Program-made: the position numbers and the translations under genes
In this document: positions 1 through 64,000 of the stretch, in pieces
How positions within the stretch are numbered: position 1 is the first letter of the stretch
Layout of the letters: each line of letters starts with the position of its first letter
The notes under the pieces: generated by a model
Databases searched by the model: none
What the model was told of the DNA's origin: nothing
The model's input: only the letters and a program-made list of their open reading frames with translations
Assembly (NCBI GenBank): GCA_963663405.2
Contig: CAXXSM010000004.1
Span: 1 to 64,000, forward strand
DNA: 64,000 nucleotides
Direction of reading: 5' to 3'
Source: a bacterium
GTDB taxonomy: Bacteria > Hinthialibacterota > Hinthialibacteria > Hinthialibacterales > Hinthialibacteraceae

Positions 1-2
1 AT

Positions 3-1079
3 GAGCCTGATTCGCCTTATCAGCGGGGGGCGCGCACTCAATTTGAACGGCGATTTCGTTATTACAATCGCAGTGAAGGGCCTGTTCCCGAAACGGGGTA
101 TCGGTCGATTGGGTATCATCGCGCATTTGTGAATTATCTACGGCGTGGAGAAGGTATTTCGGTTGAAGATCGAAATGCGTTGTTTGAACAACGGGCCACC
201 TTGCAGGTGGATTCGGATACCGGGGGTGGTTTCTTTTCGTCTGAACGGTTTATCAGCGGTCTATTGAAGGCCGTGGATGATATTCTCGTTATCAGTCAAC
301 TCGCTTCCCATTTTCCCTGCCGGTACGATGAAACGCTGGGCGCTCCCAAGTTGGATGGGGATATCGGCGATTTCGATTTTGAATCGGGGGAATTGACCGA
401 ATCGGAAGATGATGAAGGAATCGCTTTTGGGATGCGGGAATTCAAGCCCCGTCCGTTACGGCGGAAAACCGTCAAAATCTCCAAGCGGTTGTTGGAGAAT
501 CCCCGGATCAATGTGGAGAACATTATCTATGACCGCGTCAAGGTGGCTCTCGCCCGGTCGTTGGATAAAAAGTACATGCTGGGTTCCGGCGCGAATGAGC
601 CGCTTGGATTGTTTACTCCTTCGGATTTGGGGATTCCCACCTCGCAGGATGTCACCACTTCATCCGCTACGTTTCTGGTCAGTGACGATCTGATCGATGT
701 ACAGGATACGCTCAAACATGGATACAAAGGCGTGTGGCTGTTTCATCAGAACGCGATCACGGAGATCCGGAAACTGAAGGATAATGACGGTCAATATTTA
801 TGGCGGCCTGGGTTGGAGCCGGGTGTGTCGAATGTGATTTTGGGGGATCGATACATCATCGGGGATAACGTTCCCAATACGTTCAGCGCCTCACAGTACA
901 TCGGGATGTACGCCGATTTTTCGTATTACTGGATCGCGGAAGCGCTTTCTCTTACGGTTCAGCGGTTGTTGGAACTGTATGCGCGGAAGGGGCAGATCGG
1001 TCTTCTGTTTGACAAGATGGCTGTGGATGCGATGCCGGTGATGGAAGAGGCGTTTGTTCGGATTAAGACGGCGGCTTGA
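3..1079 (+). CDS. HK97-family major capsid protein (5'-partial)
   Basis: Frame is open from position 3, upstream of the ORF-track start at 129. Motifs GSGANEPLG, IRKLKDNDGQYLWRPG, ADFSYYWI. Confidence 0.93.
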   Translation, partial: EPDSPYQRGARTQFERRFRYYNRSEGPVPETGYRSIGYHRAFVNYLRRGEGISVEDRNALFEQRATLQVDSDTGGGFFSSERFISGLLKAVDDILVISQLASHFPCRYDETLGAPKLDGDIGDFDFESGELTESEDDEGIAFGMREFKPRPLRRKTVKISKRLLENPRINVENIIYDRVKVALARSLDKKYMLGSGANEPLGLFTPSDLGIPTSQDVTTSSATFLVSDDLIDVQDTLKHGYKGVWLFHQNAITEIRKLKDNDGQYLWRPGLEPGVSNVILGDRYIIGDNVPNTFSASQYIGMYADFSYYWIAEALSLTVQRLLELYARKGQIGLLFDKMAVDAMPVMEEAFVRIKTAA

Positions 1080-1190
1080 TAGGTTGAAGGTTGAAGGTAA
1101 AAGCCCCGGCGCAAGCGCCGGTTGAAGACTGAAGGAAAGGCAGGACGCCTTTGGCGTCTTTTGCGGGCGGGGACGCCCGCGCTCCATAGG
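1080..1190 (+). repeat. Intergenic hairpin cassette 1
   Basis: TGAAGG units, then CCGGCGCAAGCGCCGG (1106-1121), GACGCCTTTGGCGTC and GCGGGCGGGGACGCCCGC. Near-identical copy at about 1790-1885. Confidence 0.85.
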
Positions 1191-1196
1191 AGTTAC

Positions 1197-1646
1197 ATGA
1201 TGCGAGGAGAGAATCTTTCGAATTTGGTGAATATACGGTCGGCTTTGGATTATGCGAGTGGGTCGGCGGATCGGGATGGGGCCGTTTTGGATATGCAGGG
1301 GGGGCATTCGGTTTTGGCGGTTGTCAAGTTCGCTACGATTGCGGCGGGGGCTGTGACGACGATCAAGATGCAGCAGGGGGATCAAGCGAATCTCTCGGAT
1401 GCGGTGGATCTGGAAGGTACGGGGCTTTCCGTGGCGGCGGATGATGATAACCAGGTCTTTTGGTCCGATCTTTATCTTCCTACGAAACGGTATGTACGGC
1501 TGTACATCGATAAAGATGGTTCGAATGCGACGGCGGAGATGGCCTTTTACATTCAGTACGGGCCGAAGGTGAAGCCGTGTGATAACAATATCGCCGATAC
1601 GATTACTGGGGAATTGCATGTTAGTCCGGATGCGGGAACAGCGTGA
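1197..1646 (+). CDS. Phage protein downstream of capsid (possible head decoration protein)
   Basis: GGAG RBS before ATG 1197; beta-rich acidic ~149 aa; position after capsid. Confidence 0.7.
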   Translation: MMRGENLSNLVNIRSALDYASGSADRDGAVLDMQGGHSVLAVVKFATIAAGAVTTIKMQQGDQANLSDAVDLEGTGLSVAADDDNQVFWSDLYLPTKRYVRLYIDKDGSNATAEMAFYIQYGPKVKPCDNNIADTITGELHVSPDAGTA

Positions 1647-1654
1647 TAATTCTG

Positions 1655-1886
1655 AGAGGGTGGCCAGGGCAAGGTTTTGTCTTTTCTGCCCTGGTGGTTT
1701 GTGCGTTCAATGCCTGGGCAGAATAAAGTAAAGGCCCCTACGCAAGCGTAGGGTATTTGCCCAGGGCACCCAACTTAAAGGCAGGTGGAAGGCTGAAGGT
1801 AAAAGCTTCGGCGCAAGCGCCGGTTGAAGGTAAGGCAGGACGCCTTTGGCGTCTTTTGCGGGCGGGACGCCCGCGCTCCATAGGAG
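1655..1886 (+). repeat. Intergenic hairpin cassette 2
   Basis: CCAGGGCA...TGCCCTGG, CCCTACGCAAGCGTAGGG, then a copy of cassette 1. Confidence 0.85.
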
Positions 1887-1889
1887 AAT

Positions 1890-2153
1890 ATGATGGGAAA
1901 TGTATCGATTAAGTTGAAACGTAATGCGGCGACGGATCAGTACCGGGGGCATAAGGGGGATGTGATTACGATTCCGGAGAAAGAGGCGATGGGGTTGGTC
2001 GAGAAAAATTATGCGGAAATTTATGACTCGCCCCGTGAGCCGGAGCCTGCGCCGGAAGTGAAGAAGGAGCCGGAGAAGAAACCGGCGCCGAAATCGAGGA
2101 AGAAAACGGCTGTGGCGCCGCAGGGGGATCGGGTGGCGGATGCGGTTGAGTGA
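1890..2153 (+). CDS. Small phage head-region protein with P/K/E-rich tail
   Basis: AGGAG RBS; GDVITIPEKEAMGLV segment followed by low-complexity tail, typical of genes between capsid and connector. Confidence 0.7.
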   Translation: MMGNVSIKLKRNAATDQYRGHKGDVITIPEKEAMGLVEKNYAEIYDSPREPEPAPEVKKEPEKKPAPKSRKKTAVAPQGDRVADAVE

Positions 2154-2164
2154 GTTGCGTTCCT

Positions 2165-2302
2165 TACCCCCCAGCCTTGAAAGGCTGGGCTATTTTCTAT
2201 TGTCCCTTGCGGGACATAAAGCAATAGCCCAGGGTTTTAACCCTGGGCTACTGTGATACGTCCAAAGACCGAGCATCCGCGAGGGCTGCTTTAACGGGAC
2301 TA
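2165..2302. repeat. Intergenic REP-like palindrome cluster
   Basis: CCCAGCCTTGAAAGGCTGGG, GTCCCTTGCGGGAC, TAGCCCAGGGTTTTAACCCTGGGCTA, and AGCATCCGCGAGGGCTGCT (repeated near 2963). Confidence 0.8.
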
Positions 2303-2321
2303 AAAATTAGTTTGGTGTTTT

Positions 2322-2933
2322 ATGTCTGAGTTAATGCCTGTTTCTCAATTGATTGAAGGGCCTGCGGTGGAGCCTCTGACGTTGGATGAGGTGAAGGGGC
2401 ATTTGCGGGTGACGCACGATCTTGAGGATGATTTGATTGCGGGGTTGATTCCTACGGCGCGGGAGTATGCGGAGAGGGATTTTCTTCATCGGGCGTTGAT
2501 TACGCAAACGCGGAAGATGTATCTGCCAGCATGGGAAGGGTTAAACATAGATTTTCCTCCTCTGCAATCTGTTGACTTGGTTGAGTATGTCGATTTAAAC
2601 GGTGAAAAACAAACATGGTCTTCAGAAGAATTTATAGTTGTCAAATTAGAACCGGCCACGATTATGCCAACTTATCAAAAATTATTTCCTGAAATTTCTG
2701 ATGTTGGGATTGCTGACACGGGGGGGTACCCGGTTGTGATTTCGTATACCTGCGGGTATGGGGATACGACGGATGCTGTGCCACGTCCGATTAAACAGGG
2801 GATGTTGTTGCTGATTGGACAGTTGTACAACAATCGGGAGGCGGGATATATGGGGGCCGGGATTGGTGTGGGGGAGATTCCGTTTGGGGTGAAGGCGTTG
2901 TGGGGGCCTTATGTGGATGAGAGGTTTAAGTGA
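2322..2933 (+). CDS. Head-tail connector protein (gp6 / phiE125 gp8 type)
   Basis: EPLTLDEVKGHLRV...EDDLI and VPRPIKQGMLLLIGQLYNNRE motifs. Confidence 0.9.
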   Translation: MSELMPVSQLIEGPAVEPLTLDEVKGHLRVTHDLEDDLIAGLIPTAREYAERDFLHRALITQTRKMYLPAWEGLNIDFPPLQSVDLVEYVDLNGEKQTWSSEEFIVVKLEPATIMPTYQKLFPEISDVGIADTGGYPVVISYTCGYGDTTDAVPRPIKQGMLLLIGQLYNNREAGYMGAGIGVGEIPFGVKALWGPYVDERFK

Positions 2934-3030
2934 ATGCTTTTGTCTGAATCAGGTAAAGGCCGAGCATCCGCGAGGGCTGCTCTTACAGGATAGGCAGGAT
3001 GACCAGGATAAAAGCAATAGGAGAGTTTGA

Positions 3031-3354
3031 ATGCAGGTGGGGAAGATGGATCGGCCTATTGAAATTCAAACAGCGCCGAAACGAAAAACAGAAATGGGGG
3101 AACCCTATTTTGATTGGGATGATGCTGAAACTTATGCTACGGCCTGGGCGGAGAAGCGGGAGATGGGGGGGCGGGAGTTTTTTGCGGCGGCTCATGTTGG
3201 TGTTGAGTTTGACACGAAGTTTTTTATTCACTTTTTGGAGGGCGTGGATACCACGATGCGGATTTTTTGTGAGGGGAAGTATTACGATATTCAGTTTGTG
3301 CGGGAGATTGGTCGGCGGGCGGGGTTGGAGATATTGGGGTTGGGGCGGGGGTGA
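3031..3354 (+). CDS. Phage head closure / head-tail adaptor
   Basis: GKMDRPIEIQ, WAEK..GGREFFAA, MRIFCEGKYYDI motifs. Confidence 0.88.
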   Translation: MQVGKMDRPIEIQTAPKRKTEMGEPYFDWDDAETYATAWAEKREMGGREFFAAAHVGVEFDTKFFIHFLEGVDTTMRIFCEGKYYDIQFVREIGRRAGLEILGLGRG

Positions 3355-3365
3355 TTGTTTTTTTT

Positions 3366-3530
3366 TTGTCAGAATCAGGATGGCCAGGATGGGCAGGAAA
3401 GGCAGGATAAAAAGCAAAGGCCCGGCGCAGGCGCCGGTTGATGGGCAGGATAAAAGACAAAAGCAGGGCGCCTTTAGCGCTGGAAAGGAATGGTAGTTGA
3501 AGGCTTTTCTTCAGCCTTCAGTCTTCTACC
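3366..3530 (+). repeat. Intergenic CAGGAT repeats with hairpin insert
   Basis: Several CAGGAT/CAGGAA units, CCGGCGCAGGCGCCGG, GGCGCCTTTAGCGC, TTCAGCCTTCAG. Confidence 0.8.
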
Positions 3531-3545
3531 TAATCCACCTAAAAA

Positions 3546-4019
3546 ATGGAACCGATTGTGAAGTTTGAGGGGGCGAAAAAGATTACTTCGACGTTGAAGC
3601 GGTTGGGGGATAGCCGTCTTGTGAAGAAGGCTGTTGAGGATGGGCTTCGGAAAACGGGGAATTTGTACCGGCGGGAAGCGCGCAAAGTGGCGCGGAGCAA
3701 GATCAAAAAGAAATATACCGGGAATCTGGTGAAGCGGATTCGGGTTTCGAAAGTGAAATCGTATCACGGGGCGGCGCGGATTGTGGTTTCGGCGGCGGCG
3801 CCTCACGCACATCTCATTGAGTTTGGCACGTCACCCCGCGTGTTGAAAAAACCGCGTTGGTTTAACCTGAATGGGAAATGGGTGCGATTGACACATACGG
3901 GGCAGATGCCCCCGAAGCCTTTCATGCGTACTGCGTTCGAACGAATTACGGCGCAGGATGCGATTGATGTGACGAAGGATGGGGTGATGAGGGCGGTGGA
4001 GCGTGTGGGGAGACGATAG
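3546..4019 (+). CDS. HK97 gp10-family neck protein
   Basis: TGNLVKRI, HAHLIEFGT, MPPKPFMRTAF. Confidence 0.88.
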   Translation: MEPIVKFEGAKKITSTLKRLGDSRLVKKAVEDGLRKTGNLYRREARKVARSKIKKKYTGNLVKRIRVSKVKSYHGAARIVVSAAAPHAHLIEFGTSPRVLKKPRWFNLNGKWVRLTHTGQMPPKPFMRTAFERITAQDAIDVTKDGVMRAVERVGRR

Positions 4020-4087
4020 ATTTCTGTTCAATGCCAGGGCAGATCAAAAGCCTTGCCCTGGGCACCCAAGGATTTAGGAGTTTTGAA

Positions 4088-4483
4088 GTGTTGATTCAAG
4101 AGGCGTTGGTTCGGTATTTGACATCGCATGAGAAACTAAGACCGTTGGTGGGGGATCGGGTGTATTACATGCATCTTCCGCAGGGGCCGAAATTGCCTGC
4201 GATTACTTTTTTTCTGGTGGATGGATCGAGTGTGGAATGTCAGCAGGGGCAGGTGGGGCTTTGTGATGCGCGGTATCAGTTTGATTGCTGGGGGAGCACG
4301 ATTACGGAAGCGTCTTGGGCGGCCATCGAACTGCGGAAGGCGATGGATTTGGTCCATGTGGATTTGAACGGGGTGTCGGTCACGTCGAATCATATCAGTT
4401 CGCAGGATGATTATGAGGATCAATCGCGGATCTCGCGGAAGATTATGGAGTTTCAGATTATTCATTCTGAAGAGGTTGATTAG
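4088..4483 (+). CDS. Tail terminator / completion protein (DUF3168-like)
   Basis: AGGAG then GTG 4088; LVGDRVY..LPQG..LPAITF and RYQFDCWG. Confidence 0.82.
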   Translation: MLIQEALVRYLTSHEKLRPLVGDRVYYMHLPQGPKLPAITFFLVDGSSVECQQGQVGLCDARYQFDCWGSTITEASWAAIELRKAMDLVHVDLNGVSVTSNHISSQDDYEDQSRISRKIMEFQIIHSEEVD

Positions 4484-4574
4484 GCTGAAGACTGAAGGAA
4501 AAGCAAAGGCGCTGAAGGCGCAACCCTTCAGCCTTCTACCTTTTACCTAAATCCCTAGAAACAGAGGTGGAATC

Positions 4575-5042
4575 ATGAATGGGAAGTTGACTTGGTTTGA
4601 ATGGGCTTTGTTGGGGATTTCGATTTGTTTGTTGGTTACGGCGTTGTGTTTGGTGAAGGCGCCGGAGGCGCGGGGGGCGCATACGGCGAATGTCAATAAC
4701 GTGCTTGGTCCCTATCCTGGTGAAATCGTTGACGCTTCGGCGAATATTACTATTTTTTATGATTTCGTGGAGAGCGTAGCGGATTACAAATTGCAATTCG
4801 CCTGCACGGGGCGGGAAATACTGTTGGCGTATAACCAAGCGGGAATACCCATGAAATTCGAATTGATTTCGGAACCCAATCAATATCGAAGATCGGGGAA
4901 TATCGTTTATGAACTCGGCGCTTACGAATACGCGGCGTTTTATTACGGATCGACGGATGGCTGGGTCGCGTCCGGAACGAATATCGTCAATGTCTCGGCG
5001 ACGACAGATTTTATTAAATTTGGAATTATCCGGTTGAAATAA
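4575..5042 (+). CDS. Phage hypothetical protein with N-terminal signal/TM segment; paralog of next gene
   Basis: GAGGTGG RBS; hydrophobic N-terminus; GPYP, SEPN..R.G and GW motifs shared with 5054..5497. Confidence 0.72.
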   Translation: MNGKLTWFEWALLGISICLLVTALCLVKAPEARGAHTANVNNVLGPYPGEIVDASANITIFYDFVESVADYKLQFACTGREILLAYNQAGIPMKFELISEPNQYRRSGNIVYELGAYEYAAFYYGSTDGWVASGTNIVNVSATTDFIKFGIIRLK

Positions 5043-5053
5043 GGAGGTGAACT

Positions 5054-5497
5054 ATGAAGAAAATCATGGAACTCTTGAGTTACGCTTTCGTCTTGGTTTT
5101 CGCGGCGGTGTTGTTTTATACGTCACCGTCTGATGGCGCGTCGATCGCCGTGCAAACCGTTGTAGGGCCTCACCCAATTGGGAACGTGGCTGCGAATGAG
5201 ATGGATATCGCATGGGCTTCGGCCTGCGCGACAGGGGTTGATTCGTTCGCCTATCCTGGAAAATGCTTGGTGCTGTGGCGAAATGCGAATCAGGTCTCTG
5301 ACCTGACGGCGGGGGTGAAATCCGAACCGGATACGATGGGGCGAACGGCGGATTTCATTACGGAATGTTCGGCCGGTTGGGACGTGCAGGGATTATATAT
5401 TTCGAATCCAGTGGGCTGGAAGAACGCGACGGGGGAAGTGGTTCTGTTGTCTGCTTCGCCGGATATTGAGTTTATGGTGTTGGCGATTTCGAAGTGA
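5054..5497 (+). CDS. Phage hypothetical protein with Sec-type signal peptide; paralog of previous gene
   Basis: AAGGAGGTG RBS; MKK + hydrophobic core + DGA|S. Confidence 0.75.
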   Translation: MKKIMELLSYAFVLVFAAVLFYTSPSDGASIAVQTVVGPHPIGNVAANEMDIAWASACATGVDSFAYPGKCLVLWRNANQVSDLTAGVKSEPDTMGRTADFITECSAGWDVQGLYISNPVGWKNATGEVVLLSASPDIEFMVLAISK

Positions 5498-5601
5498 GTG
5501 TCTGAATCCTAAAAGCCCGGCGCAAGCGCCGGTTGATGGCCAGGATTTTTAGGATATTCAGGATAAAAAGCATGGCGCCTTTGGCGCTGATTTGGAGGTG
5601 A

Positions 5602-6039
5602 ATGATGGCTAAAACTGGAGCCAAGGGCGCGAAAGGCACATTGATTCAGCGGAGTGTGACGGAAGGGGGGCCGTATACGACGATTCCGGAAGCGCGGGAT
5701 ATTACATTGACACCACCTAGTCAAACGTATGAGGATGCGACGCATCAGGAGAGTCCAGGCGATTACGCCGAACAGGTGCCGATTCTGAAGGAAAATGGAT
5801 CGGCGAGTTTTGAGATCAATTTCAAGCCCAGCGACAGCGTGCAGAGCGATCTGGAAGGCGATCAGGAAAGTCAATCGCTTCGGTATTGGCGGATCGCGTA
5901 TCCACAATTCGAACGGCAATATGAATTTGAGGGATACGTTTCGCAGTTCGACCATCAAGCGCCGGTGCGTGGGATTCTACGGGCGAATGTGACGATTCAG
6001 GTCACGGGCGAGGTGACGAGAGGAGCGTATGTGCCATGA
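5602..6039 (+). CDS. Major tail tube protein
   Basis: EDATHQESPGDYAEQVP..KENGSASFEINF, FEGYVSQF, ANVTIQVTG. Confidence 0.88.
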   Translation: MMAKTGAKGAKGTLIQRSVTEGGPYTTIPEARDITLTPPSQTYEDATHQESPGDYAEQVPILKENGSASFEINFKPSDSVQSDLEGDQESQSLRYWRIAYPQFERQYEFEGYVSQFDHQAPVRGILRANVTIQVTGEVTRGAYVP

Positions 6040-6413
6040 CCGTATTGAACCGGGAAGCGATTTTGGGAGTTTCGTTGAAGCGGGTTGAAGTGGACGTGCC
6101 CGCGTGGGGCGGGTCTGTTTTTGTTCGTGAGTTGCGGGCGAAGGATCAGCCTGCTCTTTTGGCGTTGCGCAAAAAGGAAGATTCAAATCACGATATGTTA
6201 GTTGAGGCGATTCTTCTTTCCGTTATTGATGAGAATGGAAATCGAATTTTCCAGGATACCGATGAAGATCGAAAATTTATTTCTGAAGGTTCCCATTCCA
6301 CCTATGAAAAACTCGCGAAGGTCATCGCGGATTTGAATGAGTTCAATGTGGAGGATGAGGAAGCGGAGGAAAATTTTTTGAATGCCCCGGCCGAGAGTTC
6401 ACCTTCCGATTAG
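6036..6413 (+). CDS. Tail assembly chaperone (gpG-like)
   Basis: VEVDVPAWGGSVFVREL, VIDENGNRIF; lies between tail tube and tape measure. Confidence 0.88.
   Translation: MTVLNREAILGVSLKRVEVDVPAWGGSVFVRELRAKDQPALLALRKKEDSNHDMLVEAILLSVIDENGNRIFQDTDEDRKFISEGSHSTYEKLAKVIADLNEFNVEDEEAEENFLNAPAESSPSD
6371..6380 (+). promoter_or_regulatory. Programmed -1 frameshift slippery site (A AAT TTT / T TTT TTG)
   Basis: In-frame X XXY YYZ heptamers; the -1 frame is open (FECPGREFTFRLAETLHMPVSVLL...) into ORF 6428..6679. Confidence 0.85.
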
Positions 6414-6679
6414 CGGAAACGCTTCATATGCCCGTGTCCGTTCTTCTCGAAACGATGGGGGCGCGGGAGTTTGAGGAGTGGCGGGCGTTTGACGCGCTGT
6501 ATCCGCTGGGTTCGAAAGGGGAATACCATCGGGCGGGGATTGTGGCGAGTTCGATCATCAATTGCTTTTTGCGGAAGGGGGCGGAACCGATTAAGTCAGA
6601 TTTCTGTCTGCCTCAATACAGGGAACGGCAGAGTGTGGAAGTGCAGATGGCGATTTTAGATGGGATGGTTAAGAAGTGA
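6377..6679 (+). CDS. Tail assembly chaperone gpT portion (frameshift extension)
   Basis: -1 frame relative to gpG; RLAETL.M.V..LL..M...EFEEW.AF pattern. Confidence 0.8.
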   Translation, partial: FECPGREFTFRLAETLHMPVSVLLETMGAREFEEWRAFDALYPLGSKGEYHRAGIVASSIINCFLRKGAEPIKSDFCLPQYRERQSVEVQMAILDGMVKK

Positions 6680-6813
6680 GTTTAACGGTTTAACGCCAGG
6701 GCAGAAAAACGCCTTGCCCTGGGCACCCAGATAATATTGTTTAGAAAGGATATTTAGGTTATGGGCTGTTGCTTTACCTTCCGTCTTCAGCCTTCAACCT
6801 AAAACCCTAGCAA

Positions 6814-9129
6814 ATGCGAAACGCTCGAATCGGCGGTATGCGTATTGATTTAGAGGCGGGTACCGCGAAGTTTTTTCATAGTATGGATCGGGCGTCCAGG
6901 CGTTGGAATCGAACGCTGGATCGGATGCGGGCGGATGCGCGGCGGTTTCGGTCTGGGGTGGTTGCATCGTTCTCGGCGGTGGGCGTGGGGATGTCGATGG
7001 AGCGTGTGCTGTCTGGTACGGTGGGCGTGATTACGGATTTTGAAAGCGCGATGTCTGGGGTGCAGGCGGTCACGCGGGCTTCCTCTGGAGAGATGGAAGC
7101 GATGGAGAAAGTCGCTCGCGGGCTGGGGGCGAGCACAAAGTTTTCGGCGGCGGAAGCGGCGGAGGGGATGAAATTTCTGGGGATGGCGGGGTTTGAAACC
7201 TCGGAGATTATGGGATCGATCCCGGCGATGTTGGATCTTGCGGCGGCGTCTGCGCTTGAACTGGGAATGGCGGCGGATATCACGTCCAACATTATGACGG
7301 CGTTCAACATTAAGGCTGATGAATCGCGGCGTGTGGCTGACGCTTTGGCGGAGATTGCGGCGAGCGCGAATACGAATGTCGAACAACTCGGTGAGGGGAT
7401 GAAATACGTGGGGCCGGTCGCGTCCGGTCTCGGTGTGTCGTTGGAAGAAGCGGCGGCGGCGATTGGCGTTCTATCGAATGCGGGGATTCAAGGGGAGATG
7501 GCTGGAACGAGTCTGCGGCGGGTTATCACGGATTTGACAAACCCAACTTCTTCATTGAGAAAAGCCGTGAAGGGATTAGGATTGACGATTGAAGAGTTGG
7601 CTCCCAGAACGAATACACTCACGGAAATCTTCACGAAGTTAAAAAATGCGGGGGCGGGGGTTGAAAAATTGATGGCCATGTTCGGGGCGCGGGGCGGTCC
7701 GGGCGCGATCAAGTTGGTTGAGTTGGTGGAGGATGTTGACCGGTTCAATCGAAAACTGGGACAATCGACCGGGGCTTCACAACGGATGGCCGAAACGATG
7801 TCGAATAATATCGCGGGATCGTTTAAGCGTATGCAGTCGGCGCTTTCGGAAGTGGCGTTGCAGATCGGGCAAGGCGGGATGGCCAATGCGATTAAGTCTG
7901 TGACGGATCAATGGATCAAACTCGTCAATGATTTCATCAATAGCGGGGCGGCGGTCAAAGTGGGGGAAACGATTGGGAACGCTTTCATTCATATCTCGAA
8001 TCAAGTGCTTTGGGCGGCGCAGAGTTTTCGGGGATTTTTAGTTACCTATGACCGGTTTATGAAGTCCATCGGGGATCCAAAGATTTTTCAGTGGATCGGG
8101 AAGATTATTCTCGGCTGGAAAGAACTCGCGCAGATTTCGATGATGGCGCTTTCGTCTCAATTGAAATTGTGGGGGGGGATGCCCGGCGCGATGATGGAGG
8201 GGCAGGAAGCCGTCTTCCAACACATCGAGGATCGAATTAACGAGTTTGTGAATGGCTTCAACAAAATGGCGAAGGAGGATTGGTTTCCAGAGGATACGTT
8301 CAAGATTGCGGAAATCGAGATTGAGGTAGGTCCTCCGGAGGGATTCCAGGGATTTAAAAAACTGAATCAAGAGGCGATCCAGTTTTCAAGCATCATGGAG
8401 GATAGCGAGAAAAGCACGGGCGCCATTGTTAATAATGTGAACGAAATGGAAGGAAAATTTCGTTCGTTTCTTTCGTCTCTGCAATATGACATGAAAACGG
8501 TCACACAAACGAACGCCGACCGGTTGCGGGAAAACCTGGAGATGCTGAAACAGGCGCAGAGTATGGGGATTAAGGAGATCGATGGGGAGCCGGTTGATTA
8601 TTCGAAGATGCGTCAATACATGCAGGATGAGTTTAGCGGGATCGTTGAGGCTTCGCGGGAGTCGGCGGCGGCGGTCCATGACGCTTTCGCGGGTGTTTTT
8701 GAGGGGGCGGCGACAGGCGCTTTAAATTTGAAAAATATTCTTAATTCATTCGTAAGCGATATTACAAGAGCCTGGGCTGAGATGGGGGCGACAAACGTTT
8801 TTAACTTTCTCCAACCGAAGGCGTATGAGATGGGGGGATTCGCTAAGTTTTTGTTTGGGGGATCGCGGGATACGGGGGGGCCGGTTGAGGCGAATAAATC
8901 GTATTACATTGGTGTTCCGGAAGTGTTTACGCCGGGGATGTTTACCCCGCCTACTGCGGGGCAGATTACGCCGTTATCTGAATTGCAAGGTGGGAAAGGG
9001 GATATCAAAATCGATACCGGCGGCGCGCCTTTGATATCGGTAACCGGCGGGGGATTATCGAAGAAGAGCGCTGGGCAGTTTGCACAAGATTTTCTTGAAG
9101 CGGTCCAGGCGGGGGGGCGGTATCAATGA
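6814..9129 (+). CDS. Tail tape measure protein (TP901 family)
   Basis: STKFSAAEAAEGMKFLGMAG, NAGIQGEMAGTSLR. Confidence 0.95.
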   Translation: MRNARIGGMRIDLEAGTAKFFHSMDRASRRWNRTLDRMRADARRFRSGVVASFSAVGVGMSMERVLSGTVGVITDFESAMSGVQAVTRASSGEMEAMEKVARGLGASTKFSAAEAAEGMKFLGMAGFETSEIMGSIPAMLDLAAASALELGMAADITSNIMTAFNIKADESRRVADALAEIAASANTNVEQLGEGMKYVGPVASGLGVSLEEAAAAIGVLSNAGIQGEMAGTSLRRVITDLTNPTSSLRKAVKGLGLTIEELAPRTNTLTEIFTKLKNAGAGVEKLMAMFGARGGPGAIKLVELVEDVDRFNRKLGQSTGASQRMAETMSNNIAGSFKRMQSALSEVALQIGQGGMANAIKSVTDQWIKLVNDFINSGAAVKVGETIGNAFIHISNQVLWAAQSFRGFLVTYDRFMKSIGDPKIFQWIGKIILGWKELAQISMMALSSQLKLWGGMPGAMMEGQEAVFQHIEDRINEFVNGFNKMAKEDWFPEDTFKIAEIEIEVGPPEGFQGFKKLNQEAIQFSSIMEDSEKSTGAIVNNVNEMEGKFRSFLSSLQYDMKTVTQTNADRLRENLEMLKQAQSMGIKEIDGEPVDYSKMRQYMQDEFSGIVEASRESAAAVHDAFAGVFEGAATGALNLKNILNSFVSDITRAWAEMGATNVFNFLQPKAYEMGGFAKFLFGGSRDTGGPVEANKSYYIGVPEVFTPGMFTPPTAGQITPLSELQGGKGDIKIDTGGAPLISVTGGGLSKKSAGQFAQDFLEAVQAGGRYQ

Positions 9130-9740
9130 GTTTTTTTGAAACGCGGTTCCCTACTCGAATCAGTTATGAGTTAGTTGGTTCCGCCGGGTTTAATACATCC
9201 GTCATTGAATGCGCTTCCGGATTCCGGAAGAGTAATAGCGAGTGGGATGAATCGTTATACACTTTCAAAGCGCATGTCCCCTCGAAGGGTTCTCCCGAAT
9301 GGCGGGAATTTCTATCTTTTTTTCTCGCCATCGCCCAGGGGCAAGCCAATCAATTTCGATTTTATTACATGCCGGATTCAACGTTAGTCGATGAATTAAA
9401 TACCGAACGGCCTTTGATGGAGGCAATCGATTCCACCCATTTTCAACTTGTGAAGCGGTATCAATACGGTCTTGGGCATTACACGCGAACTGTCACTAAG
9501 CCGGTCATGGGGTCCGTGAAACTTTATTATCCGGATGAAAACAGGGTAATTCAGTCTGGGTATACGATGGATTCAACAACCGGGATAGCGACATTTACAG
9601 AGGCTCCCGGATTTACTCCACGGGCGAACTGTGTATTTGATATCCCGTGTATGTTGGGGGGGGATTCTATGGATTTGGCGCGGATCGCTCCCGATGTTAT
9701 GCAGTGGAAAAGTGTCACCATTCAAGAGGTCAGAATTTAA
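9126..9740 (+). CDS. Distal tail protein, DUF2460 (GTA-like)
   Basis: MSFFETRFP, FQLVKRY, RTVTKPV.GSV, TTGIATFTEAP. Confidence 0.88.
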   Translation: MSFFETRFPTRISYELVGSAGFNTSVIECASGFRKSNSEWDESLYTFKAHVPSKGSPEWREFLSFFLAIAQGQANQFRFYYMPDSTLVDELNTERPLMEAIDSTHFQLVKRYQYGLGHYTRTVTKPVMGSVKLYYPDENRVIQSGYTMDSTTGIATFTEAPGFTPRANCVFDIPCMLGGDSMDLARIAPDVMQWKSVTIQEVRI

Positions 9741-9742
9741 CA

Positions 9743-10642
9743 ATGAAAACTGTTTTAAACGCTTCCGATGATGGAACGCTTTTTTTGAATCATCTTGCCC
9801 AGGATCGCACGACGCTTGCGCGGTTGGTGCGGATCGAGCGGCTTGACGGCGTTGTGATTTGTATGACGACGCATGATAAAAACCTTACCTATGATGGGGA
9901 GGTCTACTATTCCAAATTCGGGTATAACCCCAGCGCGATTCGGTCCTCTGCTAGCCTCGCCGTTGATAATCTATCCGTTGAAGGCTTTTTTGAGTTGAAC
10001 GGCGTCCTTCGAAATGATTTGATTGCGGGGCGGTTTGATGGGGCGCTTTGTGATATCTTTCTTGTGAACTGGAACGATGTTTCGATGGGGGCGCTCTGGT
10101 TGAAATCTGGATACTTCGGTTCCGTTGATATCAGTGATTATAAGTACACTGTCGATTTTCTTGATCTCACGCAGAAACTACAGCAGGAAACAGGGCGCGT
10201 GATTCAACCGGGTTGTGATTTGAAACTAGGTTGCGAATTGTGCGGGGTAGATATCGCAAGCGCGGCCTATACGAAAACGGGAACCATAACCGGCGATATT
10301 ACCCCATCGAAAGATACTTTTTCTATCACGATATCCGAGGGGGATACGACAGATGGGTATTACAATTTTGGAATCATTACCTTTGACTCATCTCCCGGCG
10401 GCGGGGATAACTGGTTAATCTTTCGGGAAATTTACGAACAAGAATACGATGATTCGGGTTATCACTCGATTACTCTCTTTCTTCCCTTTCCGTTTGTCCC
10501 TTCGGTTGGTGATACGTTCACAATTTATCCAGGGTGTGACGGTACTCTTCAAACATGTAATAACAAATTTTCGAACGACAGTTTTCAGGGCTTCCCGCAC
10601 GCGGTGACAGAAGAGCAAGCGGCGGATTACGGAACGGGGTAA
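9743..10642 (+). CDS. Tail hub protein, DUF2163 / BR0599 family
   Basis: RLDGVVICMTTHD, GRFDGA, CDLKLGC..CGVD, GCDGTLQTC..KFSN..FQGFP. Confidence 0.9.
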   Translation: MKTVLNASDDGTLFLNHLAQDRTTLARLVRIERLDGVVICMTTHDKNLTYDGEVYYSKFGYNPSAIRSSASLAVDNLSVEGFFELNGVLRNDLIAGRFDGALCDIFLVNWNDVSMGALWLKSGYFGSVDISDYKYTVDFLDLTQKLQQETGRVIQPGCDLKLGCELCGVDIASAAYTKTGTITGDITPSKDTFSITISEGDTTDGYYNFGIITFDSSPGGGDNWLIFREIYEQEYDDSGYHSITLFLPFPFVPSVGDTFTIYPGCDGTLQTCNNKFSNDSFQGFPHAVTEEQAADYGTG

Positions 10643-10644
10643 CT

Positions 10645-13600
10645 ATGCTTGGCGCGATCTTTCCATTTATAGGCGCTTGGGCTGGGTCCGCGTTCGGTAC
10701 GCTGGGAACGTGGTTGGGATGGGGGATCGGTCTCGCTGTTGGGAATAAACTCGATCCGCAATACGCGAAGGCTCCCCGTCTTGACGATCTGTCCGTCCCT
10801 ACGGCTGGGTATGGCGATTCGCTCCCGATGCTTTGGGGAGAGGATAAAATCGCGGAACGCCGGATATGGTCCATCGATTTGATTGAATGCGTGGATACTA
10901 TCGAGGGCGGTCTGTTCGGTTGGTTCGATGTTGGCGAAGTTGTTTATTATCGCGGAACGTGGGCTTCCGCTTTTGTCGATTGCCGGATCACGGGGCAGGT
11001 GGAAGCGTTCAATAAAATTTGGTTCGGCTCCAAACTCTATTACAACAACGCGCCGGATGCGACGCCGAGAGAGAAGGCGGATGCGGCGGCTAAGGTTGCG
11101 CGGGGCGAAGTCGTTTTTTATTATGGCACGGCTACCCAAGGCGTTGATCCCACGATGGAAGCGGTTGAAGGCGTGGGGAATGTCCCTAAGTATAAATACA
11201 CTGGCTATATCCTCTTCAATAACGTCAACCTAAAAAAATATGGGAATACCGCTCCCGGCGTTTATGCGGATATCCTCATGAGCGCGAAGGTCTCCCCGGC
11301 GGAATGGCTCTTCATGAATCCGGGTACCCCTTCCCTTCCCTGGGGGGCGCGGTCCGGGGCGGGGGCGGTTGTTTTTAACGATAAACTTTTCATCATAATG
11401 GGATTGAATAACGCGGGAAATCTCGATGATGTTTATTCTACTTCGGATGGTTCTAACTGGTCTTCTGAAATACCCTTTCCCGGTCAGGCGCGGGATTCCT
11501 TCACGCCGATTGAAATCACTTTCTATAACCCCATCACGTTTGAAACTTATCCTGTTATCGTTGTTTTCGGTGGTTATGGGGGCGGATCGATTCTGTCCGA
11601 TTGTTGGCATTTTAACGGCTCGATATGGGAGCAATGGTCTATAACCGGTGATTCGATCCTTCCGCGGGATTCCTACGCGGCTGTTTACAATCCGGATGAT
11701 GGTTTCATCTATGCGTATGGCGGGGAGGATGGGAACGGGGGCCTTGATAGTACCGGCCACAATCGCGACCTTTGGAGAACCGCCGATGGAATCGGATGGC
11801 ATAAATTAATTTCGAATACGACCGCCGATCAATATTATGCTTCCGGAGCGCATACACGCGCCGGGGCTTCGTTTCTTTATTTTGAAAATTATCTTTGGTT
11901 GATTGGCGGCACGTCTCATAATGTATCCGCTCTCGATTGTCCGATCACCTCGATTAATCCCTCGTTGAATGTGTTCTATATCGAGTACGACCAAACGAGT
12001 GACATACATTCCTATGTCTATGTGACGGGGAGTTATGGGGGAATCAATGATGGATATTGGGAAGTCATCAGCGCTTCCTATGGCGCCGGATATACGGCCA
12101 TTTTTGTGACTGGGAATGTCCAGGCGACCGGCGGGGCATTGGGTACCTTAACAACGGGGCATGAGCCGGGGGGCGTGGGATTTTCGAATGGGGTTTATCG
12201 ATACGATCCATCTACGAACGTTTTCACGGAGATGACGCCGAACCTTACGAATACGGGGATAACTCCAACAAAAATACCAACGTCCAGCGGGGATGTGTGG
12301 GGCGCGGTTGTTTGGAGTAATAAACTTGTTGCATTCGTTCATGGGGAGGGCGGGAAAACAGAAACCTTTTCTAGTGAGGATGGGGAAACGTGGGTCCCGT
12401 GGGCAATCACGCGGGGGGAACACTCGATAACCACCGTGGATACCGGGGCGGATACTTTCACGATTAACGGGGATCAAACGGATTACGTTTCGACCGATGA
12501 CCATTTCTATGTCTACGAATCGACCGGGAACAATGGCCGTTATACAGTCTCTAACGTTTCGTACGATTCCGGAACCAAGAAAACAACGATAACCGTTCAA
12601 GAGGAAATAAACGATTCTTCCCTAGGTACGCTTGTTTTAGTGGCAGAGATGGATGATTTCGCTTCCGGGGCGGGGTATCCCGCCGTGATCGATTTTCTTG
12701 AAGATTGTTATGTGATGGGGGGGGAGCGGGGCGGGATCGCGAACAATGAGATTTATAAGGTTGAAAAGCAAACGGCCGCCGGGGAAGCAGTTTCTCATGC
12801 TACAATCGTTCGCGATTTGTGTCTTGAATCCGGATTGACCGAAGAACAGATTGATGTTAGCGAGATCGAAGAGATTGAGGATAAATCCTTCATCAAGCGG
12901 AATCGAAGCGCTAACCGTAATTCGATAGAACAATTGATGCGGGCCGGGTTGTATGACGCGGTTTCTTCTGATGGGAAAATTAAATTCCCTGCGCGGGGCG
13001 GGGATTCCGTTGTAACGATTCCGGAAACTGTTCTAGGGGCTGTAAGCGCGGGGGATGAATACCCGGATAAGGTCCCTATCAACCGTCAGAACGATTTTGA
13101 ATTACCGTCCCTGGTCAATGTGAATTACATCGATCCGGCGCGGAATTTCGGCTCTGGAACGCAGTCTTATCGAAGGATCGGGGTAACCGCGAATCTCGAA
13201 AAAACGGTTCAATTTGATATCTCGATGACCGCCGATCGAGCGCGTACACTTGCTTTTATTCTTCTTTGGGAGGCGTGGAACTCCCGTCAACAGATTCCGT
13301 TTTCGATTCCGTATACCTATTTGTATCTCGATCCGACCGATGTCATCACTCTCGAAAAGGATGGGGATTCTTACAAGGTCCGTTTGGAGCGGATTGATTA
13401 TATTGACGGGGTTCTCCAATGCGAGAGCGCGTTAGAGGATTCGAGTCTGTATACACGCTCTATCGAGGGGATCGAGAGCGGGGGGAATGTTGACAGCGTC
13501 TCCCCGATCCGGGCGAACACGCGGGGCTTCCTTCTCGATATCCCGAATCTCTTTCCGGATAAATACATTCACTACGGCTTGCATTTCTGCGCGAATCCGG

Positions 13601-14469
13601 AAACCGAAGATAACGAATGGCCGGGGGGGGAACTTTGGATTTCGCGGGATAGCGGCACGACCTATAAACGCTTTGGCCTAGTCCCACAGGCCGCCGTTAC
13701 GGGGATTTGTTCGACTACCCTAGGCGATGGTCTAACCCATCGATGGGATCGGGTTAACTCGATTACGATCACTCTCCAGCATGGCTCTTTGTCCAGCATT
13801 TCAGAAGCCGAAGTGTTGGCCGGGGCGGGGCGGGCCTATGTAGGTAACCTGGATGATCAATGGGAGATCGTTCAGTTTTCAAACGTCGTGGATAACGGGA
13901 ACGGCTCCTATACGCTATCCAATCTACTGCGGGGGCGGCTGGGAACGGAATGGGCTACGGGATTGCACGGCGCGGGGGAAACGTTCATTCTCCTCGATGA
14001 GTCCATTCAAAAAGTTCCGCTTGAAAAAACGGATTTGGGCGTCTCTTTGAAATATAAATTCGTTACGCGGGGGGAAGATAGGGATTCAGTTTCTCCGGTG
14101 AACTTCACTTGTAATTTTGTCTGTAAGAAACCATACGCGCCGGGGGCGTTGGAAGCGGTCCCCGATGGATTTGGAAATTGGATTATTACTTGGCTCAGGC
14201 GCTCCCCGTTGGGTTACGCGATTGGGGAGGGTGACACTTCGGAACTGGGGGATATCCGCTTCAAGATCGTGATAACCGCGAACGGGAGAACGCTCAATAT
14301 TCCATTGCGCGTATACGGAACGGGGGATAACTATCGTCCTACCCTTTTCCTGAATCGTCAGAATCAATACTACGGTCTAGGGGGCTTGGCGTCTTCCATC
14401 GATGTTTCCATCGTTCAGCAAAATGAAATTCTTGACGGCTATGAAAGCGCGGGGAGTTTTAGTCAATGA
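10645..14469 (+). CDS. Tail tip / host-specificity protein (GTA megatron-like) with inserted Kelch-like propeller
   Basis: PRLDDL.V....YG..LP N-terminus; WEIVQF...NLLRGRLGTE C-terminus; central GG/W Kelch-like repeats. Confidence 0.88.
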   Translation: MLGAIFPFIGAWAGSAFGTLGTWLGWGIGLAVGNKLDPQYAKAPRLDDLSVPTAGYGDSLPMLWGEDKIAERRIWSIDLIECVDTIEGGLFGWFDVGEVVYYRGTWASAFVDCRITGQVEAFNKIWFGSKLYYNNAPDATPREKADAAAKVARGEVVFYYGTATQGVDPTMEAVEGVGNVPKYKYTGYILFNNVNLKKYGNTAPGVYADILMSAKVSPAEWLFMNPGTPSLPWGARSGAGAVVFNDKLFIIMGLNNAGNLDDVYSTSDGSNWSSEIPFPGQARDSFTPIEITFYNPITFETYPVIVVFGGYGGGSILSDCWHFNGSIWEQWSITGDSILPRDSYAAVYNPDDGFIYAYGGEDGNGGLDSTGHNRDLWRTADGIGWHKLISNTTADQYYASGAHTRAGASFLYFENYLWLIGGTSHNVSALDCPITSINPSLNVFYIEYDQTSDIHSYVYVTGSYGGINDGYWEVISASYGAGYTAIFVTGNVQATGGALGTLTTGHEPGGVGFSNGVYRYDPSTNVFTEMTPNLTNTGITPTKIPTSSGDVWGAVVWSNKLVAFVHGEGGKTETFSSEDGETWVPWAITRGEHSITTVDTGADTFTINGDQTDYVSTDDHFYVYESTGNNGRYTVSNVSYDSGTKKTTITVQEEINDSSLGTLVLVAEMDDFASGAGYPAVIDFLEDCYVMGGERGGIANNEIYKVEKQTAAGEAVSHATIVRDLCLESGLTEEQIDVSEIEEIEDKSFIKRNRSANRNSIEQLMRAGLYDAVSSDGKIKFPARGGDSVVTIPETVLGAVSAGDEYPDKVPINRQNDFELPSLVNVNYIDPARNFGSGTQSYRRIGVTANLEKTVQFDISMTADRARTLAFILLWEAWNSRQQIPFSIPYTYLYLDPTDVITLEKDGDSYKVRLERIDYIDGVLQCESALEDSSLYTRSIEGIESGGNVDSVSPIRANTRGFLLDIPNLFPDKYIHYGLHFCANPETEDNEWPGGELWISRDSGTTYKRFGLVPQAAVTGICSTTLGDGLTHRWDRVNSITITLQHGSLSSISEAEVLAGAGRAYVGNLDDQWEIVQFSNVVDNGNGSYTLSNLLRGRLGTEWATGLHGAGETFILLDESIQKVPLEKTDLGVSLKYKFVTRGEDRDSVSPVNFTCNFVCKKPYAPGALEAVPDGFGNWIITWLRRSPLGYAIGEGDTSELGDIRFKIVITANGRTLNIPLRVYGTGDNYRPTLFLNRQNQYYGLGGLASSIDVSIVQQNEILDGYESAGSFSQ

Positions 14470-15038
14470 CTGCGACACTCGAAATAATAACCGGGAATAC
14501 TACCCAAATTGAAATCCCACTCAATGAGAATTTCCGTCAATTGTGGGTATTGCTATCTGAGGGAATCGCAACCAATGATCTTAACGCGCCGGTGACTATC
14601 GCCCTTACGGGGCTGAGTGTCACGGCGGCGAATTCGGATAGTTCTTTCACAACAACCGGTGACGCCTTCGCCGATATTGTGGCTGGGATGTGGGTTACTA
14701 TGGCCGGGTTTTCGTCTAACGATGAGAACAACGGGAAATTTTTAGTAACCTCGAAGGTCTCTGATAATAAGATCATTTGTTCTTCCCCCAGCGAAGGGGA
14801 AATCCAGGATGAGAGCGGTTCCGGAATTTCCGTTACGGCGCCAAGCGAAGGTGACACCTACATTGTAGGTTCTTCCCCATCGGGGGCATGGGATGGTTAT
14901 CAAGGCTATGTCGCCGATTATCAGAACGGGGCATGGTCTTTTTATGAACTCCAGGTGGGGAATCAAATCTATTGTCATGCGGATGGGGCTTACCTCGATT
15001 GCTCTAAGGATGGTTCCGGAAACTATCAATGGTCATGA
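14466..15038 (+). CDS. DUF2793-like tail protein with inserted beta domain
   Basis: PSEGDTYIVGSSPSGAWDG...YQNGAWSF. Confidence 0.75.
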   Translation: MTATLEIITGNTTQIEIPLNENFRQLWVLLSEGIATNDLNAPVTIALTGLSVTAANSDSSFTTTGDAFADIVAGMWVTMAGFSSNDENNGKFLVTSKVSDNKIICSSPSEGEIQDESGSGISVTAPSEGDTYIVGSSPSGAWDGYQGYVADYQNGAWSFYELQVGNQIYCHADGAYLDCSKDGSGNYQWS

Positions 15039-15373
15039 GTCTTACTCTGCGGATACTCAATCTATTTTATGAATTCATCGATTGCCGTGGGGCGACAATC
15101 CGGGGCGCGCATGTCGAGAAATCGGATACGGGATGGGAATCGACCGGCGGGGAAACGGTCTTTTCTATCGGGGAGAAATTTGTATCCGGATCGACAGAAC
15201 TATTTATTAATAAGACTCCAAGGCTTTTGAAAACCGAGAAAACGGAAGAATTGGATATCTACGATTATGAAGAATCGAATGGGAATACGACCATTACAAT
15301 CCGTCAGGCGGTTGGCTCTGAGGATTTCCCTGCTGTACTTTATTGCCGTTACACTCCTCTTCGGAATTATTAA
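15035..15373 (+). CDS. Phage hypothetical protein
   Basis: ATGA overlap with upstream stop; beta-rich. Confidence 0.6.
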   Translation: MSLTLRILNLFYEFIDCRGATIRGAHVEKSDTGWESTGGETVFSIGEKFVSGSTELFINKTPRLLKTEKTEELDIYDYEESNGNTTITIRQAVGSEDFPAVLYCRYTPLRNY

Positions 15374-17228
15374 CTGTTTCGCGGGGGAGTATGAACCGGG
15401 TTGGCCGGGGAATGTACAGTACGGGGGGCGGTTGCGAGCGCTTCCGGCGGTCTATTACTATGACCTGGTTCGGCTCGATCAACTCAATGAGGCTATCGAG
15501 GCGCTTGAAGGCGGGCAGGTTGCGCCGATTCCCGGCGGGGCGGGAGCGGTTTTCGATATCGTTCACGGTCTTAATACGGAATTTCCCATCGTTCAAATTT
15601 ATGTAATCGAGTCTCTGAAAATCGCGGGGGGCGTGGATATCGAGTATCTCGATTCGGATACGATCCGGATAACATTCTCGACGCCTCCAGAACCGAATCA
15701 ATATATGGTTGTTTGTCGAAGGTCCCTTACAACGGTTAGCGGGATCGGGGATGGAGTTTCGACGGATTACACGATAGAAACCGGCTTAAATAGCGCGTAT
15801 TGGCTGTTTTCCATTCGCAGGGCTAACGGATCAAAAAAAGAGATATCTCCCGAAGTCCGCAGAGAATCGGCGACGGAAGCCACTTTCATTTTTAATACGA
15901 TCCCCAGCGAGGATGAATATTTGGTTTCGTTTCTCCCGGCGGCGGCGTCCGAAGTAATCGGCGGCGGAACGTCTGAATATACCATCGAACACGGGCTATC
16001 TAACCCGATCTGTCAGGTCTTCGAGAATGGGGGCGCGGGACGGTTTGTTCCCGTCGATGTTGTGCATGAATCGAGCGGGGCGGTTACTGTGCGGTTTTCC
16101 TATTCTCCGGGGGCGGGGGCGTTCATTGCGTTATTCGCCGATGTGGAGGATAAAACCTTCGAGCGCGCCTATCTCCTCAATGGGAGTAACGCGGGGGAAT
16201 TGTCTCCGGATGTTCCGCATGGGAGTCCCCTGGTTGATTTTTATTTTAAGAATTCATATACCGTAGAAACCGCAACGGCGGCGATATTTTCCGCGTCCCG
16301 ATATGATCTAGGTGATTATCATGGATTCGAATCCTACCTTACAATCGAGGACACTTTCTCCGTCTGGAAATCTTCACTCGATATTTATCTTGATTCGCCG
16401 AAATTGCGTCTCTCAAATACCATCGAGTTTGATGATATCACGGGCACAAAAATATTATTCTATTCGCACAGTTATGGAATCGATATCGCTCCCTACACAC
16501 TAAAAATCTATTCGGATCGTTGGTTCGAATTCGGGAGTGATGAGAATCCGGATTCGATGATGTTACAGGGGGATAATGGGGATTTGTATTTGGAGGGGAA
16601 TTTGTATGTCTCTGGATTGATCTCGAATTCCACATTGACCGGCGCTTACATTCCACTGATTACTTCGCCGGTTGACGGTAAGTTTCCATTGATGGATAGC
16701 GATGGGCAGTTAGTCACAAGCGCCTATGGTCCGTCCAGTTTTGCGGAGGATGACCACAACCATGACGATGAATATTCTGCACTCGGTCACACTCACAATT
16801 ACATTTCTCAGATTTCTTCCCCTTCCTCTGGCAATTTTCCCGTAATGGATGCGGGGGGCGAATTAGATTCTAGTGGATACGGTCCGGGGGATTTTCTTCG
16901 TACTGATGGTTCGAATGACATGAATGGCGATCTGGATATGAATGGAAATGATTTGGAGGCGATTGGCACAGCGGATATTGATACGCTTGAATACAGCGGT
17001 GGAACTTCGATTATTGTTACAGATAACTTTGATATGGATAACAACAAAATCGAGGATTGCATGGAAATCGACGCGGATTTTTATGTTGTGAATGGCACGA
17101 ATGGAGTCTCTTCAACATTTACAGTTATAACGGATATTGATTTTACCGGAGAACAATTTAAAACACGCACGATCACAGTCACATGGGGAATCGTGACAGG
17201 TGTAAGCGCTGAAAGTGGGTGGCAATAA
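15267..17228 (+). CDS. Tail fibre-like protein with N-terminal signal-like segment
   Basis: Three I.H/TGL.....Q repeats, DDHNHDD/GHTH metal-type motifs, MNGDLDMNGN repeat; start uncertain. Confidence 0.75.
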   Translation: MKNRMGIRPLQSVRRLALRISLLYFIAVTLLFGIINCFAGEYEPGWPGNVQYGGRLRALPAVYYYDLVRLDQLNEAIEALEGGQVAPIPGGAGAVFDIVHGLNTEFPIVQIYVIESLKIAGGVDIEYLDSDTIRITFSTPPEPNQYMVVCRRSLTTVSGIGDGVSTDYTIETGLNSAYWLFSIRRANGSKKEISPEVRRESATEATFIFNTIPSEDEYLVSFLPAAASEVIGGGTSEYTIEHGLSNPICQVFENGGAGRFVPVDVVHESSGAVTVRFSYSPGAGAFIALFADVEDKTFERAYLLNGSNAGELSPDVPHGSPLVDFYFKNSYTVETATAAIFSASRYDLGDYHGFESYLTIEDTFSVWKSSLDIYLDSPKLRLSNTIEFDDITGTKILFYSHSYGIDIAPYTLKIYSDRWFEFGSDENPDSMMLQGDNGDLYLEGNLYVSGLISNSTLTGAYIPLITSPVDGKFPLMDSDGQLVTSAYGPSSFAEDDHNHDDEYSALGHTHNYISQISSPSSGNFPVMDAGGELDSSGYGPGDFLRTDGSNDMNGDLDMNGNDLEAIGTADIDTLEYSGGTSIIVTDNFDMDNNKIEDCMEIDADFYVVNGTNGVSSTFTVITDIDFTGEQFKTRTITVTWGIVTGVSAESGWQ

Positions 17229-17229
17229 A

Positions 17230-19128
17230 ATGAAAAAACTTACCATTCTAATTTACGTTTTAACTTTAACCGGGATGGTCTATGCTGACCGTTCCGTCCC
17301 TTCCCATCAGGACGGGGGGGGAACGTCCGATTTGAAAAACTTTCGGGTTGTGGGGCCGATTTATATTATCAACGCTACTCATGGGATTTTTGAAAACGCG
17401 GGGGCGGAAATCGTTGACATTACAAGCGTCTTAAGCGTTACAAATACAATCAATTTGATCGGCACAGGGAGCAATCATCCTCGATTTAATTTTTGGAATG
17501 GGGAAGGCAACATAGGTTTCATCCTGTTGGCCTTACAAAATAACGCGGGGTTTGCTGGCTCTGCGCCGAATGACATGATTATCAAAAACGCTTCCTCGAA
17601 CGCGCTTCGATTTGGCACAAATTCAACGGAACGATTTACGATTTTAGGAAATGGATATACGGGCTTCGGCGCGGTCAATCCACAAAAAAATTTACACGCT
17701 CACAAATCTTCCAGTGGTGAAATTTTCTTATTATTTACGAATGCAACGACGGGAAGTTCGGCTTCAAGTGGTTGGCAATATGGGGTCGATCAGAATGAGA
17801 AAGGCTCAATATGGGGTTTCGGTAATTATCCATTTTATTTGGGCGTAAACAATATGACTGCATTTACATTAGATAGTAATTTGATAGCTAAATTTTGGGG
17901 GCCGGAAGTACATATAGATAGAGCGGGGGTAGGCGATGGATTTTTTAAATCTACCGCTTCTACCGGATATGATACCGGTTTTGATTTTTGTGAAGGCTCG
18001 ACCGATGGATTAAATTGGCGGGCGTTTGTTGATGGGGATGATTCCGATAAATTTAAAATGATTGATTCCGCTAGTCAACCTATTGTGACATTCACGAATA
18101 GTGGAAACATCGTTTTTAATGCTACTAACGGCCTGACAGCAAAAGCCGAAGGGACTAATTATTCAATTATCTATAATAAACAATTCTATGATAACGGTGT
18201 ACATGCCCCAGTGTATCGAACAGTAAAAGGCAGGGGGACAGAGAGCAGCCCATCACAAATAAAAGATCATGATATTTTATCGATTCAACAAGTAGCAGGG
18301 TATAACAATACCCCAGAACTTGTTAATGCAGGTCAACTCGTTTGGTATGCAACCGGAGATTGGACCGCAACAAATGAGGGATGTGTTTTATACGTACAAC
18401 CTACAGGTTACGGAAATTATAATCGTACAACTATCGCCGGATTTTATGGTGAAGGTGTGGCTATTGGCGGTGGTGGGGTTGGCGATACAGATAATTATGA
18501 GTTATTTGTCACTGGAAATATTGCGTATACGGGGACCTGCGGCGCTCCTTCTTCCCGTATCACTAAACGGGAAATCAAACCTCTAACCGATCCGGAAAAA
18601 GAAAACCTTTTAAATGAACTCGATTCCCTCGAATTGCAGTCCTTTAAATATCGTACTCCTAAAGAAAAATCGATTAACGATTTCGAGAATACTATCGAGG
18701 CTTTCCAGGTTAAAGATTTCGTTGATTTCTACGTATATGACGAGGTTACGGATTCCACAAAAAACGTTCCTATCGAGGTTTCTCGAATGGAAAATCGAGT
18801 AACCCAAACCAGGGCGGAAAAATTGGAGAAATACAACGCGAGGAGGGAAGCCGCACAAACCGCAAGGCATTACACCATCACACGGACCGGAGTAATGACC
18901 GATGACCTTCCCCCCGATAGTCCCATGTTTTTTGAACGCAAAAACGGGCGGCGTGATTTATCGCTCGATGGAACGGCTCAACAAACGATTTCATATGTTA
19001 AATTAATTCGGGAAGAACAGTTAAGAGACCGTGAGCGTATCAATACACTCGAAGCCAAAAATAGAGAGTTGCTGAAACGGATCGAGGCGCTTGAAACGAA
19101 AATGACAAACGGGGGCCGGAATGAATGA
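17230..19128 (+). CDS. Tail fibre with probable peptidase S74 intramolecular chaperone; signal-peptide-like N-terminus
   Basis: ERFTILGNGYTGFG..NPQKNLH fibre motif; PSSRITKREIKPL cleavage-like motif; C-terminal coiled coil. Confidence 0.8.
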   Translation: MKKLTILIYVLTLTGMVYADRSVPSHQDGGGTSDLKNFRVVGPIYIINATHGIFENAGAEIVDITSVLSVTNTINLIGTGSNHPRFNFWNGEGNIGFILLALQNNAGFAGSAPNDMIIKNASSNALRFGTNSTERFTILGNGYTGFGAVNPQKNLHAHKSSSGEIFLLFTNATTGSSASSGWQYGVDQNEKGSIWGFGNYPFYLGVNNMTAFTLDSNLIAKFWGPEVHIDRAGVGDGFFKSTASTGYDTGFDFCEGSTDGLNWRAFVDGDDSDKFKMIDSASQPIVTFTNSGNIVFNATNGLTAKAEGTNYSIIYNKQFYDNGVHAPVYRTVKGRGTESSPSQIKDHDILSIQQVAGYNNTPELVNAGQLVWYATGDWTATNEGCVLYVQPTGYGNYNRTTIAGFYGEGVAIGGGGVGDTDNYELFVTGNIAYTGTCGAPSSRITKREIKPLTDPEKENLLNELDSLELQSFKYRTPKEKSINDFENTIEAFQVKDFVDFYVYDEVTDSTKNVPIEVSRMENRVTQTRAEKLEKYNARREAAQTARHYTITRTGVMTDDLPPDSPMFFERKNGRRDLSLDGTAQQTISYVKLIREEQLRDRERINTLEAKNRELLKRIEALETKMTNGGRNE

Positions 19129-19417
19129 TAATAATACGTGTTCGTGTTCGATTTTTGGAAATGGTGATGGGGTAAAAAAGGGGATCGAATGGAAAGGTCA
19201 TATAGACCATCGGATTAATGAGGTTGAAAAAATGATTGAAATATTATTTGAAAAAATGGATAAACGGGATAAAAAAATTGAAGAAAACCTCAAAGAAATG
19301 AGAAATACGCAGAATCAGATTTTTAGTAAACTCTCATGGATTCATGGAGTTGTTATCGGGATCGGGGCTATCGTGTCTCTCGCTCTTGCTTTCTATAAAC
19401 TCTTCCCAGGTGGATAG
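19121..19417 (+). CDS. Putative holin (coiled coil plus C-terminal TM, XhlA-like architecture)
   Basis: Single C-terminal TM; directly upstream of endolysin. Confidence 0.6.
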   Translation: MNDNNTCSCSIFGNGDGVKKGIEWKGHIDHRINEVEKMIEILFEKMDKRDKKIEENLKEMRNTQNQIFSKLSWIHGVVIGIGAIVSLALAFYKLFPGG

Positions 19418-19420
19418 ATT

Positions 19421-19888
19421 ATGAGTGAACAAATATGGATCGAAATAGAAAGTATCGGCTGTAATTGTGGATGCGGCTTCAATGCGATTCATCCCAAAAT
19501 TCTTGGGATGGTGGAATCTCTCGCCTATCGAATCATGTTACCGATTCGAATCATCAGTTTTTGCCGATGCGAAGCCCACAACAGATCAGAGGGCGGGGCG
19601 GCGGATAGCGGTCACCTTCCGTATTTCTGGGTAACGATCATCGATCGGATTCGAGCCGCCGGGAAAATGGTTCGCAAGATGATTTTAAAACCGGATACAT
19701 ACCGCGTGGGGATCGCGGTGGATGTTACGTGTCAGGATTGCGAACGGCTTTATAACAGCGCGATAGATTCGGGGGAATGGACCGGCGTGATTTGGTATAA
19801 GTACAAAAACAAAAAGCGGGATCGCTTGCATCTCGATTTGAAACCGCGAACCGAACCGTATTATAAAATTCTCGAAATGGCGGCTTGA
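19421..19888 (+). CDS. Endolysin, peptidase M15A family
   Basis: C.CGCG, S.CRC.AHN...GGA..S.H, AVD, LHLD zinc-peptidase motifs. Confidence 0.85.
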   Translation: MSEQIWIEIESIGCNCGCGFNAIHPKILGMVESLAYRIMLPIRIISFCRCEAHNRSEGGAADSGHLPYFWVTIIDRIRAAGKMVRKMILKPDTYRVGIAVDVTCQDCERLYNSAIDSGEWTGVIWYKYKNKKRDRLHLDLKPRTEPYYKILEMAA

Positions 19889-19889
19889 T

Positions 19890-20180
19890 ATGAAAGCGAT
19901 ATGCTTGATCTTCTGTCTTCTTGTTTTTCTCGCCGGTTGTCAATCGTTCATGATTAGACACTGGGATATAGAGGATTGTAACCGTTTAGAGGTTCACGCA
20001 ACGAGGCTTTATAATCAACACCCATTCGAAGGCGGGGGAACCTCAATATCGATCCCGGCGGCTGAGAATTTAGTCCCCATCAAGGGGGAATCTAACTGTT
20101 TATTTTCCATTTCAAGGACGCGGATCAAGCGCGTCACGGAAATGATAGTCATTATCGAAAACGTTGGAAATCACAATTAA
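19890..20180 (+). CDS. Lipoprotein in lysis cassette (spanin candidate)
   Basis: Lipobox FLAG|C. Confidence 0.6.
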   Translation: MKAICLIFCLLVFLAGCQSFMIRHWDIEDCNRLEVHATRLYNQHPFEGGGTSISIPAAENLVPIKGESNCLFSISRTRIKRVTEMIVIIENVGNHN

Positions 20181-20193
20181 TGGAGGCGTAAAA

Positions 20194-20394
20194 ATGGAAG
20201 GTTCGAAAAAATATCAATTGAACGAATTGGATTACAGAAAGATCGGTAAGGGTTTTCTGATTGCGATGGCCGGAGCCCTGGTCCTGTGGATTCCCCAATG
20301 TGTCGAGATGGTTGATTGGGGAGCCGGGACGCTCATCGCCGGTGCGATTGCGTCCACACTCGTCAACGCATTAAAAACGATTTATCCAGGATAA
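20194..20394 (+). CDS. Small two-TM holin-like protein
   Basis: GGAGG RBS; two hydrophobic helices. Confidence 0.6.
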   Translation: MEGSKKYQLNELDYRKIGKGFLIAMAGALVLWIPQCVEMVDWGAGTLIAGAIASTLVNALKTIYPG

Positions 20395-20451
20395 TTCCAA
20401 GCCTCAACAAACCTGATTCTATCCTCACCCTCTCCCCATGAAACACCCTCG

Positions 20452-20480
20452 CTCCGATCCCACCGGGGGAATTTTTTTTG
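20452..20480 (+). terminator. Probable terminator of late operon
   Basis: Imperfect GC hairpin followed by T8; base composition becomes AT-rich afterwards. Confidence 0.4.
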
Positions 20481-20694
20481 ATTTAATTTTTTAAGTGTCT
20501 ATAGATTTACATGTTATTTATGTTGTACAATTCAAATCAAATATCTTTTTGGGACGAATTTTAATATTTCCCCAAATTTATTGGCAGATGCATTTGAACA
20601 GAATGTTGCGATTAACTTGATTTTTTCACTACAAGATTCAGTGTATTGTCATGAATAAACAATCCTGCGATCAATAAAAAAAGGAGAGTAATTC

Positions 20695-21481
20695 ATGTGT
20701 CAAAGTCCTCAGGGAATAGATAAGATCAAAACGCCTGAAGAAAAAGAATTAGATCAAAAGCGAGAAAAACTCAGACAATTGGAATCTCAATTAGCCAACG
20801 AAGAACTTGCTCTATCCACATTAATAACTGAACTGCATTATTTTGAATTGCGTTACTTGAAAATTGTCGGCAGCAGATATGCTGAACTCGATGACATAAA
20901 GGCCAAAATCGCAGAATTGCTTGCTGAAGAAAGTCCCGATGATGATGATTTAAAAGATCATGCAAGAGAGGCCCGTGCTCAGGCGGATAAATCATCTAGT
21001 GAAATAAACGAAGAGGTTATTTCGTTTGAAGAAACAACTAAATTCGAACCACCCGAAAATCTAAAAAGATTATATCGAGAGGTTGCGAAGTGTGTACACC
21101 CGGACCTTGCTATAGACTCTTTAGAACATGAGCGCCGTAATAAGTACATGTCGGATGCAACTCAAGCCTATCAGGAAGGCGACGAAAATCGTTTACAGAG
21201 AATTTTAGACGATTGGAAATCAAGCCCAGAGGCAATAAAGGGAGAAGGAATAGGCGCAGACCTGGTTCGTATCATACGTAAAATTGACCAAGTGCAAAAA
21301 ACGCATCCAAGATATTAATACAGAAATCCAAGAATTGAAGAGAAAGGAAATTTATCAACTTTTATTGAAAGTGAAACAAGCCGAGGAAGAAGATCGAGAT
21401 TTGCTATATGAAATGGCTACGAAGTTGGATCGAGATATTGAAAGAGCAAAACTTCAGTTATCCGTATTGGAGAAGGATTAA
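20695..21481 (+). pseudogene. Coiled-coil J-domain protein, split by a +1 frameshift in A6 at ~21296-21301
   Basis: LKRLYREVAKCVHPD J-domain motif; removing one A joins 20695..21318 to 21284..21481. Confidence 0.78.
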
Positions 21482-21489
21482 ATTTAATC

Positions 21490-22779
21490 GTGAGTGATTC
21501 CAATAACCCTTACCAAAAACAACTTAGCGAGGTTAAGAATCGAGGCTTAATAAACAGGTCTACAAGTCTCATCAGCCGTGGTTTGGATTTAATTGAGGAG
21601 AAAGAAGATCTGGATTCGGCAATTGAGGTTCAGGATTTACCAGAATTTATCAACAGTGTAGTTGAAAAACTGGAGGTAAAAGCATTCTCTCTCTCTGAAA
21701 AAGGGGATTACGCTCAGGCGGAGTCGATTTTTAAGCGGGTGCTGGCCATCAGGGAGAAGGCGCATGGGCCGGACCATCGCGATGTCGCAAGGATTCTGGA
21801 AGGCTTGGCGAAGCTTTACTATGAACAAAGAAATTACGTGCAAGCGGAGCTGCTTTATAAGCGAACTCTGGCAATATATGAGAAGGCGCATGGGCCGGAT
21901 CATCACGATGTCGCATGGATTCTCCGTTGGGCTTTGTCGATTCTTTACTATGATCAAGGTCAATACACAGCGGCGAAGCCGCTTTGCAAACGAGCTCTGG
22001 CGATCAGGGAGAAGGTGTATGGGCCAGAACATCTCTTTGTAGGATTAATTCTGAAATTGTTGGCGAGGCTTTACCGTGGACAAGGTCAATACACGGCGGC
22101 AGAGCCGCTTTATAAACGGGCGCTGACGATTTATGAGAAGAAGTATGGGCCAGACCATCCCGATGTAGCAAAGAGTATACGCTCGTTGGCGAAATTTTAC
22201 TGTGAACAAGGAAATTATGTGCAGGCGGAGCCGCTCTATAAACGGGCGTTGGCGATAATTGAGAAGACGCATGGGCCGGATAATTTCGCGGTCGTATGGT
22301 ATCTCCACTGCTTGGCGAGGCTTTACTGTGACCAAGAAAATTATGTGCTGGCGGAGCCGCTCTATAAACGGGCGCTGGCAATAATTGAGAAGACGCGTGG
22401 ACCGAACTCTGGCCGTGTAGCACCATGTCTGGGCTGGTTGGCAGAGCTTTACCGTGATCAAGGGGATAATGCGCAGGCGGAGCCGCTCTATCAGCGGGCG
22501 CTGGCGATCAAGGAGAAGGTATACGGACCAGACTCTCCAATTTTAGCGGAGAGTCTGAAAAAATTGGCCTCTCTCTATTATGAACAAGGTCAATATACGG
22601 CGGCGGTGCCGCTTTATAAGCGGGAACTTGCTATCATTGAGAAGGCGTGTGGGCCGGACCATCCCGATGTAGCGACGTGTCTAGAAAACTCTGCTAAACT
22701 ATACCGAGCAATGAAACGAGACGACGAAGCAGAAACGCTAGAGAAACGGGCAGCCCGTATCCGTGCTATCCAACGATAA
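21490..22779 (+). CDS. Tetratricopeptide repeat protein (42-aa kinesin-light-chain type repeats)
   Basis: About 8 repeats of AEPLYKRALAI.EK..GPDHPDVA. Confidence 0.92.
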   Translation: MSDSNNPYQKQLSEVKNRGLINRSTSLISRGLDLIEEKEDLDSAIEVQDLPEFINSVVEKLEVKAFSLSEKGDYAQAESIFKRVLAIREKAHGPDHRDVARILEGLAKLYYEQRNYVQAELLYKRTLAIYEKAHGPDHHDVAWILRWALSILYYDQGQYTAAKPLCKRALAIREKVYGPEHLFVGLILKLLARLYRGQGQYTAAEPLYKRALTIYEKKYGPDHPDVAKSIRSLAKFYCEQGNYVQAEPLYKRALAIIEKTHGPDNFAVVWYLHCLARLYCDQENYVLAEPLYKRALAIIEKTRGPNSGRVAPCLGWLAELYRDQGDNAQAEPLYQRALAIKEKVYGPDSPILAESLKKLASLYYEQGQYTAAVPLYKRELAIIEKACGPDHPDVATCLENSAKLYRAMKRDDEAETLEKRAARIRAIQR

Positions 22780-22996
22780 AGTAAAAGGACGTGAACCTTC
22801 TTAAAACCGCTTATCCTATCCTCCCAAGACGTTTCCAGTCTAATACTACAGTGGGCGTTTAACCAAGTCGCTCCAACAGGAGATATAAAAGATCCTGAAA
22901 ATACTGGTATAATTCTACGTTTTCGAATGTTGGTTGTGTGTTGGTTGGAGAATATTGAGGAATTTTGAGTTTTTCGTAAGTCTAGTAAAATCAAAA

Positions 22997-23040
22997 CGCG
23001 CCGAACAGGATTCGAACCTGTAACCTCCTGATCCGTAGTC
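22997..23040 (-). tRNA. 3' half of tRNA-Arg(ACG): att site remnant, not an intact tRNA
   Basis: Minus strand GACT-ACG-GATCAGGAGGTTACAGGTTCGAATCCTGTTCGGCGCG has anticodon loop, T-arm and acceptor 3' strand; no D-arm upstream. Confidence 0.88.
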
Positions 23041-23610
23041 CGTAACAAGCAAGTAACTATAGGTAACAATAAGTAGTTTAAAGTAAATAAATTCAAAACA
23101 TTATGAGCAACTTCTCTTCTTCTGAATATCACCATTTTTACCCTTGTTTACCTATAGTTACCAGAAATTTGGGCAAAATTTGGGCAAGAATAAAAAGAGA
23201 AAGTGTTCTCGAACAGGATTTGAACGGCGCTTTTCAACCGCCATCAGCACGTGGTTTCTGATTCTTCTCTTTCGTTGGCGCCGGTAAATTTTCAATTCCG
23301 TTTCCAACTGGAAAATTCGATCATGTATAAATCGAATCTCATCTTCCCTTTCCTCATGTTGTCCAAAGAAATTACGTAACCTTTTGGATCAGATTCCTTC
23401 CCACTCAACGAGTCGATAGTATAAGAGCTTTGAGGATCAATGGAATTGCTGCATGAATTACGTCCATCGAGGTCCCATATACGAGTCTGTATTGAAAGGG
23501 GATCATATGATATAACATTAATAACGTCAAGCGATTAGCAGTGGACCGATTCGCCCTTGACAGCTTCACGTGGTCCGATTCAAGCGTAACAGCTACAATC
23601 CGGCGCAACT

Positions 23611-23649
23611 CTCAAAAAAAAAGCCCTCACGAAATACGGGGCTTTTGAG
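23611..23649 (-). terminator. Intrinsic terminator downstream of vapBC
   Basis: A9-GCCC...GGGCTTTT hairpin, U-tract on the minus strand. Confidence 0.6.
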
Positions 23650-23659
23650 TAGGAACGAA

Positions 23660-24058
23660 TCAAAGATCAATCCAGTGAGGAGGAAGAGTTTCAAGATTTC
23701 TAAAATGCCTGTCGGTAGAAACGAATTTCTCACAACCGTAATGAGAAGCGAAAGCGATGTGAACGGAATCCATTGCACGCAAATTCTCTCTTTGCGCAAT
23801 CGGAAGTGCGTCTTGAAATACGCTTTCGTAATTCGGCAGGATATCGATTTGAGAAAACACTCCTTGATAAAGAGCAATTAACGCTTGTTGTTTATCCCGA
23901 TAAGGTTTAAACAACACTTCAAGAAGAACCGCTTCCGAAACGCACAATGTCCACCCGTCTTGACTAAGCAATCGAAAATGATCTTCAACAATTTTCCGAT
24001 AATTGGATTGCCCTTCAAAACGGTTAATCCAAACAGCGGAATCCACATAGGCTCTCAT
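23660..24058 (-). CDS. vapC: PIN-domain toxin
   Basis: AYVDSAVWI, SEAVLLEVL, LRAMDSVHIA, FVSTD. Confidence 0.88.
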   Translation of the reverse strand: MRAYVDSAVWINRFEGQSNYRKIVEDHFRLLSQDGWTLCVSEAVLLEVLFKPYRDKQQALIALYQGVFSQIDILPNYESVFQDALPIAQRENLRAMDSVHIAFASHYGCEKFVSTDRHFRNLETLPPHWIDL

Positions 24059-24285
24059 GAGCCAGATTCCCTAAATTCGCGCAAGTCGCGCAATATTTCA
24101 TCAGGACTCCGTCGCGGAATATCCAAAGCGTCCGCTTTTTGAAAAATCTTCCAAATCGCATCCCAATTGGTTTTTCCCTCTGGTTCCATCTGATTCCATT
24201 CTGACAATGTAATCTTTTTCCCCCGCCATTTAGGATCACGGACTTTTATAACACCGTTTTCATCAATTTCGGCTTGAATCAACAT
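24055..24285 (-). CDS. Putative antitoxin
   Basis: AGGAGG RBS before ATG 24285; ATGA overlap with PIN gene; 76 aa. Confidence 0.78.
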   Translation of the reverse strand: MLIQAEIDENGVIKVRDPKWRGKKITLSEWNQMEPEGKTNWDAIWKIFQKADALDIPRRSPDEILRDLREFRESGS

Positions 24286-24457
24286 GGACGCAGGCCTCCT
24301 TTTCGTGTTAATGTTCAAAGACCAATTCCCGACCAAAGACAAGATTCAGTATACCTAACGTGGGCCTCTTCCACAACCCAATTTTTTAAAGGGCGTTACC
24401 AATCTTCTATGCTTGAGTTTTCTAACATGAAATCACAAACACTGGGAGTGGCGACAC

Positions 24458-24625
24458 GTGAATACATTTGTACAGAAATTCGCAAGCATTGTAAAAGGCG
24501 TAATCACTGGGTTCGATCGAATTGTCTTCAAAAGTTCTATTTTACCTCTCATGTATGAGAAAGGCGTAATGAGTTTCTGTCACAGTCGAGGGATCCTGAA
24601 TAAGGATTACAAAAACTGGATGTTG
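24458..24625 (+). pseudogene. N-terminal fragment of a putative mobile-element protein, truncated by an IS end
   Basis: FVQKF...VKGVITGFDRIVFK resembles the start of a recurrent mobile protein family (recalled, not searched); runs into the repeat at 24626. Confidence 0.45.
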
Positions 24626-24762
24626 ATCCCCAGACTCAAAGTGGTGTCATAGAATCGGGGTTGGGAAGCGGTATGTCAATGGGCCGAAATCATGGAGGTG
24701 TAATTTTCCCAAGTCTTTTAATAAAGGGCGTTTACAGTTCAGTCGACTTTTTTGACCATACG
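24626..24762 (-). mobile_element. Orphan end of the IS at 53117-54528
   Basis: 137 bp colinear, highly similar copy of 54392-54528 including the terminal IR. Confidence 0.9.
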
Positions 24763-24768
24763 GGATAG

Positions 24769-24984
24769 GATGAATTCAAAGCAAAGCTGGTGATTAGAAA
24801 TTTAAACAAACTACATTTGATCTACGAAATAGCACAAGAAAAAAAACAAGCAGCAGCAAAACAGATTGCCAAGTAACTCAGGATCGCCGAAAATACGGCC
24901 ACTGAGCACTTGAGAAAATTAGAAAAGAATGGGTATTTGGAAAGAAAGAGGAGAGGAGTGTATATTTTGAAGAATTCAGAATAA
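24769..24984 (+). pseudogene. Winged-HTH gene remnant with in-frame stop
   Basis: AKQIAK*LRIAENTATEHLRKLEKNGYLER.RRGVY. Confidence 0.45.
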
Positions 24985-24988
24985 ATAA

Positions 24989-27448
24989 TTATGTTTGAAT
25001 CGGAACTTTTATTCCAATTTCATTGACAATCATGCTATAAATGTTGATATCCGTTCGCTCTTCAGGAGTGGCTAAAGAAACAATCAAGGAATACCTTGTT
25101 TGCTTCTCAACACATCTAAGGTGCTTTCGGGTCTTCCACCAACCGGTTGTTGGGTAAACCGCAACATTTTGTGAACTGGCAATTTCTGCAGCTGATCCTG
25201 GCCAACGATCATGAATTATCGAGCCTTTTCCCCAACTATTCTTGCCAAAATACCATCGTTCACTTTGGCTACTTGGTTGAACCGTCTCACCTTCTTCACG
25301 AACTGCAAGGTTTATCCTACGAAGAAATTGATCATGATCTTCAGTAGGCGCTTGTAATTCAAAACGCAAGCCATGTGAAGGATATCTGAATTTATCATTC
25401 CAACCAACTTCTCCAGGGCTTGGTTCAACGAAATACGAGAGGGTGATTCGTATTTCTATATCTAATTCCCCTAATTGTTCCAGGGCACTATACGGCCAGG
25501 GCAATTGAATTAAGTGCATTTCATTCATTATTGGATTGTTGTTATCGTTTAGTTTGAAAGGTTGTATCTCTTGTTGAACGATCAGTGTAAAATGGTTTCT
25601 ATCACCTTGAATGGAGAGTTGACAGTTAGGCACGCCGTAACCACAAATGCGAAGCATTTTTGCACGATTGGTTTTCGTATCTTCTTCTAGAAATTGTCTT
25701 TTTAATTCCTCTGGCCATTCAGCAAAATGAACCATTAAACCTCGAATAGTTTCCGGCCAAGCGTTGGGATTGGCTATCTGGATTTCGGCGGCTAATTTTG
25801 CAGCAAGAGCACATGATGCACTCGTTGCCCATATCGTGTCAAACTGCCTTTCTTGCGGTTGATGAGAAGTCGATAGAAGTGAAAGACTGTCACATACCGT
25901 ATAGAACTCACTCTCATCAATTGCCACATTTCCGCCTTCCATTACAATTTCAGGCTTGAATGGAGTATCGTTATTCCATGTGAAACTTGTAGAACTGAAA
26001 GGAGATAATCCACCAGATGAAGCAACAGGATGATAACTACTCAAATCGGTTTCGTCTATTATCTGTTTGTTCGTAATTGCACCAACAGTTAATGCATTCC
26101 ATGATTGCGCTGGATCGTGAACAGAATGTGTCCTGTTCCCATCTGGATATATTCGAGATTCACTTGTATCAACATTTCCTGCGCAAATAATGAACAGTCG
26201 CTTATTTTCATCGTTATAACCGGAGCTAAATATATCGATTGCGCCAGACCAAGAACTAGGCCTACCTCGGTCACGATCTTCCATAGAAGTAACGGCCATG
26301 CAATGAATTCGCTTGTATTCAGGATTTTCAATTTCTGCACGGCTAACGGTTTGACAAGTAATATCTCCCCAGAGCTCTTTGGGATTGCTTTCACCTCTAG
26401 GTGGCAGAATTTTACATGATTCTAATATATGTTCGATAAAAATAGGATTGTTGTTATTTAGAATCTCAACCAAATCTCCATAACCGCAAAGGCCGCTCAT
26501 TAACGTACCATGCCCGTGGGGTTCCGTATCATTAACTCCCCAATTTTGATCGTAAGTAAACAAATCTTTGTCAACGAGTATCGGTTGGATCAAACGATGA
26601 CCGTTATTTACGCCACCATCGAGGATGCAAATCGAAACGTTTGAAATGTTTTGAAAATCTGATCTATCAACAATATCGTCTACCCATTCGGTTTGTTCAA
26701 CATTCGTTTGTTCTAACCAGAAATGCGCTGTCTCTTTTGCCAAACGAAACTCCGCAATATCTGGACTTTTTGATAACAAGTTGGATAAATCATTTATATC
26801 AGCCCATATCAACATTACTCTTCTTTCAGGGAATTTTATACTATTTTCTTTTGCTTTAATATTGCAACCAGTCAATAGTTCTCGAAAATCAGACTCAATA
26901 CCATCATTGTTGTTAGACAACCAAACCTCACACCAGTCTTTCGATTCCGTAGGAATCGGGGCTTCATCTTGCCATAATGTTTTAACCAATGCTAATTTGA
27001 TGCTTTGAATGCTTTCCACCAAGTTCTGGTTTTTCGGATTCCCTTTTTTTGTATCTATCCTTGCATACTCTTCAATCTTTTTGATGAAATATTGATTTTT
27101 GTTAATGGGGACATATACAGTAGAAATTGTTGTTTGATCTTTATCTTCTCCTTCTGTTCGTTGCGATAGAAAACGAATTTTTTGTTGTCGATTTTCCAAG
27201 AGATGAGAGGGCAATTCAAATCCTTTTTGGCTTTTGAATTCTAGATACACGCCTTCTCTCGCTTGTATAGACACAGCGTCTCGTTCTGCTTTTTTCCATG
27301 CTTGGTTTAATTGACGTAACAATCGTTGGCTGTGTTTCTCGCGGTCTCTTGGAGGGAGATTAGGCCGACTACCACCTCCACTAGGTGTGTAATCGATATC
27401 TTCTGGCGGTTTGTCGCTGAAATAGTGTGGAAATTTGATATCAGCCAT
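24989..27448 (-). CDS. ietS: S8 subtilisin-like peptidase (IetS-like)
   Basis: ILDGGV, HGHGTLM, NALTVGA, FKPEIV.EGGN, ATSAS, GYGVP; downstream of AAA ATPase. Confidence 0.85.
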   Translation of the reverse strand: MADIKFPHYFSDKPPEDIDYTPSGGGSRPNLPPRDREKHSQRLLRQLNQAWKKAERDAVSIQAREGVYLEFKSQKGFELPSHLLENRQQKIRFLSQRTEGEDKDQTTISTVYVPINKNQYFIKKIEEYARIDTKKGNPKNQNLVESIQSIKLALVKTLWQDEAPIPTESKDWCEVWLSNNNDGIESDFRELLTGCNIKAKENSIKFPERRVMLIWADINDLSNLLSKSPDIAEFRLAKETAHFWLEQTNVEQTEWVDDIVDRSDFQNISNVSICILDGGVNNGHRLIQPILVDKDLFTYDQNWGVNDTEPHGHGTLMSGLCGYGDLVEILNNNNPIFIEHILESCKILPPRGESNPKELWGDITCQTVSRAEIENPEYKRIHCMAVTSMEDRDRGRPSSWSGAIDIFSSGYNDENKRLFIICAGNVDTSESRIYPDGNRTHSVHDPAQSWNALTVGAITNKQIIDETDLSSYHPVASSGGLSPFSSTSFTWNNDTPFKPEIVMEGGNVAIDESEFYTVCDSLSLLSTSHQPQERQFDTIWATSASCALAAKLAAEIQIANPNAWPETIRGLMVHFAEWPEELKRQFLEEDTKTNRAKMLRICGYGVPNCQLSIQGDRNHFTLIVQQEIQPFKLNDNNNPIMNEMHLIQLPWPYSALEQLGELDIEIRITLSYFVEPSPGEVGWNDKFRYPSHGLRFELQAPTEDHDQFLRRINLAVREEGETVQPSSQSERWYFGKNSWGKGSIIHDRWPGSAAEIASSQNVAVYPTTGWWKTRKHLRCVEKQTRYSLIVSLATPEERTDINIYSMIVNEIGIKVPIQT

Positions 27449-27456
27449 GAGTTAGA

Positions 27457-28419
27457 TCATTTTCTATTATTATATGCGTCTTTTTTGTAATCTAACATTT
27501 CCTGCAATAAAGCCCCGGAAATCGTCTTTTGTTCGTTCAAGATTGCGTCTTTAATCGCGTCGTCACACGCTTGTGTAATCTCCGCATGACTAAGTGATAA
27601 AGCATGGTTTGCACAACGTGCGAGAGGAAATCGCTTTGGCTTAAAATTTGAAATACGGTTTTCGATCAACAATTTCGCTTCTTCGATAGAGGGCTTTTCA
27701 TAATGAAGCACATCATCAAATCGCCTAAACAAAGCCTGATCTAAAAGCGATACATTATTGGTTGCAGCGATGATTACGCTATTCGATTCATCCTGTTCGA
27801 TGAATTGTAGAAAGGCGTTCAGAACTCGGCGCATTTCTCCTACATCGTTATCCCTTCCACGTTCACCTCCTATCGCATCGATTTCATCGAAAAGATAAAC
27901 GCCCTGTTTCTCTTGAATCACATTGAAAATCTGCCTGAGTTTTGCGCTTGTTTCGCCCATGAACTTTGTGATGAGCTTATCCATCAGCACTGTTAGCAGG
28001 GGTAAGTGAAGTTCGCAGGCCAGTATGGAAGCCGTCATTGTTTTTCCCGTACCGGGAGGGCCTGTTAATAATAACTTACGGCGATTATTTAAACCGTGTT
28101 TTTTAAGCGCTCCTTGTTGTCGAAACTCATGAATGATCCGCTTGATCCGTTTTATAGTTGGATCGTTAGCAATGAGATTTTTTAATCGTTCTTGAGGCGT
28201 CGATAGTAAAACGAGATCTTCGAGATCTTTGTGTAACGGAATCACTTTAACAAGCGTTTTTTTCGACTCATCAACAATTTCCCGTATTTCGTGAGCTAAT
28301 GCAGTATGCCCCTGACGCGCTTCATAGGCGGCAACTTGAAGAGTTAGAGACGTAAAGCGTTCTTTATCATTGTTAAAATGAGTTTTTATCAATGTTTTAA
28401 GGTGCTCAGCCGTGGCCAT
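27457..28419 (-). CDS. ietA: AAA+ ATPase (IetA-like)
   Basis: GPPGTGKT, FDEIDA, NDVGEMRRVLN, AATN, LD.ALFRRFD. Confidence 0.85.
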   Translation of the reverse strand: MATAEHLKTLIKTHFNNDKERFTSLTLQVAAYEARQGHTALAHEIREIVDESKKTLVKVIPLHKDLEDLVLLSTPQERLKNLIANDPTIKRIKRIIHEFRQQGALKKHGLNNRRKLLLTGPPGTGKTMTASILACELHLPLLTVLMDKLITKFMGETSAKLRQIFNVIQEKQGVYLFDEIDAIGGERGRDNDVGEMRRVLNAFLQFIEQDESNSVIIAATNNVSLLDQALFRRFDDVLHYEKPSIEEAKLLIENRISNFKPKRFPLARCANHALSLSHAEITQACDDAIKDAILNEQKTISGALLQEMLDYKKDAYNNRK

Positions 28420-28820
28420 TTACTTTCCCCATTTCATCTTGTAATAGAGATTCTAAACCTAATGATATGTAAGGCACCCCCCAATCGTTGGACAAAATTG
28501 GGGAGGAATTAAGGTAGTTTTTCCGCCGTGTCGTATGAGATTCATATCGTAAGATTTATTTCTACCTTAGCATAATTTCTGGATTCGTCTATAGTCTGTC
28601 CGGAGACTCCGGACAGGCAGTGCGGGCCATGGAGGCGTCCATCCCGCGACGAAACGGTACGGAGTCCCTTATTGTTGGGGCTGTCTTCATACCGGATTGG
28701 ATCAAAACGCGTTCCCCCTGTGGGGCGGAGGGGGGACTTTAATTTTGCTGTTCGAGCCATGAGTTTTCTCCTTTCGATCTCCTTTCGATCTTGTTTCGTT
28801 CGGCGCCGGGATGTCTTACA

Positions 28821-29657
28821 TCAATTGCTCCAATAGACCGCATGCGGCGTTTGATACCGGAGAGCCTGGTGAAGACGCTCCCGGTTGTAGAACGTGAAAT
28901 ACTCGTTCAGACGCGTCCGGCTGTCCCTCAAACTGGTGTAATCGTTGAGATAGACCTCTTCATACTTGACGGTTCGCCACAAGCGTTCGATGAAGATATT
29001 ATCGAAGACTCGTCCACGGCTATCCATGCTGATTCGCACCCCCGCGGCGAGGAGCCGATCAGTGAACGCTGCGCTGGTGAACTGACTGCCTTGATCGCTG
29101 TTAAACATGGCTGGCTGGGCCAAGCCGAGCGCGGCGTCTAACGCCTCCAGACAGAACTCCACCTCAAGCGCATTCGAAAGCCGCCATGACAGCACGTACC
29201 GGCTATACCAGTCCATCACCGCCACAAGATACACAAAACCGTTTCGCAAGAGAATATACGTGATATCCGTACACCAAACCTGATTCGGCCGATCGATGGT
29301 CAGACAGTTGAACAGGTAAGGATATTTCTTGTGTTCGTCCGTACCCTGACTCAAGTGGGGCTTGTGATAGATCGCCTGCAAATCCATTCGGCGCATCAAG
29401 CGGCTGACGCGCTTATTGTTCACGACGCAGCCTTGAAGCCTAAGCCACTTGGTCATGCGGTGCACGCCATAGAACGGATACCGGGTGTATTGTTCATCGA
29501 TCATATTCATCAAACTCATAGTGCAACGGGTCTCGCCTGTTGGTTGATAGTAATAGCCTGACCGGGAGAAACCCACGAGTTCGCATTGACGCAAAATGGA
29601 AATGTGTGGATGGTCCGGATCGATCCACGAGCGTTTGACCTCAACCGAAAAGATCAA
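28821..29657 (-). CDS. IS3 transposase OrfB (DDE)
   Basis: NQVWCTDITY, NSDQGSQFTS, DNIFIERLWRTVKYE. Confidence 0.93.
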   Translation of the reverse strand: MIFSVEVKRSWIDPDHPHISILRQCELVGFSRSGYYYQPTGETRCTMSLMNMIDEQYTRYPFYGVHRMTKWLRLQGCVVNNKRVSRLMRRMDLQAIYHKPHLSQGTDEHKKYPYLFNCLTIDRPNQVWCTDITYILLRNGFVYLVAVMDWYSRYVLSWRLSNALEVEFCLEALDAALGLAQPAMFNSDQGSQFTSAAFTDRLLAAGVRISMDSRGRVFDNIFIERLWRTVKYEEVYLNDYTSLRDSRTRLNEYFTFYNRERLHQALRYQTPHAVYWSN

Positions 29658-29937
29658 ATTTTTTTTTCAGCCAGTCGAGTTCTACTTTCAACTGGCCGAT
29701 CTGTTTGTACAACTCATCGATGAGCGCTTCCTGATCCTGGTCCGCTTTCTCGCGCTTGCAGGAAAAGAGATTGGGCAACTCATCCATGACTTTTTTTTTC
29801 CATTGTCGGATCTGGTTTGGATGCACTTCGTGCAGACTGGCGAGTTCGGACAGGGTTTTCTCTCCCTTGATCGCGTTCAGAGCGACTTTGGCTTTGAACG
29901 CGCCGCTGAATTGTTTGCGTTTGTTCTTCATGGTCAA
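29641..29937 (-). CDS. IS3 transposase OrfA, with A9 frameshift site into OrfB
   Basis: FKAKVAL, VHPNQIRQWK, LYKQIGQLKVELDWLKKK. Confidence 0.92.
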   Translation of the reverse strand: MTMKNKRKQFSGAFKAKVALNAIKGEKTLSELASLHEVHPNQIRQWKKKVMDELPNLFSCKREKADQDQEALIDELYKQIGQLKVELDWLKKKFDLFG

Positions 29938-30009
29938 TCCTCCAAGCCAAGTTGTCGACTCGGCGGATTTCCACCTTAAACCACTGTCCGAATTTTGGAG
30001 GGCACTTCA

Positions 30010-30449
30010 CCTTATTTGATTTATCCTTATGTATGCTGACTTCCTTCGGTTATTTCGAGGAGCCTGAAGACGATATTCTTGTTTTGAAGAATCTTTTTAC
30101 GAATCTTAAACCGGGTGGTTTTTGCGTGATCGATGTAATGGGGAAAGAGATTCTCTCCAAAATATATCAAGCAACCACTTCTGATCAGACTTCAGATGGG
30201 ACATTAATGATCGTTCGTCATAAAATCATGAAAGAATGGACGCGTATGGGCAACGAGTGGATATTCGCATGCGATGGAAAAACAAAGACATTTCAAGTCG
30301 AACACGCGATCTATTCGGGCTTAGAATTAAAAGAGCGTATGGAGCAAGTTGGATTTAAGGAAATTGATCTCTATGGTGATTTCGATGGAAATGAGTACGG
30401 TTATGACGCGCAACGCCTGATCGCTGTAGGGAAACGTCCGAATGACTAA
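30010..30449 (+). pseudogene. Class I SAM methyltransferase, 5'-truncated at the IS3 end
   Basis: TSFGYF...LKPGG..VID; SAM-binding motif I is missing. Confidence 0.8.
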
Positions 30450-30631
30450 ACCAACCAAGTAAGCATTTCTTCTTTCATCTTGATATAGATCATAATTCGG
30501 AATTGTAACAGCACGCTGTTGAGACCGGGCATCGCGTTCAACTTCCATTCGTATTCCGCTTATATAATATGCAAAGGCATGAGGCATTGCTACAGGATTA
30601 TTTTTCTTCAATATCATTTGGAGGGGCATAA

Positions 30632-32578
30632 ATGGAGAAGACAACATCCAGGATTCTTCGATCCCAACAGCTGACAGTAATTTGCATTGCTCTTTTCTGC
30701 TTCTTCTGGACTACGGCCAACGTTTCGAATAAATCGTTGAATAAAGTGTTGGGATGGGGAGAATTAATCGAGGCGATACGAGATGAACCTTCATTTCAAA
30801 AAGAAATTGATTGGCTTGTGCGACAAGCAAGAGAGGAAGTCAATAAAGGTTTGGTTCGTCGCGCTTACCGGCTAGAAGATATTGGTCTCCACAGAACATG
30901 GTTAGATGGCCGCTCTGAAGCGCTCGAAGATGAAATCCGTGAGACTTTCGCGCTGGCCATGAGCGATTTCGCGGCTTGCAATACACTATCGAGGATGCTG
31001 CCCATGGTAGCGGCCGCCGCGAAGATTACAAACGATACTCTTCTTCGAGAGCATGTGATCGCTCAGTTGGAAGAGATGAGCGGTTGGCAGCCTTTGCAAC
31101 GCCCTGGTTGGACACTCTACAAGCCGGGAAACCGGCTGCCATCAGATGGAAAGGACGGAAATTGGTTAGCAACCGGTACAGGTGTACGCGCGATCATAAC
31201 GACGCTGGAGATCATGGGAGATGACATCAGTGACACATTAAAAACATCTCTGGCTGATTTACTCGAAAAAGAAATTACAGGTGTGGTTGAGGATTGGGAA
31301 TTCAAGAGGCCTTGGTTTGTTCGCAGTAACAACGCTATTACAAATCAATGGGTTTTACCGACGGAAGGACTCGTGCGAGCGTGCTTGTATTTGGGTATCG
31401 ACAAACACAAGGAGGCTTATGAACTGGGTGTAAAGAATTTACTGCAAGCCCTTTCCGTTCATGGAAAGGCCGGTGAGTTTGAAGAAGGAATCGGATACGC
31501 CGCTTTTACCTTAACTTCCATGCTACACACAGCGCGCGCCATGGCTGTCTTAAATGACCGGCGCGCTATTGAACATCCATTTCTAATCCATTTCCCGACT
31601 TGGGCTGTACACCATATCCAACCAGGGAGGATGTCTGTGAACTGTTTCGACGCAGGAAACGCACAAATCTCCAAGGAGAATATGGTCTGGCGCTCCCTAT
31701 TTTCTCTATTGGTATTTGGAACGGGAAGCGAAGTAGCCAACTGGGCTTTGCAGAACCAGTTTGATGGGCCATCCGAAGATCTAGCTGGTCTAGCGTGCCG
31801 CGTATTAAGCCGAGAAATAAGCCAAACGCCTCCCAAATCTTTCGCCGCTTATGACCGGGCGGCGATGGTTGTCTGGCGTGACAATTGGGGAAACGATGCC
31901 ACTGGAGTTTGGATTCGTGGCGGTCACGAACTGGATCAGCACGATCACCAAGACCGGGGACACGTAAACTTTATTGCGCAAGGCAAACCGATACTAATTG
32001 AAGCCGGCACACCATCGTATTCCAATCCAGATATGGGTGTTCATTACGCTTCTGGCGCTGGCCATAACGTGTTGCAGATTGGAACGTTTTTTCCCGAGCG
32101 TCCTTATCCCGCGCAGACCACCCCACGCTATACTGGTTGGCAACAACCGGGTTGTGTATCGTCAATCACCGTACATCAGCTCAATGAGCAAAGAGGAAAA
32201 GTCCATGTCGAGTGCAGTGATTGCTATACGGAAACACGACAATGGCTACGTGAAGTCGATTGGACAGCGCAAGAACTCTGTATCCGGGATATCGTTAGCC
32301 TGAAAGAAAGCAATGAGATCATACTATTTCGCTATCATCTTGGGACTAATGAAACCATCCGGATAAAAAACGCAGATCATCGTTATGAAGTTCAGTGGTC
32401 CGACGCTGTAATTAATATCCTGGGAAGTGTACCTTTGGAACTTTCCCAGTATAAAGCGCCAGACTCGACAATAACGGCCAAAGAAGACTTCATGCATACC
32501 TGCTTGGAAATAAGAACTAAACAAGCAATCTCCGAAGTAAATATTGAAGTTACTGTAACGCCTATTCATACAAAATAA
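30632..32578 (+). CDS. Heparinase II/III-family polysaccharide lyase-like secreted protein
   Basis: EEGIGY, HDHQDRGH.NF...G..ILIEAG, GHNVL; hydrophobic N-terminus. Confidence 0.8.
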   Translation: MEKTTSRILRSQQLTVICIALFCFFWTTANVSNKSLNKVLGWGELIEAIRDEPSFQKEIDWLVRQAREEVNKGLVRRAYRLEDIGLHRTWLDGRSEALEDEIRETFALAMSDFAACNTLSRMLPMVAAAAKITNDTLLREHVIAQLEEMSGWQPLQRPGWTLYKPGNRLPSDGKDGNWLATGTGVRAIITTLEIMGDDISDTLKTSLADLLEKEITGVVEDWEFKRPWFVRSNNAITNQWVLPTEGLVRACLYLGIDKHKEAYELGVKNLLQALSVHGKAGEFEEGIGYAAFTLTSMLHTARAMAVLNDRRAIEHPFLIHFPTWAVHHIQPGRMSVNCFDAGNAQISKENMVWRSLFSLLVFGTGSEVANWALQNQFDGPSEDLAGLACRVLSREISQTPPKSFAAYDRAAMVVWRDNWGNDATGVWIRGGHELDQHDHQDRGHVNFIAQGKPILIEAGTPSYSNPDMGVHYASGAGHNVLQIGTFFPERPYPAQTTPRYTGWQQPGCVSSITVHQLNEQRGKVHVECSDCYTETRQWLREVDWTAQELCIRDIVSLKESNEIILFRYHLGTNETIRIKNADHRYEVQWSDAVINILGSVPLELSQYKAPDSTITAKEDFMHTCLEIRTKQAISEVNIEVTVTPIHTK

Positions 32579-32751
32579 TTCCACCTGGAAATCCTCTTTT
32601 AGTTCCAAGCATTTGGATTTCTCAAATTACGCTTTCCCTTTTTCACTTCTTTTCAACATTGGATCAGTATATAAACTCTTTTTTCAAACACACGATTTTC
32701 AAAACGTTGCAGCGTAACCGAAAAATATATAAATCCTCTCTTGTTTCCACT

Positions 32752-34867
32752 CTAGCCTGAATTTCCACAAGTACTAATTCCCCTAAGAAAACCTATCTAA
32801 ATTATTGTTATCAATCCATCCCCAGGATCATTTTCTTCAAAGATTGTTCGGAAAAAATCACATTTTTCAGACTCCGACAAAAATAATGTGTCTTTTTATG
32901 CTTAGTTAAATAATAAATCTATAAAGTGCTTGTGTACTTAGATAATACCAACTATAATATAGATATAAATTACTCTTCTCCAATATATATAGACTTATTT
33001 GCGATAGGGTGGATGAGACTATGAGATAGAAGGAGATACAAACCTTATGTCTACGTTAAGGAATCCGCTAAGACACGAAGCCAAATTCTTCTTGGAACCA
33101 GAGAATCCAAAACAACGTCAGTACGAGGCTCTGCGAGCTTATTTTGTTGAAAATATTCCTGCCAAGGACGCTGCCTACCGTTTTGGATACACACCAGGCG
33201 CGTTTCATGTCCTTTGTCACCAGTTTCGCCATGATCCTGATAAAGTATTTTTTGTCCAAACTCGACCCGGGCCAAAACACAGTCCCAAGAAAGATATTTC
33301 TAGAGAACGGATTATTCAACTTCGTAAGAAAAATTATTCGGTGCAGGATATTCACTTCACTTTGAAAGAAGAAGGATTGAACCTCAGTACTGTATCCATT
33401 TGGACAATCCTCAAACAAGAAGGTTTTTCACGCCTCCCCAGACGAGCTGATGAGGAGCGGCCGAAAAGACCCAGGCCTGAACAAGCCGCTTATGCCGATA
33501 TTCGGGAACTCTCGTTTACTCCACGCGTTATTGAAACACACCTTGGAGGTGTATTTTTACTTTATCGAATTCTGGCCGAGATGAAAATTCATAAGATCCC
33601 CAAATCTTTACAATGGTATGGATCCAAAATGATCCCTCCAGAAAACGCCTTTCTCTCTTCTTTATTGCTCAAGTTAATCGGCAAGGAAAGAAAAAGCCAC
33701 GTCATGGATTTAGTGTTCGATGAAGGGGTGGCTCTTGCGAATGGCCTGAACGTCGTTCCCAAGACCGCGTATATTTCAGAATACTCGGAAAGGATTACTC
33801 ATGAAGACAATCTGAATTTTATGCATTATTGGCTCAAGAATCTTAGAAAAACGAATTGCATAAAAGGAAAATCCTTCAATTTGGATTTTCAATCCATTCC
33901 CTATTTTGGGGAAGAAGATGTGATTGAAAAGCATTATGTTTCCATGCGTTCTCGCCGTCAAAAAGCCATTTTAGTGTTCTTTGCCCAGGATGCGGAATCG
34001 AAAATATTTTGTTACAGCAATTCGGATTTGCGAAAAGGAGAGGAGTCGGATGAAATCTTTCGATTTATCGAATTCTGGAAAAAACAAACGGGAAGGAAGC
34101 CTCCTCACTTGGTCTTTGATTCACAGCTGACAACCTACAAAAACTTATCTAAACTGAACCATGAAAATATCACTTTTGTCACTCTAAGGAGGAGAACTCC
34201 TCAACTTCTTCAAGAAATTGCGAATGTGCCCCTTTCCGCATGGCGGCGAATTAAACTGAGTAATGTGGCCAGGAAATATAAGACTCCGAAAGTGATCGAT
34301 AAGGAAATACAACTCCGAGATTATAATGGTGTTGTCAGACAACTATTCGTAAAAGAACTGGGACATGACCTTCCTACTATCATTATTACGAATGATAAAA
34401 AAACCTCCTCCTCCGAACTCATTTCACGGTATGCTCGGAGAATGTTGATCGAAAATTCTATAGCCAATGGAGTGGATTTCTTTCATAATCGAGCCCTATC
34501 ATCTTCCGTCGCCATTCGAATTGATTTTGATGTTCTTTTGACTCTTGTCGGTCAGGCCACTTATCACATATTGGCTAAAAAACTACGAGGATACGAATAT
34601 TGTGGAGCCGACGTGATTTTCCGAAAATTCATCGATACTCCAGCCAAGATCTTCATCGGGAAAAAAGAGATAGAGATACGATTGAACAAACGGGCCAACA
34701 ATCCTATACTTCTTGAATCGGGCTTAATCAATACTACCTTTAAACTGCCATGGGTGAATAACAAAAATTTTATAATTACTCTTCGCTAAGTTTCACAATA
34801 TGGATTCATGTAATACGTTTATTAGTTAATTTCTTAGATTAATTATTGAAGTGGAAATCCAGGCTAG
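32752..34867 (+). mobile_element. IS element of unassigned family with 17-bp IRs beginning CTAG
   Basis: CTAGCCTGAATTTCCAC (32752) / GTGGAAATCCAGGCTAG (34851), 16 of 17 match. Confidence 0.85.
33047..34789 (+). CDS. DDE-type transposase, 580 aa
   Basis: N-terminal HTH; LDF, VFDS and Y..RM.IEN motif; flanked by IRs. Confidence 0.85.
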   Translation: MSTLRNPLRHEAKFFLEPENPKQRQYEALRAYFVENIPAKDAAYRFGYTPGAFHVLCHQFRHDPDKVFFVQTRPGPKHSPKKDISRERIIQLRKKNYSVQDIHFTLKEEGLNLSTVSIWTILKQEGFSRLPRRADEERPKRPRPEQAAYADIRELSFTPRVIETHLGGVFLLYRILAEMKIHKIPKSLQWYGSKMIPPENAFLSSLLLKLIGKERKSHVMDLVFDEGVALANGLNVVPKTAYISEYSERITHEDNLNFMHYWLKNLRKTNCIKGKSFNLDFQSIPYFGEEDVIEKHYVSMRSRRQKAILVFFAQDAESKIFCYSNSDLRKGEESDEIFRFIEFWKKQTGRKPPHLVFDSQLTTYKNLSKLNHENITFVTLRRRTPQLLQEIANVPLSAWRRIKLSNVARKYKTPKVIDKEIQLRDYNGVVRQLFVKELGHDLPTIIITNDKKTSSSELISRYARRMLIENSIANGVDFFHNRALSSSVAIRIDFDVLLTLVGQATYHILAKKLRGYEYCGADVIFRKFIDTPAKIFIGKKEIEIRLNKRANNPILLESGLINTTFKLPWVNNKNFIITLR

Positions 34868-35255
34868 CGTAAAAACCAAAAACAGCTACCGGAACATTCC
34901 ATTCTCTGCCACACAAGACAGATGACGAATGTTCGCTTGAGCTGTTAGAACTCGAGACCTTTTCGCAAATCCGGGGGATACAGGTGTAATAACCTGAACC
35001 GTTGAACGGCGACATCCATTAGGTCTCGCAATTGTACTGTCTACATTGTTCTCGACGAGAACGTGCGAGACAACGATTTCTGTAGTGAAAACTCTACTCA
35101 TCTTCGCTTTATAAACACACCAATATTCTACAAGAAAATTCAATCCCAATACATTCAAAGAAAGGAGGTCCCGTTTTTAAAATTGAGATGGAATTCATGC
35201 CCCGACAGGCGCCCAAGTGACCTGCCGGGTCAAAGAAAAATGGAGGTAAAGAACA

Positions 35256-35522
35256 ATGAATCAACCCAATTTAGTGATTGACAAACTTGGAGAGAAATCG
35301 ATGCAAACAATTGTATCAAGAAGAGTCTTTGAAACATTGACTCCAGAACAGATTCATCAAGCGTTTACGATTCTCTTTGAGAAAATGAAAGTTCCTGATC
35401 CGGACAATCCCAACCTTTGGACCGTGCATGTCAGGGATCACAGGTTATGGGGCATTCTGGATGAAGGAGCCGGTACTGATGGGCAAGATCTCGTATCTCT
35501 GATCTATCCCGAGGATTATTAG
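35256..35522 (+). CDS. Hypothetical protein, paralog of 63689..63952
   Basis: GGAGG RBS; LWGILDEGAGTDGQ..VSLI.PEDY shared with the second copy. Confidence 0.8.
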   Translation: MNQPNLVIDKLGEKSMQTIVSRRVFETLTPEQIHQAFTILFEKMKVPDPDNPNLWTVHVRDHRLWGILDEGAGTDGQDLVSLIYPEDY

Positions 35523-35559
35523 TTGAAGTACCAAAAATGATGAAGGAGGTTAGAACACA

Positions 35560-35994
35560 ATGAAAAATAATAAAGGATATCGAATGATGAAGGTCCATTA
35601 CACTATCGTAGATGGAGAAGAGGAGTATTTCGTGTCACTTTCAATGAAATTAGATCTCAAAAACAATACAGAACAAGCTTACAAAGCGCTCGCTGCAATG
35701 TTTTCGTGGGACGACAAAGAGGAAGAGCATGATATCATGACCGCCCTAAAAACCGATGGAATGGCAATGGTAGGCCATAGAGGAATTAAGGACGTATCTG
35801 TTTTGGAATTGGATACAATCACTGTGTTTGTACGTGGTGGCGTTATCCAGGATATTCAAAACATCCCTGCTGGCGTAAGAATCCGTGTGCAGGATTATGA
35901 TGTAGGCAGTCTCACCAAACAAGAGTTACTCAAGGAAACTGAACCCGATGAGGAAGGCGATCCATGCATAGTCTCCATCTGGGGAAATGAGTAA
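35560..35994 (+). CDS. Hypothetical protein
   Basis: AAGGAGG RBS; V.V.GG.IQD...IP.GV...V.DYD motif. Confidence 0.7.
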   Translation: MKNNKGYRMMKVHYTIVDGEEEYFVSLSMKLDLKNNTEQAYKALAAMFSWDDKEEEHDIMTALKTDGMAMVGHRGIKDVSVLELDTITVFVRGGVIQDIQNIPAGVRIRVQDYDVGSLTKQELLKETEPDEEGDPCIVSIWGNE

Positions 35995-36125
35995 ACCACT
36001 CTCATATCACTCACTCCTTAAACAATCCCACACAAGATATTGATCCCCCACAAAAGTGATTCCCTAAGTCAACATATTCAATCGAGATGTTGAATCAAAA
36101 CTCTTCTATTAATTCACATGGCAAA

Positions 36126-36164
36126 GGCCGGATGGAATCCAGATTCTGTTCGGCCATTTTTTTT
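36126..36164 (+). terminator. Hairpin plus U-tract
   Basis: GGCCGGATGGAATC/GATTCTGTTCGGCC followed by a T-run. Confidence 0.55.
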
Positions 36165-36201
36165 GTCACAAAAAAAACCAATCAAAGAAAGGAAAAAAGA
36201 T

Positions 36202-36438
36202 ATGTGTATCAAAGAAATCCAATGCCCACATTGTGGAAATGAAAATGTGGAACGTATTCAGCTTTGCGTCGTACTCCCATCCAGCATCTACCGCAATCTC
36301 TACCAGGATGAACGCGGTTTGATTTGGGCGGAGGAGGAAATCGAGAGCGTTGATGACGGCATCAATCCGGTAATGGAATATCTTTACTGCAAAAACTGCG
36401 AACGGGATTTCTCCGATCCTGGTATCAAGATCCAATGA
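36202..36438 (+). CDS. Zinc-ribbon protein
   Basis: CPHC...CKNC; AAAGGA RBS. Confidence 0.65.
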   Translation: MCIKEIQCPHCGNENVERIQLCVVLPSSIYRNLYQDERGLIWAEEEIESVDDGINPVMEYLYCKNCERDFSDPGIKIQ

Positions 36439-36494
36439 TCTGCTCTCAATCTATGAACGAATGATTTCGGGCGTAAAGCCCGCAAACGAACAAA

Positions 36495-36518
36495 CCCGGC
36501 AATTGCCGGGATTTTTTT
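36495..36518 (+). terminator. Palindrome plus U-tract
   Basis: CCCGGCAATTGCCGGG followed by ATTTTTTT. Confidence 0.55.
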
Positions 36519-36538
36519 CATTAGAAAGGAGAAAAAAT

Positions 36539-37634
36539 ATGAATACTATTACCTGTCAACTTTGTGGAGAATCAATCCATGGCGCTTTATATGGCCACTT
36601 GGGTGAATGTCACCGCACAACAGCGCAGGAGTACCTGAAGCAATATCCAGGCGCTCCATTAGTGGCGCCGGCATTGCTCAATCAGATCCAATCCGGCAAA
36701 ACCATCAAACGAACACCAGTAAATGCAAGCGAAGAGTTCCGCATTCATGACGCGGCGCTCAAAAAGCGTAATGGCGCTAATCCTATGGCGCCTAACCTCG
36801 ATCCACATTATCAGTTCCCGCCTGAAGCCGCTTACTTGATTCACGCTATCAACCATCAGGAAAACGTCATGATTGTTGGTCCCACGGGCACGGGTAAATC
36901 ATCGTTGGTTATACAGCTTGCTGCCCAAACCAATACTCCTTTACGGCGTTGCAACCTGAGTGGTGAGACCACGGTCTCTGATTTCTTGGGCCGCTGGACT
37001 GTACGTGGTAAAGAGATGGTCTACAGCGAAGGCATCTTACCCACTGCGATGAAGAACGGTGACTGGCTATTACTGGATGAGATCGACGCGGCTCTGCCGA
37101 ACATCCTGTTCGTGCTCCAGAGCGTACTCGAAGAATGCGGTAAACTCGTGCTTCTCGAAAAAGATGGTGAGATTATCGTTCCTCACCCCAATTTCCGTAT
37201 CATCGCCACCGCCAACACGATCGGTAATGGGGATGAATCCGGATTGTATGCGGGTACTCAGATTCTGAACGAGGCGTTCAAGGACCGTTTCGACACAGTC
37301 ATCTATCTGGACTACCCGGATGAGAAGATCGAAACGGAAAATTCTGTCTCAAAAAGTATCCAACCTGAAAAAGACTGATATCAAACGTTTGGTGAAATGC
37401 GCACGCCAAGTCCGGGAAGCAGCGGAACGCGAAGAGTGTTATTGCAGTTTCTCGACACGGCGGTTACTCGCATTTGCTAGAAAGTACGATCAACTCGGTA
37501 ACCTGATCAAAGCATTGGAACTGACTGTTCTCAACAAACTTTCCCGGGATGACCGGCGCGTGGTCGAAGAGATCGCGCAACGGCGCCTGGGAGACCTCAT
37601 GAATCCCCAACCGGCAGGAGCGAATGAATCATGA
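36539..37634 (+). pseudogene. CobS/CbbQ/MoxR-type AAA ATPase, frameshifted at ~37338
   Basis: N-terminal C2H2; GPTGTGKS, LLDEID, HPNFRIIATANT.G; FSTRRL lid motif lies in the shifted frame. Confidence 0.82.
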
Positions 37635-39510
37635 AAAACCTTAACGGATTAGAAACCACCATGGAGCGTGTCGGACGGATCTTGTCACGCAAGTACAACA
37701 TCTCCGTCCGATGCAAAGGAAACGAATGCAAGACCGACGGTCAGACCATCTGGTTGCCAGCTTTACCGGACAACATCTCAGAGTCGTTGTGGAATTTAGT
37801 TCGTGGCGAGCTCGATCACGAGACCGCCCATATCCTCTTCAGCGACTTTGATGGCCCTATGAAAGATTTCAAACAGAAATGGGGCGATTTCGGATTTGAT
37901 ACACTCAATGTCATCGAAGACGTTCGAGTCAATTATGCTATGCAGAAAGAGTATCCGGGCTCACGGCAAAACATTCTGCACAGCATCGAAGAGATCACCC
38001 AAACTCATCCCATCGATCAAATGCCTTTGCCAATTCGGTTCTTATGCAGCCTGTTCCTCGCCGGAATGGATCTGCCATATGACCCGTACGGCGAAGACGC
38101 GATTGAAATGGTAGAACAATTTAAGAACGATGCGGAGCGGTTCAAATCCCTTCGCAATACCAACGAAGCATGTGAGATGGCGGAAAGCATTCTGAAGCGT
38201 TTGAAACGCCAAGCAGAGAAAGAGAGACAATCTTCAAGTTCCCAGCAATCTAAGAATAAACAAGGGAATCAAGAATCACAGTCTCAATCCTCTTCCTGTG
38301 AAACCGACCAACAATCGCCTGAGGAAGATCTCCAATCTTCACAAATCGATTCCTCTAGCGGGGATGAACAATCTGATAATCTGCACAGAGATCTTGAGGA
38401 TCATAAGGATGATCCTGGGGATCAACAAGATGATTCGAGCTCAAAGTCGCCTTTCAGCTCGAACAGCAGCAAATCAGATAAGACTGGGGATGCTGATCAA
38501 AGCGCCTTGGAGCAGGCGCTAGCCGGACAATACTCATCCACCGGTCATCCATTCGAGCTCCAGGGAACTATCAGAGAGCAAGTACAAGAAGAATTCGGTA
38601 GTGGAACAAACCAAGCCTACCGGGTATACGATCCATCGCTGGATAAAGCCGTTACGCCTCTAGTACTGGATAATGGAGAAACCTATCAGAATCTAAGCAA
38701 TGTCGTTCGTCCCCATGTAGGCGCTCTTCGACAACAGTTGATTCGGACTCTCCGATCGCGCGATGCCAGGTTCTGGGTCAGCGACCAGGAATAAGGCCAA
38801 GTCAATAGCAAAAGGCTTTACGCGCTGCTCAATCAAGGCTCGAACAAAGTCTTCCGGCAGATCCGAGAATGCGAATCCGATTCCGTAGCCGTTTCGCTTC
38901 TTATCGATCTATCCGGCTCAATGAACGGACCACGGATCTACCTGGCTCGTCAGGTCGCTATTCTGTTCGCTGAAACACTCAACCAGCTGCGTATCCCCTC
39001 GGAAGTGATCGGTTTTACCACCGAACCTTCTAAACGGGCCTTCGCGAGATTGACACGGGAAACGGGAATGGATTTACAGGAACTCTCTAAACTCTATACC
39101 CGCTTTTTCCCTGCGTCTATTCCATCTTCAAAGCGTTTGAGGAACCGTTCCGGGCTCTGAAGCCTCGTGTCCCCGCTATGAACGCCCTGGAATACACGCC
39201 CATCGACGACGCCATCATTTTCACTGCGAAACGGATTGTCGTTCGGAAGGAAACTTGGAAGATCATCCTAGTCCTCACGGATGGAGAACCGTACAGCGGG
39301 AATCCGGCGATGCAGCTGACTGTCATCAAACATCTCGAAGAGAACCTGCACAAATGCGAACAGGCCGGAATCGAGTGTGTGGCTGTTGGCATAAAAACAG
39401 ACTACGTAAAGAATTTCTTCAAAGAAAACGTAGTCGTTCAAAACCTGCCTGAACTCCCAAAAGTGTTCTACACCAAGTTCTCCGAACTCCTCCGCAGAAA
39501 CCGCAAATAA
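37631..39510 (+). pseudogene. CobT-like vWA protein with internal TAA (38792) and frameshift (~39105)
   Basis: DHETAH, N..ED.RV, acidic Ser-rich linker, DLSGSM MIDAS after the stop, LTDGEP. Confidence 0.82.
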
Positions 39511-39553
39511 CCTGCAACAAATAACCATTCTGTTTTTGAAAGGAGATTTATCA

Positions 39554-40021
39554 ATGGGTAACTCTGTCCAAAATCCGCCCTGTTTCGCCCTGTTTGACCC
39601 CATCACACCGGAATGCGCGAGCTGTGGTATCCAAACCGATTGCATGCGTGAACAAGAGAAACATCTCAGCGATCCTGATTCGTACCAATGTCAATCCAGT
39701 GTGAAATCGCCGGAAACATCGAATCCAAAGCCAACAAGAAAGGAGAAATTACCTGCAAAATATCAAGTTACCAGTTCTGGAGATGAGCAATACATCCCCG
39801 AACACACCCGCAAACCGTTGGAAATCCCACCGGTTGGTTCAACGATTCAAACCACCTACCGGGGCCAGGTTTACGAAGCCGTCATCGTAGATGATCCATC
39901 CAACAAACGCTCTGACGGTCGATCCATCCTGTTCAATGGAACCGTCTATCGAACGCTGACAGCAGCAGCGCACGCCATTGCGCCTGGAATCAATTCCGGA
40001 TCGGTCTGGCAAGAAATCTAA
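39554..40021 (+). CDS. Cys-cluster plus RAMA/DUF2924-like DNA-binding protein
   Basis: CF......EC..C.....C; YRGQVYEA...FNGTVYRTLTAAA....NSG..W. Confidence 0.6.
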   Translation: MGNSVQNPPCFALFDPITPECASCGIQTDCMREQEKHLSDPDSYQCQSSVKSPETSNPKPTRKEKLPAKYQVTSSGDEQYIPEHTRKPLEIPPVGSTIQTTYRGQVYEAVIVDDPSNKRSDGRSILFNGTVYRTLTAAAHAIAPGINSGSVWQEI

Positions 40022-40042
40022 AAAACCAGAAAGGAAAATATC

Positions 40043-40393
40043 ATGAATAATAACGGCAGTAAAACAACAAACGCAAAATCGAACCGTAACGTTGGCCGAG
40101 GATTACGCGATATCCTGACCGAACAATCAATCTTTGATAGCAATTTCAATGACCTGCAAGAGCATGTCAAAGCAGCACGTATCGGAGCGGCAATTCTCGA
40201 ACTGATCGATATCGTCGAAGCAAAGTATCAAACTGTCATCTTCAAAAGCGTCGCCGCCTATCGCTCTGTATCAGAGCAAGAAACTACCGAAGAGATCGGA
40301 CGGAAACTTTCTGAATTGGAACGTCAACGCATTCATCGTGAAACAGAAAACCAGAAGCCAAAACGGCGATGGTATTTTCTGTATTTGCGCTAA
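40043..40393 (+). CDS. Hypothetical protein
   Basis: AAAGGA RBS; co-oriented with operon. Confidence 0.6.
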   Translation: MNNNGSKTTNAKSNRNVGRGLRDILTEQSIFDSNFNDLQEHVKAARIGAAILELIDIVEAKYQTVIFKSVAAYRSVSEQETTEEIGRKLSELERQRIHRETENQKPKRRWYFLYLR

Positions 40394-40576
40394 TCAAATG
40401 TAAATATTGGGGAGAGGAAAATGATTATCTTCTCCCCATTTCTCTTTCTTTTTTCTTTCCTGGCTTAGTGAGAACTCTATCGTTCGGTCTATTCTGGCTG
40501 ATTTCGTCCTTTATATCGAATAATCCATCTTTACTTTCTCGTCTTGCTTTGGTCCGATTTCATTATAAACCAATAC

Positions 40577-40606
40577 TTGACTCGATGAGATCATGTGTGA
40601 TAGATT
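40577..40606 (+). promoter_or_regulatory. Candidate sigma70 promoter for the restriction-like operon
   Basis: TTGACT - 18 nt - TAGATT with TGn extension. Confidence 0.35.
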
Positions 40607-40782
40607 GTAACGGATTGTTCGTATATATAAACAAGAAACTCTATGAGTGCGTTTTTTTATCAAGCGAAAGAATATTGGTAAAATTATCATTAAAGACTAC
40701 TGTATATGGGACTTTAGGCAACGTCTATGAATAATGAACTTGGTTAAATATTTGGAAAGGAGTAACCGATTTAGATTAGGCA

Positions 40783-43700
40783 ATGAATCATAGTCTTAAT
40801 TTCCCAATTGGACAACGTATAAATTTGCCTGGGCACTTCCCTGAGCCGGTCGTATTGGAATCCGTGCGCTCTATTGGAGCAGGTTACGAGTGCCGTATCC
40901 GCCTGATTGATGGCACTCCTGATGAAGCAATTCTCTCGCTTGAAGAAGCTACATCCATCTTCGGCAAGACAATTGAAATAGAAACAAAAGTAGCCACTGT
41001 GGATGCTGAAAGAATTCGTTTGCTTGTGGAATCTGCGCGAATACGCCTTGCTTATGCACATGACCGACAATTCGCTGTGAGTCTTTCTGGTATTCGAACA
41101 CTCCCTCACCAGATAGAGGCAGTCTACTTGAAGATGCTCCCTCAGCCCCGACTACGCTTTCTGTTGGCCGACGATCCTGGCGCAGGCAAGACTATCATGG
41201 CTGGACTGCTGATAAAAGAAATGAAACTCCGACAAGCCATTGATCGTATTCTAATTCTTTGTCCTGCTCCCCTCACAATACAGTGGCAGGACGAACTGCT
41301 GCGCTGGTTTGGTGAATCTTTTGATATAATTTTCTCTGCTGTTGATCAACAGCAGCTAGTGAATCCTTGGCAACGTTGTAACCAAGTCGTTTCTTCTCTT
41401 GATTACGCAAAACAGGATGATGTACGAGAGCGTGTCTGGCAGCAGAAATGGGATTTACTAATCATAGATGAAGCACACAAATGTAGTGCCCACACAAAAC
41501 ATTCTTCTACCCGTGGTGATGACACTGATAAGACCAAGCGTTACCAATTAGCTGAACGTCTTGCTGGGCAAGCTGATCATGTTTTACTACTCACAGCAAC
41601 TCCACATCATGGCGATGATGACCGCTTTGCTCATTTTATTCGGTTGCTAGACAGCGATCTATTTCCTGAACCACATCGCATGGCTGACAAATCAGGAGAA
41701 ATCCGCCGGGAGATTCTTCGGCTTGGACCGGAATGCCCTTGGGCGCTACGTCGCTTGAAAGAAGATCTCAGTGACATTCACGGACAGCGTCTCTTTCCCG
41801 ACCGCCATGCCCATACAATGACGTTCAAGTTAAATCGGGATGAATATCATCTTTATAAGGAAGTGACGGCTTTCATCAACCGTTTCCTTCCTCAAGCAAG
41901 TGGACGTAAAAAAGCGAGCGTTGCGCTTGCACGCACAGTCTTACAACGACGATTAGCTAGTTCAACTTATGCTATATGTGAATCAATCCGGCGTCGTCTC
42001 GAACGTCAGGATGATCTGCTGAAAGAACTAGAAGAATTACCCCCCAAACAACTAGCTAAGAGACTAGCTCAGTTACAAGGCCGTTTGGATGACATGGAGC
42101 AGGACGAAGATGACTTGGACGATGAGATCCGTGACAAACTTGTCGATGAGGTTACCGCCGCTGTCGAACTAGATCAGCTCCGCGCCGAAATTGCTGCGCT
42201 TCGTGATCTACACGCCCACGCAAAGCGCGTTCGAGATCATGCGCGCGATTCAAAACTCGCCGCCTTGAAAGAATGTCTTGAAAAAGCAGAATTTCAAGAA
42301 CTAACCGATGGCCGTGGGAAGTTACTTGTGTTCACTGAACACCGTGACACATTAACCTATATATGTGAAAAACTTAGGCAGTGGGGATATTCATCCTGCG
42401 ACATTCACGGCGGTATGAATCCGCACGATCGCAAAAGGGCTCAGGAGCAATTCCGAACCTTTAGTCAAATTTGTGTGGCCACAGAAGCGGCAGGTGAAGG
42501 AATCAACCTTCAATTCTGTCACCTTATGATCAATTACGATCTGCCTTGGAATCCAACTCGTCTAGAACAACGGCTTGGTCGAATTCACCGAATTGGGCAG
42601 GATCGGGATTGCCATGTATTTAACTTTGTTGCTAGTGATTCTGAAGAGGGGCAGCCTGTCATTGAGGGACGCATCCTGCATCGTTTATTAGAAAAGATGG
42701 ACCAGATGCGTGACGTCCTGGATGATCGCGTTTTTGATGTCATCGGTGAAGTCTTGTCACTGAATAATGTAAATCTACCGGATATGCTTCGTGAAGTGGC
42801 TCATGATCCCCGGCGATTGGATGAATATCTTGACTTGATTGAGCACCTAGATCCACAGAAATTGAAGACTTATGAAGAAGCAACCGGTATAGCTCTAGCA
42901 CGGGCGAACGTTGATTTTTCAGCTTTCCAACAGTCAAACGCGGAAGCTGAGGAGCGTCGCCTGATGCCTCGTTATGTTGAGCGACATTTCCTGGATAGTT
43001 GCAAAGAAATTGCTCTAAAGATTGAGCCTAGAGCCGATGGTTTATGGCGGATCCCTCATGTTTTAGCTGATCTACGCTCCGAGCGCCTTGAAGTTATCAG
43101 GAGACTTGGGAAATCTGAATCATCCTACCGAAAGGTTACGTTCCACAAAGAGCATCTTGACCAGGATCAGCACCTTGATGCTATTCTCCTTGGGCCAGGT
43201 CATCCGCTCTATGGAGCCGTTGATGAAAGGTTATCCGAAAAACTTTCAGATTGCCTAGGTAGTATCGCCGTCTATGTGGATACTATCGCGGATCTGCCAT
43301 ATCGTTTGCATTTTTTTGAGATGGCCATTCGAGGTCAAGGCACTAAAAGTGAACCTCTCACGCTGAACGCTGAACTTGTAGCTGTGCGTGAAGACCTACA
43401 AGAATCTCCTCCCAACTGCTTTTCCATCGTTCCTTCTGACTGTTTGCTTGATCTCCCCGCTCATCCTAGACCACCCGCCGAGATTGGGAAATTCGATTCC
43501 ACACCAGCGGCTGACTTCCTGAAGAGCACCTACCAGATGGAAGCGCGTGGCCGATGTCAAGATGAGCGACAACACTATGTAAAGGTCTGCCGAGACTATC
43601 TGATCCGCTCATTCGATGCCCGTATTCGGGCCGCTCAAGATAGGGTCATGAGTCTCCGCTCCCGCGAGGAGACTTCCCCGGAAGTTTCACTGGCGCGACA

Positions 43701-44298
43701 GCGCGCCGAAAACGATCTAGCCGATCTCGAACGAACACGTAAAGAGCGCTTGGAGGGACTTGAACGACTTAAAGTAGCGCGGCATGGACCGGTCCGTCAC
43801 ATAGCAACCGCTATCGTTTTCCCACCCGGCGCGGATATCGCCGAACTCCTAACCGAGGAGATTGATCCTGATATTCGACGTCGATCTGAATTGGCTGCAG
43901 AAGACATAACCATTGCGTTTGAGGAGTCTCGTGGTTGGGAATGCGAACGCGTCGGGCATCTCAAGATCGGTTTCGATATCCGTAGCATAGGACCGGCCGA
44001 TTCGCAAACCGGATACCGAGATCCTGTTACTGGTATTCGCCGTATTGAGGTAAAGGGAAGAATACAAGGGCAGCCCATAAGACTCACCACAAATGAGTGG
44101 TATAAAGCTGCACAGCTTGGCGATTCTTACTGGCTTTACGTCGTATGGAATCCACTTGACAATCCTGATCCCAAACCGCTACGCATTCAGAATCCGGTTA
44201 AACACCTTGATCATGCAAAGAAAGAAATCGTGGCGGCGCGCTATTTTGATATTCCGGCGGAGGCGGTGGAACAAGCAGCGAAACAGATGAATAGGTAG
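40783..44298 (+). CDS. SNF2-family helicase with C-terminal DUF3883 nuclease-like domain
   Basis: LADDPGAGKT, DEAH, LTATPH, EGINLQ, EQRLGRIHRIGQ; GFDI.S...IEVKG...LTTNEW. Confidence 0.92.
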   Translation: MNHSLNFPIGQRINLPGHFPEPVVLESVRSIGAGYECRIRLIDGTPDEAILSLEEATSIFGKTIEIETKVATVDAERIRLLVESARIRLAYAHDRQFAVSLSGIRTLPHQIEAVYLKMLPQPRLRFLLADDPGAGKTIMAGLLIKEMKLRQAIDRILILCPAPLTIQWQDELLRWFGESFDIIFSAVDQQQLVNPWQRCNQVVSSLDYAKQDDVRERVWQQKWDLLIIDEAHKCSAHTKHSSTRGDDTDKTKRYQLAERLAGQADHVLLLTATPHHGDDDRFAHFIRLLDSDLFPEPHRMADKSGEIRREILRLGPECPWALRRLKEDLSDIHGQRLFPDRHAHTMTFKLNRDEYHLYKEVTAFINRFLPQASGRKKASVALARTVLQRRLASSTYAICESIRRRLERQDDLLKELEELPPKQLAKRLAQLQGRLDDMEQDEDDLDDEIRDKLVDEVTAAVELDQLRAEIAALRDLHAHAKRVRDHARDSKLAALKECLEKAEFQELTDGRGKLLVFTEHRDTLTYICEKLRQWGYSSCDIHGGMNPHDRKRAQEQFRTFSQICVATEAAGEGINLQFCHLMINYDLPWNPTRLEQRLGRIHRIGQDRDCHVFNFVASDSEEGQPVIEGRILHRLLEKMDQMRDVLDDRVFDVIGEVLSLNNVNLPDMLREVAHDPRRLDEYLDLIEHLDPQKLKTYEEATGIALARANVDFSAFQQSNAEAEERRLMPRYVERHFLDSCKEIALKIEPRADGLWRIPHVLADLRSERLEVIRRLGKSESSYRKVTFHKEHLDQDQHLDAILLGPGHPLYGAVDERLSEKLSDCLGSIAVYVDTIADLPYRLHFFEMAIRGQGTKSEPLTLNAELVAVREDLQESPPNCFSIVPSDCLLDLPAHPRPPAEIGKFDSTPAADFLKSTYQMEARGRCQDERQHYVKVCRDYLIRSFDARIRAAQDRVMSLRSREETSPEVSLARQRAENDLADLERTRKERLEGLERLKVARHGPVRHIATAIVFPPGADIAELLTEEIDPDIRRRSELAAEDITIAFEESRGWECERVGHLKIGFDIRSIGPADSQTGYRDPVTGIRRIEVKGRIQGQPIRLTTNEWYKAAQLGDSYWLYVVWNPLDNPDPKPLRIQNPVKHLDHAKKEIVAARYFDIPAEAVEQAAKQMNR

Positions 44299-44308
44299 GT
44301 TTTAGATC

Positions 44309-46952
44309 ATGAAGAAGAAATCCGTATTCAAGACTGATTTCGAATGTAACTCGCATACTACTGATCCAGAATCTCTCTTCCGTGACCTGCGCGGTCGTTC
44401 GCCTGTAATCAGACACCTATGGTCGCATCAAGCCGACATTCTGAGGGCCTATTATAAAAATTTCAAGAATTCAAAGGACGTGGCTATCGAACTCCCAACA
44501 GGCGCAGGAAAGACACTTGTCGGATTACTCGTCGCCGAATTTCGACGACAAGCCGACAGTGAAAGGGTCGCCTATCTGTGTCCGACACGCCAGCTCGCAC
44601 GACAAGTTGGCACACAAGCGGCCATGTATGGTATCAGAGCACACGTTCTCATAGGGAAACAAAAAGATTACCCAAAGAAAGAAATTAGCGAATTCCAATC
44701 CAGCAAAGCAATTGCAATTACTACCTACAGCGCTATCTTCAACTCTAATCCGCGCATCAATGATGCACAGGCGCTCATCCTGGACGATGCCCACTCTAGT
44801 GAGAATTACATCGCATATATGTGGTCTGTTGAGATTAATAGAAGCGATAACGAGAGTCTCTATAAGGATATAATTGGACTATTTAAAGAAGGATTACCAG
44901 ACTCCTTTTACGCTGATATTTACAATGTAGATGATACTGATAGACGAAGATCAGATTTGATTGAGCTCGTACCTGGTATGTATGTCAGGAATTATGTCTC
45001 CGCCCTTCGAGATTTACTCGATAACGGTATAGAAGAGGATACGTCATCATGGTATGCATGGGAAATTGTGAAGAAACACTTACACGCTTGCGGTGTTTTT
45101 ATTTCGTTTAACTCGGTTTTGATTCGTCCGTTTATTCCACCTACTCTCACTCACTCCGCATTTACTCATGCAAACCAAAGAGTCTACATGTCCGCCACCC
45201 TTGGCGCTGGAGGTGAACTAGAGCGTATCACAGGAGTAAACTCTATTAAACGGTTGTCTATACCTCCCGGTTGGGATAAGCGCGGTAGTGGGCGGCGTCT
45301 ATTCCTTGTTCCACAAGTATCGTTGTCTGATGAGGAGGCAATGGAAATTATAAAGGGCGCTGTCACCGTTGTCGATAGAAGCCTTATACTCACTCCCAAT
45401 TATTATGAATCGGAACCATTTATCAGTGAATTGAAAAGAAAAGACCAAACTATTCTTGGGGCGAAAGACATCGAAGATTCGATCGATTCGTTTTCAAGCA
45501 AGAAGAATGCTGTTCTAATTCTATCTCGCTATGACGGCTTAGACCTTCCTGATGAAGCGTGTAGATTGCTAATCATCGGTGGATTGCCCAGCGGGATGAA
45601 CCTTCAGGAGAAATTCTTATGGTCCAGAATCGCAGCATTCTCATTGCTGCGAGACCGTATACTCACACGATTTACACAAGGCGTGGGGCGTTGTACCCGT
45701 TCTGATAACGATTTCTCTGTGATCTTCGTATTAGGTCGTCCTATGGTAGATTTCATTCTTAAGCAGGAAAACCGACGCATCCTCCACCCGGAACTTCAGG
45801 CGGAACTTAAGTTCGGAATCGAAAATAGTAGGGATAAGGAATCTGACGATTTTATGCAACTCTTGCAGGAATTTATAGAACAAGGTGACGATTGGAAGGA
45901 AGCTGAGGGAGCGATCGTCAACCTACGAGAGCAAAGTTCTCGGTATGCCGATCCCATTTCGGAACGACTGTCCTCTATAGTCAGTGATGAGGTGTCTTAC
46001 CAGTACGCGCTGTGGAATGGTAATTACGAAGACGCCTTGGTCTCAGCCCAAACTGTTGCAGACGCCCTAGGTGGCGATGAAACTAAGGGCTATAGAGGCT
46101 GGTGGTATTACCTTACAGCTGACGTTGCCCTGGCACTTCACGAAACAACTGGAGAAGACAATTTCCTTAATAAAGCCAAAGACTGTCTCAAGCGAGCGGG
46201 TAAGTGTTGCTCCGCAATTAGCTGGTTTGCCCGTTTAATCGCGATTGGCTTCCGAAACTACTGATGCGATCGAGATAGATGAAATCACGGCTCTCGCCAT
46301 TGAGAATATACGCGCAAAATTAACTGAATGGGGTACAACAGGAGAACAATTTGAGAGAATAATCTCTCAAACAATTAAAGACCTTCAGGCAAAAGAACAC
46401 AAGCAATTCCACTGCGGTTTGAAATCGCTTGGAGAAATGCTTGGTTTCAACGCTGAGGTACCTAATGGTACCGGTGATCCAGATTGTGTGTGGTCAATCG
46501 GAAGCGATATCCACATAGTTCATGAAGCAAAATCCGACCACACGCCTAATGATCCTATAGGGATCAATGATATACGGCAGGCCCAAAGCCATGAGGCATG
46601 GGTGCGAGAACATTGCACATGTAACAAAGAAACACAGATTTTACCAACCATTGTAAGTCCTCGGACTATAGTAGACGAGAAGGCTCTAGTATACGCCAAT
46701 TCTCTCACACATTTTCTTCCGACGCAGATGAAGGTTATCTTTGAAGAGATCACGAATGTGATCCGTCGAGTGCGCGCCAGCGCTCCCAGCATGAGTGATG
46801 AGAAGATAATGGAAAGATTGTATCGTGATGTTAAGACCGAAAAACTGACACCGCACGACATCTTAAAACGTCTATCCACGGAGCCTGTAAAGAAAATGAC
46901 TTCAGAAAAAAAAACAGAAAGAATGCATTGTGACCAATGGAAAAAAGACTGA
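44309..46952 (+). CDS. DEAD/DEAH (DinG-type) helicase with C-terminal PD-(D/E)XK-like domain; +1 frameshift at ~46237
   Basis: LPTGAGKT, DDAH, MSAT, DGLDLPDEACR, QGVGRCTR; PDCVW...HEAK in 46245..46952. Confidence 0.8.
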
Positions 46953-49900
46953 TTGAAGATTACCTGCCGATCAAGGCGATCAGCGCTGAGGCGTCTCGTG
47001 AGAAATCCGTTCGCAAAGGGCATATCTCCACGCTTCATCTTTGGTGGGCGCGGCGGCCATTAGTGGCGTGCCGCGCTGCTGTTTATGGGGCGTTAGTACC
47101 CGCGTCACAGTTTGTACCAGAAAATGGGCCTGATAATAAGAAACAATCGCTTGGACGTGCAAACGCAGCGAAGTTCGTTACGGAACTCTGCAAGTATCCG
47201 GGAGCGCCACATACGATTCAGAAAGCGCAGTCTCACATTCTATCTGCCCATGCCGAACGCCTTACTCATGAATTGGTAAGGGCGAAAGAAACATCTGAGT
47301 GGCCAGGATGGGTTGAAGAATTCAAGTGGGATAGAGAAAAGGAGAAGGTTACGACTGAAGATATCGTAGAAGGCCGCGCCCCGCGTCCGCGTGTACTCGA
47401 TATGTTTGCGGGCGGCGGTGCGATTCCGTTGGAAGCGTTACGTCTTGGGTGTGAAGCGTACGCTCTCGATCTCAATCCCGTTGCGCACATTATTCAGCTG
47501 TGTACTCTCGTCTACCCGCAGAAATACGGTATGCCGGATCCGAATGCCCGTGGTATGACCGGCCCTAAAGGCGCTGATGGAAAGCCAACTTGGGGTGGTC
47601 TTGCGAATGAGGTCCGTTACTGGGGTAAATGGGTACTTAAAAAAGTCAAAGCCGAAATCGGCGACCTCTATCCTCTCATTCCAGATCCTGATTTCAAAGG
47701 CCAACGCGATGTAAACCCAGGGGAATTGTTCCAGATGGACAGTGAAAGGAGTAGTGCCACCTGGATACTTGATGCCCGTCGCTTATCTCTGGACGCGCAC
47801 GGTTAAATGCAAGAATCCATCATGTGGCGCTACTGTGCCATTGGTTAAAGCAGACTTGGCTCTGTAAGAAAAAGGGCCGATATGTCGCCATGAAGATGGT
47901 ACCGGAGATAAATTCAAAACTGGTTCGTTTTGAAATAATCGAAGTAGTGAATGAAAAGGAAATTGGATTTGATCCATCAGTTGGATCGAAGGGAGGAAAT
48001 GCTACTTGTCCTTTTTGTGGTACAGTTGCAGATAGCAACTATATAAAAGCGGAAGGTTGCGCTAAGCGAATCGGAGAACAAATGATGGCTGTCGCTTGCA
48101 TCAGTCTAAGAAAGAAAGGAAAGGTTTATCTGGATTTTGATCAGTCTGGTGTCATGTCTATCATTGAAAAAGTCAATAGTCGAATTTCTAAATTATGTGC
48201 TGAAAGCGGTATAACTGTACCTGAAGAAACGATCATTACTGATGCGAAAAATAGTTGTTGGACACACTTGTATGGTCTAACAAGTTTTGGAGAGCTGTTT
48301 ACTGACCGACAATTGCTTTGTTTACTTACGGTTGCAAATGCAATTCGAAAATCGGAACTACAAATAGGATACAATAGTAGTGAAGAGAAATGTAAAGCCA
48401 TTGTAACTTGCCTTGGTATAATTCTTGACCGTTTGGCAGATTTTAATTCAACAGGATGTACATGGAACTACACAGGTGGAAGAGGTGTGCTTCACACGAT
48501 GGCCCGTCAAGCAATCCCAATGACATGGGATTTTGCTGAGACAAATCCATTTAATCCCAATGGGGCAAGTTGGGTATCTGGCATTCAGGATGTACCACTT
48601 TCTTTTGATGAGGCATTAAAAACAGGAAAAGTTCCTGGACGTGTAATACGTGCAAACGCAACACATGTACCACTCGACTGTGGTGTTCTTGATGCCGTTA
48701 TTACTGATCCACCGTACTACGATAATGTTCCTTATGCGGATATTTCTGATTTCTTCTATGTTTGGCTTAAGCGAACAGTTTCTCATTTATATCCAGAGCA
48801 CTTTGCATCGATTGGAACCCCCAAAAAACCTGAGGCTGTTGCTGACGCAACAAGGCATAATGGTGATAAGAATCGTGCAACAAAAATGTACGAAGATATA
48901 ATGGCTCGTTCATTCCGAGAAGCTCATCGAGTATTAAAACCTGGAGGCCAGATGCTGGTTGTATATGCACACAAAACGACATTGGGATGGGCCACTCTCG
49001 TAGATGCTTTGAGATCATCAGGATTCATTGTGACTGAAGCATGGCCACTAGATACTGAGAGGAGCGGTAGGCTTCGTGCTATGAATTCAGCTGCTCTTGC
49101 ATCGAGTATTTTCCTTATTGCAAAAAAGCGGAGTGAGTTCGATGTGGGAAACTATGAAAGTGAAGTAATAAAAGAATTAGAAACTGTAATTTTAGAGCGG
49201 ATCGATACACTTTGGCATCAGGGGATTTCTGGTGCGGATCTTGTTATAGCGTGTGTTGGTGCCGGGCTTCGTACATTCACACGTTTCTCTAGGGTCGAAT
49301 ATGCTAATGGTGAAGAGGTCCCAGCAGAAAGATTCCTAGCAGAAGTTGAAACTGTTGTATTGGAGACAATACTAAATCGTTTGTCCAAAGAAATAGGAGG
49401 GAAAGGAAATCGTCAACACAGTTTGATGGGAATAGATCCAACTACACGTTTCTATATTTTATGGCGCTATACCTATCGTTGGTCTGAGCTAGACGCAGGA
49501 GAAGCTATTGTCTTTGCCAACGGTACGCATGTAGAACTTGAAGGTCAGGGCTCACTCTCCTCTGGGGCCTGCGCATTAGTCGAAAAGAAGAAAAGTAAGT
49601 ATCGATTGCGCGACTTTGAAGATCGAGGCGAGGACAAGAAACTTGGTTTGCCTATCGACGGAACAACCGCGCCACTCATCGATATCCTACACCGCTCTCT
49701 TTGGCTTATGGAGTATCGTCCCCACAAACTTACCGAGTTTCTACGAGATAGCCGAGTAAACCGCGAACAGATGCGTCTCGTGGCCCAAGCCCTAGCTGGT
49801 CCCGCTCTTAAAGGAAGTGAGATCGGGGATATCTCGCCAACTGGTGAATTAGCCGCTCTTGCCAAGATCACTGCAAACTGGAAAAGCGTTATTGAGGATG

Positions 49901-49977
49901 CCGCGCTGACACCACAAGAGCGAAAGGATCAACGTAGTGGTCAAAAGACCTTGTTCGAAAAAGAGGAGAGCCAATGA
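46937..49977 (+). CDS. DUF1156 adenine DNA methyltransferase; two +1 frameshifts (~47746, ~47848)
   Basis: LHLWWARRPL, DMFAGGGAIPLEA, TDPPYYD; linker PVAYLWTRTVKC.NP.C sits in the intermediate frame. Confidence 0.88.
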
Positions 49978-52877
49978 ATGCAACGATGATTAAGCCGTGG
50001 TTGGAAGTGGTCACTCTTCATCCTGATGTTCTATCGGACGAATTTTCCGAAGACATTTTTGCTCTGGATCTAGGACCATTAGCGGATGGCAATAAAAATG
50101 TGGCTGCAGTCTACCGTGATCCCGAGCATTTTTTCCGGGCATCGTATCTCACTACTGGCCTTAAGTCTCTCCTGAAGGACGTACTTTCACGCCTAAGTGG
50201 TGGCGTAGGCAACCGTGTGCTTAAACTGATTACACCATTCGGCGGCGGTAAATCGCACACGTTGGCGTCGCTCTTTCACGCTTCTAAAAACCGCCAGGCC
50301 CTCGATGTGATCCCAGAGGGCAAAGATCTTCCGAATTCCGGCAAGACAAACATTTGTGTCTTCGATGGCCAGTTTTACGATGCTACCAATGGCAAGAAGA
50401 TGCCTGGAACCGACAAGTACGCACGAACCTTGTGGGGATGGATGGCGTGGTCTCTCGGCGGACTAAAGGGCTACGAAATGTTGTGCAAACAAGACCAAGC
50501 ACGCGTCGCTCCTGGCGGTGATGAGATCCTGGAATTACTTAAGAACGGCCCGAACCTGATTCTTCTCGACGAAGTGCTCAACTATCTTATAAGCGCGGGT
50601 GGTTTGAAAATTGAGCAGACTACGCTCCGAGACGAAACCCTTACTTTCCTACAGCGACTTACCGTGGCTGTTGGCAATACTAATAATACTGCTCTAGTTT
50701 TTTCGCTTCAATCGAGTAAGAGAGAATCCTTAGAATACGTGAATCTTCTCCAAACCGTTGACCACTTAGCCGCTCGCAAAGACCAACGCCGTGAGCCAGT
50801 GGAAGGCAATGAGATCCTATCCGTCATCCAGCGTCGTCTTCTCGGCAAGATTCCCAACGAACCAGACGCTTCTCCCGCTGCGACAGCGTATCAAGAAATT
50901 TTCACACAGATGCGTAGAGCTTATGCTCAAAGCACAGCCGAGGGGAAACAGGCCGAAGAAGAAGGACTGGCTTTGCGGGATCGTGTGCGCGCGTCTTATC
51001 CCTTCCATCCCGCCCTGATTGACGTAATGCGGGAACGCTGGGCCGCGATTCCCGACTTCCAGCGCACACGTGGAGCTTTGCGTTTTCTTGCCGCATGCCT
51101 TCGTACGTCACACCGGGAAGGAAAGAGCAGAACTGTCCTTGGCCCAGGTGATGTGCCAATACATGACGCCGAAGTGCGACTTGCCTTCTTCAAGGAAGTT
51201 GGTCAACAGGCAGACTTCCAAGCGGTTCTGGAACACGATCTTATAGGAGCTAACGCTCGTGCGCGCCGAATTGATGACCGTCGTTCTAGGGAAACACCTT
51301 CAGAAGTGGGCAAACGTCATGCAATGCGGTTGGCCACAGCTATTCTCATGTATTCTTTCGGGGGTCTACGTCGTGAAGGCGCGAATGATATGTTGCCTCC
51401 GGGCATCAGCGAGTCGGAACTTCTCTCTGTCTGCGTTGGCCCTGATTTTGACAGTACAACTGCGCTTGCGTGCCTTAAGGAACTTAAGGAGCAGTGCCTT
51501 TATCTTCACTTCGATGGGGTGCGTTACTGCTTCAAGAAAGATCCTAATGTCACGCTTCTAGTCGAACAAGAAGCAAATTCCGTCGCTCGCAATGAGGATT
51601 ATGTCCGTGCGAAGATAAAGGAAATGTTGGAAGAGCGTCTAGCAGGTCACCATGAGGCTATTGTATGGCCTGTCAAAACGACTGATATTCCGAATGAGGA
51701 TCCAAGATTCTTAATTGCTTATCTACCCATTGAATTTAGTGGGCAACCAAAATCTGTGCAGTTTGAGAAGGCAAAGGAATTCTTTGAAAAGTACGGAGAT
51801 AAGCCGCGCAAACATCGAAACGGACTAGGGCTTGCAGTTCCATCCGATGATCAAATTGAGATACTACGACGATCTGTTCGCTATCTTTTAGCCATCGAAC
51901 AAGTCAAATCAAAGGCCAAGCAGCTTAACCTTACTGACGAGCAAAAGAGTCAATTGCGAGAACGGGAATCCACAGAAAAGGCAATCACAGAATCGGCGTT
52001 TCTTAAGTTATACACAGATGTATGGCTGCCTCGCACGGAATCGGGTGGCATAGACATTGATGCTGTATCGGTGGGTGGTCGTCCTCTTCAGACTACACTT
52101 AACGATAGGAAACAAGCTGCAATCCACGAGCGCGTAATGGAATTGCTTTCGGTCGTCCACAAGCGCCTTTTTGGAAGCCTCGCTCCAACAAAAATTTTGG
52201 AATTGTTCAAATTAGGTGAAGGAGATCAACCTCGTTATGGCATTCGATTATCAGAAGTTGTTGAAGGTTTCTACTCGTTTATCGGGTTTACTCGACTGAC
52301 TTCCCAGGATGTGATCCGTAAATCTGTTGCGCGTGGTGTCAAGGAAGGTATTGTTGGCTACGTATCCGGCATGGTCCCTGAACTTGAGGATAACGGTAAG
52401 TTTAAAATCGCACCGGAACGAATCAGATTTACGGTTAATGTTGCGGATGACGAAATCGATCTGGACACCGGATTCATCATGCTTCCGCATTCTGTACCGT
52501 TACCGAGTCCACAACAAGCCTGCCCGAAATGTGGTAAGTTCCCTTGCGAGTGTGTCGAACCACCAGCAGTCTGTCCCAAATGTGGACATATCCCATGCCA
52601 GTGCCAGAATCCTCAAGTTTGTTCGAATTGTGGCCAGTGGCCTTGCGTGTGTGAAATAATACCTCCCCCCATTCTGGAAACAGAGAAAGTGGTCCAAGTC
52701 TCATTCTCAGCCGATCGAAATGAGCTTTATACGGCCTGGAACGCTGTAGCGAATCTCGCAGATCTTGCTGGCAAGGTTAATATCACGATCCATGCAGAAT
52801 CAGTAGAAGGATTCGATAAGAGTAAACTTCAAAATGGTGTGATGGAGCCTCTTCGGGAGGCGGATTTAATAGAGTGA
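49974..52877 (+). CDS. DUF499 AAA-family ATPase
   Basis: TPFGGGKSH, LILLDE, SYPFHP, FQRTRGALR. Confidence 0.9.
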   Translation: MNATMIKPWLEVVTLHPDVLSDEFSEDIFALDLGPLADGNKNVAAVYRDPEHFFRASYLTTGLKSLLKDVLSRLSGGVGNRVLKLITPFGGGKSHTLASLFHASKNRQALDVIPEGKDLPNSGKTNICVFDGQFYDATNGKKMPGTDKYARTLWGWMAWSLGGLKGYEMLCKQDQARVAPGGDEILELLKNGPNLILLDEVLNYLISAGGLKIEQTTLRDETLTFLQRLTVAVGNTNNTALVFSLQSSKRESLEYVNLLQTVDHLAARKDQRREPVEGNEILSVIQRRLLGKIPNEPDASPAATAYQEIFTQMRRAYAQSTAEGKQAEEEGLALRDRVRASYPFHPALIDVMRERWAAIPDFQRTRGALRFLAACLRTSHREGKSRTVLGPGDVPIHDAEVRLAFFKEVGQQADFQAVLEHDLIGANARARRIDDRRSRETPSEVGKRHAMRLATAILMYSFGGLRREGANDMLPPGISESELLSVCVGPDFDSTTALACLKELKEQCLYLHFDGVRYCFKKDPNVTLLVEQEANSVARNEDYVRAKIKEMLEERLAGHHEAIVWPVKTTDIPNEDPRFLIAYLPIEFSGQPKSVQFEKAKEFFEKYGDKPRKHRNGLGLAVPSDDQIEILRRSVRYLLAIEQVKSKAKQLNLTDEQKSQLRERESTEKAITESAFLKLYTDVWLPRTESGGIDIDAVSVGGRPLQTTLNDRKQAAIHERVMELLSVVHKRLFGSLAPTKILELFKLGEGDQPRYGIRLSEVVEGFYSFIGFTRLTSQDVIRKSVARGVKEGIVGYVSGMVPELEDNGKFKIAPERIRFTVNVADDEIDLDTGFIMLPHSVPLPSPQQACPKCGKFPCECVEPPAVCPKCGHIPCQCQNPQVCSNCGQWPCVCEIIPPPILETEKVVQVSFSADRNELYTAWNAVANLADLAGKVNITIHAESVEGFDKSKLQNGVMEPLREADLIE

Positions 52878-52889
52878 ATACACCTTGCC

Positions 52890-53116
52890 GATTCCGGGGA
52901 AAGCAAACAAAAAAAATGGATGCAACTGTAAAATTCTTTGGGAAGAGAAAAGTTCTTCGAGATATTCTTCAATAGCCTGTTAGCGAACAACGCAGGCATC
53001 GCCCACAACACACCGCCTTGCGCCACATCCAATTCCGTCTCGAAACAAGTCGGGGCTTTCTCCAACTGCCCGATTGCCGCGCATACCCGCCCTGCCTTCC
53101 TAGTATTTTTTTGCCC
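52890..53116 (-). pseudogene. Transposase fragment
   Basis: DVAQGGVLWAMPALFANRLL...F.LPK.FY resembles an internal transposase segment (recalled). Confidence 0.5.
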
Positions 53117-54528
53117 CGTAAGGTCAAAAAACTCGAATGACAATCAAGTTCTTGTAGAATGCAGACTTGAGATCGGAATTTTGAATAAATCTTGATCGAG
53201 CGTGATCCAGTCTTGTACAGTTTTGGTATGTTTCGGTCGTGAAAAGTCAACAATAGGCGGTTTGGTGGACAGACTTTCGGAATGGCTTAACTGAAGTAAA
53301 GCGCATTACGCTGCATCGCGGTAATAGTATCGTAACATACCACCGAGACGCTCACGAGATTGTATGTCACCTGAAATTCTCCCGATTTCTTCACCGGGAT
53401 CAATGATATGGTTATTCAGGCCTTGGTGGTTTCTTTCATGATGATAATGAGCAAGGAATTCGCGAACCGCATTACGCAGGGAACGGGCGCCAAAGAAAAT
53501 CATTCGGTTTAAACATTCCTCTTTTAAGGATCTATGATATCTCTCCAAATGGGAATTCAAATTCGGGCTCCGCGGTGGTAAACGGACCGGCTTCACACCG
53601 GCGTCTTTCAACAATTTTCTAAAAGCCGGACAGAATATCCCATCCCGATCCATGAGCACATAACGCATGCCATTGAGAAATCCATCTTCGGCGTCGGTTA
53701 GATTTCGTCCGATTTGCTTCATCCACGCTTCCTCAGGATTGGAGACACAACCAGCGAAATGAACGCGCCTTGTCTTGAGTTCCATCACGAAGAGCAGGTA
53801 GATGGTAATCAACCCGCCTATTGTCCAGATCTCAACCGTCGTAAAATCAATGGCGGCTAAAACGTCCCAATGAGCTTGGATAAATGTGGACCATGTTGTC
53901 TGCTGCTTGCGTGTCGGCGCCGGTTCGATTCCATGTTTCTGGAGAATATTGCCGACACTTTGATCCGAAATGTCATGACCAAGGTTGGCCAGCGCGCCTT
54001 GAATCCGGTCATAGCCCCAGGTGGGATTTTCTTGGGCCATACGGAGAACGAGTTCGATGACCTCTTGTGAGATTGGAGGGCGTCCGATCTTCTGTCGATT
54101 TTCACTATAATTCCATTTCTGAGCCACAAGTTCACGATGCCAGCGAAGAATCGTATCCGGGGTGAAAATTGTCGAGATTTCCTTCAAAATTTTCCGTCCC
54201 AGAGTTTTTCCTTTGACCGCGAGCCGGGCCCGCTGTTTATCGTTGAGTAGAATACGCTTTTTGCCTTGGACTTCGAGGAGTATATCGACCTCTGTCCGCA
54301 GAAACTCGATTACCTGTTGTTGCTCTCGATTTACCCAACCTGCAATGATGAGCAAAAAGAATTGCCATGGCTGTAAAATGAAATTCATCGTATCCCCAGA
54401 TTCAAAGTGGTGTCATAGAATCGGGGTAGGGAAGCGGTATGTCAATGGGCCGAAATCATGGATTTGTAATTTTTCCAAGTCTTTTAATCAAGGGCGGTTA
54501 CAGTTCAGTCGACTTTTTTGACCTTACG
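53117..54528 (-). mobile_element. IS with rve integrase-core transposase and CGTAAGGTCAAAAAA terminal IRs
   Basis: IR at 53117-53140 and 54505-54528, 22 of 24 match. Confidence 0.88.
53306..54388 (-). CDS. Integrase-core (DDE) transposase, IS3/IS481-like
   Basis: ENPTWGYDRIQG, AIDF, MDRD, ERYHRSLKEECL, RLGGMLRYY. Confidence 0.92.
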   Translation of the reverse strand: MNFILQPWQFFLLIIAGWVNREQQQVIEFLRTEVDILLEVQGKKRILLNDKQRARLAVKGKTLGRKILKEISTIFTPDTILRWHRELVAQKWNYSENRQKIGRPPISQEVIELVLRMAQENPTWGYDRIQGALANLGHDISDQSVGNILQKHGIEPAPTRKQQTTWSTFIQAHWDVLAAIDFTTVEIWTIGGLITIYLLFVMELKTRRVHFAGCVSNPEEAWMKQIGRNLTDAEDGFLNGMRYVLMDRDGIFCPAFRKLLKDAGVKPVRLPPRSPNLNSHLERYHRSLKEECLNRMIFFGARSLRNAVREFLAHYHHERNHQGLNNHIIDPGEEIGRISGDIQSRERLGGMLRYYYRDAA

Positions 54529-55454
54529 CCATAGTAGCGGACTTTATGGAAGCCACGGGGGAGCACATGCATCACGAAGCGCCGCAGAAATTCTTCGCCC
54601 CGCATGCGGATAGTTCGCCAATGCTTCTCTTTGAAGGTCTTGTAGCGGAACGTTACGTGGGTATCGTCCATTGCCAGAAGCCGATGGTTGGAGATCGCGA
54701 TGCGATAGACATAGCGCCCCAGGTAATTCAAGATGGCTTTCACACCTTTGCCATACGGTTTGCAGAACGAGTTCCATCCCGTATTCCAGACTTTGGCATC
54801 GATCTCCCGGAAGATATCCGGCTCCGCTTTTTCGAGCCGCTCTTTCAAGCGCCTGCGAACGAGCAAGCTGAGCGTTCCCACATCGAGGAGCCATTTCGGG
54901 TGGCGGAGTTCCATCCAAGAGTGGCCGTCCTCACTCACCCCACCGGCGCTGACTAATAGATGGACATGCGGATGCAAATCCAGATCCCCTCGCCAAGTGT
55001 GCAGCACGGTCAGGATCGCCGGGGTGGCGCCGGCGACCTTTGGATTGCGCATCAGATCCATGACACAGGAAGCCACCGTCGTCATCAGCAACCCATAGAG
55101 AATCTTTTGATGAGCCAAAAAGGCCGCTCGAATGGGCTGGGGAACTGTCACGATCACATGAAAGTAACGGCAGCCAAGCATCTGGTCTTCCCGCTTCTCG
55201 ATCCATTTCCGCATCGCCTGGGAATGACAGGACGGACAGGATCGATTGCCACACCCGTGATACACCCAGAAGTCTTCACCGCAGTCCTGACAGTGATAAC
55301 GATGCCCTCCCAGTTCCGCCGTATGGCAGGCCATGATATCGTGCAGCGCTTTGCGTTGCGACGGCAAGAGACGCTTGCCTTGTTTTTTAATGTAAGCTGG
55401 ACCGAACCGGCGAACCACGTCGCCGAGTTCGAGGTTCGATGAAGTGCAATTCAT
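54529..55454 (-). pseudogene. IS91-like HUH transposase, 3'-truncated by the IS at the RYYG motif
   Basis: CGNRSCPSC zinc finger, LHTW...HPHVH, YLGRY, HVLP.GFHKVRYYG; AGGAGG before ATG 55454. Confidence 0.88.
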
Positions 55455-56315
55455 GATTCCTCCTAACATCAGATCGGCGAACACGGCATTGACACGTTCC
55501 TGCACCTCGTGGCGAAGTGGCTCCGTCAAATGGGTGTAGATTTGGGTGGAACGAAGACTGGAATGACCGAGAAGAATCTGGACGATTCGTATGTTCTCGC
55601 CGCTCTCCAGCAATTTGGTGGCAAAGGAGTGGCGTAGCTGGTGCGGCTTGATGTCGTTTGTCAAACCGATTTCCTCGCAGGCCAAGCGGAACGCTTGACA
55701 GAGTGTCGACGCGGGGATGTGGTTAGAGCCCTTTTGGTTGGGGAACAGCCAAGTGGGATGGTGATGCGTAAACCAGAGTTCTTTCATCGGATCCAGCAAC
55801 GCGGCGGGGAGAGGAACGATTCGCTCTTTGTCATCCTTCCCAATAATACGTAGACACATTTGCTTGGAGTCGATCTTTTTGACCGGAAGCGAGACGGCTT
55901 CACTGGTTCGGAGACCGCATGTGTACATCAAAGCCAGGGCCACCCGATAGGGCGATTTCCTGACGACGGAAAGGAGGGCGCGAACCTGGGAATGGGTTAA
56001 TGGATGTGGCAGACGCTTTTGGCGGGGCTTGCGAATCTTTTTTTTGCAAACAACGGCCACCCCAGATCCAACGTGGTTTGATAGAGAAATTTCAGCGCGC
56101 TGTAGTGAACCTGAAACGTTCCGAGAGCGACTTTCTTCACGTCTCGCAATTTCAGTAAATAAATCCGGACGAGTTCCTCGCTAATGCATTCTGGCGAGCA
56201 ACCAAATTCTTGGGCGAATGAGGCGATGGCTCGGACGTATTCTTTTTGCGTGCCTTCGCTCAATCCTGCTAACGTCATGTCTTCGCGCAACAGTCCTCGG
56301 AATTCTGTTTCACCG
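55455..56315 (-). CDS. Tyrosine recombinase of the IS91-like element, split at an A8 run (56038-56045); 5' end uncertain
   Basis: SAM-like N-domain in 55997..56386; GLRTSE, HQLRHSFAT, LLGH, Y in 54498..56060. Confidence 0.82.
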
Positions 56316-56805
56316 TCGAGTAAAATCCATCGAACAACAACTGCGTGTGAGCGCGGAGGCAAAAATTGAGGAGATTCGCTCCACACGAGAATGGAAAGAA
56401 GCGGCGCTCGCGAAAGTTCTCGGACCTACTTTCATGCATCTAGAGCGAACGGAACGCGCATTTTGTCGCTGGGAGAAGAAGCAACTCTTTCTAGAGATGG
56501 AGGTTATCGGAAAATCCAACCGTTGTGTTCGGGATCTGTTATTGGATAATGCCCATCTAATACCCTTGGATCTACTTGACCATGCATCAGATTTAATACA
56601 CCATTATGACGTGTGGCTGGAGATGTTTCATGAAAAGCGAGAATCAGAAAATCCCGACCTGAACACAAAATTTATCTTTACCGGCCCAGAGGGCTATGGA
56701 TTTCCAGATGCCAGCAAAACAGCGTTCCAAAATAAATTTCACGAGTTTCGTCAGGAACTGTATGGGACAACCCAACAATCGCTTAAACTGGAAGATTCGC
56801 GCTAG
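56316..56805 (+). pseudogene. Hypothetical protein, probably 5'-truncated
   Basis: Protein-like helical ORF whose 5' part overlaps the integrase on the opposite strand. Confidence 0.45.
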
Positions 56806-57002
56806 TAACTAAATACGGTTAAGGATCAGGATACATCAATTTTTGAGCAGAAGTGATATCAATTTGAATATGAAAATAAACTAGCAATTGATTTGATATA
56901 AAAAATCCTCACAAATAATAATGACATAAATTAAACTGGTCACTGAGTTGAAATTATCCAAAGATTTATAAACCATACATTCTTACTTGGTCTAATGATA
57001 AA

Positions 57003-57482
57003 ATGCCCTCAACAAAAGACCATCAACACGCTGCATTCACGCAGAATTTCATCGAGGCGATGAAGAAACAACAATACTCTTTGGTTGGCTGTGAGATCAT
57101 GTACAACCATTACGGGGATCGGGGCGTAATTGATGTTGTACTTCGCAAAGATTATGTGGACCAGAAACGATCGACATGGTTGATCTGTGAAATGAAACCT
57201 CGGCTCTACGATATTGGTGAAACCATCCGGCAAGTTCACCGGGCGGAGGAATATTTCTGTCGCGCGCGGCCGGATATGAAGATGCAAGGTTGGGAGAATG
57301 AATATCGTTTTATCCTGGTTCTAGAAGCGGATAAGCAGAATCTGCATCAAGTCCAATGTCAGCACAGGGATCTCTTTGCTGGGATTGATGTGATGTATCA
57401 CCACAGTGATTCTCATCAGATCGATGCAATTGAACGTATGAGTGAGATCATGAATGCGATTTTGACCGTGCAAAACCACTGA
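57003..57482 (+). CDS. PD-(D/E)XK nuclease-like protein
   Basis: E....YGDRGVIDV...ICEMKP....GETIRQ. Confidence 0.65.
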   Translation: MPSTKDHQHAAFTQNFIEAMKKQQYSLVGCEIMYNHYGDRGVIDVVLRKDYVDQKRSTWLICEMKPRLYDIGETIRQVHRAEEYFCRARPDMKMQGWENEYRFILVLEADKQNLHQVQCQHRDLFAGIDVMYHHSDSHQIDAIERMSEIMNAILTVQNH

Positions 57483-57494
57483 TTTACTAACCCA

Positions 57495-58742
57495 TCAAAT
57501 TTTCGTTTGATCGATATCCAGCAAGCTAATTCTCAAAATTTTCTTCTCCAAATCCTGAATCCGCTGGGCGATCAAATAGCCTTCTTTCTTCCAGACTCTC
57601 GCTATTCGAATTTTCTTGAGCGCTTCCTCTATTCTTCCAGTCAGAAGATTTCTCATGGAATCACGCAACGATTGATTGATCGCGATTTCCCGATTCTCAA
57701 TCCTCGTTTCTAACTCCTCGATTTCCGATTCCAATCCAACCTTTTGTTGTTCATCCAGTATTTCTTTTTTCAATTTTCTTCGTTCTTTAAGACTCATTTT
57801 TTCCATCAATTGGCGCTGTTTTGCAGAAAACAGACTGGAATCCAGAGCCAGGAGACGTTCATTAAGTGTTTTGAGAGAATCCAGTGATTTCTTCAAATAG
57901 CGGTTCGATTGAAACGTCATTTGTATTTTCTGAGCGAGCAAGGATCTTGCCCGGGGATTTGCCCCATAATGTTGAATGGCAGAATCCAGTTCATCAAACG
58001 ATGCCTTTGTCTCTTTCATATTGGACAGCATTTTTTTGATTCCTGGAATACCGAGTTTCTTCAAAGAGTTCGCTTCAGTAGCTAATTCTTCATTTGGGAT
58101 TCGATTGAAATGATTTTGGGAGAGTTTGCGTAATTTGACCTTCAGAGTTTTATCCGGATTCCTTACACTCATCTTTGCAAGCGCTTTCAGCAGAAAAACA
58201 AGAAATACGATTACAAGAAAAGGATATAGAAAGGGATTGATTGTACTTGATAAGTCATACAAGTTAGGATCGATGGTTGTGACCACCAACATCGTCACAA
58301 TCAATGTCAAAAGAAAAGAGAGAATCGGATTCATTTTCAAATACAAAAAACTGTGATAGACCATAATCCCAAACAGAAACGTTAAAAGGACGATCGCCAC
58401 CGTTCCGAATGAAGAAAGAGTAAAGTGATATTTCTTTTCCACAGAGATCATGGAAAAAGCCAATGCCAATCCAATCCCCAAACTGACCGCCCTGCCCGCT
58501 CTACCCGGAAATTTCTTTCGGAGACTGAAATGAGCGATTCCAATAAAGACAAGAGCAAAGACGAAAAAATCGATGACAGTGGAATAACGAAGATAAACAT
58601 GGGTTGGATCAAAGATGGTTTCCCATGGAGTCAAAGCAGAAAATCCATTGGGAATCGACGATCTTGTGATTACCCACGCGTGATGATCTATCCCATTTGC
58701 GATTCGATTTCCAATCATGGATTCATATTTGTTCCTACTCAA
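57495..58742 (-). CDS. Membrane protein (~5 TM) with C-terminal coiled coil; start uncertain
   Basis: Hydrophobic helices in the N-half and a charged helical C-half; divergent from cdc6. Confidence 0.75.
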   Translation of the reverse strand: MSRNKYESMIGNRIANGIDHHAWVITRSSIPNGFSALTPWETIFDPTHVYLRYSTVIDFFVFALVFIGIAHFSLRKKFPGRAGRAVSLGIGLALAFSMISVEKKYHFTLSSFGTVAIVLLTFLFGIMVYHSFLYLKMNPILSFLLTLIVTMLVVTTIDPNLYDLSSTINPFLYPFLVIVFLVFLLKALAKMSVRNPDKTLKVKLRKLSQNHFNRIPNEELATEANSLKKLGIPGIKKMLSNMKETKASFDELDSAIQHYGANPRARSLLAQKIQMTFQSNRYLKKSLDSLKTLNERLLALDSSLFSAKQRQLMEKMSLKERRKLKKEILDEQQKVGLESEIEELETRIENREIAINQSLRDSMRNLLTGRIEEALKKIRIARVWKKEGYLIAQRIQDLEKKILRISLLDIDQTKI

Positions 58743-58782
58743 ATATAAATTTTACGATTGGAAATCCGTACAAAATTCGATT

Positions 58783-59038
58783 GAACTGTGAGAAGATTTC
58801 TCATGGAAACTTATTTTCGGTTGTGATATGTATGAAAAAAAATTGGATTATTGAATGTATGTTTTTGTTTTCTATATAGTAAGTAATAAAAGAAGTAACA
58901 ATTAACTTATTTTATAATTACGTTCCACAGGAAATCTTCCCTTACAGTTCTCTGTTTTCACTCTTTCAGGACAAAAGAAGATTTAAATAGTAAAAGGCTC
59001 CTTCCTATGCAGCATGAGTCAGAAGATTTCCTATGGAA
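58783..59038. promoter_or_regulatory. Candidate Orc1/Cdc6-type replication origin: inverted ORB-like boxes around an AT-rich spacer
   Basis: AGAAGATTTCTCATGGAA 58791-58808; inverted TTCCACAGGAAATCTTCC 58923-58940; AGAAGATTTCCTATGGAA 59021-59038; spacer about 20% GC by hand count. Confidence 0.65.
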
Positions 59039-60285
59039 CCGGTACATCTACCTCGACAGCGAGCACAGAATCCCTGATACAAGAAGCGTTTCTCCATATC
59101 GAAGACAAGAAAATCACGCTGAATCCTTCCTATCTCGATGACGAAAAACTGACGGAATCCGAACGGGTGACGGTTCTGCAGGAGATCTTTCAGCGCAATA
59201 TCCGCCAGCAACAACTGCATCGATTGGCCAAATACTTGTCCCCGGTGCTCGCCGGTGATTCGCCGGCCAATCTCCTGATCTACGGCCCTTCCGGGGCGGG
59301 CAAATCGGTCACCTGCCTACATTTTCTCAACGCTTTGGCTTCCATGTGCGGCGTCAAACAGATCCAGTTTCAGTATTATTATGTGGATCTCACCACTCCG
59401 AAAACTTGTTTTGGCGCCTTGAACGAGCTGGCCTTATCCCTAGATGGGACTACCAAACGGTACCGTAAGGGCATCGCGCTGGACCAGATGCAGGAGACTG
59501 TCATCCGGGCGCTGACGGCCCGCCATGATCTGGTCTGCATTGTGGTGGACGAGGTCGACAATATCACCTCCAACAGCGATCTCTTTTACACATTTTTAGC
59601 CAAAACCTTGCCCAAACGGATTCCAGTCCGCCTGTTTTACCTCTTGTTGACCAACCGGATCGAATGGGATAAAACCCTTGATCCCCGAATTCTCTCCGTG
59701 CTCAAAAAGACGGATATCATTTTTGAGCCCTACGACGCTATGGATCTAATTGAAATCTTAAATCTCCGAGTGGAGAAAGCCCTCGACACCCGGAAAGTCG
59801 ATCCCGCGGCGATCCGGAAAATCGCCGCGTACGCGTCACGGGAGAATGGCGACGCGCGCAAAGCCATCGAGTTGCTGGTCAAAGGAGTCAAAATCGCCGA
59901 AGATTCGACCGGTTATTTAGGCGTCCGTGAAGTGGACGAAGCGGATTCCTTGCTGGAGATCGACAAAACCGAACAGTTAATCCACGCTCTCGCGCCTCAG
60001 CAGAAATGCGCTCTCTTAGCCTGCTATACAGGGTTGCAAAACTCACGAGAAAAACTCTGGACCGGGCCCGCCTATGATATTTATCGATCCATTTGTGACC
60101 GGCGGAATGTGCGAACACTCACGCAGCGGCGGTTCTCCGATATCGTCAGTTTTTTGGATATCTACGGTTTGATCAACGCCCGGGTGATCTCAAAGGGGCG
60201 CTACGGAAAAACCCGGGAGCTGTCTTCCTCTCTCCCAGAAAAAGTCGTTCAGAAGGTCTTCAAGACCTGCGAACAGAATCTTTAA
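59014..60285 (+). CDS. cdc6: Orc1/Cdc6-family AAA+ replication initiator
   Basis: NLLIYGPSGAGKS, VVDEVD, LDPRI.S, FEPYDA.DL.EIL..R, GDARKAIELL, and wHTH TQRRFSD....L...GLINARV.SKGRYGKTR. Confidence 0.9.
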   Translation: MSQKISYGTGTSTSTASTESLIQEAFLHIEDKKITLNPSYLDDEKLTESERVTVLQEIFQRNIRQQQLHRLAKYLSPVLAGDSPANLLIYGPSGAGKSVTCLHFLNALASMCGVKQIQFQYYYVDLTTPKTCFGALNELALSLDGTTKRYRKGIALDQMQETVIRALTARHDLVCIVVDEVDNITSNSDLFYTFLAKTLPKRIPVRLFYLLLTNRIEWDKTLDPRILSVLKKTDIIFEPYDAMDLIEILNLRVEKALDTRKVDPAAIRKIAAYASRENGDARKAIELLVKGVKIAEDSTGYLGVREVDEADSLLEIDKTEQLIHALAPQQKCALLACYTGLQNSREKLWTGPAYDIYRSICDRRNVRTLTQRRFSDIVSFLDIYGLINARVISKGRYGKTRELSSSLPEKVVQKVFKTCEQNL

Positions 60286-60521
60286 TCGTTCATTACCGGA
60301 AACAATGAATGTTCCATTTTCTCAATGGTTCGTAAGGTGGACCGAAGAGTGGTTTCTTCGAACCGGATCTCTGATGAATTCTTTTGAGGATTTCGGTGTA
60401 ATTTATTTAAGCGATTGCGACTCGCATCAACCATATTGCGCAGATCTCTGATTCTCTGAATAGTAATCCAATCCAGTGGTTCACTCACTAAAAAAGTCCG
60501 GTCTTCAAAGCAGGGATTCAT
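60282..60521 (-). CDS. Hypothetical protein
   Basis: ATGA-coupled to 60518..60826. Confidence 0.55.
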   Translation of the reverse strand: MNPCFEDRTFLVSEPLDWITIQRIRDLRNMVDASRNRLNKLHRNPQKNSSEIRFEETTLRSTLRTIEKMEHSLFPVMND

Positions 60522-60826
60522 GGTAGACGGTTAGGGATCGATGGATGGGGAGGAGACTGTGTCGGCTGATATCCTGACTCTGGTTTCTTGAGTATGAGCA
60601 CCTCATAAGACTTTTTAAGAACCAGGATCGCCTTGGGGATATCATTGATATCAAGCCGGTGTGTGCTTTTAAAATGACCGCTTTCATCCTTGTAGATCCG
60701 TTCCACCGCGACTTTCGCGCTGGTAAACGATTTACCATCGGTGGATTGATGTGGATTCATCCAGATAGCGGCGCGAACCGCCCCGGCTTTAAATTCCATC
60801 TCCGGTTTAGCGGCTATTCCATTCAT
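60518..60826 (-). CDS. Small putative ssDNA-binding (PC4/whirly-like) protein
   Basis: P...FKAGAVRAAIW.N...V.VERIYKD..G.FKST..L..NDIPKA.LVL.K.YE; function inferred. Confidence 0.6.
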   Translation of the reverse strand: MNGIAAKPEMEFKAGAVRAAIWMNPHQSTDGKSFTSAKVAVERIYKDESGHFKSTHRLDINDIPKAILVLKKSYEVLILKKPESGYQPTQSPPHPSIPNRLP

Positions 60827-60981
60827 GGTTCATCACCGTATTCCGGTTGTCTTTTGGGCGTGAATCGCCGTTTACAGGATTTGCATTGGCGAATTCGAAC
60901 GCTTCCTTCTTTCAATTTACGATAGCCCCGCCAAATAGTGTTTGACGATGAACAATAAGGACATTCAAATAGTTCTTCCAT
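60823..60981 (-). CDS. 52-aa zinc-ribbon protein (InsA-N-like), absent from the ORF track
   Basis: MEELFECPYCSSSNTIWRGYRKLKEGSVRIRQCKSCKRRFTP; GGTGAT upstream; ATGA overlap with next gene. Confidence 0.7.
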   Translation of the reverse strand: MEELFECPYCSSSNTIWRGYRKLKEGSVRIRQCKSCKRRFTPKRQPEYGDEP

Positions 60982-61078
60982 ACTTGATCACCTGTAAAAC
61001 AATAGGTCTCGACATCTATATAAACCTTTCGTTTTTCCAACCGAAACATCTATATGCTTTGCGCATATCCTCAATAAC

Positions 61079-61852
61079 ATGATCATTACACGAAGGAATC
61101 CAAATCCTCTGATTGCGGCGATCGATCGTGTTCACGATCGAGTGACAACAATCCAGACCATTGCGCGGAATTTTTACTTGGCAGTGCTGCGGATGCGCTA
61201 CCGGTGCCCCCACTGCGGCCAAAAAATGAAGGTTCACTCTCCTACGACATGGCGATGTTCCTGTGGCGTTCAACTCGATCCGACAATCGAGTTTCAACCA
61301 AGCCCCTGTTGCAAAGCCAGGTTAACGAAGAAAGTGTATCATTACGTCTGTACGCAATGCGGCGCTGCGGTTCCGTCCAAATTTCTCTTCGATGAAAGGC
61401 TGTTCGACGCGGACTATTTCAGAGAGCGGATGAAAGAATCACGGGAACGGAAACAACAACTCCGGGAGAGGCTGAGAAAACAACTTGCTGATTCCCGCTC
61501 GAAAGAACTGGAATTGGAGGATTATCCCCAATTGGACACCATCCCAGGATTGGAACAAGATTTAAACCGGTTGATTGGAACCGAATCGGGGAATGATGTG
61601 TTTGCGTTTAATCGTTCGGAGACGTTCTGCATGACCGATTATCACCGAGCCATTTCCACTCTTGTCAACCAGCGCGGTGTGCTCTTTTCACAAATCCCCG
61701 CGTTGCATCCTTCCACACCGAAGGATCGAATCTGGCGGTTTATCACCTTGATTTTCATGGAACATGACCGGGAAGTCCATTTGCGGCAAGAGGGGGATGA
61801 TATCTGGGTGTTCAAACGGGATTGCGATGAAGAGATCGAAAACCTTAAATAG
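61079..61852 (+). CDS. Multi-zinc-ribbon protein with ScpA/kleisin-like C-terminal winged helix
   Basis: CPHC, CSC, PCC, CTQC; C-terminal RIWRFITLIFMEH..EV.L.Q...DIWV. Confidence 0.65.
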   Translation: MIITRRNPNPLIAAIDRVHDRVTTIQTIARNFYLAVLRMRYRCPHCGQKMKVHSPTTWRCSCGVQLDPTIEFQPSPCCKARLTKKVYHYVCTQCGAAVPSKFLFDERLFDADYFRERMKESRERKQQLRERLRKQLADSRSKELELEDYPQLDTIPGLEQDLNRLIGTESGNDVFAFNRSETFCMTDYHRAISTLVNQRGVLFSQIPALHPSTPKDRIWRFITLIFMEHDREVHLRQEGDDIWVFKRDCDEEIENLK

Positions 61853-62219
61853 AACATCTATCCAAGAGATAAATGTGAAACTAACACAAAAGGATTTGGA
61901 GTTTATTCAACGGTTGAAAGGTCTGTTTGAGGAGAACGATCTGTCGATCGAGCTGAAGCAGACCGATCCGAAGACGTTGGTGTTGCGAAAAAATTACGGG
62001 ACGAAAATAGAGCGCGCGTTTGGCATGACGCGCCAGGGAATCCGATGGAGGTTCCAACGGTTATTCAATGATATTTACGTGAACGCGTATACAACGATCT
62101 ATTGGTTAGAATCCAATTTTGGCTCATACCTACGATCTCAGGCGCTTGAAATCGCGAAAGAACGAGTGACATTACGCAAACGAGTCAATCATGCCAATCA
62201 ATCCTACCGCCCCAAATAA
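61827..62219 (+). CDS. Hypothetical HTH-containing protein (alternative GTG start 61875)
   Basis: IERAFGMTRQGIRWRF. Confidence 0.6.
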   Translation: MKRSKTLNRTSIQEINVKLTQKDLEFIQRLKGLFEENDLSIELKQTDPKTLVLRKNYGTKIERAFGMTRQGIRWRFQRLFNDIYVNAYTTIYWLESNFGSYLRSQALEIAKERVTLRKRVNHANQSYRPK

Positions 62220-62220
62220 A

Positions 62221-62634
62221 ATGGCTTCGACAAAAATCGAGATCAATCACAACACGATAGCCCGGTTAGAATCCGCGGATGAGTTGGCGAGAATTCTCTT
62301 TCCAGATAACTCTAATCATCAAAAGATTTTTCTATCGATCTTTGTGGAACTGAAATGGGCCAAGGATCAGTTCTTGCCGGTCCTGGATCCCATCGTGGAT
62401 CAACTGGGACTGAGCCGCCGGAGTTTGGAAACGGTTCGCGCCAAAATGCGGCGAATGGGGCTGATCGATCATGTCTCCCGGTTCAACAAAACCTACGGCT
62501 ATCGGGAAGGCTGGGTGTTTTCAAACAAATTTCCCCGGGCCTTAGTGAAAGTGGCCAATTTAGTTCTAAAATTCCGTGAGAAGAAGGATTCCGTCCAGGA
62601 ACAGAAAGAAAGGGATCTGATATTTTACCTTTGA
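62221..62634 (+). CDS. Winged-HTH protein
   Basis: IVDQLGLSRRSLETVRAKMRRMGLID. Confidence 0.65.
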   Translation: MASTKIEINHNTIARLESADELARILFPDNSNHQKIFLSIFVELKWAKDQFLPVLDPIVDQLGLSRRSLETVRAKMRRMGLIDHVSRFNKTYGYREGWVFSNKFPRALVKVANLVLKFREKKDSVQEQKERDLIFYL

Positions 62635-63688
62635 GAATTCTCTTTTGATTGCTGTAAAATACTCAAAAAATGAGTTCAATTTATGTTTCTCGTCGATAAA
62701 GTCATATGCATAAGTTCAATGGACAGCCTACACGATAGTAAAGGTATATACCCTCCTAAAATTTCATCCCATTCCGCAAGAAAACTGCATATTTTTCAAT
62801 CTTTTAGTTGGAGTTCGCTTGTCCCCCCACCCCCTTGCGCTCAAATCACACGCTTTCGCACGGTTTTCAGTAGGAGATCATTTTTGGAAGATCTCCAAAA
62901 GATGAGTCACGAAATTTTAACAAGGAAGAAAAAATGAATTCGTTCAGAAACCGTCTATTTTGATCGAAAAGGCAGGGGTAAAAAATAACAATTCAAACCA
63001 AGACAACTATTTTGACTAATATTTCTTGACTCTCTTGTCTTTCCACTCGTTCTCAGCCAACCAAATGCGCGGATCTTCATATCGCAGCCGGTAAATAATG
63101 TGTTCGACTTTTAGGTTGACTTCTTTGAGCTGTTCTTCAATCCAATCGGCGATTTCATTCTCGGGTGTGTGGGGTGTGATTCGTTTCATGGGACAAGGAG
63201 AATTGTCACTACTATTTAAAGGTTACGGTTCGCAGTCACTCAAGAGATACAACAATCCTCTCAAAATGAAGTTGTCCAAACGCTAAAAACCGGAAGATTT
63301 ATAAATCGGAGAGAATTCACTTCTGCGCAAGAACAACAAAACACCATCCGAAAGTAGCATCTTTTCCACCAGGAAAATGAGATGACTTTCGGGTTGGAAA
63401 ATAAAAAAAAGACCACATGAAACCATTGTCCGTATCCGGTTTTGTCCCAACAAACCGTTGAACAGCGAATGAATGGTCTGTGGTCAAGACATGAAATCCA
63501 TACGGGACATTCCCGTCGATAAACGTAAAATGGCGAGATTCGCCTAGTGAATACTCTCTGCCTCTCTTCTCGATCGATCCGATCGCATTTTCTATTCAAA
63601 ACCGCATCCAAATAGCAAAACAACCTGGCAGGGCAGATACTGGCCTGCCAGGCCGTTTTGCCTCAACCATAACAATGGAGGTTCCAAA

Positions 63689-63952
63689 ATGAAAGAAACC
63701 AATCGAACAAGCAGTACCGTAGAAAGCCAGCCCCAGATCGTTGTGTCACGAGCCGTATACGAAACATTGACACCGGAGGAAATCCATCACGCGTTCACGA
63801 TTCTCTTTGAGAAGATGAAGGTTCCCGATCCAGCCAATCCCAACCTATGGACCGTCCAGATCAATGGAAGCCGGTTGTGGGGCATCCTGGATGAAGGAGC
63901 CGGAACCGATGGACAGAATCTCGTGTCGTTGATTTTTCCAGAGGATTACTAA
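63689..63952 (+). CDS. Hypothetical protein, paralog of 35256..35522
   Basis: GGAGG RBS; ETLTPE.IH.AFTILFEKMKVPDP.NPNLWTV shared with the first copy. Confidence 0.8.
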   Translation: MKETNRTSSTVESQPQIVVSRAVYETLTPEEIHHAFTILFEKMKVPDPANPNLWTVQINGSRLWGILDEGAGTDGQNLVSLIFPEDY

Positions 63953-64000
63953 TTCAATAAAAAAAATGAGGAGGTATCAAAACAATGAAAAACACCAAAA

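What the first reader, a model, noticed from the sequence alone, without database searches (positions are those of the whole stretch)
57643..60285. Archaeal-style Cdc6 plus ORB/DUE origin on a bacterial mobile element
Seen: a full-length Orc1/Cdc6 protein (AAA+ and C-terminal wHTH) and four copies of an 18-bp box, consensus TTCCAYRRGAAATCTTCY. Copies are at 57643-57660 and 58791-58808 (identical), 58923-58940 (inverted) and 59021-59038 (inside the cdc6 5' end). The inverted pair is extended by GAACTGT/ACAGTTC and brackets a 114-bp spacer of about 20% GC. Known: archaeal oriC lies next to cdc6 and has inverted ORBs (core TTCCAGTGGAAA) flanking an AT-rich DUE; bacteria use DnaA. The context is bacterial (peptidoglycan M15 endolysin, lipobox protein, IS3). 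Inference: an integrated element replicating or autoregulating through a Cdc6/ORB module. No MCM helicase is in the window, so the loaded helicase is unknown. The G-string of canonical ORBs is absent.
Basis: partly seen in the sequence, partly recalled or inferred. Interest (0 to 1): 0.9.

Follow-up and report, generated by a model that had tools for sequence, protein, structure and literature searches.

The report
Archaeal-type Cdc6 origin module in bacteria
A bacterial mobile element carries a full archaeal-style Orc1/Cdc6 replication initiator next to its own recognition boxes and an AT-rich stretch, and the same layout recurs in distant bacteria that have no archaeal MCM helicase.

Summary
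All four 18-bp boxes are at the stated coordinates (0 of 100 shuffles give 4). The ORF at 59014-60285 is a full Orc1/Cdc6: it passes TIGR02928 (246 vs 181 bits) and matches Sulfolobus Orc1-1 at 1.7e-45.

The contig is not chimeric. The genome has a true DnaA and four cdc6 copies. They sit in an integrated element about 23-36 kb long, whose copies are 88-91% identical. The intact copy on contig C110 has a tyrosine integrase, Replic_Relax, a HerA/TraG-like ATPase and ArdC.

Across 31 loci from at least two phyla, including cultured Desulfosarcina variabilis and Desulfocarbo indianensis, 20 show one layout:
- box A(-), an AT-rich spacer (median 128 bp, GC 0.27) and box B(+);
- box C(-) on the start codon.

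Three unknown DNA-binding-type genes follow cdc6. No MCM was found. No bacterial plasmid or phage record carries the clade, and seven literature searches found no description.

Best reading (0.5): the origin and initiator of an integrative element, autoregulated through box C, with the loaded helicase unknown. Main rival (0.3): a regulator only. DNA binding and origin firing are untested.

The parts
56956..64000 (.). Left part of a multicopy integrated element. It continues to C4:83531, beyond the window.
   Evidence: blastn gives 88-91% identity to C141, C110, C86, C47 and C38, starting at 56956. This C4 copy is degraded. It has no integrase (an IS91-like element lies at the left edge), CobT is split, and Replic_Relax is truncated.
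57003..57482 (+). 159-aa ORF of unknown function at the element edge
   Evidence: Conserved in all copies. No match in Pfam, NCBIfam, PADLOC or PHROGs.
57495..58742 (-). 415-aa protein: hydrophobic N-terminal half, charged coiled-coil-like C-terminal half. Transcribed divergently from cdc6.
   Evidence: Translation; the membrane and coiled-coil reading is by eye. Weak homologs (22-28% identity) lie beside cdc6 in L026, L030, L031, L033 and L039 and in G038. No family match.
57643..57660 (-). Box 1, a distal copy inside the 415-aa coding region
   Evidence: Exact match, identical to box A of this copy. PWM score 16.0 against 26-31 for boxes A-C. Present in the other G000 copies. Not seen at this position in other loci.
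58791..58808 (-). Box A, the ORB-like site whose core abuts the AT-rich spacer
   Evidence: A counterpart lies at -188 to -337 on the minus strand in 24 of 31 loci. Its centre varies among the G000 copies, with 5 of 18 columns variable.
58809..58922 (.). AT-rich spacer, the candidate DNA-unwinding element
   Evidence: 114 bp at GC 0.20. In the 22 loci with both A and B the spacer is 88-229 bp (median 128) at GC 0.14-0.44 (median 0.265), against a median locus GC of 0.475. The C110 copy has a 501-bp repeat inserted here.
58923..58950 (+). Box B, the ORB-like site inverted relative to box A, with the ACAGTTC extension
   Evidence: 0 of 18 columns vary among 4 genome copies, against 18 of 73 in the adjacent B-C gap. 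A counterpart lies at -74 to -112 on the plus strand in 26 of 31 loci.
59021..59038 (-). Box C, overlapping codons 3-8 of cdc6; the candidate autoregulatory operator
   Evidence: A counterpart lies between -20 and +30 of the estimated start (the window used; observed -14 to +27) on the minus strand in 28 of 31 loci. The protein N-terminus itself is not conserved (consensus).
59014..60285 (+). Orc1/Cdc6 homolog, 423 aa (AAA+, lid, C-terminal winged helix)
   Evidence: Pfam. TIGR02928 at 246 bits against a cutoff of 181. PDB matches: 2qby_A at 1.7e-45 and 2v1u_A at 2.8e-45 over residues 64-413. Walker A, Walker B and GDAR are invariant in 16 clade members.
61079..61852 (+). Conserved partner 1 (257 aa): four-Cys-pair zinc-ribbon region, coiled coil, C-terminal winged-helix-like domain
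   Evidence: 37-42% identity in 6 other loci, with the Cys residues invariant. Synteny. The model is weak (pLDDT 68, pTM 0.31); the best fold hit is the ScpA C-terminal winged helix at E 8e-3. No family match.
61764..62219 (+). Conserved partner 2. The conserved core is about 105-115 aa, so the true start is probably downstream of 61764. Possible helix-turn-helix.
   Evidence: 52-62% identity across loci. Translation. No family match. The HTH reading is by eye only.
62191..62634 (+). Conserved partner 3 (about 137 aa): winged helix-turn-helix plus a long C-terminal helix
   Evidence: 56-64% identity across phyla. The model (pLDDT 71, pTM 0.61) shows H-H-H-strand-strand; the best fold hits are MarR, TFE and ST1889 winged helices at E about 4e-3.

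Best explanation
What it is. The locus is the replication and maintenance control module of an integrative mobile element. Where the element is intact it carries a tyrosine integrase, Replic_Relax, a HerA/TraG-like ATPase and ArdC.

Proposed mechanism:
1. A bacterial-clade Orc1/Cdc6 ATPase binds its own ORB-like boxes through its C-terminal winged helix and the AAA+ initiator-specific motif.
2. Boxes A and B are inverted, with their cores facing a spacer of about 90-230 bp. Bound Cdc6 distorts and opens this AT-rich DNA, and a replicative helicase is recruited there.
3. Box C lies across the cdc6 start codon, so the same protein shuts off its own synthesis.
4. The genome has no MCM. The helicase would therefore be a host bacterial one (DnaB-type), possibly bridged by the three conserved downstream proteins (zinc-ribbon, HTH, winged HTH).

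Shown: the homology; intact ATPase and winged-helix motifs; the boxes; their conserved order, strand and spacing across phyla; the mobile-element context.

Inferred: DNA binding, unwinding, origin firing, autoregulation, and the identity of the helicase.
For: The protein
- Pfam Cdc6_C plus lid plus AAA.
- TIGR02928 above its curated cutoff.
- The best solved relatives are the initiator-type Orc1-1 and ORC1 proteins crystallised on ORB DNA (2qby_A, 2v1u_A, about 1e-45). Orc1-3 scores 4.6e-25 and 1fnn 9e-9.
- In the recognition-helix and wing segment, 19 of 33 residues are identical to Sso Orc1-1, including TQRR and GRYGKT (counted by eye on the alignment).
- Walker A, Walker B and GDAR are invariant in 16 members.

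The boxes
- The core TTCCAYMGGAMAT carries the 'TTCC' and 'GAA' that PMC1904270 (passages read) reports as perfectly conserved in Pyrococcus ORB and mini-ORB. That paper quotes TTCCAGTGGAACT.
- 85 PWM sites lie in 12.6 kb around the gene starts, against 8 in 191.8 kb elsewhere in the same loci.

The layout
- The A(-)/AT-rich/B(+)/C(-) layout is complete in 20 of 31 loci and partial in 10.
- It persists although the upstream gene differs between loci.
- It meets the operational criteria used to call orc-adjacent origins in haloarchaea: an intergenic region next to orc/cdc6, with inverted ORBs flanking an AT-rich element (PMC3528665, passages read).

Mobile context
- Four or more copies in this genome.
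- Two copies each in Desulfocarbo and in G039.
- Patchy distribution: 5 of 35 genomes of the phylum, and 4 of 201 in the order of Desulfosarcina.
- Integrase and transfer-type genes in the intact copy.
- Replic_Relax and/or the HerA/TraG-like ATPase within 20 kb in 4 of 6 Desulfobacterota chromosomal loci.
Against: - No MCM or other archaeal replisome part was found, so there is no precedent for what this initiator would load.
- The clade was found on no PLSDB plasmid. There were 421 hits, all under 60% identity; the best listed is 31.7%, and all 40 listed rows are archaeal.
- It was found on no phage record (3 hits, all haloarchaeal viruses).
- All 7 matches in the five named genomes searched are chromosomal or on large scaffolds.
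- The genes stay intact in degraded copies. The C4 copy lacks the integrase. The C110 copy has a 501-bp repeat inside the spacer and an altered C-terminal tail. This fits a role that does not need an intact origin.
- The conserved neighbours look like DNA-binding regulators, not replisome parts.
- Box C on the start codon needs only a repressor function.
- No excised circle or copy-number peak could be tested. Only low-depth contigs were available.
Confidence: 0.5

Rival explanations
1. Regulator only. The Cdc6 homolog is a sequence-specific, ATP-dependent transcription factor, comparable to the non-initiator archaeal Orc1-2. It represses itself through boxes B and C and controls the divergent gene through box A. 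It sets the on/off state of the element and fires no origin.
For: - Box C sits on the start codon in 28 of 31 loci.
- No MCM.
- The clade is never on plasmid or phage records.
- The genes are kept in degraded copies, and in a copy whose spacer is split by a 501-bp insertion.
- The downstream partners are winged-helix or HTH-type.
- Non-initiator Orc1/Cdc6 regulators exist in archaea (abstract of PMC9738581 as listed; passage of PMC11791011).
Against: - The inverted A/B pair with an AT-rich spacer of constrained length and composition is kept even where no divergent gene sits upstream.
- The closest solved relatives are the initiator type (Orc1-1), not Orc1-3 or the 1fnn type.
- Integrative elements with FtsK/HerA-type transfer genes commonly carry their own replication gene (recalled: actinomycete ICEs). 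No other Rep candidate was seen in the element apart from Replic_Relax.
Confidence: 0.3
2. Another DNA transaction. The Cdc6-box complex serves partition, a centromere-like function, silencing, entry exclusion or anti-phage sensing for the element, rather than initiation or simple repression.
For: - The three conserved DNA-binding-type partners have unknown roles.
- The C-terminal domain of partner 1 weakly resembles the ScpA winged helix (E 8e-3).
- ORC/Cdc6-clade ATPases gave rise to nucleic-acid-sensing STAND proteins (PMC8195603, passage).
- The window is rich in defence-type genes.
Against: - There is no PADLOC match beyond a weak mad8 hit (E 3.9e-4).
- No effector domain sits in the conserved set.
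- A ParA-type gene was seen in only 1 of 70 neighbouring ORFs.
- The site layout copies an origin, not a repeat array.
Confidence: 0.12
3. Transposition ATPase. The protein is a TniB/TnsC/IstB-like target-selection ATPase, and the boxes are transposon end repeats.
For: Weak sub-threshold Pfam TniB (16.8 bits against a cutoff of 22.4) and a PHROG 'DNA transposition protein' hit. IS elements are next door.
Against: - All boxes lie within about 350 bp upstream of the gene, not at the element ends.
- No transposase is conserved beside the gene across loci.
- The full-length match to Orc1, including Cdc6_C, is far stronger than the transposition hits.
Confidence: 0.02
4. Artefact. The module is archaeal DNA mis-binned or mis-joined into a bacterial contig.
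For: The genome is a fragmented assembly: 170 contigs, 82% complete, 2.4% contamination.
Against: - There are four copies on contigs up to 189 kb long, with bacterial genes on both sides.
- An independent contig of run X1 with 0 differences bridges 56172-57111, although this run may be the source sample.
- Homologs at 55-59% identity lie in complete chromosomes of cultured and uncultured Desulfobacterota.
- The bacterial sequences are monophyletic.
Confidence: 0.01

Closest known systems
Archaeal orc1/cdc6-adjacent replication origins (for example Sulfolobus oriC1/Orc1-1, Aeropyrum ORC1-ORB, Pyrococcus oriC, haloarchaeal oriC-cdc6 pairs)
   Same: - The initiator has the same three domains and matches Orc1-1 and ORC1 at about 1e-45.
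- The origin-like region lies directly upstream of the gene.
- Inverted repeats with a TTCC...GGAA dyad core flank an AT-rich stretch (PMC1904270 and PMC3528665, passages read).
   Different: - The host is a bacterium with DnaA and without MCM.
- The box extension after the core is T/C-rich (ATYTWCYC), not a G-string.
- A third box always sits on the start codon.
- Three bacterial-only partner genes follow.
- The protein falls below NCBI's ORC1 equivalog cutoffs (238 against 501 bits).
- It belongs to a separate clade.
Haloarchaeal and Methanosarcina plasmids and archaeal proviruses that use Orc1/Cdc6 as their replication protein
   Same: A mobile element carries its own Orc1/Cdc6. All 40 listed PLSDB rows and all 3 phage rows are of this kind. 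See also bioRxiv 10.64898/2026.10.06.756670 (passages read).
   Different: Identity is only 24-32%. Those hosts supply MCM. That preprint treats the orc replication protein as archaeal (454 of 564 plasmids of cultivated archaea) and, in the passages read, reports no bacterial lineage.
Iteron plasmids with winged-helix Rep proteins (RepA, RepE, pi) and actinomycete integrative conjugative elements (recalled)
   Same: - A winged-helix initiator binds repeats beside an AT-rich region and represses its own gene.
- The WH1 domain of such Rep proteins has been proposed to be related to the Orc1/Cdc6 winged helix (bioRxiv 10.1101/2024.09.03.610885, passage).
- Actinomycete ICEs combine an integrase, a Rep gene and an FtsK-like transfer ATPase (recalled, not from a call).
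   Different: - Those Rep proteins lack the AAA+ module.
- Their repeats are direct iterons.
- They rely on DnaA boxes, which are not enriched here. The rate is 0.64 per kb inside against 0.32 per kb outside, and most inside hits overlap the boxes themselves.
Sulfolobus Orc1-2, a non-initiator Orc1 paralog acting as a DNA-damage regulator
   Same: The same domain set used for transcription control. This is the model for the main rival reading (PMC9738581, abstract seen in the listing).
   Different: The window protein is closer to Orc1-1 than to other solved paralogs. Its sites are arranged like an origin.

Membership tests
Orc1/Cdc6 initiator protein family | AAA+ module with Walker A, Walker B and sensor-2 (GDAR) motifs | tested here: met
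   GPSGAGKS, DEVD and GDARKA are present (translation). G94, G96, K97, D179, E180, G279, D280, A281 and R282 are invariant in 16 clade members.
Orc1/Cdc6 initiator protein family | C-terminal winged-helix DNA-binding domain (Cdc6_C) | tested here: met
   PF09079 at 7.3e-21, 74 bits against a cutoff of 25.1, residues 322-414. TQRR and GRYGKT are shared with 2qby_A.
Orc1/Cdc6 initiator protein family | Initiator-specific helical insert (ISM) between Walker A and Walker B | tested here: inconclusive
   Residues of about 120-145 align without gaps to Orc1-1 and ORC1, and T127, P129, F133, N137 and E138 are invariant in the clade. The position of the ISM is recalled, and no structure of this protein was modelled.
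Orc1/Cdc6 initiator protein family | Curated family threshold | tested here: met
   TIGR02928 (subfamily) at 246.1 bits against 181.3.
Archaeal ORC1-type replication protein (NCBIfam equivalogs NF001625, NF001623, NF001626) | Score above the equivalog cutoff | tested here: not met
   238 against 501, 94 against 311 and 79 against 417 bits. The protein is a separate lineage, as the tree also shows.
orc/cdc6-adjacent replication origin (criteria of PMC3528665) | Intergenic region directly adjacent to the orc/cdc6 gene | tested here: met
   Boxes A and B lie 91-218 bp upstream of the start codon.
orc/cdc6-adjacent replication origin (criteria of PMC3528665) | [quoted passage not shown] | tested here: met
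   A(-) and B(+) flank a 114-bp spacer at GC 0.20. 22 of 31 loci have both A and B.
orc/cdc6-adjacent replication origin (criteria of PMC3528665) | ORB core motif (TTCC ... GAA dyad) | tested here: met
   In the consensus of 84 sites, T2, A5 and G9 are invariant and C4, G8, A10 and A12 are present in at least 77 of 84. The comparison with archaeal ORBs rests on text passages of PMC1904270. Figures and supplements with the actual ORB alignments were not visible.
orc/cdc6-adjacent replication origin (criteria of PMC3528665) | G-string at the end of the ORB | tested here: not met
   The extension is ATYTWCYCAC. PMC3528665 calls the G-string halophile-specific, so it is not a general requirement.
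orc/cdc6-adjacent replication origin (criteria of PMC3528665) | An MCM helicase available to be loaded | tested here: not met
   PF00493 gave only hits of 30.5 bits or less, of the kind that all 10 bacterial control genomes also give. The genome is 82% complete.
orc/cdc6-adjacent replication origin (criteria of PMC3528665) | Initiator binding and autonomous replication activity | not testable with these tools
   This needs EMSA or footprinting and an ARS-type assay.
Integrative conjugative or mobilizable element | Site-specific recombinase at one end | tested here: met
   Phage_integrase at 5.3e-32, at C110:47305-48411. Host-type genes (amine oxidases, GT2) lie beyond it. It is absent from the window's own copy.
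Integrative conjugative or mobilizable element | Relaxase or transfer ATPase | tested here: inconclusive
   Replic_Relax at 9.1e-20. The 660-aa ATPase has DUF87/HerA at 2.5e-11, but P-loop_TraG scores 22.9 bits, below its cutoff of 25.8. No type IV secretion genes were looked for, and att sites were not defined. No tRNA was found in the eight loci scanned (parts of C4, C110, C141 and C86).

The most novel reading that the evidence does not exclude
A widespread bacterial lineage of Orc1/Cdc6 initiators fires ORB-type origins without MCM. On this reading, an archaeal or eukaryotic-type origin recognition protein opens DNA and hands it to a bacterial DnaB-type helicase. The hand-over would go through the three conserved, bacterial-only partners (zinc-ribbon, HTH, winged HTH). 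This would be a natural hybrid of the two supposedly non-interchangeable initiation systems, carried on integrative elements of Desulfobacterota, of the window's own phylum (its nearest named cdc6 relatives are labelled Hydrogenedentota) and probably of Planctomycetota.
Probability: 0.3. Interest if true: 0.92.

Novelty: new variant of a known kind. Interest (0 to 1): 0.8.

Why it matters
Bacterial (DnaA/DnaB) and archaeal-eukaryotic (ORC/Cdc6/MCM) initiation are textbook examples of non-homologous machineries. Orc1/Cdc6 is treated as an archaeal marker; a 2026 plasmid survey uses it that way.

This finding shows a conserved bacterial clade (55-70% identity across phyla, intact ATPase and winged helix) that keeps an archaeal-style origin layout in genomes without MCM.

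If the module fires, it shows which parts of the ORC-type mechanism do not depend on the helicase, and it identifies a new replicon type for hard-to-engineer anaerobes. If it does not fire, it is a bacterial case of an Orc1 protein recruited as a regulator.

Either way the question can be tested directly, because cultured carriers exist: Desulfosarcina variabilis Montpellier, Desulfocarbo indianensis SCBM and strain NaphS2.

Tried and rejected
- Sequencing runs. Only Logan contigs were served and no RNA holder was listed. Depth for this organism is about 2-3x and no piece spans the whole stretch, so excision, circular forms and copy number could not be judged. A 128-bp skip (58765 to 58894) in one contig each of X1 and X3, and a loose end at 58941, most likely come from other copies or from another organism's module. 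They were not pursued.
- Complex prediction on partner 1 + partner 3 + Cdc6: no verdict (score 0.00). It is not evidence either way.
- Fold searches of partners 1 and 3: nothing at E <= 0.001, only generic winged-helix hits.
- The ESM Atlas returned only unnamed bacterial clusters.
- The exact window core was first sought in 7 homolog loci with a strict pattern and not found upstream. A mismatch-tolerant scan then found it.
- DnaA boxes (a recalled 9-mer, up to 1 mismatch) are not meaningfully enriched.
- Promoter-like sites in the spacer are at chance level: 2 found against 1.8 expected.
- Rfam gave no match in 56500-63000.
- No tRNA was found in the eight loci scanned, which cover parts of C4, C110, C141 and C86.
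- Scanning seven distant Orc1/Cdc6-like loci (L048-L050, L082, L084, L086, L087; three carry archaeal names, the rest are unnamed metagenome contigs) for the bacterial or a recalled archaeal core gave 3 scattered hits and nothing informative.
- Host phylum. The nearest named DnaA (62% identity) is labelled Omnitrophota, whereas the nearest Cdc6 relatives are labelled Hydrogenedentota. The phylum is left open. It has only 35 species genomes in the held set.
- The tree is unrooted and most archaeal-side rows are unnamed. It does not show a donor or a direction of transfer. Representatives outside 370-470 aa were dropped before the tree was built.
- PWM caveats. The matrix was trained on the same upstream windows that it then scored, so only the outside count and the positions and strands are independent. 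L025, L037 and L044 (duplicates), L038, L046, L047, L079 and L080 (too little upstream sequence), L021, L022, L028-L031 and L033 (not entered in the scan), and the other G000 copies were left out of the 31. L065 has only 229 nt upstream. The metagenome loci were not dereplicated against the genome loci.
- Literature. Searches found no paper describing a bacterial Orc1/Cdc6 with ORB-like sites. The library lacks most subscription journals. I recall, without a call, that AAA+ classification papers mention sporadic bacterial ORC/Cdc6-like ATPases. Supplements were not opened; the ORB alignments of PMC3528665 and the figures of PMC1904270 could refine the motif comparison.

Full report
**1. Observation**

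They match TTCCAYRRGAAATCTTCY with no mismatch, against a chance expectation of 0.08, and 0 of 100 shuffles reach 4. Boxes 1 and 2 are identical 18-mers. Box B is inverted relative to box A. The 114-bp spacer between them has GC 0.20.

The ORF at 59014-60285 encodes 423 aa with AAA+, Cdc6 lid and Cdc6_C domains. It passes NCBI's orc1/cdc6 model TIGR02928 at 246 bits against a cutoff of 181. It aligns over residues 64-413 to Sulfolobus Orc1-1 (2qby_A, 1.7e-45) and Aeropyrum ORC1 (2v1u_A, 2.8e-45). These scores are much better than for Orc1-3 (4.6e-25) or 1fnn (9e-9). In the recognition-helix and wing segment, 19 of 33 residues are identical to Orc1-1, including TQRR and GRYGKT (my count on the alignment).

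**2. Not an artefact**

The window is contig C4 of an 8.44-Mb, 170-contig genome (82% complete). The genome has a typical DnaA (227 bits) and four Cdc6_C genes. In the whole genome the degenerate box occurs 14 times, only at copies of this module.

blastn shows that cdc6 lies near one end of a multicopy element. In C4 it runs from 56956 to 83531, with two insertions. Copies at 88-91% identity lie on C141, C110 and C86, with fragments at the ends of contigs C47 and C38.

The C110 copy is the most complete:
- a tyrosine integrase (C110:47305-48411), with ordinary host genes beyond it;
- the 415-aa gene, then cdc6;
- a MoxR/CobS-like ATPase, CobT-vWA and ArdC-M78;
- a 660-aa HerA/TraG-like ATPase and Replic_Relax.

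The window's own copy is degraded. An IS91-like element stands where the integrase should be, CobT is split, and Replic_Relax is cut to 136 aa. The rest of the window is bacterial: phage tail genes, an M15 peptidase, a subtilase, IS elements, and a helicase/DUF1156/DUF499 cluster.

**3. Relatives**

- The protein search gave 432 hits with E <= 1e-3 among 8000 scored candidates. The best outside this genome is 70% identical. The few named ones are Hydrogenedentes or Thermodesulfobacteriota 'Cdc6' or 'AAA ATPase'.
- Named genome loci include Desulfosarcina variabilis Montpellier (complete chromosome), Desulfocarbo indianensis (two copies), strain NaphS2, and Desulfarculia, Desulfatiglandales and Hydrogenedentota MAGs.
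- Distribution is patchy: 5 of 35 genomes of the window's phylum and 4 of 201 in the order of D. variabilis.
- A quick ML tree of 125 rows puts the 12 named bacterial sequences in one clade (SH-aLRT 96). It splits into a Hydrogenedentota-type group (97) and a Desulfobacterota group (99).
- The sister group (support 100) is a second clade, about 43% identical to the window protein, from genomes of the window's own phylum. The two clades together have support 98.
- These clades, with six unnamed representatives, are separated from 103 archaeal-side rows, among them Micrarchaeota and Halosimplex. The tree is unrooted and shows no donor.
- PLSDB holds 421 matching records, all under 60% identity. 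The 40 listed are all archaeal. The phage collection holds 3, all haloarchaeal viruses.

**4. The cis layout is conserved**

Relaxed scans first showed the same arrangement in L018, L020, L024/L025 and L026. A position matrix built from the upstream windows was then run over 31 loci. It gives 85 sites in the 12.6 kb from -350 to +45, against 8 in the other 191.8 kb. The matrix was trained on those same windows, so the independent evidence is the outside count together with the positions and strands of the sites.

| Site | Strand | Position relative to the start | Loci with it (of 31) |
|---|---|---|---|
| Box A | - | -188 to -337 | 24 |
| Box B | + | -74 to -112 | 26 |
| Box C | - | -20 to +30 (window used; observed -14 to +27) | 28 |

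All three boxes are present in 20 loci, two of them in 8, only box C in 2, and none in 1.

The A-B spacer is 88-229 bp (median 128) at GC 0.14-0.44 (median 0.265). The median locus GC is 0.475.

The consensus is TTCCAYMGGAMATYTWCYC. T2, A5 and G9 are invariant in 84 sites. The cores of A and B both abut the spacer, and their extensions point away from it. Box C points back toward box B.

Among this genome's paralogous copies, box B varies at 0 of 18 columns (4 copies). Box C varies at 0 of 18 in 3 copies and at 1 of 18 in 4. The gap between B and C varies at 16-18 of 73, and the spacer at 25 of 114.

The protein N-terminus that overlaps box C is not conserved. The constraint there is therefore on the DNA.

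**5. Comparison with archaeal origins**

PMC1904270 (passages read) states that Pyrococcus ORB and mini-ORB share perfectly conserved 'TTCC' and 'GAA', and quotes TTCCAGTGGAACT. PMC3528665 (passages read) defines orc-adjacent origins as intergenic regions next to orc/cdc6 with inverted ORBs around an AT-rich element, and calls the G-string halophile-specific.

By these criteria the locus qualifies. It differs in the following ways:
- its host is a bacterium;
- there is no MCM, only generic AAA+ hits of 30 bits or less, as in all bacterial controls;
- the box extension is T/C-rich;
- a box always sits on the start codon;
- three partner genes follow.

**6. Conserved neighbours**

cdc6 is followed by three genes:
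- a 257-aa zinc-ribbon/coiled-coil protein;
- a protein of about 115 aa, possibly HTH;
- a winged-HTH protein of about 137 aa.

This trio is present in L019, L024, L025, L026, L039 and L041, partly in L018 and L028, and in G035, G038 and both G039 loci. None has a Pfam, NCBIfam, PADLOC or PHROG family. The Atlas places two of them in unnamed bacterial clusters. The models support a winged helix for the third protein and, weakly, for the C-terminus of the first.

Replic_Relax and/or the HerA/TraG-like ATPase lie within 20 kb of the module in 4 of 6 Desulfobacterota chromosomal loci. In G113 and G079 only cdc6 was found with these queries, plus a distant integrase in G113. Other neighbouring genes are variable and typical of genomic islands: integrases, IS21, IS66 and Mu-type elements, one ParA and DruA.

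**7. Interpretation**

The protein almost certainly binds the boxes: its DNA-reading elements are conserved, and sites and gene co-vary in position across phyla.

Whether the site fires as an origin is open. In favour:
- the layout is an origin layout and persists whatever gene lies upstream;
- the protein is of the initiator type;
- the element family otherwise lacks an obvious Rep gene.

Against:
- no cognate helicase is present;
- the clade is never seen on a free replicon;
- the genes survive in decayed copies, and in one copy whose spacer is split by a 501-bp repeat;
- the partner genes look like regulators.

I give 0.5 to origin plus autoregulation, 0.3 to regulator only, 0.12 to another DNA transaction, and the remainder to the transposition or artefact readings or to something unforeseen.

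**8. Novelty**

Seven literature searches and passages from five papers found no description of a bacterial Orc1/Cdc6 with ORB-like sites. A 2026 plasmid survey treats orc as archaeal. A plasmid-initiator phylogeny mentions Orc1/Cdc6 only as a distant relative of Rep winged-helix domains.

Databases already name some of these genes 'Cdc6', so the gene's existence is not new. What appears new is the conserved module, its mobile-element setting and the missing helicase.

Supplements were not opened.

Noticed in passing
window 54498-56060 (-), unit about 54529-56285: The transposase has an N-terminal tyrosine-recombinase domain (Phage_integrase, 1e-37) fused to Zn_Tnp_IS91 and Y2_Tnp. Fifteen other copies at about 88-90% identity are spread over the genome. 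Two of them lie next to the left end of Cdc6-element copies, on C4 and C38.
   Followed up: partly
G000:C110:44409-44909 (outside the window; equivalent to the spacer 58809-58922): A 501-bp repeat with at least 8 further copies at 98.7-100% identity on other contigs. It is inserted exactly in the AT-rich spacer of the C110 module. Its sequence contains a perfect match to the recalled DnaA-box 9-mer, seen by eye in the alignment. It may be a MITE-like element with a taste for AT-rich origin-like DNA.
   Followed up: partly
window 35304-40394: A diverged (77-83%) partial second copy of the element's MoxR/CobS-CobT segment (ORFs 36461-37378 and 37631-38794). It is a relic of another insertion in the same contig.
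   Followed up: partly
window 1-19900: A phage or GTA-like tail block: PhageMin_Tail at 6814-9129, Phage-tail_3/Rcc01698_C at 10645-14469, Peptidase_M15_3 at 19421-19888. It has higher GC (0.49-0.53) and a strong positive GC skew. It is probably a prophage remnant unrelated to the Cdc6 element.
   Followed up: partly
window 40783-52877: A cluster that looks like a defence island: an SNF2/NOV_C helicase, a DEAD/Helicase_C_2 helicase, DUF1156, a 717-aa protein with no family, and DUF499. The 717-aa member is unexplained.
   Followed up: no
window 52899-53090: A 196-bp repeat present on 12 other contigs at about 86-87% identity. Its nature is unknown.
   Followed up: no
window 32752-34870: A 2119-bp stretch 100% identical to C141:19467-21585, where it interrupts the C141 element copy. 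It is a recently active mobile unit; the ORF at 33047-34789 has no Pfam match.
   Followed up: no
G000:C110:43006-44325: The C110 cdc6 copy matches the window protein only over residues 1-400, and its open frame is longer (439-440 aa), so its C-terminal tail differs just after the wing. Together with the spacer insertion, this copy may be decaying.
   Followed up: no

Follow-up and report, generated by a model that had tools for sequence, protein, structure and literature searches.

The window analysed here, a 64,000-nucleotide stretch of a bacterial genome, contains a region that probably serves as maintenance core to a family of bacterial mobile elements that are integrated and probably transferable. 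Our best explanation, to which we give about an even chance, is that this core joins an archaeal-type replicon to a divergent gene set whose kleisin-like trio, p257-p151-p147, acts on SMC. An earlier note had read the small genes as replication or segregation accessories of a Cdc6 element, possibly engaging host SMC and possibly of archaeal ancestry; its observations are confirmed in part and its interpretation is partly supported.

Organization of the gene set

The open reading frames beside cdc6 form two divergent, tightly coupled sets, as the earlier note had placed them (Table 1). Overlaps of 4 nt join p52 to p102 and p102 to p79, and the convergent cdc6 and p79 genes also overlap by 4 nt. 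In the rightward set the frame of p257 stands as described, and both following genes are shorter than their names imply: the start of p151 is assigned to GTG 61875, giving 114 and not 151 aa, because its homologues begin with MKLTxKDK, and p147 starts at ATG 62221 and has 137 and not 147 aa, the length of most of the 120 homologues listed (782 found). Comparison of four copies within the genome revealed purifying selection on all six small ORFs (pN/pS 0.04-0.63), which are therefore real genes and not chance frames.

Table 1. Features of the putative maintenance core, in window coordinates.
Feature	Position	Strand	Description
159-aa ORF	57003..57482	+	Leftmost gene common to element copies
415-aa ORF	57495..58742	-	Common to element copies; contains extra ORB-like box 57644-57661
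Candidate replication origin	58792..59039	.	ORB-like boxes and AT-rich stretch
ORB-like box, 18 bp	58792-58809	+	Inverted relative to 58922-58939
ORB-like box, 18 bp	58922-58939	-	Second of inverted pair
ORB-like box, 18 bp	59022-59039	+	Within first cdc6 codons
Orc1/Cdc6 initiator, 423 aa	59014..60285	+	AAA+ domain, lid, C-terminal winged helix
p79, 79 aa	60282..60521	-	Fast-evolving; pN/pS 0.29-0.63
p102, 102 aa	60518..60826	-	Four strands and one helix (residues 10-79), disordered tail
p52, 52 aa	60823..60981	-	CxxC...CxxC zinc ribbon, basic tail
Divergent promoter region, 97 bp	60982..61078	.	GACATCTATAT twice, 34 bp apart
p257, 257 aa ('hemi-kleisin')	61079..61852	+	Two zinc ribbons, C-terminal winged helix
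p151, true length 114 aa	61875..62219	+	GTG start; HTH-like MTRQGVRWRFQRLF segment
p147, true length 137 aa	62221..62634	+	Very conserved, winged-helix-like

A multi-copy mobile element in a bacterial host

The element is integrated and spans at least 27 kb, and four copies that are 88-93% identical in nucleotide sequence occur in the genome of a host that is a bacterium with its own DnaA, Smc, ScpA and ScpB. The 159-aa ORF, whose copies on contigs C38, C141, C47 and C110 are 88-90% identical, gave no match in a family search; the 415-aa ORF, its sequence read by eye, suggests membrane and coiled-coil character. The cargo comprises genes for ArdC-N, two HerA/DUF87-type ATPases, MoxR, CobT-vWA and Replic_Relax; HerA/DUF87/TraG-P-loop ATPases and ArdC-N were detected in element scans, and Replic_Relax in seven clustered sources, namely the C110 copy and six related loci. 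An integrase-like ORF (C110 47305-48411) lies at the end of the C110 copy, where the match is to the N-terminal SAM-like domain, the sole part scanned. Searches for att sites and tRNA targets of insertion found none, and there was no SMC gene among the element ORFs scanned. The spread of the element is patchy within the host phylum (6 of 35 genomes), yet it reaches more than 10 phyla overall.

A putative archaeal-type replicon

By its sequence, the cdc6 product belongs to the Orc1/Cdc6 family: it scored 246.1 bits against TIGR02928 (cut-off 181.3) and also matched Cdc6_C, Cdc6_lid and AAA_16/22. Its closest solved relatives are two archaeal ORB-binding proteins, Sulfolobus Orc1-1 (2qby_A, E 1.7e-45, aligned over the full length) and Aeropyrum ORC1 (2v1u_A, E 2.8e-45), and the initiator is of the Orc1-1 type. 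The 112 bp between the inverted boxes of the candidate origin contain 19.6% GC. A search for ORB-like boxes returned four matches where 0.24 were expected, and genome-wide 15 of 17 matches fell within element copies. The origin layout is identical in all four copies, and the same box pair lies upstream of cdc6 at three related loci (L032, L036 and L060); the origin boxes are element-specific and conserved across phyla.

This arrangement recalls the Orc1/Cdc6 origins of Pyrococcus, Sulfolobus and Aeropyrum, with their ORB and mini-ORB boxes, where the initiator gene likewise adjoins the origin and an AT-rich stretch separates inverted boxes. The core of the element box, ATTTCC-N3-GGAAC, equals that of the Pyrococcus ORB1 sequence as given in PMC1904270, ATTTCCACTGGAAC. 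The element differs from those origins in that its replicon sits inside an integrated multi-copy element, in a bacterial host with DnaA and without MCM. A PF00493 search of the host genome (82% complete) found no MCM, the top match of 30.5 bits being to partial AAA+ cores; the model produced no match inside the element, and it also gave matches in each of 14 control genomes, of which 10 are bacterial. The absence of MCM counts against our best explanation, which gives no helicase-loading route for Orc1.

What is new, as far as the sequence indicates, is an archaeal-type origin adjoining cdc6 in a bacterial element, in a layout that recurs in other phyla. The archaeal flavour is genuine but located in the replicon, in the Orc1-1-type initiator and the ORB-like boxes. 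The earlier note had looked for it in the GGTGAT motif ahead of p52 and p102. That motif is present at both genes in all four copies and is rare genome-wide, preceding 16 of 3779 long ORFs versus 266 for GGAGG and 496 for AGGAG. The host 16S rRNA ends in ...GGATCACCTCCTTTCT, and therefore GGTGAT pairs with a bacterial tail and does not speak for archaeal ancestry. Nor does the taxonomy of relatives favour an archaeal origin of the trio, since all 51 related loci are bacterial, from more than 10 phyla.

The leftward genes and the divergent promoter

The small CxxC/CxxC protein of the earlier note is borne out: p52 carries CPYC...CKSC and matched two zinc-ribbon models weakly (PF01096, 21.5 bits with a cut-off of 21; PF22811, 25.6 bits with a cut-off of 27.2). 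It is transcribed divergently from the trio and was found at 13 of 20 well-flanked loci, where p102 was found at four and p79, beyond its close relatives, at one. The 97-bp region between the two sets is near-identical among three aligned copies; its repeated motif is not significant by itself (three matches, 1.0 expected).

The protein p102 belongs to a large unnamed family (814 homologues) and itself matched no Pfam, PHROG or NCBIfam family. The proposal that it is PC4- or SSB-like found no support: in a scan at E <=0.01, none of 68 family members matched a model of PC4 or of SSB. Its structure model (pLDDT 87) had as top Foldseek match the Borrelia Pur-alpha protein (E 0.12, TM 0.23-0.31, rmsd 11.8); by VIA, Pur-alpha scored Z 2.6 and a small SSB Z 3.0, with a maximum of 4.7 to unrelated folds (acetyltransferases), and a comparison with BFVD returned nothing named. 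The model thus offers no convincing known fold for p102.

The conserved trio and its neighbours

Among 33 related loci with at least 1.5 kb of upstream sequence, p257 was present at 30, p151 at 32 and both at 30; the rightward trio is the conserved core, a unit. Comparison of the trio with plasmid, phage and viral collections gave no match. Mean column identity is 65% in the p151 family and 72%, across phyla, in that of p147. Both had been called HTH proteins, a description that gains some support for p147. In the p147 family (40 members), matches below the cut-offs recurred to Rrf2 (18 of 40, best E 0.0024), GntR (5), HTH_36 (3) and HTH_28 (3), weakly backing a winged-helix reading; the window protein itself matched no family model, a search of PDB sequences found nothing, and the ESM Atlas lead was HTH_CodY (0.92). 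For p151, single weak HTH matches in 3 of 22 family members do not establish an HTH identity. The suggestion that these two are kite subunits found no support either, the P values against a nine-sequence ScpB profile in hhalign being 0.37 for the p147 family and 0.16 for the p151 family.

The genes had also been taken as parts of a Cdc6 element. The same mobile element does carry cdc6, but cdc6 and the trio are only loosely linked: of 20 well-flanked related loci, 11 had cdc6 within range of the trio and 9 did not. Among 35 genomes of the host phylum, four have both cdc6 and p147, four cdc6 alone and two p147 alone; 4 of the 8 genomes that have cdc6 thus lack p147, two of these four being assemblies of 8-9 contigs. 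In the four phylum genomes with both, the two genes are within 0.2-1.5 kb of each other on a single contig; in the genome of the window (C4 copy) the figure is about 1.6 kb.

At seven loci a ParA ATPase gene lies beside or inside the trio, and p52 is missing at six of them; this adjacency suggests, from gene order, a link to segregation. Smc is loaded onto bacterial chromosomes by ParB-parS (PMC4536313), which offers a parallel. In that system, as would be the case for the trio, an adaptor attached to DNA directs condensin to one particular site, for segregation; ParA genes, moreover, adjoin the trio. There are also differences: ParB itself is no kleisin and is not known to bind the SMC head cap, and no ParB likeness was detected in the trio.

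Kleisin likeness of p257

The AF2 model of p257 (pLDDT 85) shows a helix (residues 10-40), zinc ribbons (C43, C46, C60, C62; C78, C91, C94), a highly conserved segment FLFDERLFDxxYF, a helix (111-139), a linker and a winged helix of kleisin type (185-257). Searches of Pfam, NCBIfam and PHROGs yielded zinc-ribbon noise only. The ScpA-like C-terminal winged helix claimed for this protein is supported by structure and profile comparison. ScpA-C chains occupied Foldseek ranks 2-5 (E 0.015-0.026, TM 0.62-0.68, rmsd 2.8-3.1), among them 4i99_D (E 0.015, TM 0.62, rmsd 3.1 over 67 columns); 5h66_C, 5xg3_C and Scc1-C (1w1w_E) were also matched, and the C-domains of Scc1, Rad21 and Brn1 ranked lower. 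In hhalign, the p257 family aligned with 20 ScpA sequences at P 0.0025 over 140 collinear columns, residues 104-249 lying on ScpA 160-304, whereas seven control profile pairs covered 7-54 columns at P 0.14-0.37. Two near-invariant residues of p257, F221 and Q237, fall on the invariant F274 and Q290 of ScpA, and I242 on I297; the helix in the recognition position is hydrophobic in p257 (WRFITLIFM), as in ScpA (VVFLALLEM). One homologue, P0059, carries the name 'kleisin' in its source.

Several results speak against this reading. Foldseek rank 1 was AF1382, a non-kleisin, and every E value was 0.01 or above; the hhalign probability was just 12%; and VIA-align, with SelB at Z 8.9, DsrD at 8.7 and kleisins at 7.1-8.0, a spread of about 2 Z units, sees a generic winged helix in the modelled C-domain. 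No match to PF02616 was obtained for p257 in a Pfam scan at E up to 1, a whole-genome PF02616 search (E <=0.01) recovered host ScpA on C132 and missed the four p257 copies, and a profile search of PDB sequences returned no kleisin. Foldseek and hhalign together suggest a C-terminal winged helix of kleisin type, VIA-align not separating kleisins from other winged helices.

Complex prediction with three chains, residues 1-190 and 1010-1185 of host Smc and residues 175-257 of p257, placed the p257 C-domain on the Smc head cap with a score of 0.76, the best of three controls reaching 0.01; the mark is one that 58 of 80 solved complexes attain, against 2 of 110 mismatched pairs. Runs shared at least 76% of contacts, partner pLDDT was at least 75, and the predicted contacts connect p257 214-242 with Smc 1144-1172 and 30-35. 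Similar complexes have been solved (4i99, 5h66, 5xg3), and therefore the pass may reflect memory. The proposed engagement of host SMC is thus seen in silico only, in a model that shows kleisin likeness and not binding.

Kleisin likeness is visible in fold, profile and docking models. p257 shares with ScpA (PF02616; Smc-ScpAB) the C-terminal winged helix with its long hydrophobic third helix, F and Q at matching positions, a collinear middle region and a modelled place on the head cap, as in the titles of the three solved entries. It differs in lying under every family HMM threshold and in being encoded on a mobile element beside two small proteins without detectable ScpB likeness. In place of the kleisin N-terminal, SMC-neck-binding domain, p257 is modelled with a single long helix and a pair of zinc ribbons, and the hhalign alignment has no counterpart of ScpA 1-159; canonical closure of an SMC ring by p257 is therefore ruled out. 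MukF, MksF and JetA (Wadjet) are kleisins in kleisin-plus-partner operons acting on plasmids or chromosomes. By description, the trio is set apart from these systems, as the trio loci examined have no SMC or nuclease gene.

Alternative explanations

The trio and p52 could be ordinary transcription regulators, such as repressors acting on genes for transfer or excision, in which case the likeness of p257 would be generic and its C-domain DNA-binding. This is the chief competitor, although we consider it rather unlikely. It draws on the many DNA- and RNA-binding winged helices that score at least as high as kleisins in VIA-align, on the absence of kleisin HMM matches to p257, on the regulator-type matches of the p147 family and on the conserved divergent promoter with its repeated motif. 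A hydrophobic recognition-position helix, which is neither basic nor polar, fits it poorly, as do the ScpA profile alignment, which extends 80 columns past the winged helix with coinciding conserved residues, and the docking score, subject to the same question of memory; conservation of p147 across phyla is, moreover, unusual for an element-specific repressor.

If p257 does resemble a kleisin, it might instead be a mimic that poisons Wadjet/JetABCD, MksBEFG or host Smc-ScpAB, capping the head and leaving the ring unclosed as an anti-defence on entry. The retained middle and C-terminal parts without an N-domain, the modelled docking on the head cap, the ArdC-type anti-restriction domain on the same element and the precedent of a viral DNA mimic inhibiting MukBEF, as reported in PMC7617805, are compatible with this idea. 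We regard it as improbable: docking covered the host Smc head alone, a literature search found no kleisin-mimic inhibitor, and the invariable co-transcription of p257 with two proteins that may bind DNA, together with ParA at seven loci, fits recruitment better than inhibition. Least probable, and in our estimate very unlikely, is the main suggestion of the earlier note, that the small genes are Cdc6 replication accessories, which might adapt a helicase, bind single strands or remodel the origin. In each of the four copies, as at 11 of 20 related loci, they are neighbours of cdc6 and the origin, closely so in the four phylum genomes with both, and the missing MCM would call for an adaptor to a bacterial helicase; nevertheless, the trio and cdc6 each occur without the other, no likeness to SSB or PC4 was detected in p102, and p102 and p79 are seldom retained.

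Proposed role of the maintenance core

In the explanation we favour, that of a replicon joined to a trio acting on SMC, an Orc1-1-type initiator is encoded directly downstream of the candidate origin, whose inverted ORB-like boxes flank an AT-rich stretch that would unwind. The divergent gene set supplies, leftward, the p52 zinc-ribbon protein with two accessory proteins and, rightward, the strongly conserved trio, in which p257 would carry, besides its two zinc ribbons, the middle part and the C-terminal winged helix of a kleisin but not the N-terminal domain. For the trio, any binding, its targets on DNA and its biological consequence are inferred: p147, as a winged helix, and p151 would bind element DNA, and p257 would couple them to the SMC ATPase head cap, as modelled with host Smc. 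The SMC complex would thereby be recruited to the element, or blocked on it, and the outcome may be the segregation and resolution of element copies, or their escape from SMC-based restriction.

Gene organization beside cdc6

All the ORFs that the earlier note had named beside cdc6 were present where it had placed them, in two divergent operons.

Genes of the two operons and of the adjacent cdc6 (window coordinates)
Gene	Position	Strand	Placement
cdc6	59014-60285	+	converges on the leftward operon
p52	60823-60981	-	first gene of the leftward operon
p102	60518-60826	-	leftward operon
p79	60282-60521	-	leftward operon
p257	61079-61852	+	first gene of the rightward operon, followed by two small ORFs

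The leftward genes overlap stop to start by 4 nt, and p52 lies 97 bp from the rightward operon. The two small rightward ORFs keep the labels p151 and p147 from their first-called lengths; their homologues fix the true starts at GTG 61875 (114 aa) and ATG 62221 (137 aa), respectively. The first leftward gene, p52, encodes a zinc ribbon of four cysteines followed by a basic tail. The p102 protein, with 814 relatives in a representative library, was modelled as four strands and one helix (pLDDT 87). It had been described as PC4/SSB-like, a guess from topology only that we found unsupported: PC4 or SSB models matched 0/68 family members, the best Foldseek match was Pur-alpha (E 0.12), VIA gave Z scores of at most 4.7 (Pur-alpha 2.6, small SSB 3.0), and none of the searches returned a convincing relative.

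The gene set belongs to a multi-copy element

The host genome is bacterial, with DnaA on contig C16 and a bacterial 16S rRNA (assembly of 8.44 Mb in 170 contigs, 82% complete). Searching it with tblastn and blastn located the full gene set, with its order kept, on four contigs (the window's own C4, and C86, C110 and C141), and partial copies of the element on C47, C38 and C161. The sequence common to the copies extends from C4 position 56956 to at least 83531, past the window, and is longer still between C110 and C141. Across copies, pN/pS was 0.05-0.06 for cdc6, 0.04-0.08 for p147, 0.11-0.28 for p151, p257, p52 and p102, and 0.29-0.63 for p79. The small ORFs are real genes of a multi-copy element.

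The element also codes for MoxR-type AAA+, CobT-like vWA and ArdC-N domain proteins and a HerA/DUF87/TraG-P-loop ATPase. The C110 copy adds a Replic_Relax protein and another DUF87 ATPase, and an integrase-like ORF lies at the left end of that copy. The CobT-like gene consists of one 626-aa ORF in C110 (35390-37270) and of two overlapping frames, 269 and 488 aa long, in C4 (68247-70128, beyond the window; 12247-14128 in locus L013). No tRNA targets were found at six element loci, and end alignments showed no clear att repeat and defined no att sites. The region is best read as the maintenance core of a family of integrated and probably transferable elements.

On its left side the C4 copy is cut at about 56956, adjoining IS copies. 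Its truncated end is abutted by a 1757-bp unit (54529-56285) with at least 15 further copies in the genome at 88-90% identity; the 520-aa ORF of this unit (54498-56060) joins IS91-type Zn_Tnp and Y2_Tnp domains with a phage-integrase domain in one protein. Window positions 35304-40380 hold a further, incomplete copy of the element, which has diverged (77-84% identity to C4 63761-71002) and includes a p87-like ORF (35292-35519) and a CobT-like gene (37631-38794). It lies directly upstream of a defence-island-like block (40783-52877) encoding an SNF2 helicase with a NOV_C domain, a DEAD/Helicase_C_2 helicase, and DUF1156, methylase-like and DUF499 proteins. The same SNF2-NOV_C helicase type occurs near the trio (p257, p151 and p147) in three related loci (L043, L055 and L058).

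The trio is a stable bacterial module

A word-index search gave 782 relatives or clusters for p147 at E 0.001 or better; the 120 listed were mostly 137 aa long and 61-71% identical, and none of these 120 carried a Pfam domain or an informative name. The corresponding ESM Atlas cluster has 487 members. For p257, 60 relatives (35-48% identical) were obtained, one of them bearing the label Candidatus Hydrogenedentota and another named kleisin in its source. When the p147 alignment was searched against one genome per species, all 51 loci recovered were bacterial, from Hydrogenedentota, Thermodesulfobacteriota (including Desulfosarcina variabilis, Desulfocarbo indianensis and strain NaphS2), Sumerlaeota, Lentisphaerae, Nitrospiraceae, Ignavibacteria, Zixibacteria, Planctomycetes/Phycisphaerae and Anaerolineae, a result that does not support an archaeal origin of the trio. 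A virus or plasmid origin was rejected, since tblastn with p147 found no match in PLSDB plasmids or INPHARED phages and no relative was confirmed in IMG/VR.

Where the sequence reached at least 1.5 kb upstream of p147 (33 loci), 30 loci had p257 and 32 had p151. In the 20 loci flanked by at least 8 kb on the upstream and 3 kb on the downstream side, p52 occurred in 13, p102 in 4 and p79 in 1; the proposed co-occurrence with cdc6 held in 11 of these 20 but not in the rest. Thus, given the near-constancy of p257 and p151 and the presence of cdc6 in only these 11 loci, the trio is the stable core, with p52 often present as a partner and cdc6 a common neighbour that can be exchanged. Within the host phylum (35 genomes), p147 was found in 6 genomes and Orc1/Cdc6 in 8; in the 4 genomes with both, they share one contig, 0.2-1.5 kb apart, and in the C4 copy the distance is about 1.6 kb.

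Other recurrent neighbours were a HerA-like ATPase (10 clustered sources, namely the window's own element and related loci), Replic_Relax (7 clustered sources, the C110 copy and 6 loci) and a ParA ATPase, seen at 7 loci and in one of them lying between p257 and p151. In L060 (7319-8628), L025 and L062 (1148-2310), ParA and then a conserved gene of about 120 aa stand directly before or inside the trio operon. The p52 gene is absent from 6 of the 7 ParA loci, as if ParA and p52 were alternative occupants of one slot.

Translation signals and the divergent promoter

In all four copies the motif GGTGAT stands before p52 and p102; genome-wide it is rare (16/3779 long ORFs). It had been taken as a possible archaeal sign; being complementary to the 3' tail of the host's own bacterial 16S rRNA, GGATCACCTCCTTTCT, it provides no evidence on archaeal descent. 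Shine-Dalgarno use in this genome is low (AGGAG before 496 and GGAGG before 266 of 3779 long ORFs, counted within 22 nt upstream of the longest-ORF start), and cdc6, p257, p151 and p147 have no obvious site.

The divergent promoter (60982-61078) is almost invariant in three aligned copies, with synonymous sites differing by 15-33%; the C86 row of this alignment, taken at wrong coordinates, was disregarded. Within the promoter GACATCTATAT occurs twice, and ACATCTAT is seen a third time at 61854-61862, just after the p257 stop codon. These repeats are a possible operator, the ACATCTAT motif not being significant by count alone.

A candidate archaeal-type origin upstream of cdc6

A feature absent from the earlier note is an 18-bp box, GAAGATTTCCYRTGGAAC, found upstream of cdc6 at 58792 (+), 58922 (-) and 59022 (+), and once more at 57644 (4 matches against 0.24 expected). 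The boxes at 58792 and 58922 are inverted around 112 bp of 19.6% GC, in a window of 46.6% GC. This layout is identical in all four copies, and element copies hold 15 of the 17 matches genome-wide. Furthermore, the same pair of boxes, inverted about 160 bp apart, lies ahead of cdc6 in Desulfosarcina variabilis (L060), in strain NaphS2 (L032) and in a MAG of the Desulfatiglandales (L036), and a variant occurs in Desulfocarbo (L034, L035). The box core, ATTTCC-N3-GGAAC, is that of the Pyrococcus ORB1 and mini-ORB oligonucleotides as they appear in PMC1904270, where TTCC and GAA are described as the conserved motifs. The nearest matches of the cdc6 product are ORB-binding Orc1-1 (Sulfolobus) and ORC1 (Aeropyrum), with E ~1e-45. 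Judged by its sequence, the site upstream of cdc6 is a candidate archaeal-type origin, and the element appears to carry a replicon of archaeal type. Since MCM was not found in this genome (82% complete), the helicase of such a replicon, if active, must be bacterial or unknown.

In the C110 copy, the origin boxes are separated by a MITE-like multi-copy insert of about 501 bp (44409-44910), which recurs with 99-100% identity on at least 8 other contigs. The reading frame of Cdc6 also shifts in this copy, beyond residue ~399 at the C-terminus, and the copy may be in decay.

p257 resembles the C-terminal part of a kleisin

The AlphaFold2 model of p257 (45-sequence alignment, pLDDT 85) comprises a helix (10-40), two zinc ribbons on near-invariant cysteines, a second helix (111-139) preceded by the most conserved segment, FLFDERLFDxxYF, and, after a loose linker, a winged helix (185-257). 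In Foldseek against the PDB, AF1382 ranked first, and the next four matches were all ScpA C-domain chains on Smc heads (4i99_D, 4i99_C, 5h66_C and 5xg3_C; E 0.015-0.026, TM 0.62-0.68, rmsd 2.8-3.1), with cohesin and condensin kleisin C-domains at lower ranks. When the p257 family profile was compared with one built from 20 host-phylum ScpA sequences, 140 columns aligned (p257 104-249 on ScpA 160-304; P 0.0025, probability 12%); for seven other pairs among the families studied, P was 0.14-0.37 over 7-54 columns. In p257, F221 and Q237 are near-invariant and align with the invariant F274 and Q290 of ScpA, and I242 aligns with I297. The ScpA-like winged helix of the earlier note is thus borne out by fold, profile and model likeness, but not by the ScpA Pfam model, which did not detect p257, nor specifically by shape alone, as VIA-align gave SelB a Z of 8.9 and kleisins 7.1-8.0. 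No counterpart of the kleisin N-domain was found in p257.

The host has Smc (C23), ScpA and ScpB. Folding host Smc 1-190 and 1010-1185 together with p257 175-257 gave a predicted complex scoring 0.76 (best of three controls, 0.01), a mark reached by 58/80 solved complexes and 2/110 mismatched pairs, with at least 76% contact agreement between runs and a partner pLDDT of at least 75. In the model, p257 residues 214-242, F221 and Q237 among them, touch Smc residues 1144-1172 and 30-35. Of the multimer checks proposed earlier, the one with an Smc head was passed, as a sign of likeness and not of binding: the model treats the p257 C-domain as a kleisin C-domain, and the pass may be memory, because ScpA-C/Smc-head complexes are already solved.

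Possible roles of the trio

Besides folding chromosomes, SMC complexes destroy plasmids when they act as Wadjet or Mks systems. The most conserved module of the region is the bacterial-only trio led by a kleisin derivative, and we judge recruitment or blocking of an SMC complex, an anti-defence variant included, to be its most likely role, with about an even chance of being right. The main rival is that the three proteins are plain transcriptional regulators. For p147, Rrf2 matches in 18/40 family members gave a weak but recurrent winged-helix signal, and HTH_CodY was a lead in the ESM Atlas; for p151, an HTH-like motif is visible by eye, no family matched consistently, and the ESM Atlas returned nothing. 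The helix at the recognition position of p257 is hydrophobic (WRFITLIFM), as in ScpA, and by its composition would suit contact with protein better than reading of DNA. When the p257, p147 and p151 families were used as profiles against PDB sequences, they yielded noise only, and profile comparison detected no ScpB likeness in p147 or p151, which leaves the idea that these two are kite subunits unsupported.

For SMC recruitment or blocking, the proposed mechanism is that p257 and its two small, putatively DNA-binding partners would capture the head of the host's SMC motor. Such capture could load condensin onto the element for its own segregation or, alternatively, could disarm SMC-based plasmid restriction. 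That widespread elements combine an archaeal-type origin in MCM-less hosts with such a hemi-kleisin (two zinc ribbons and the kleisin-like middle and C-terminal winged helix, without the N-domain) is a fuller proposal, which we advance tentatively and regard as rather unlikely. No kleisin-imitating mobile-element protein was found in the literature searched; that search, of partial coverage, found bacterial Orc1/Cdc6 elements and this cassette undescribed, which is not proof that they are unpublished.

If true, this would be the first mobile-element-encoded kleisin derivative acting on a host SMC complex. An Orc1/ORB replicon working in bacteria would make the coupling of an archaeal initiator to a bacterial helicase directly testable, and cultured carriers of the trio, such as Desulfosarcina variabilis and Desulfocarbo indianensis, are available. 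The trio is abundant in many bacterial phyla, yet it has neither a Pfam family nor a name; with a role assigned to it, a large set of environmental-genome genes now listed as 'hypothetical' would gain an annotation.
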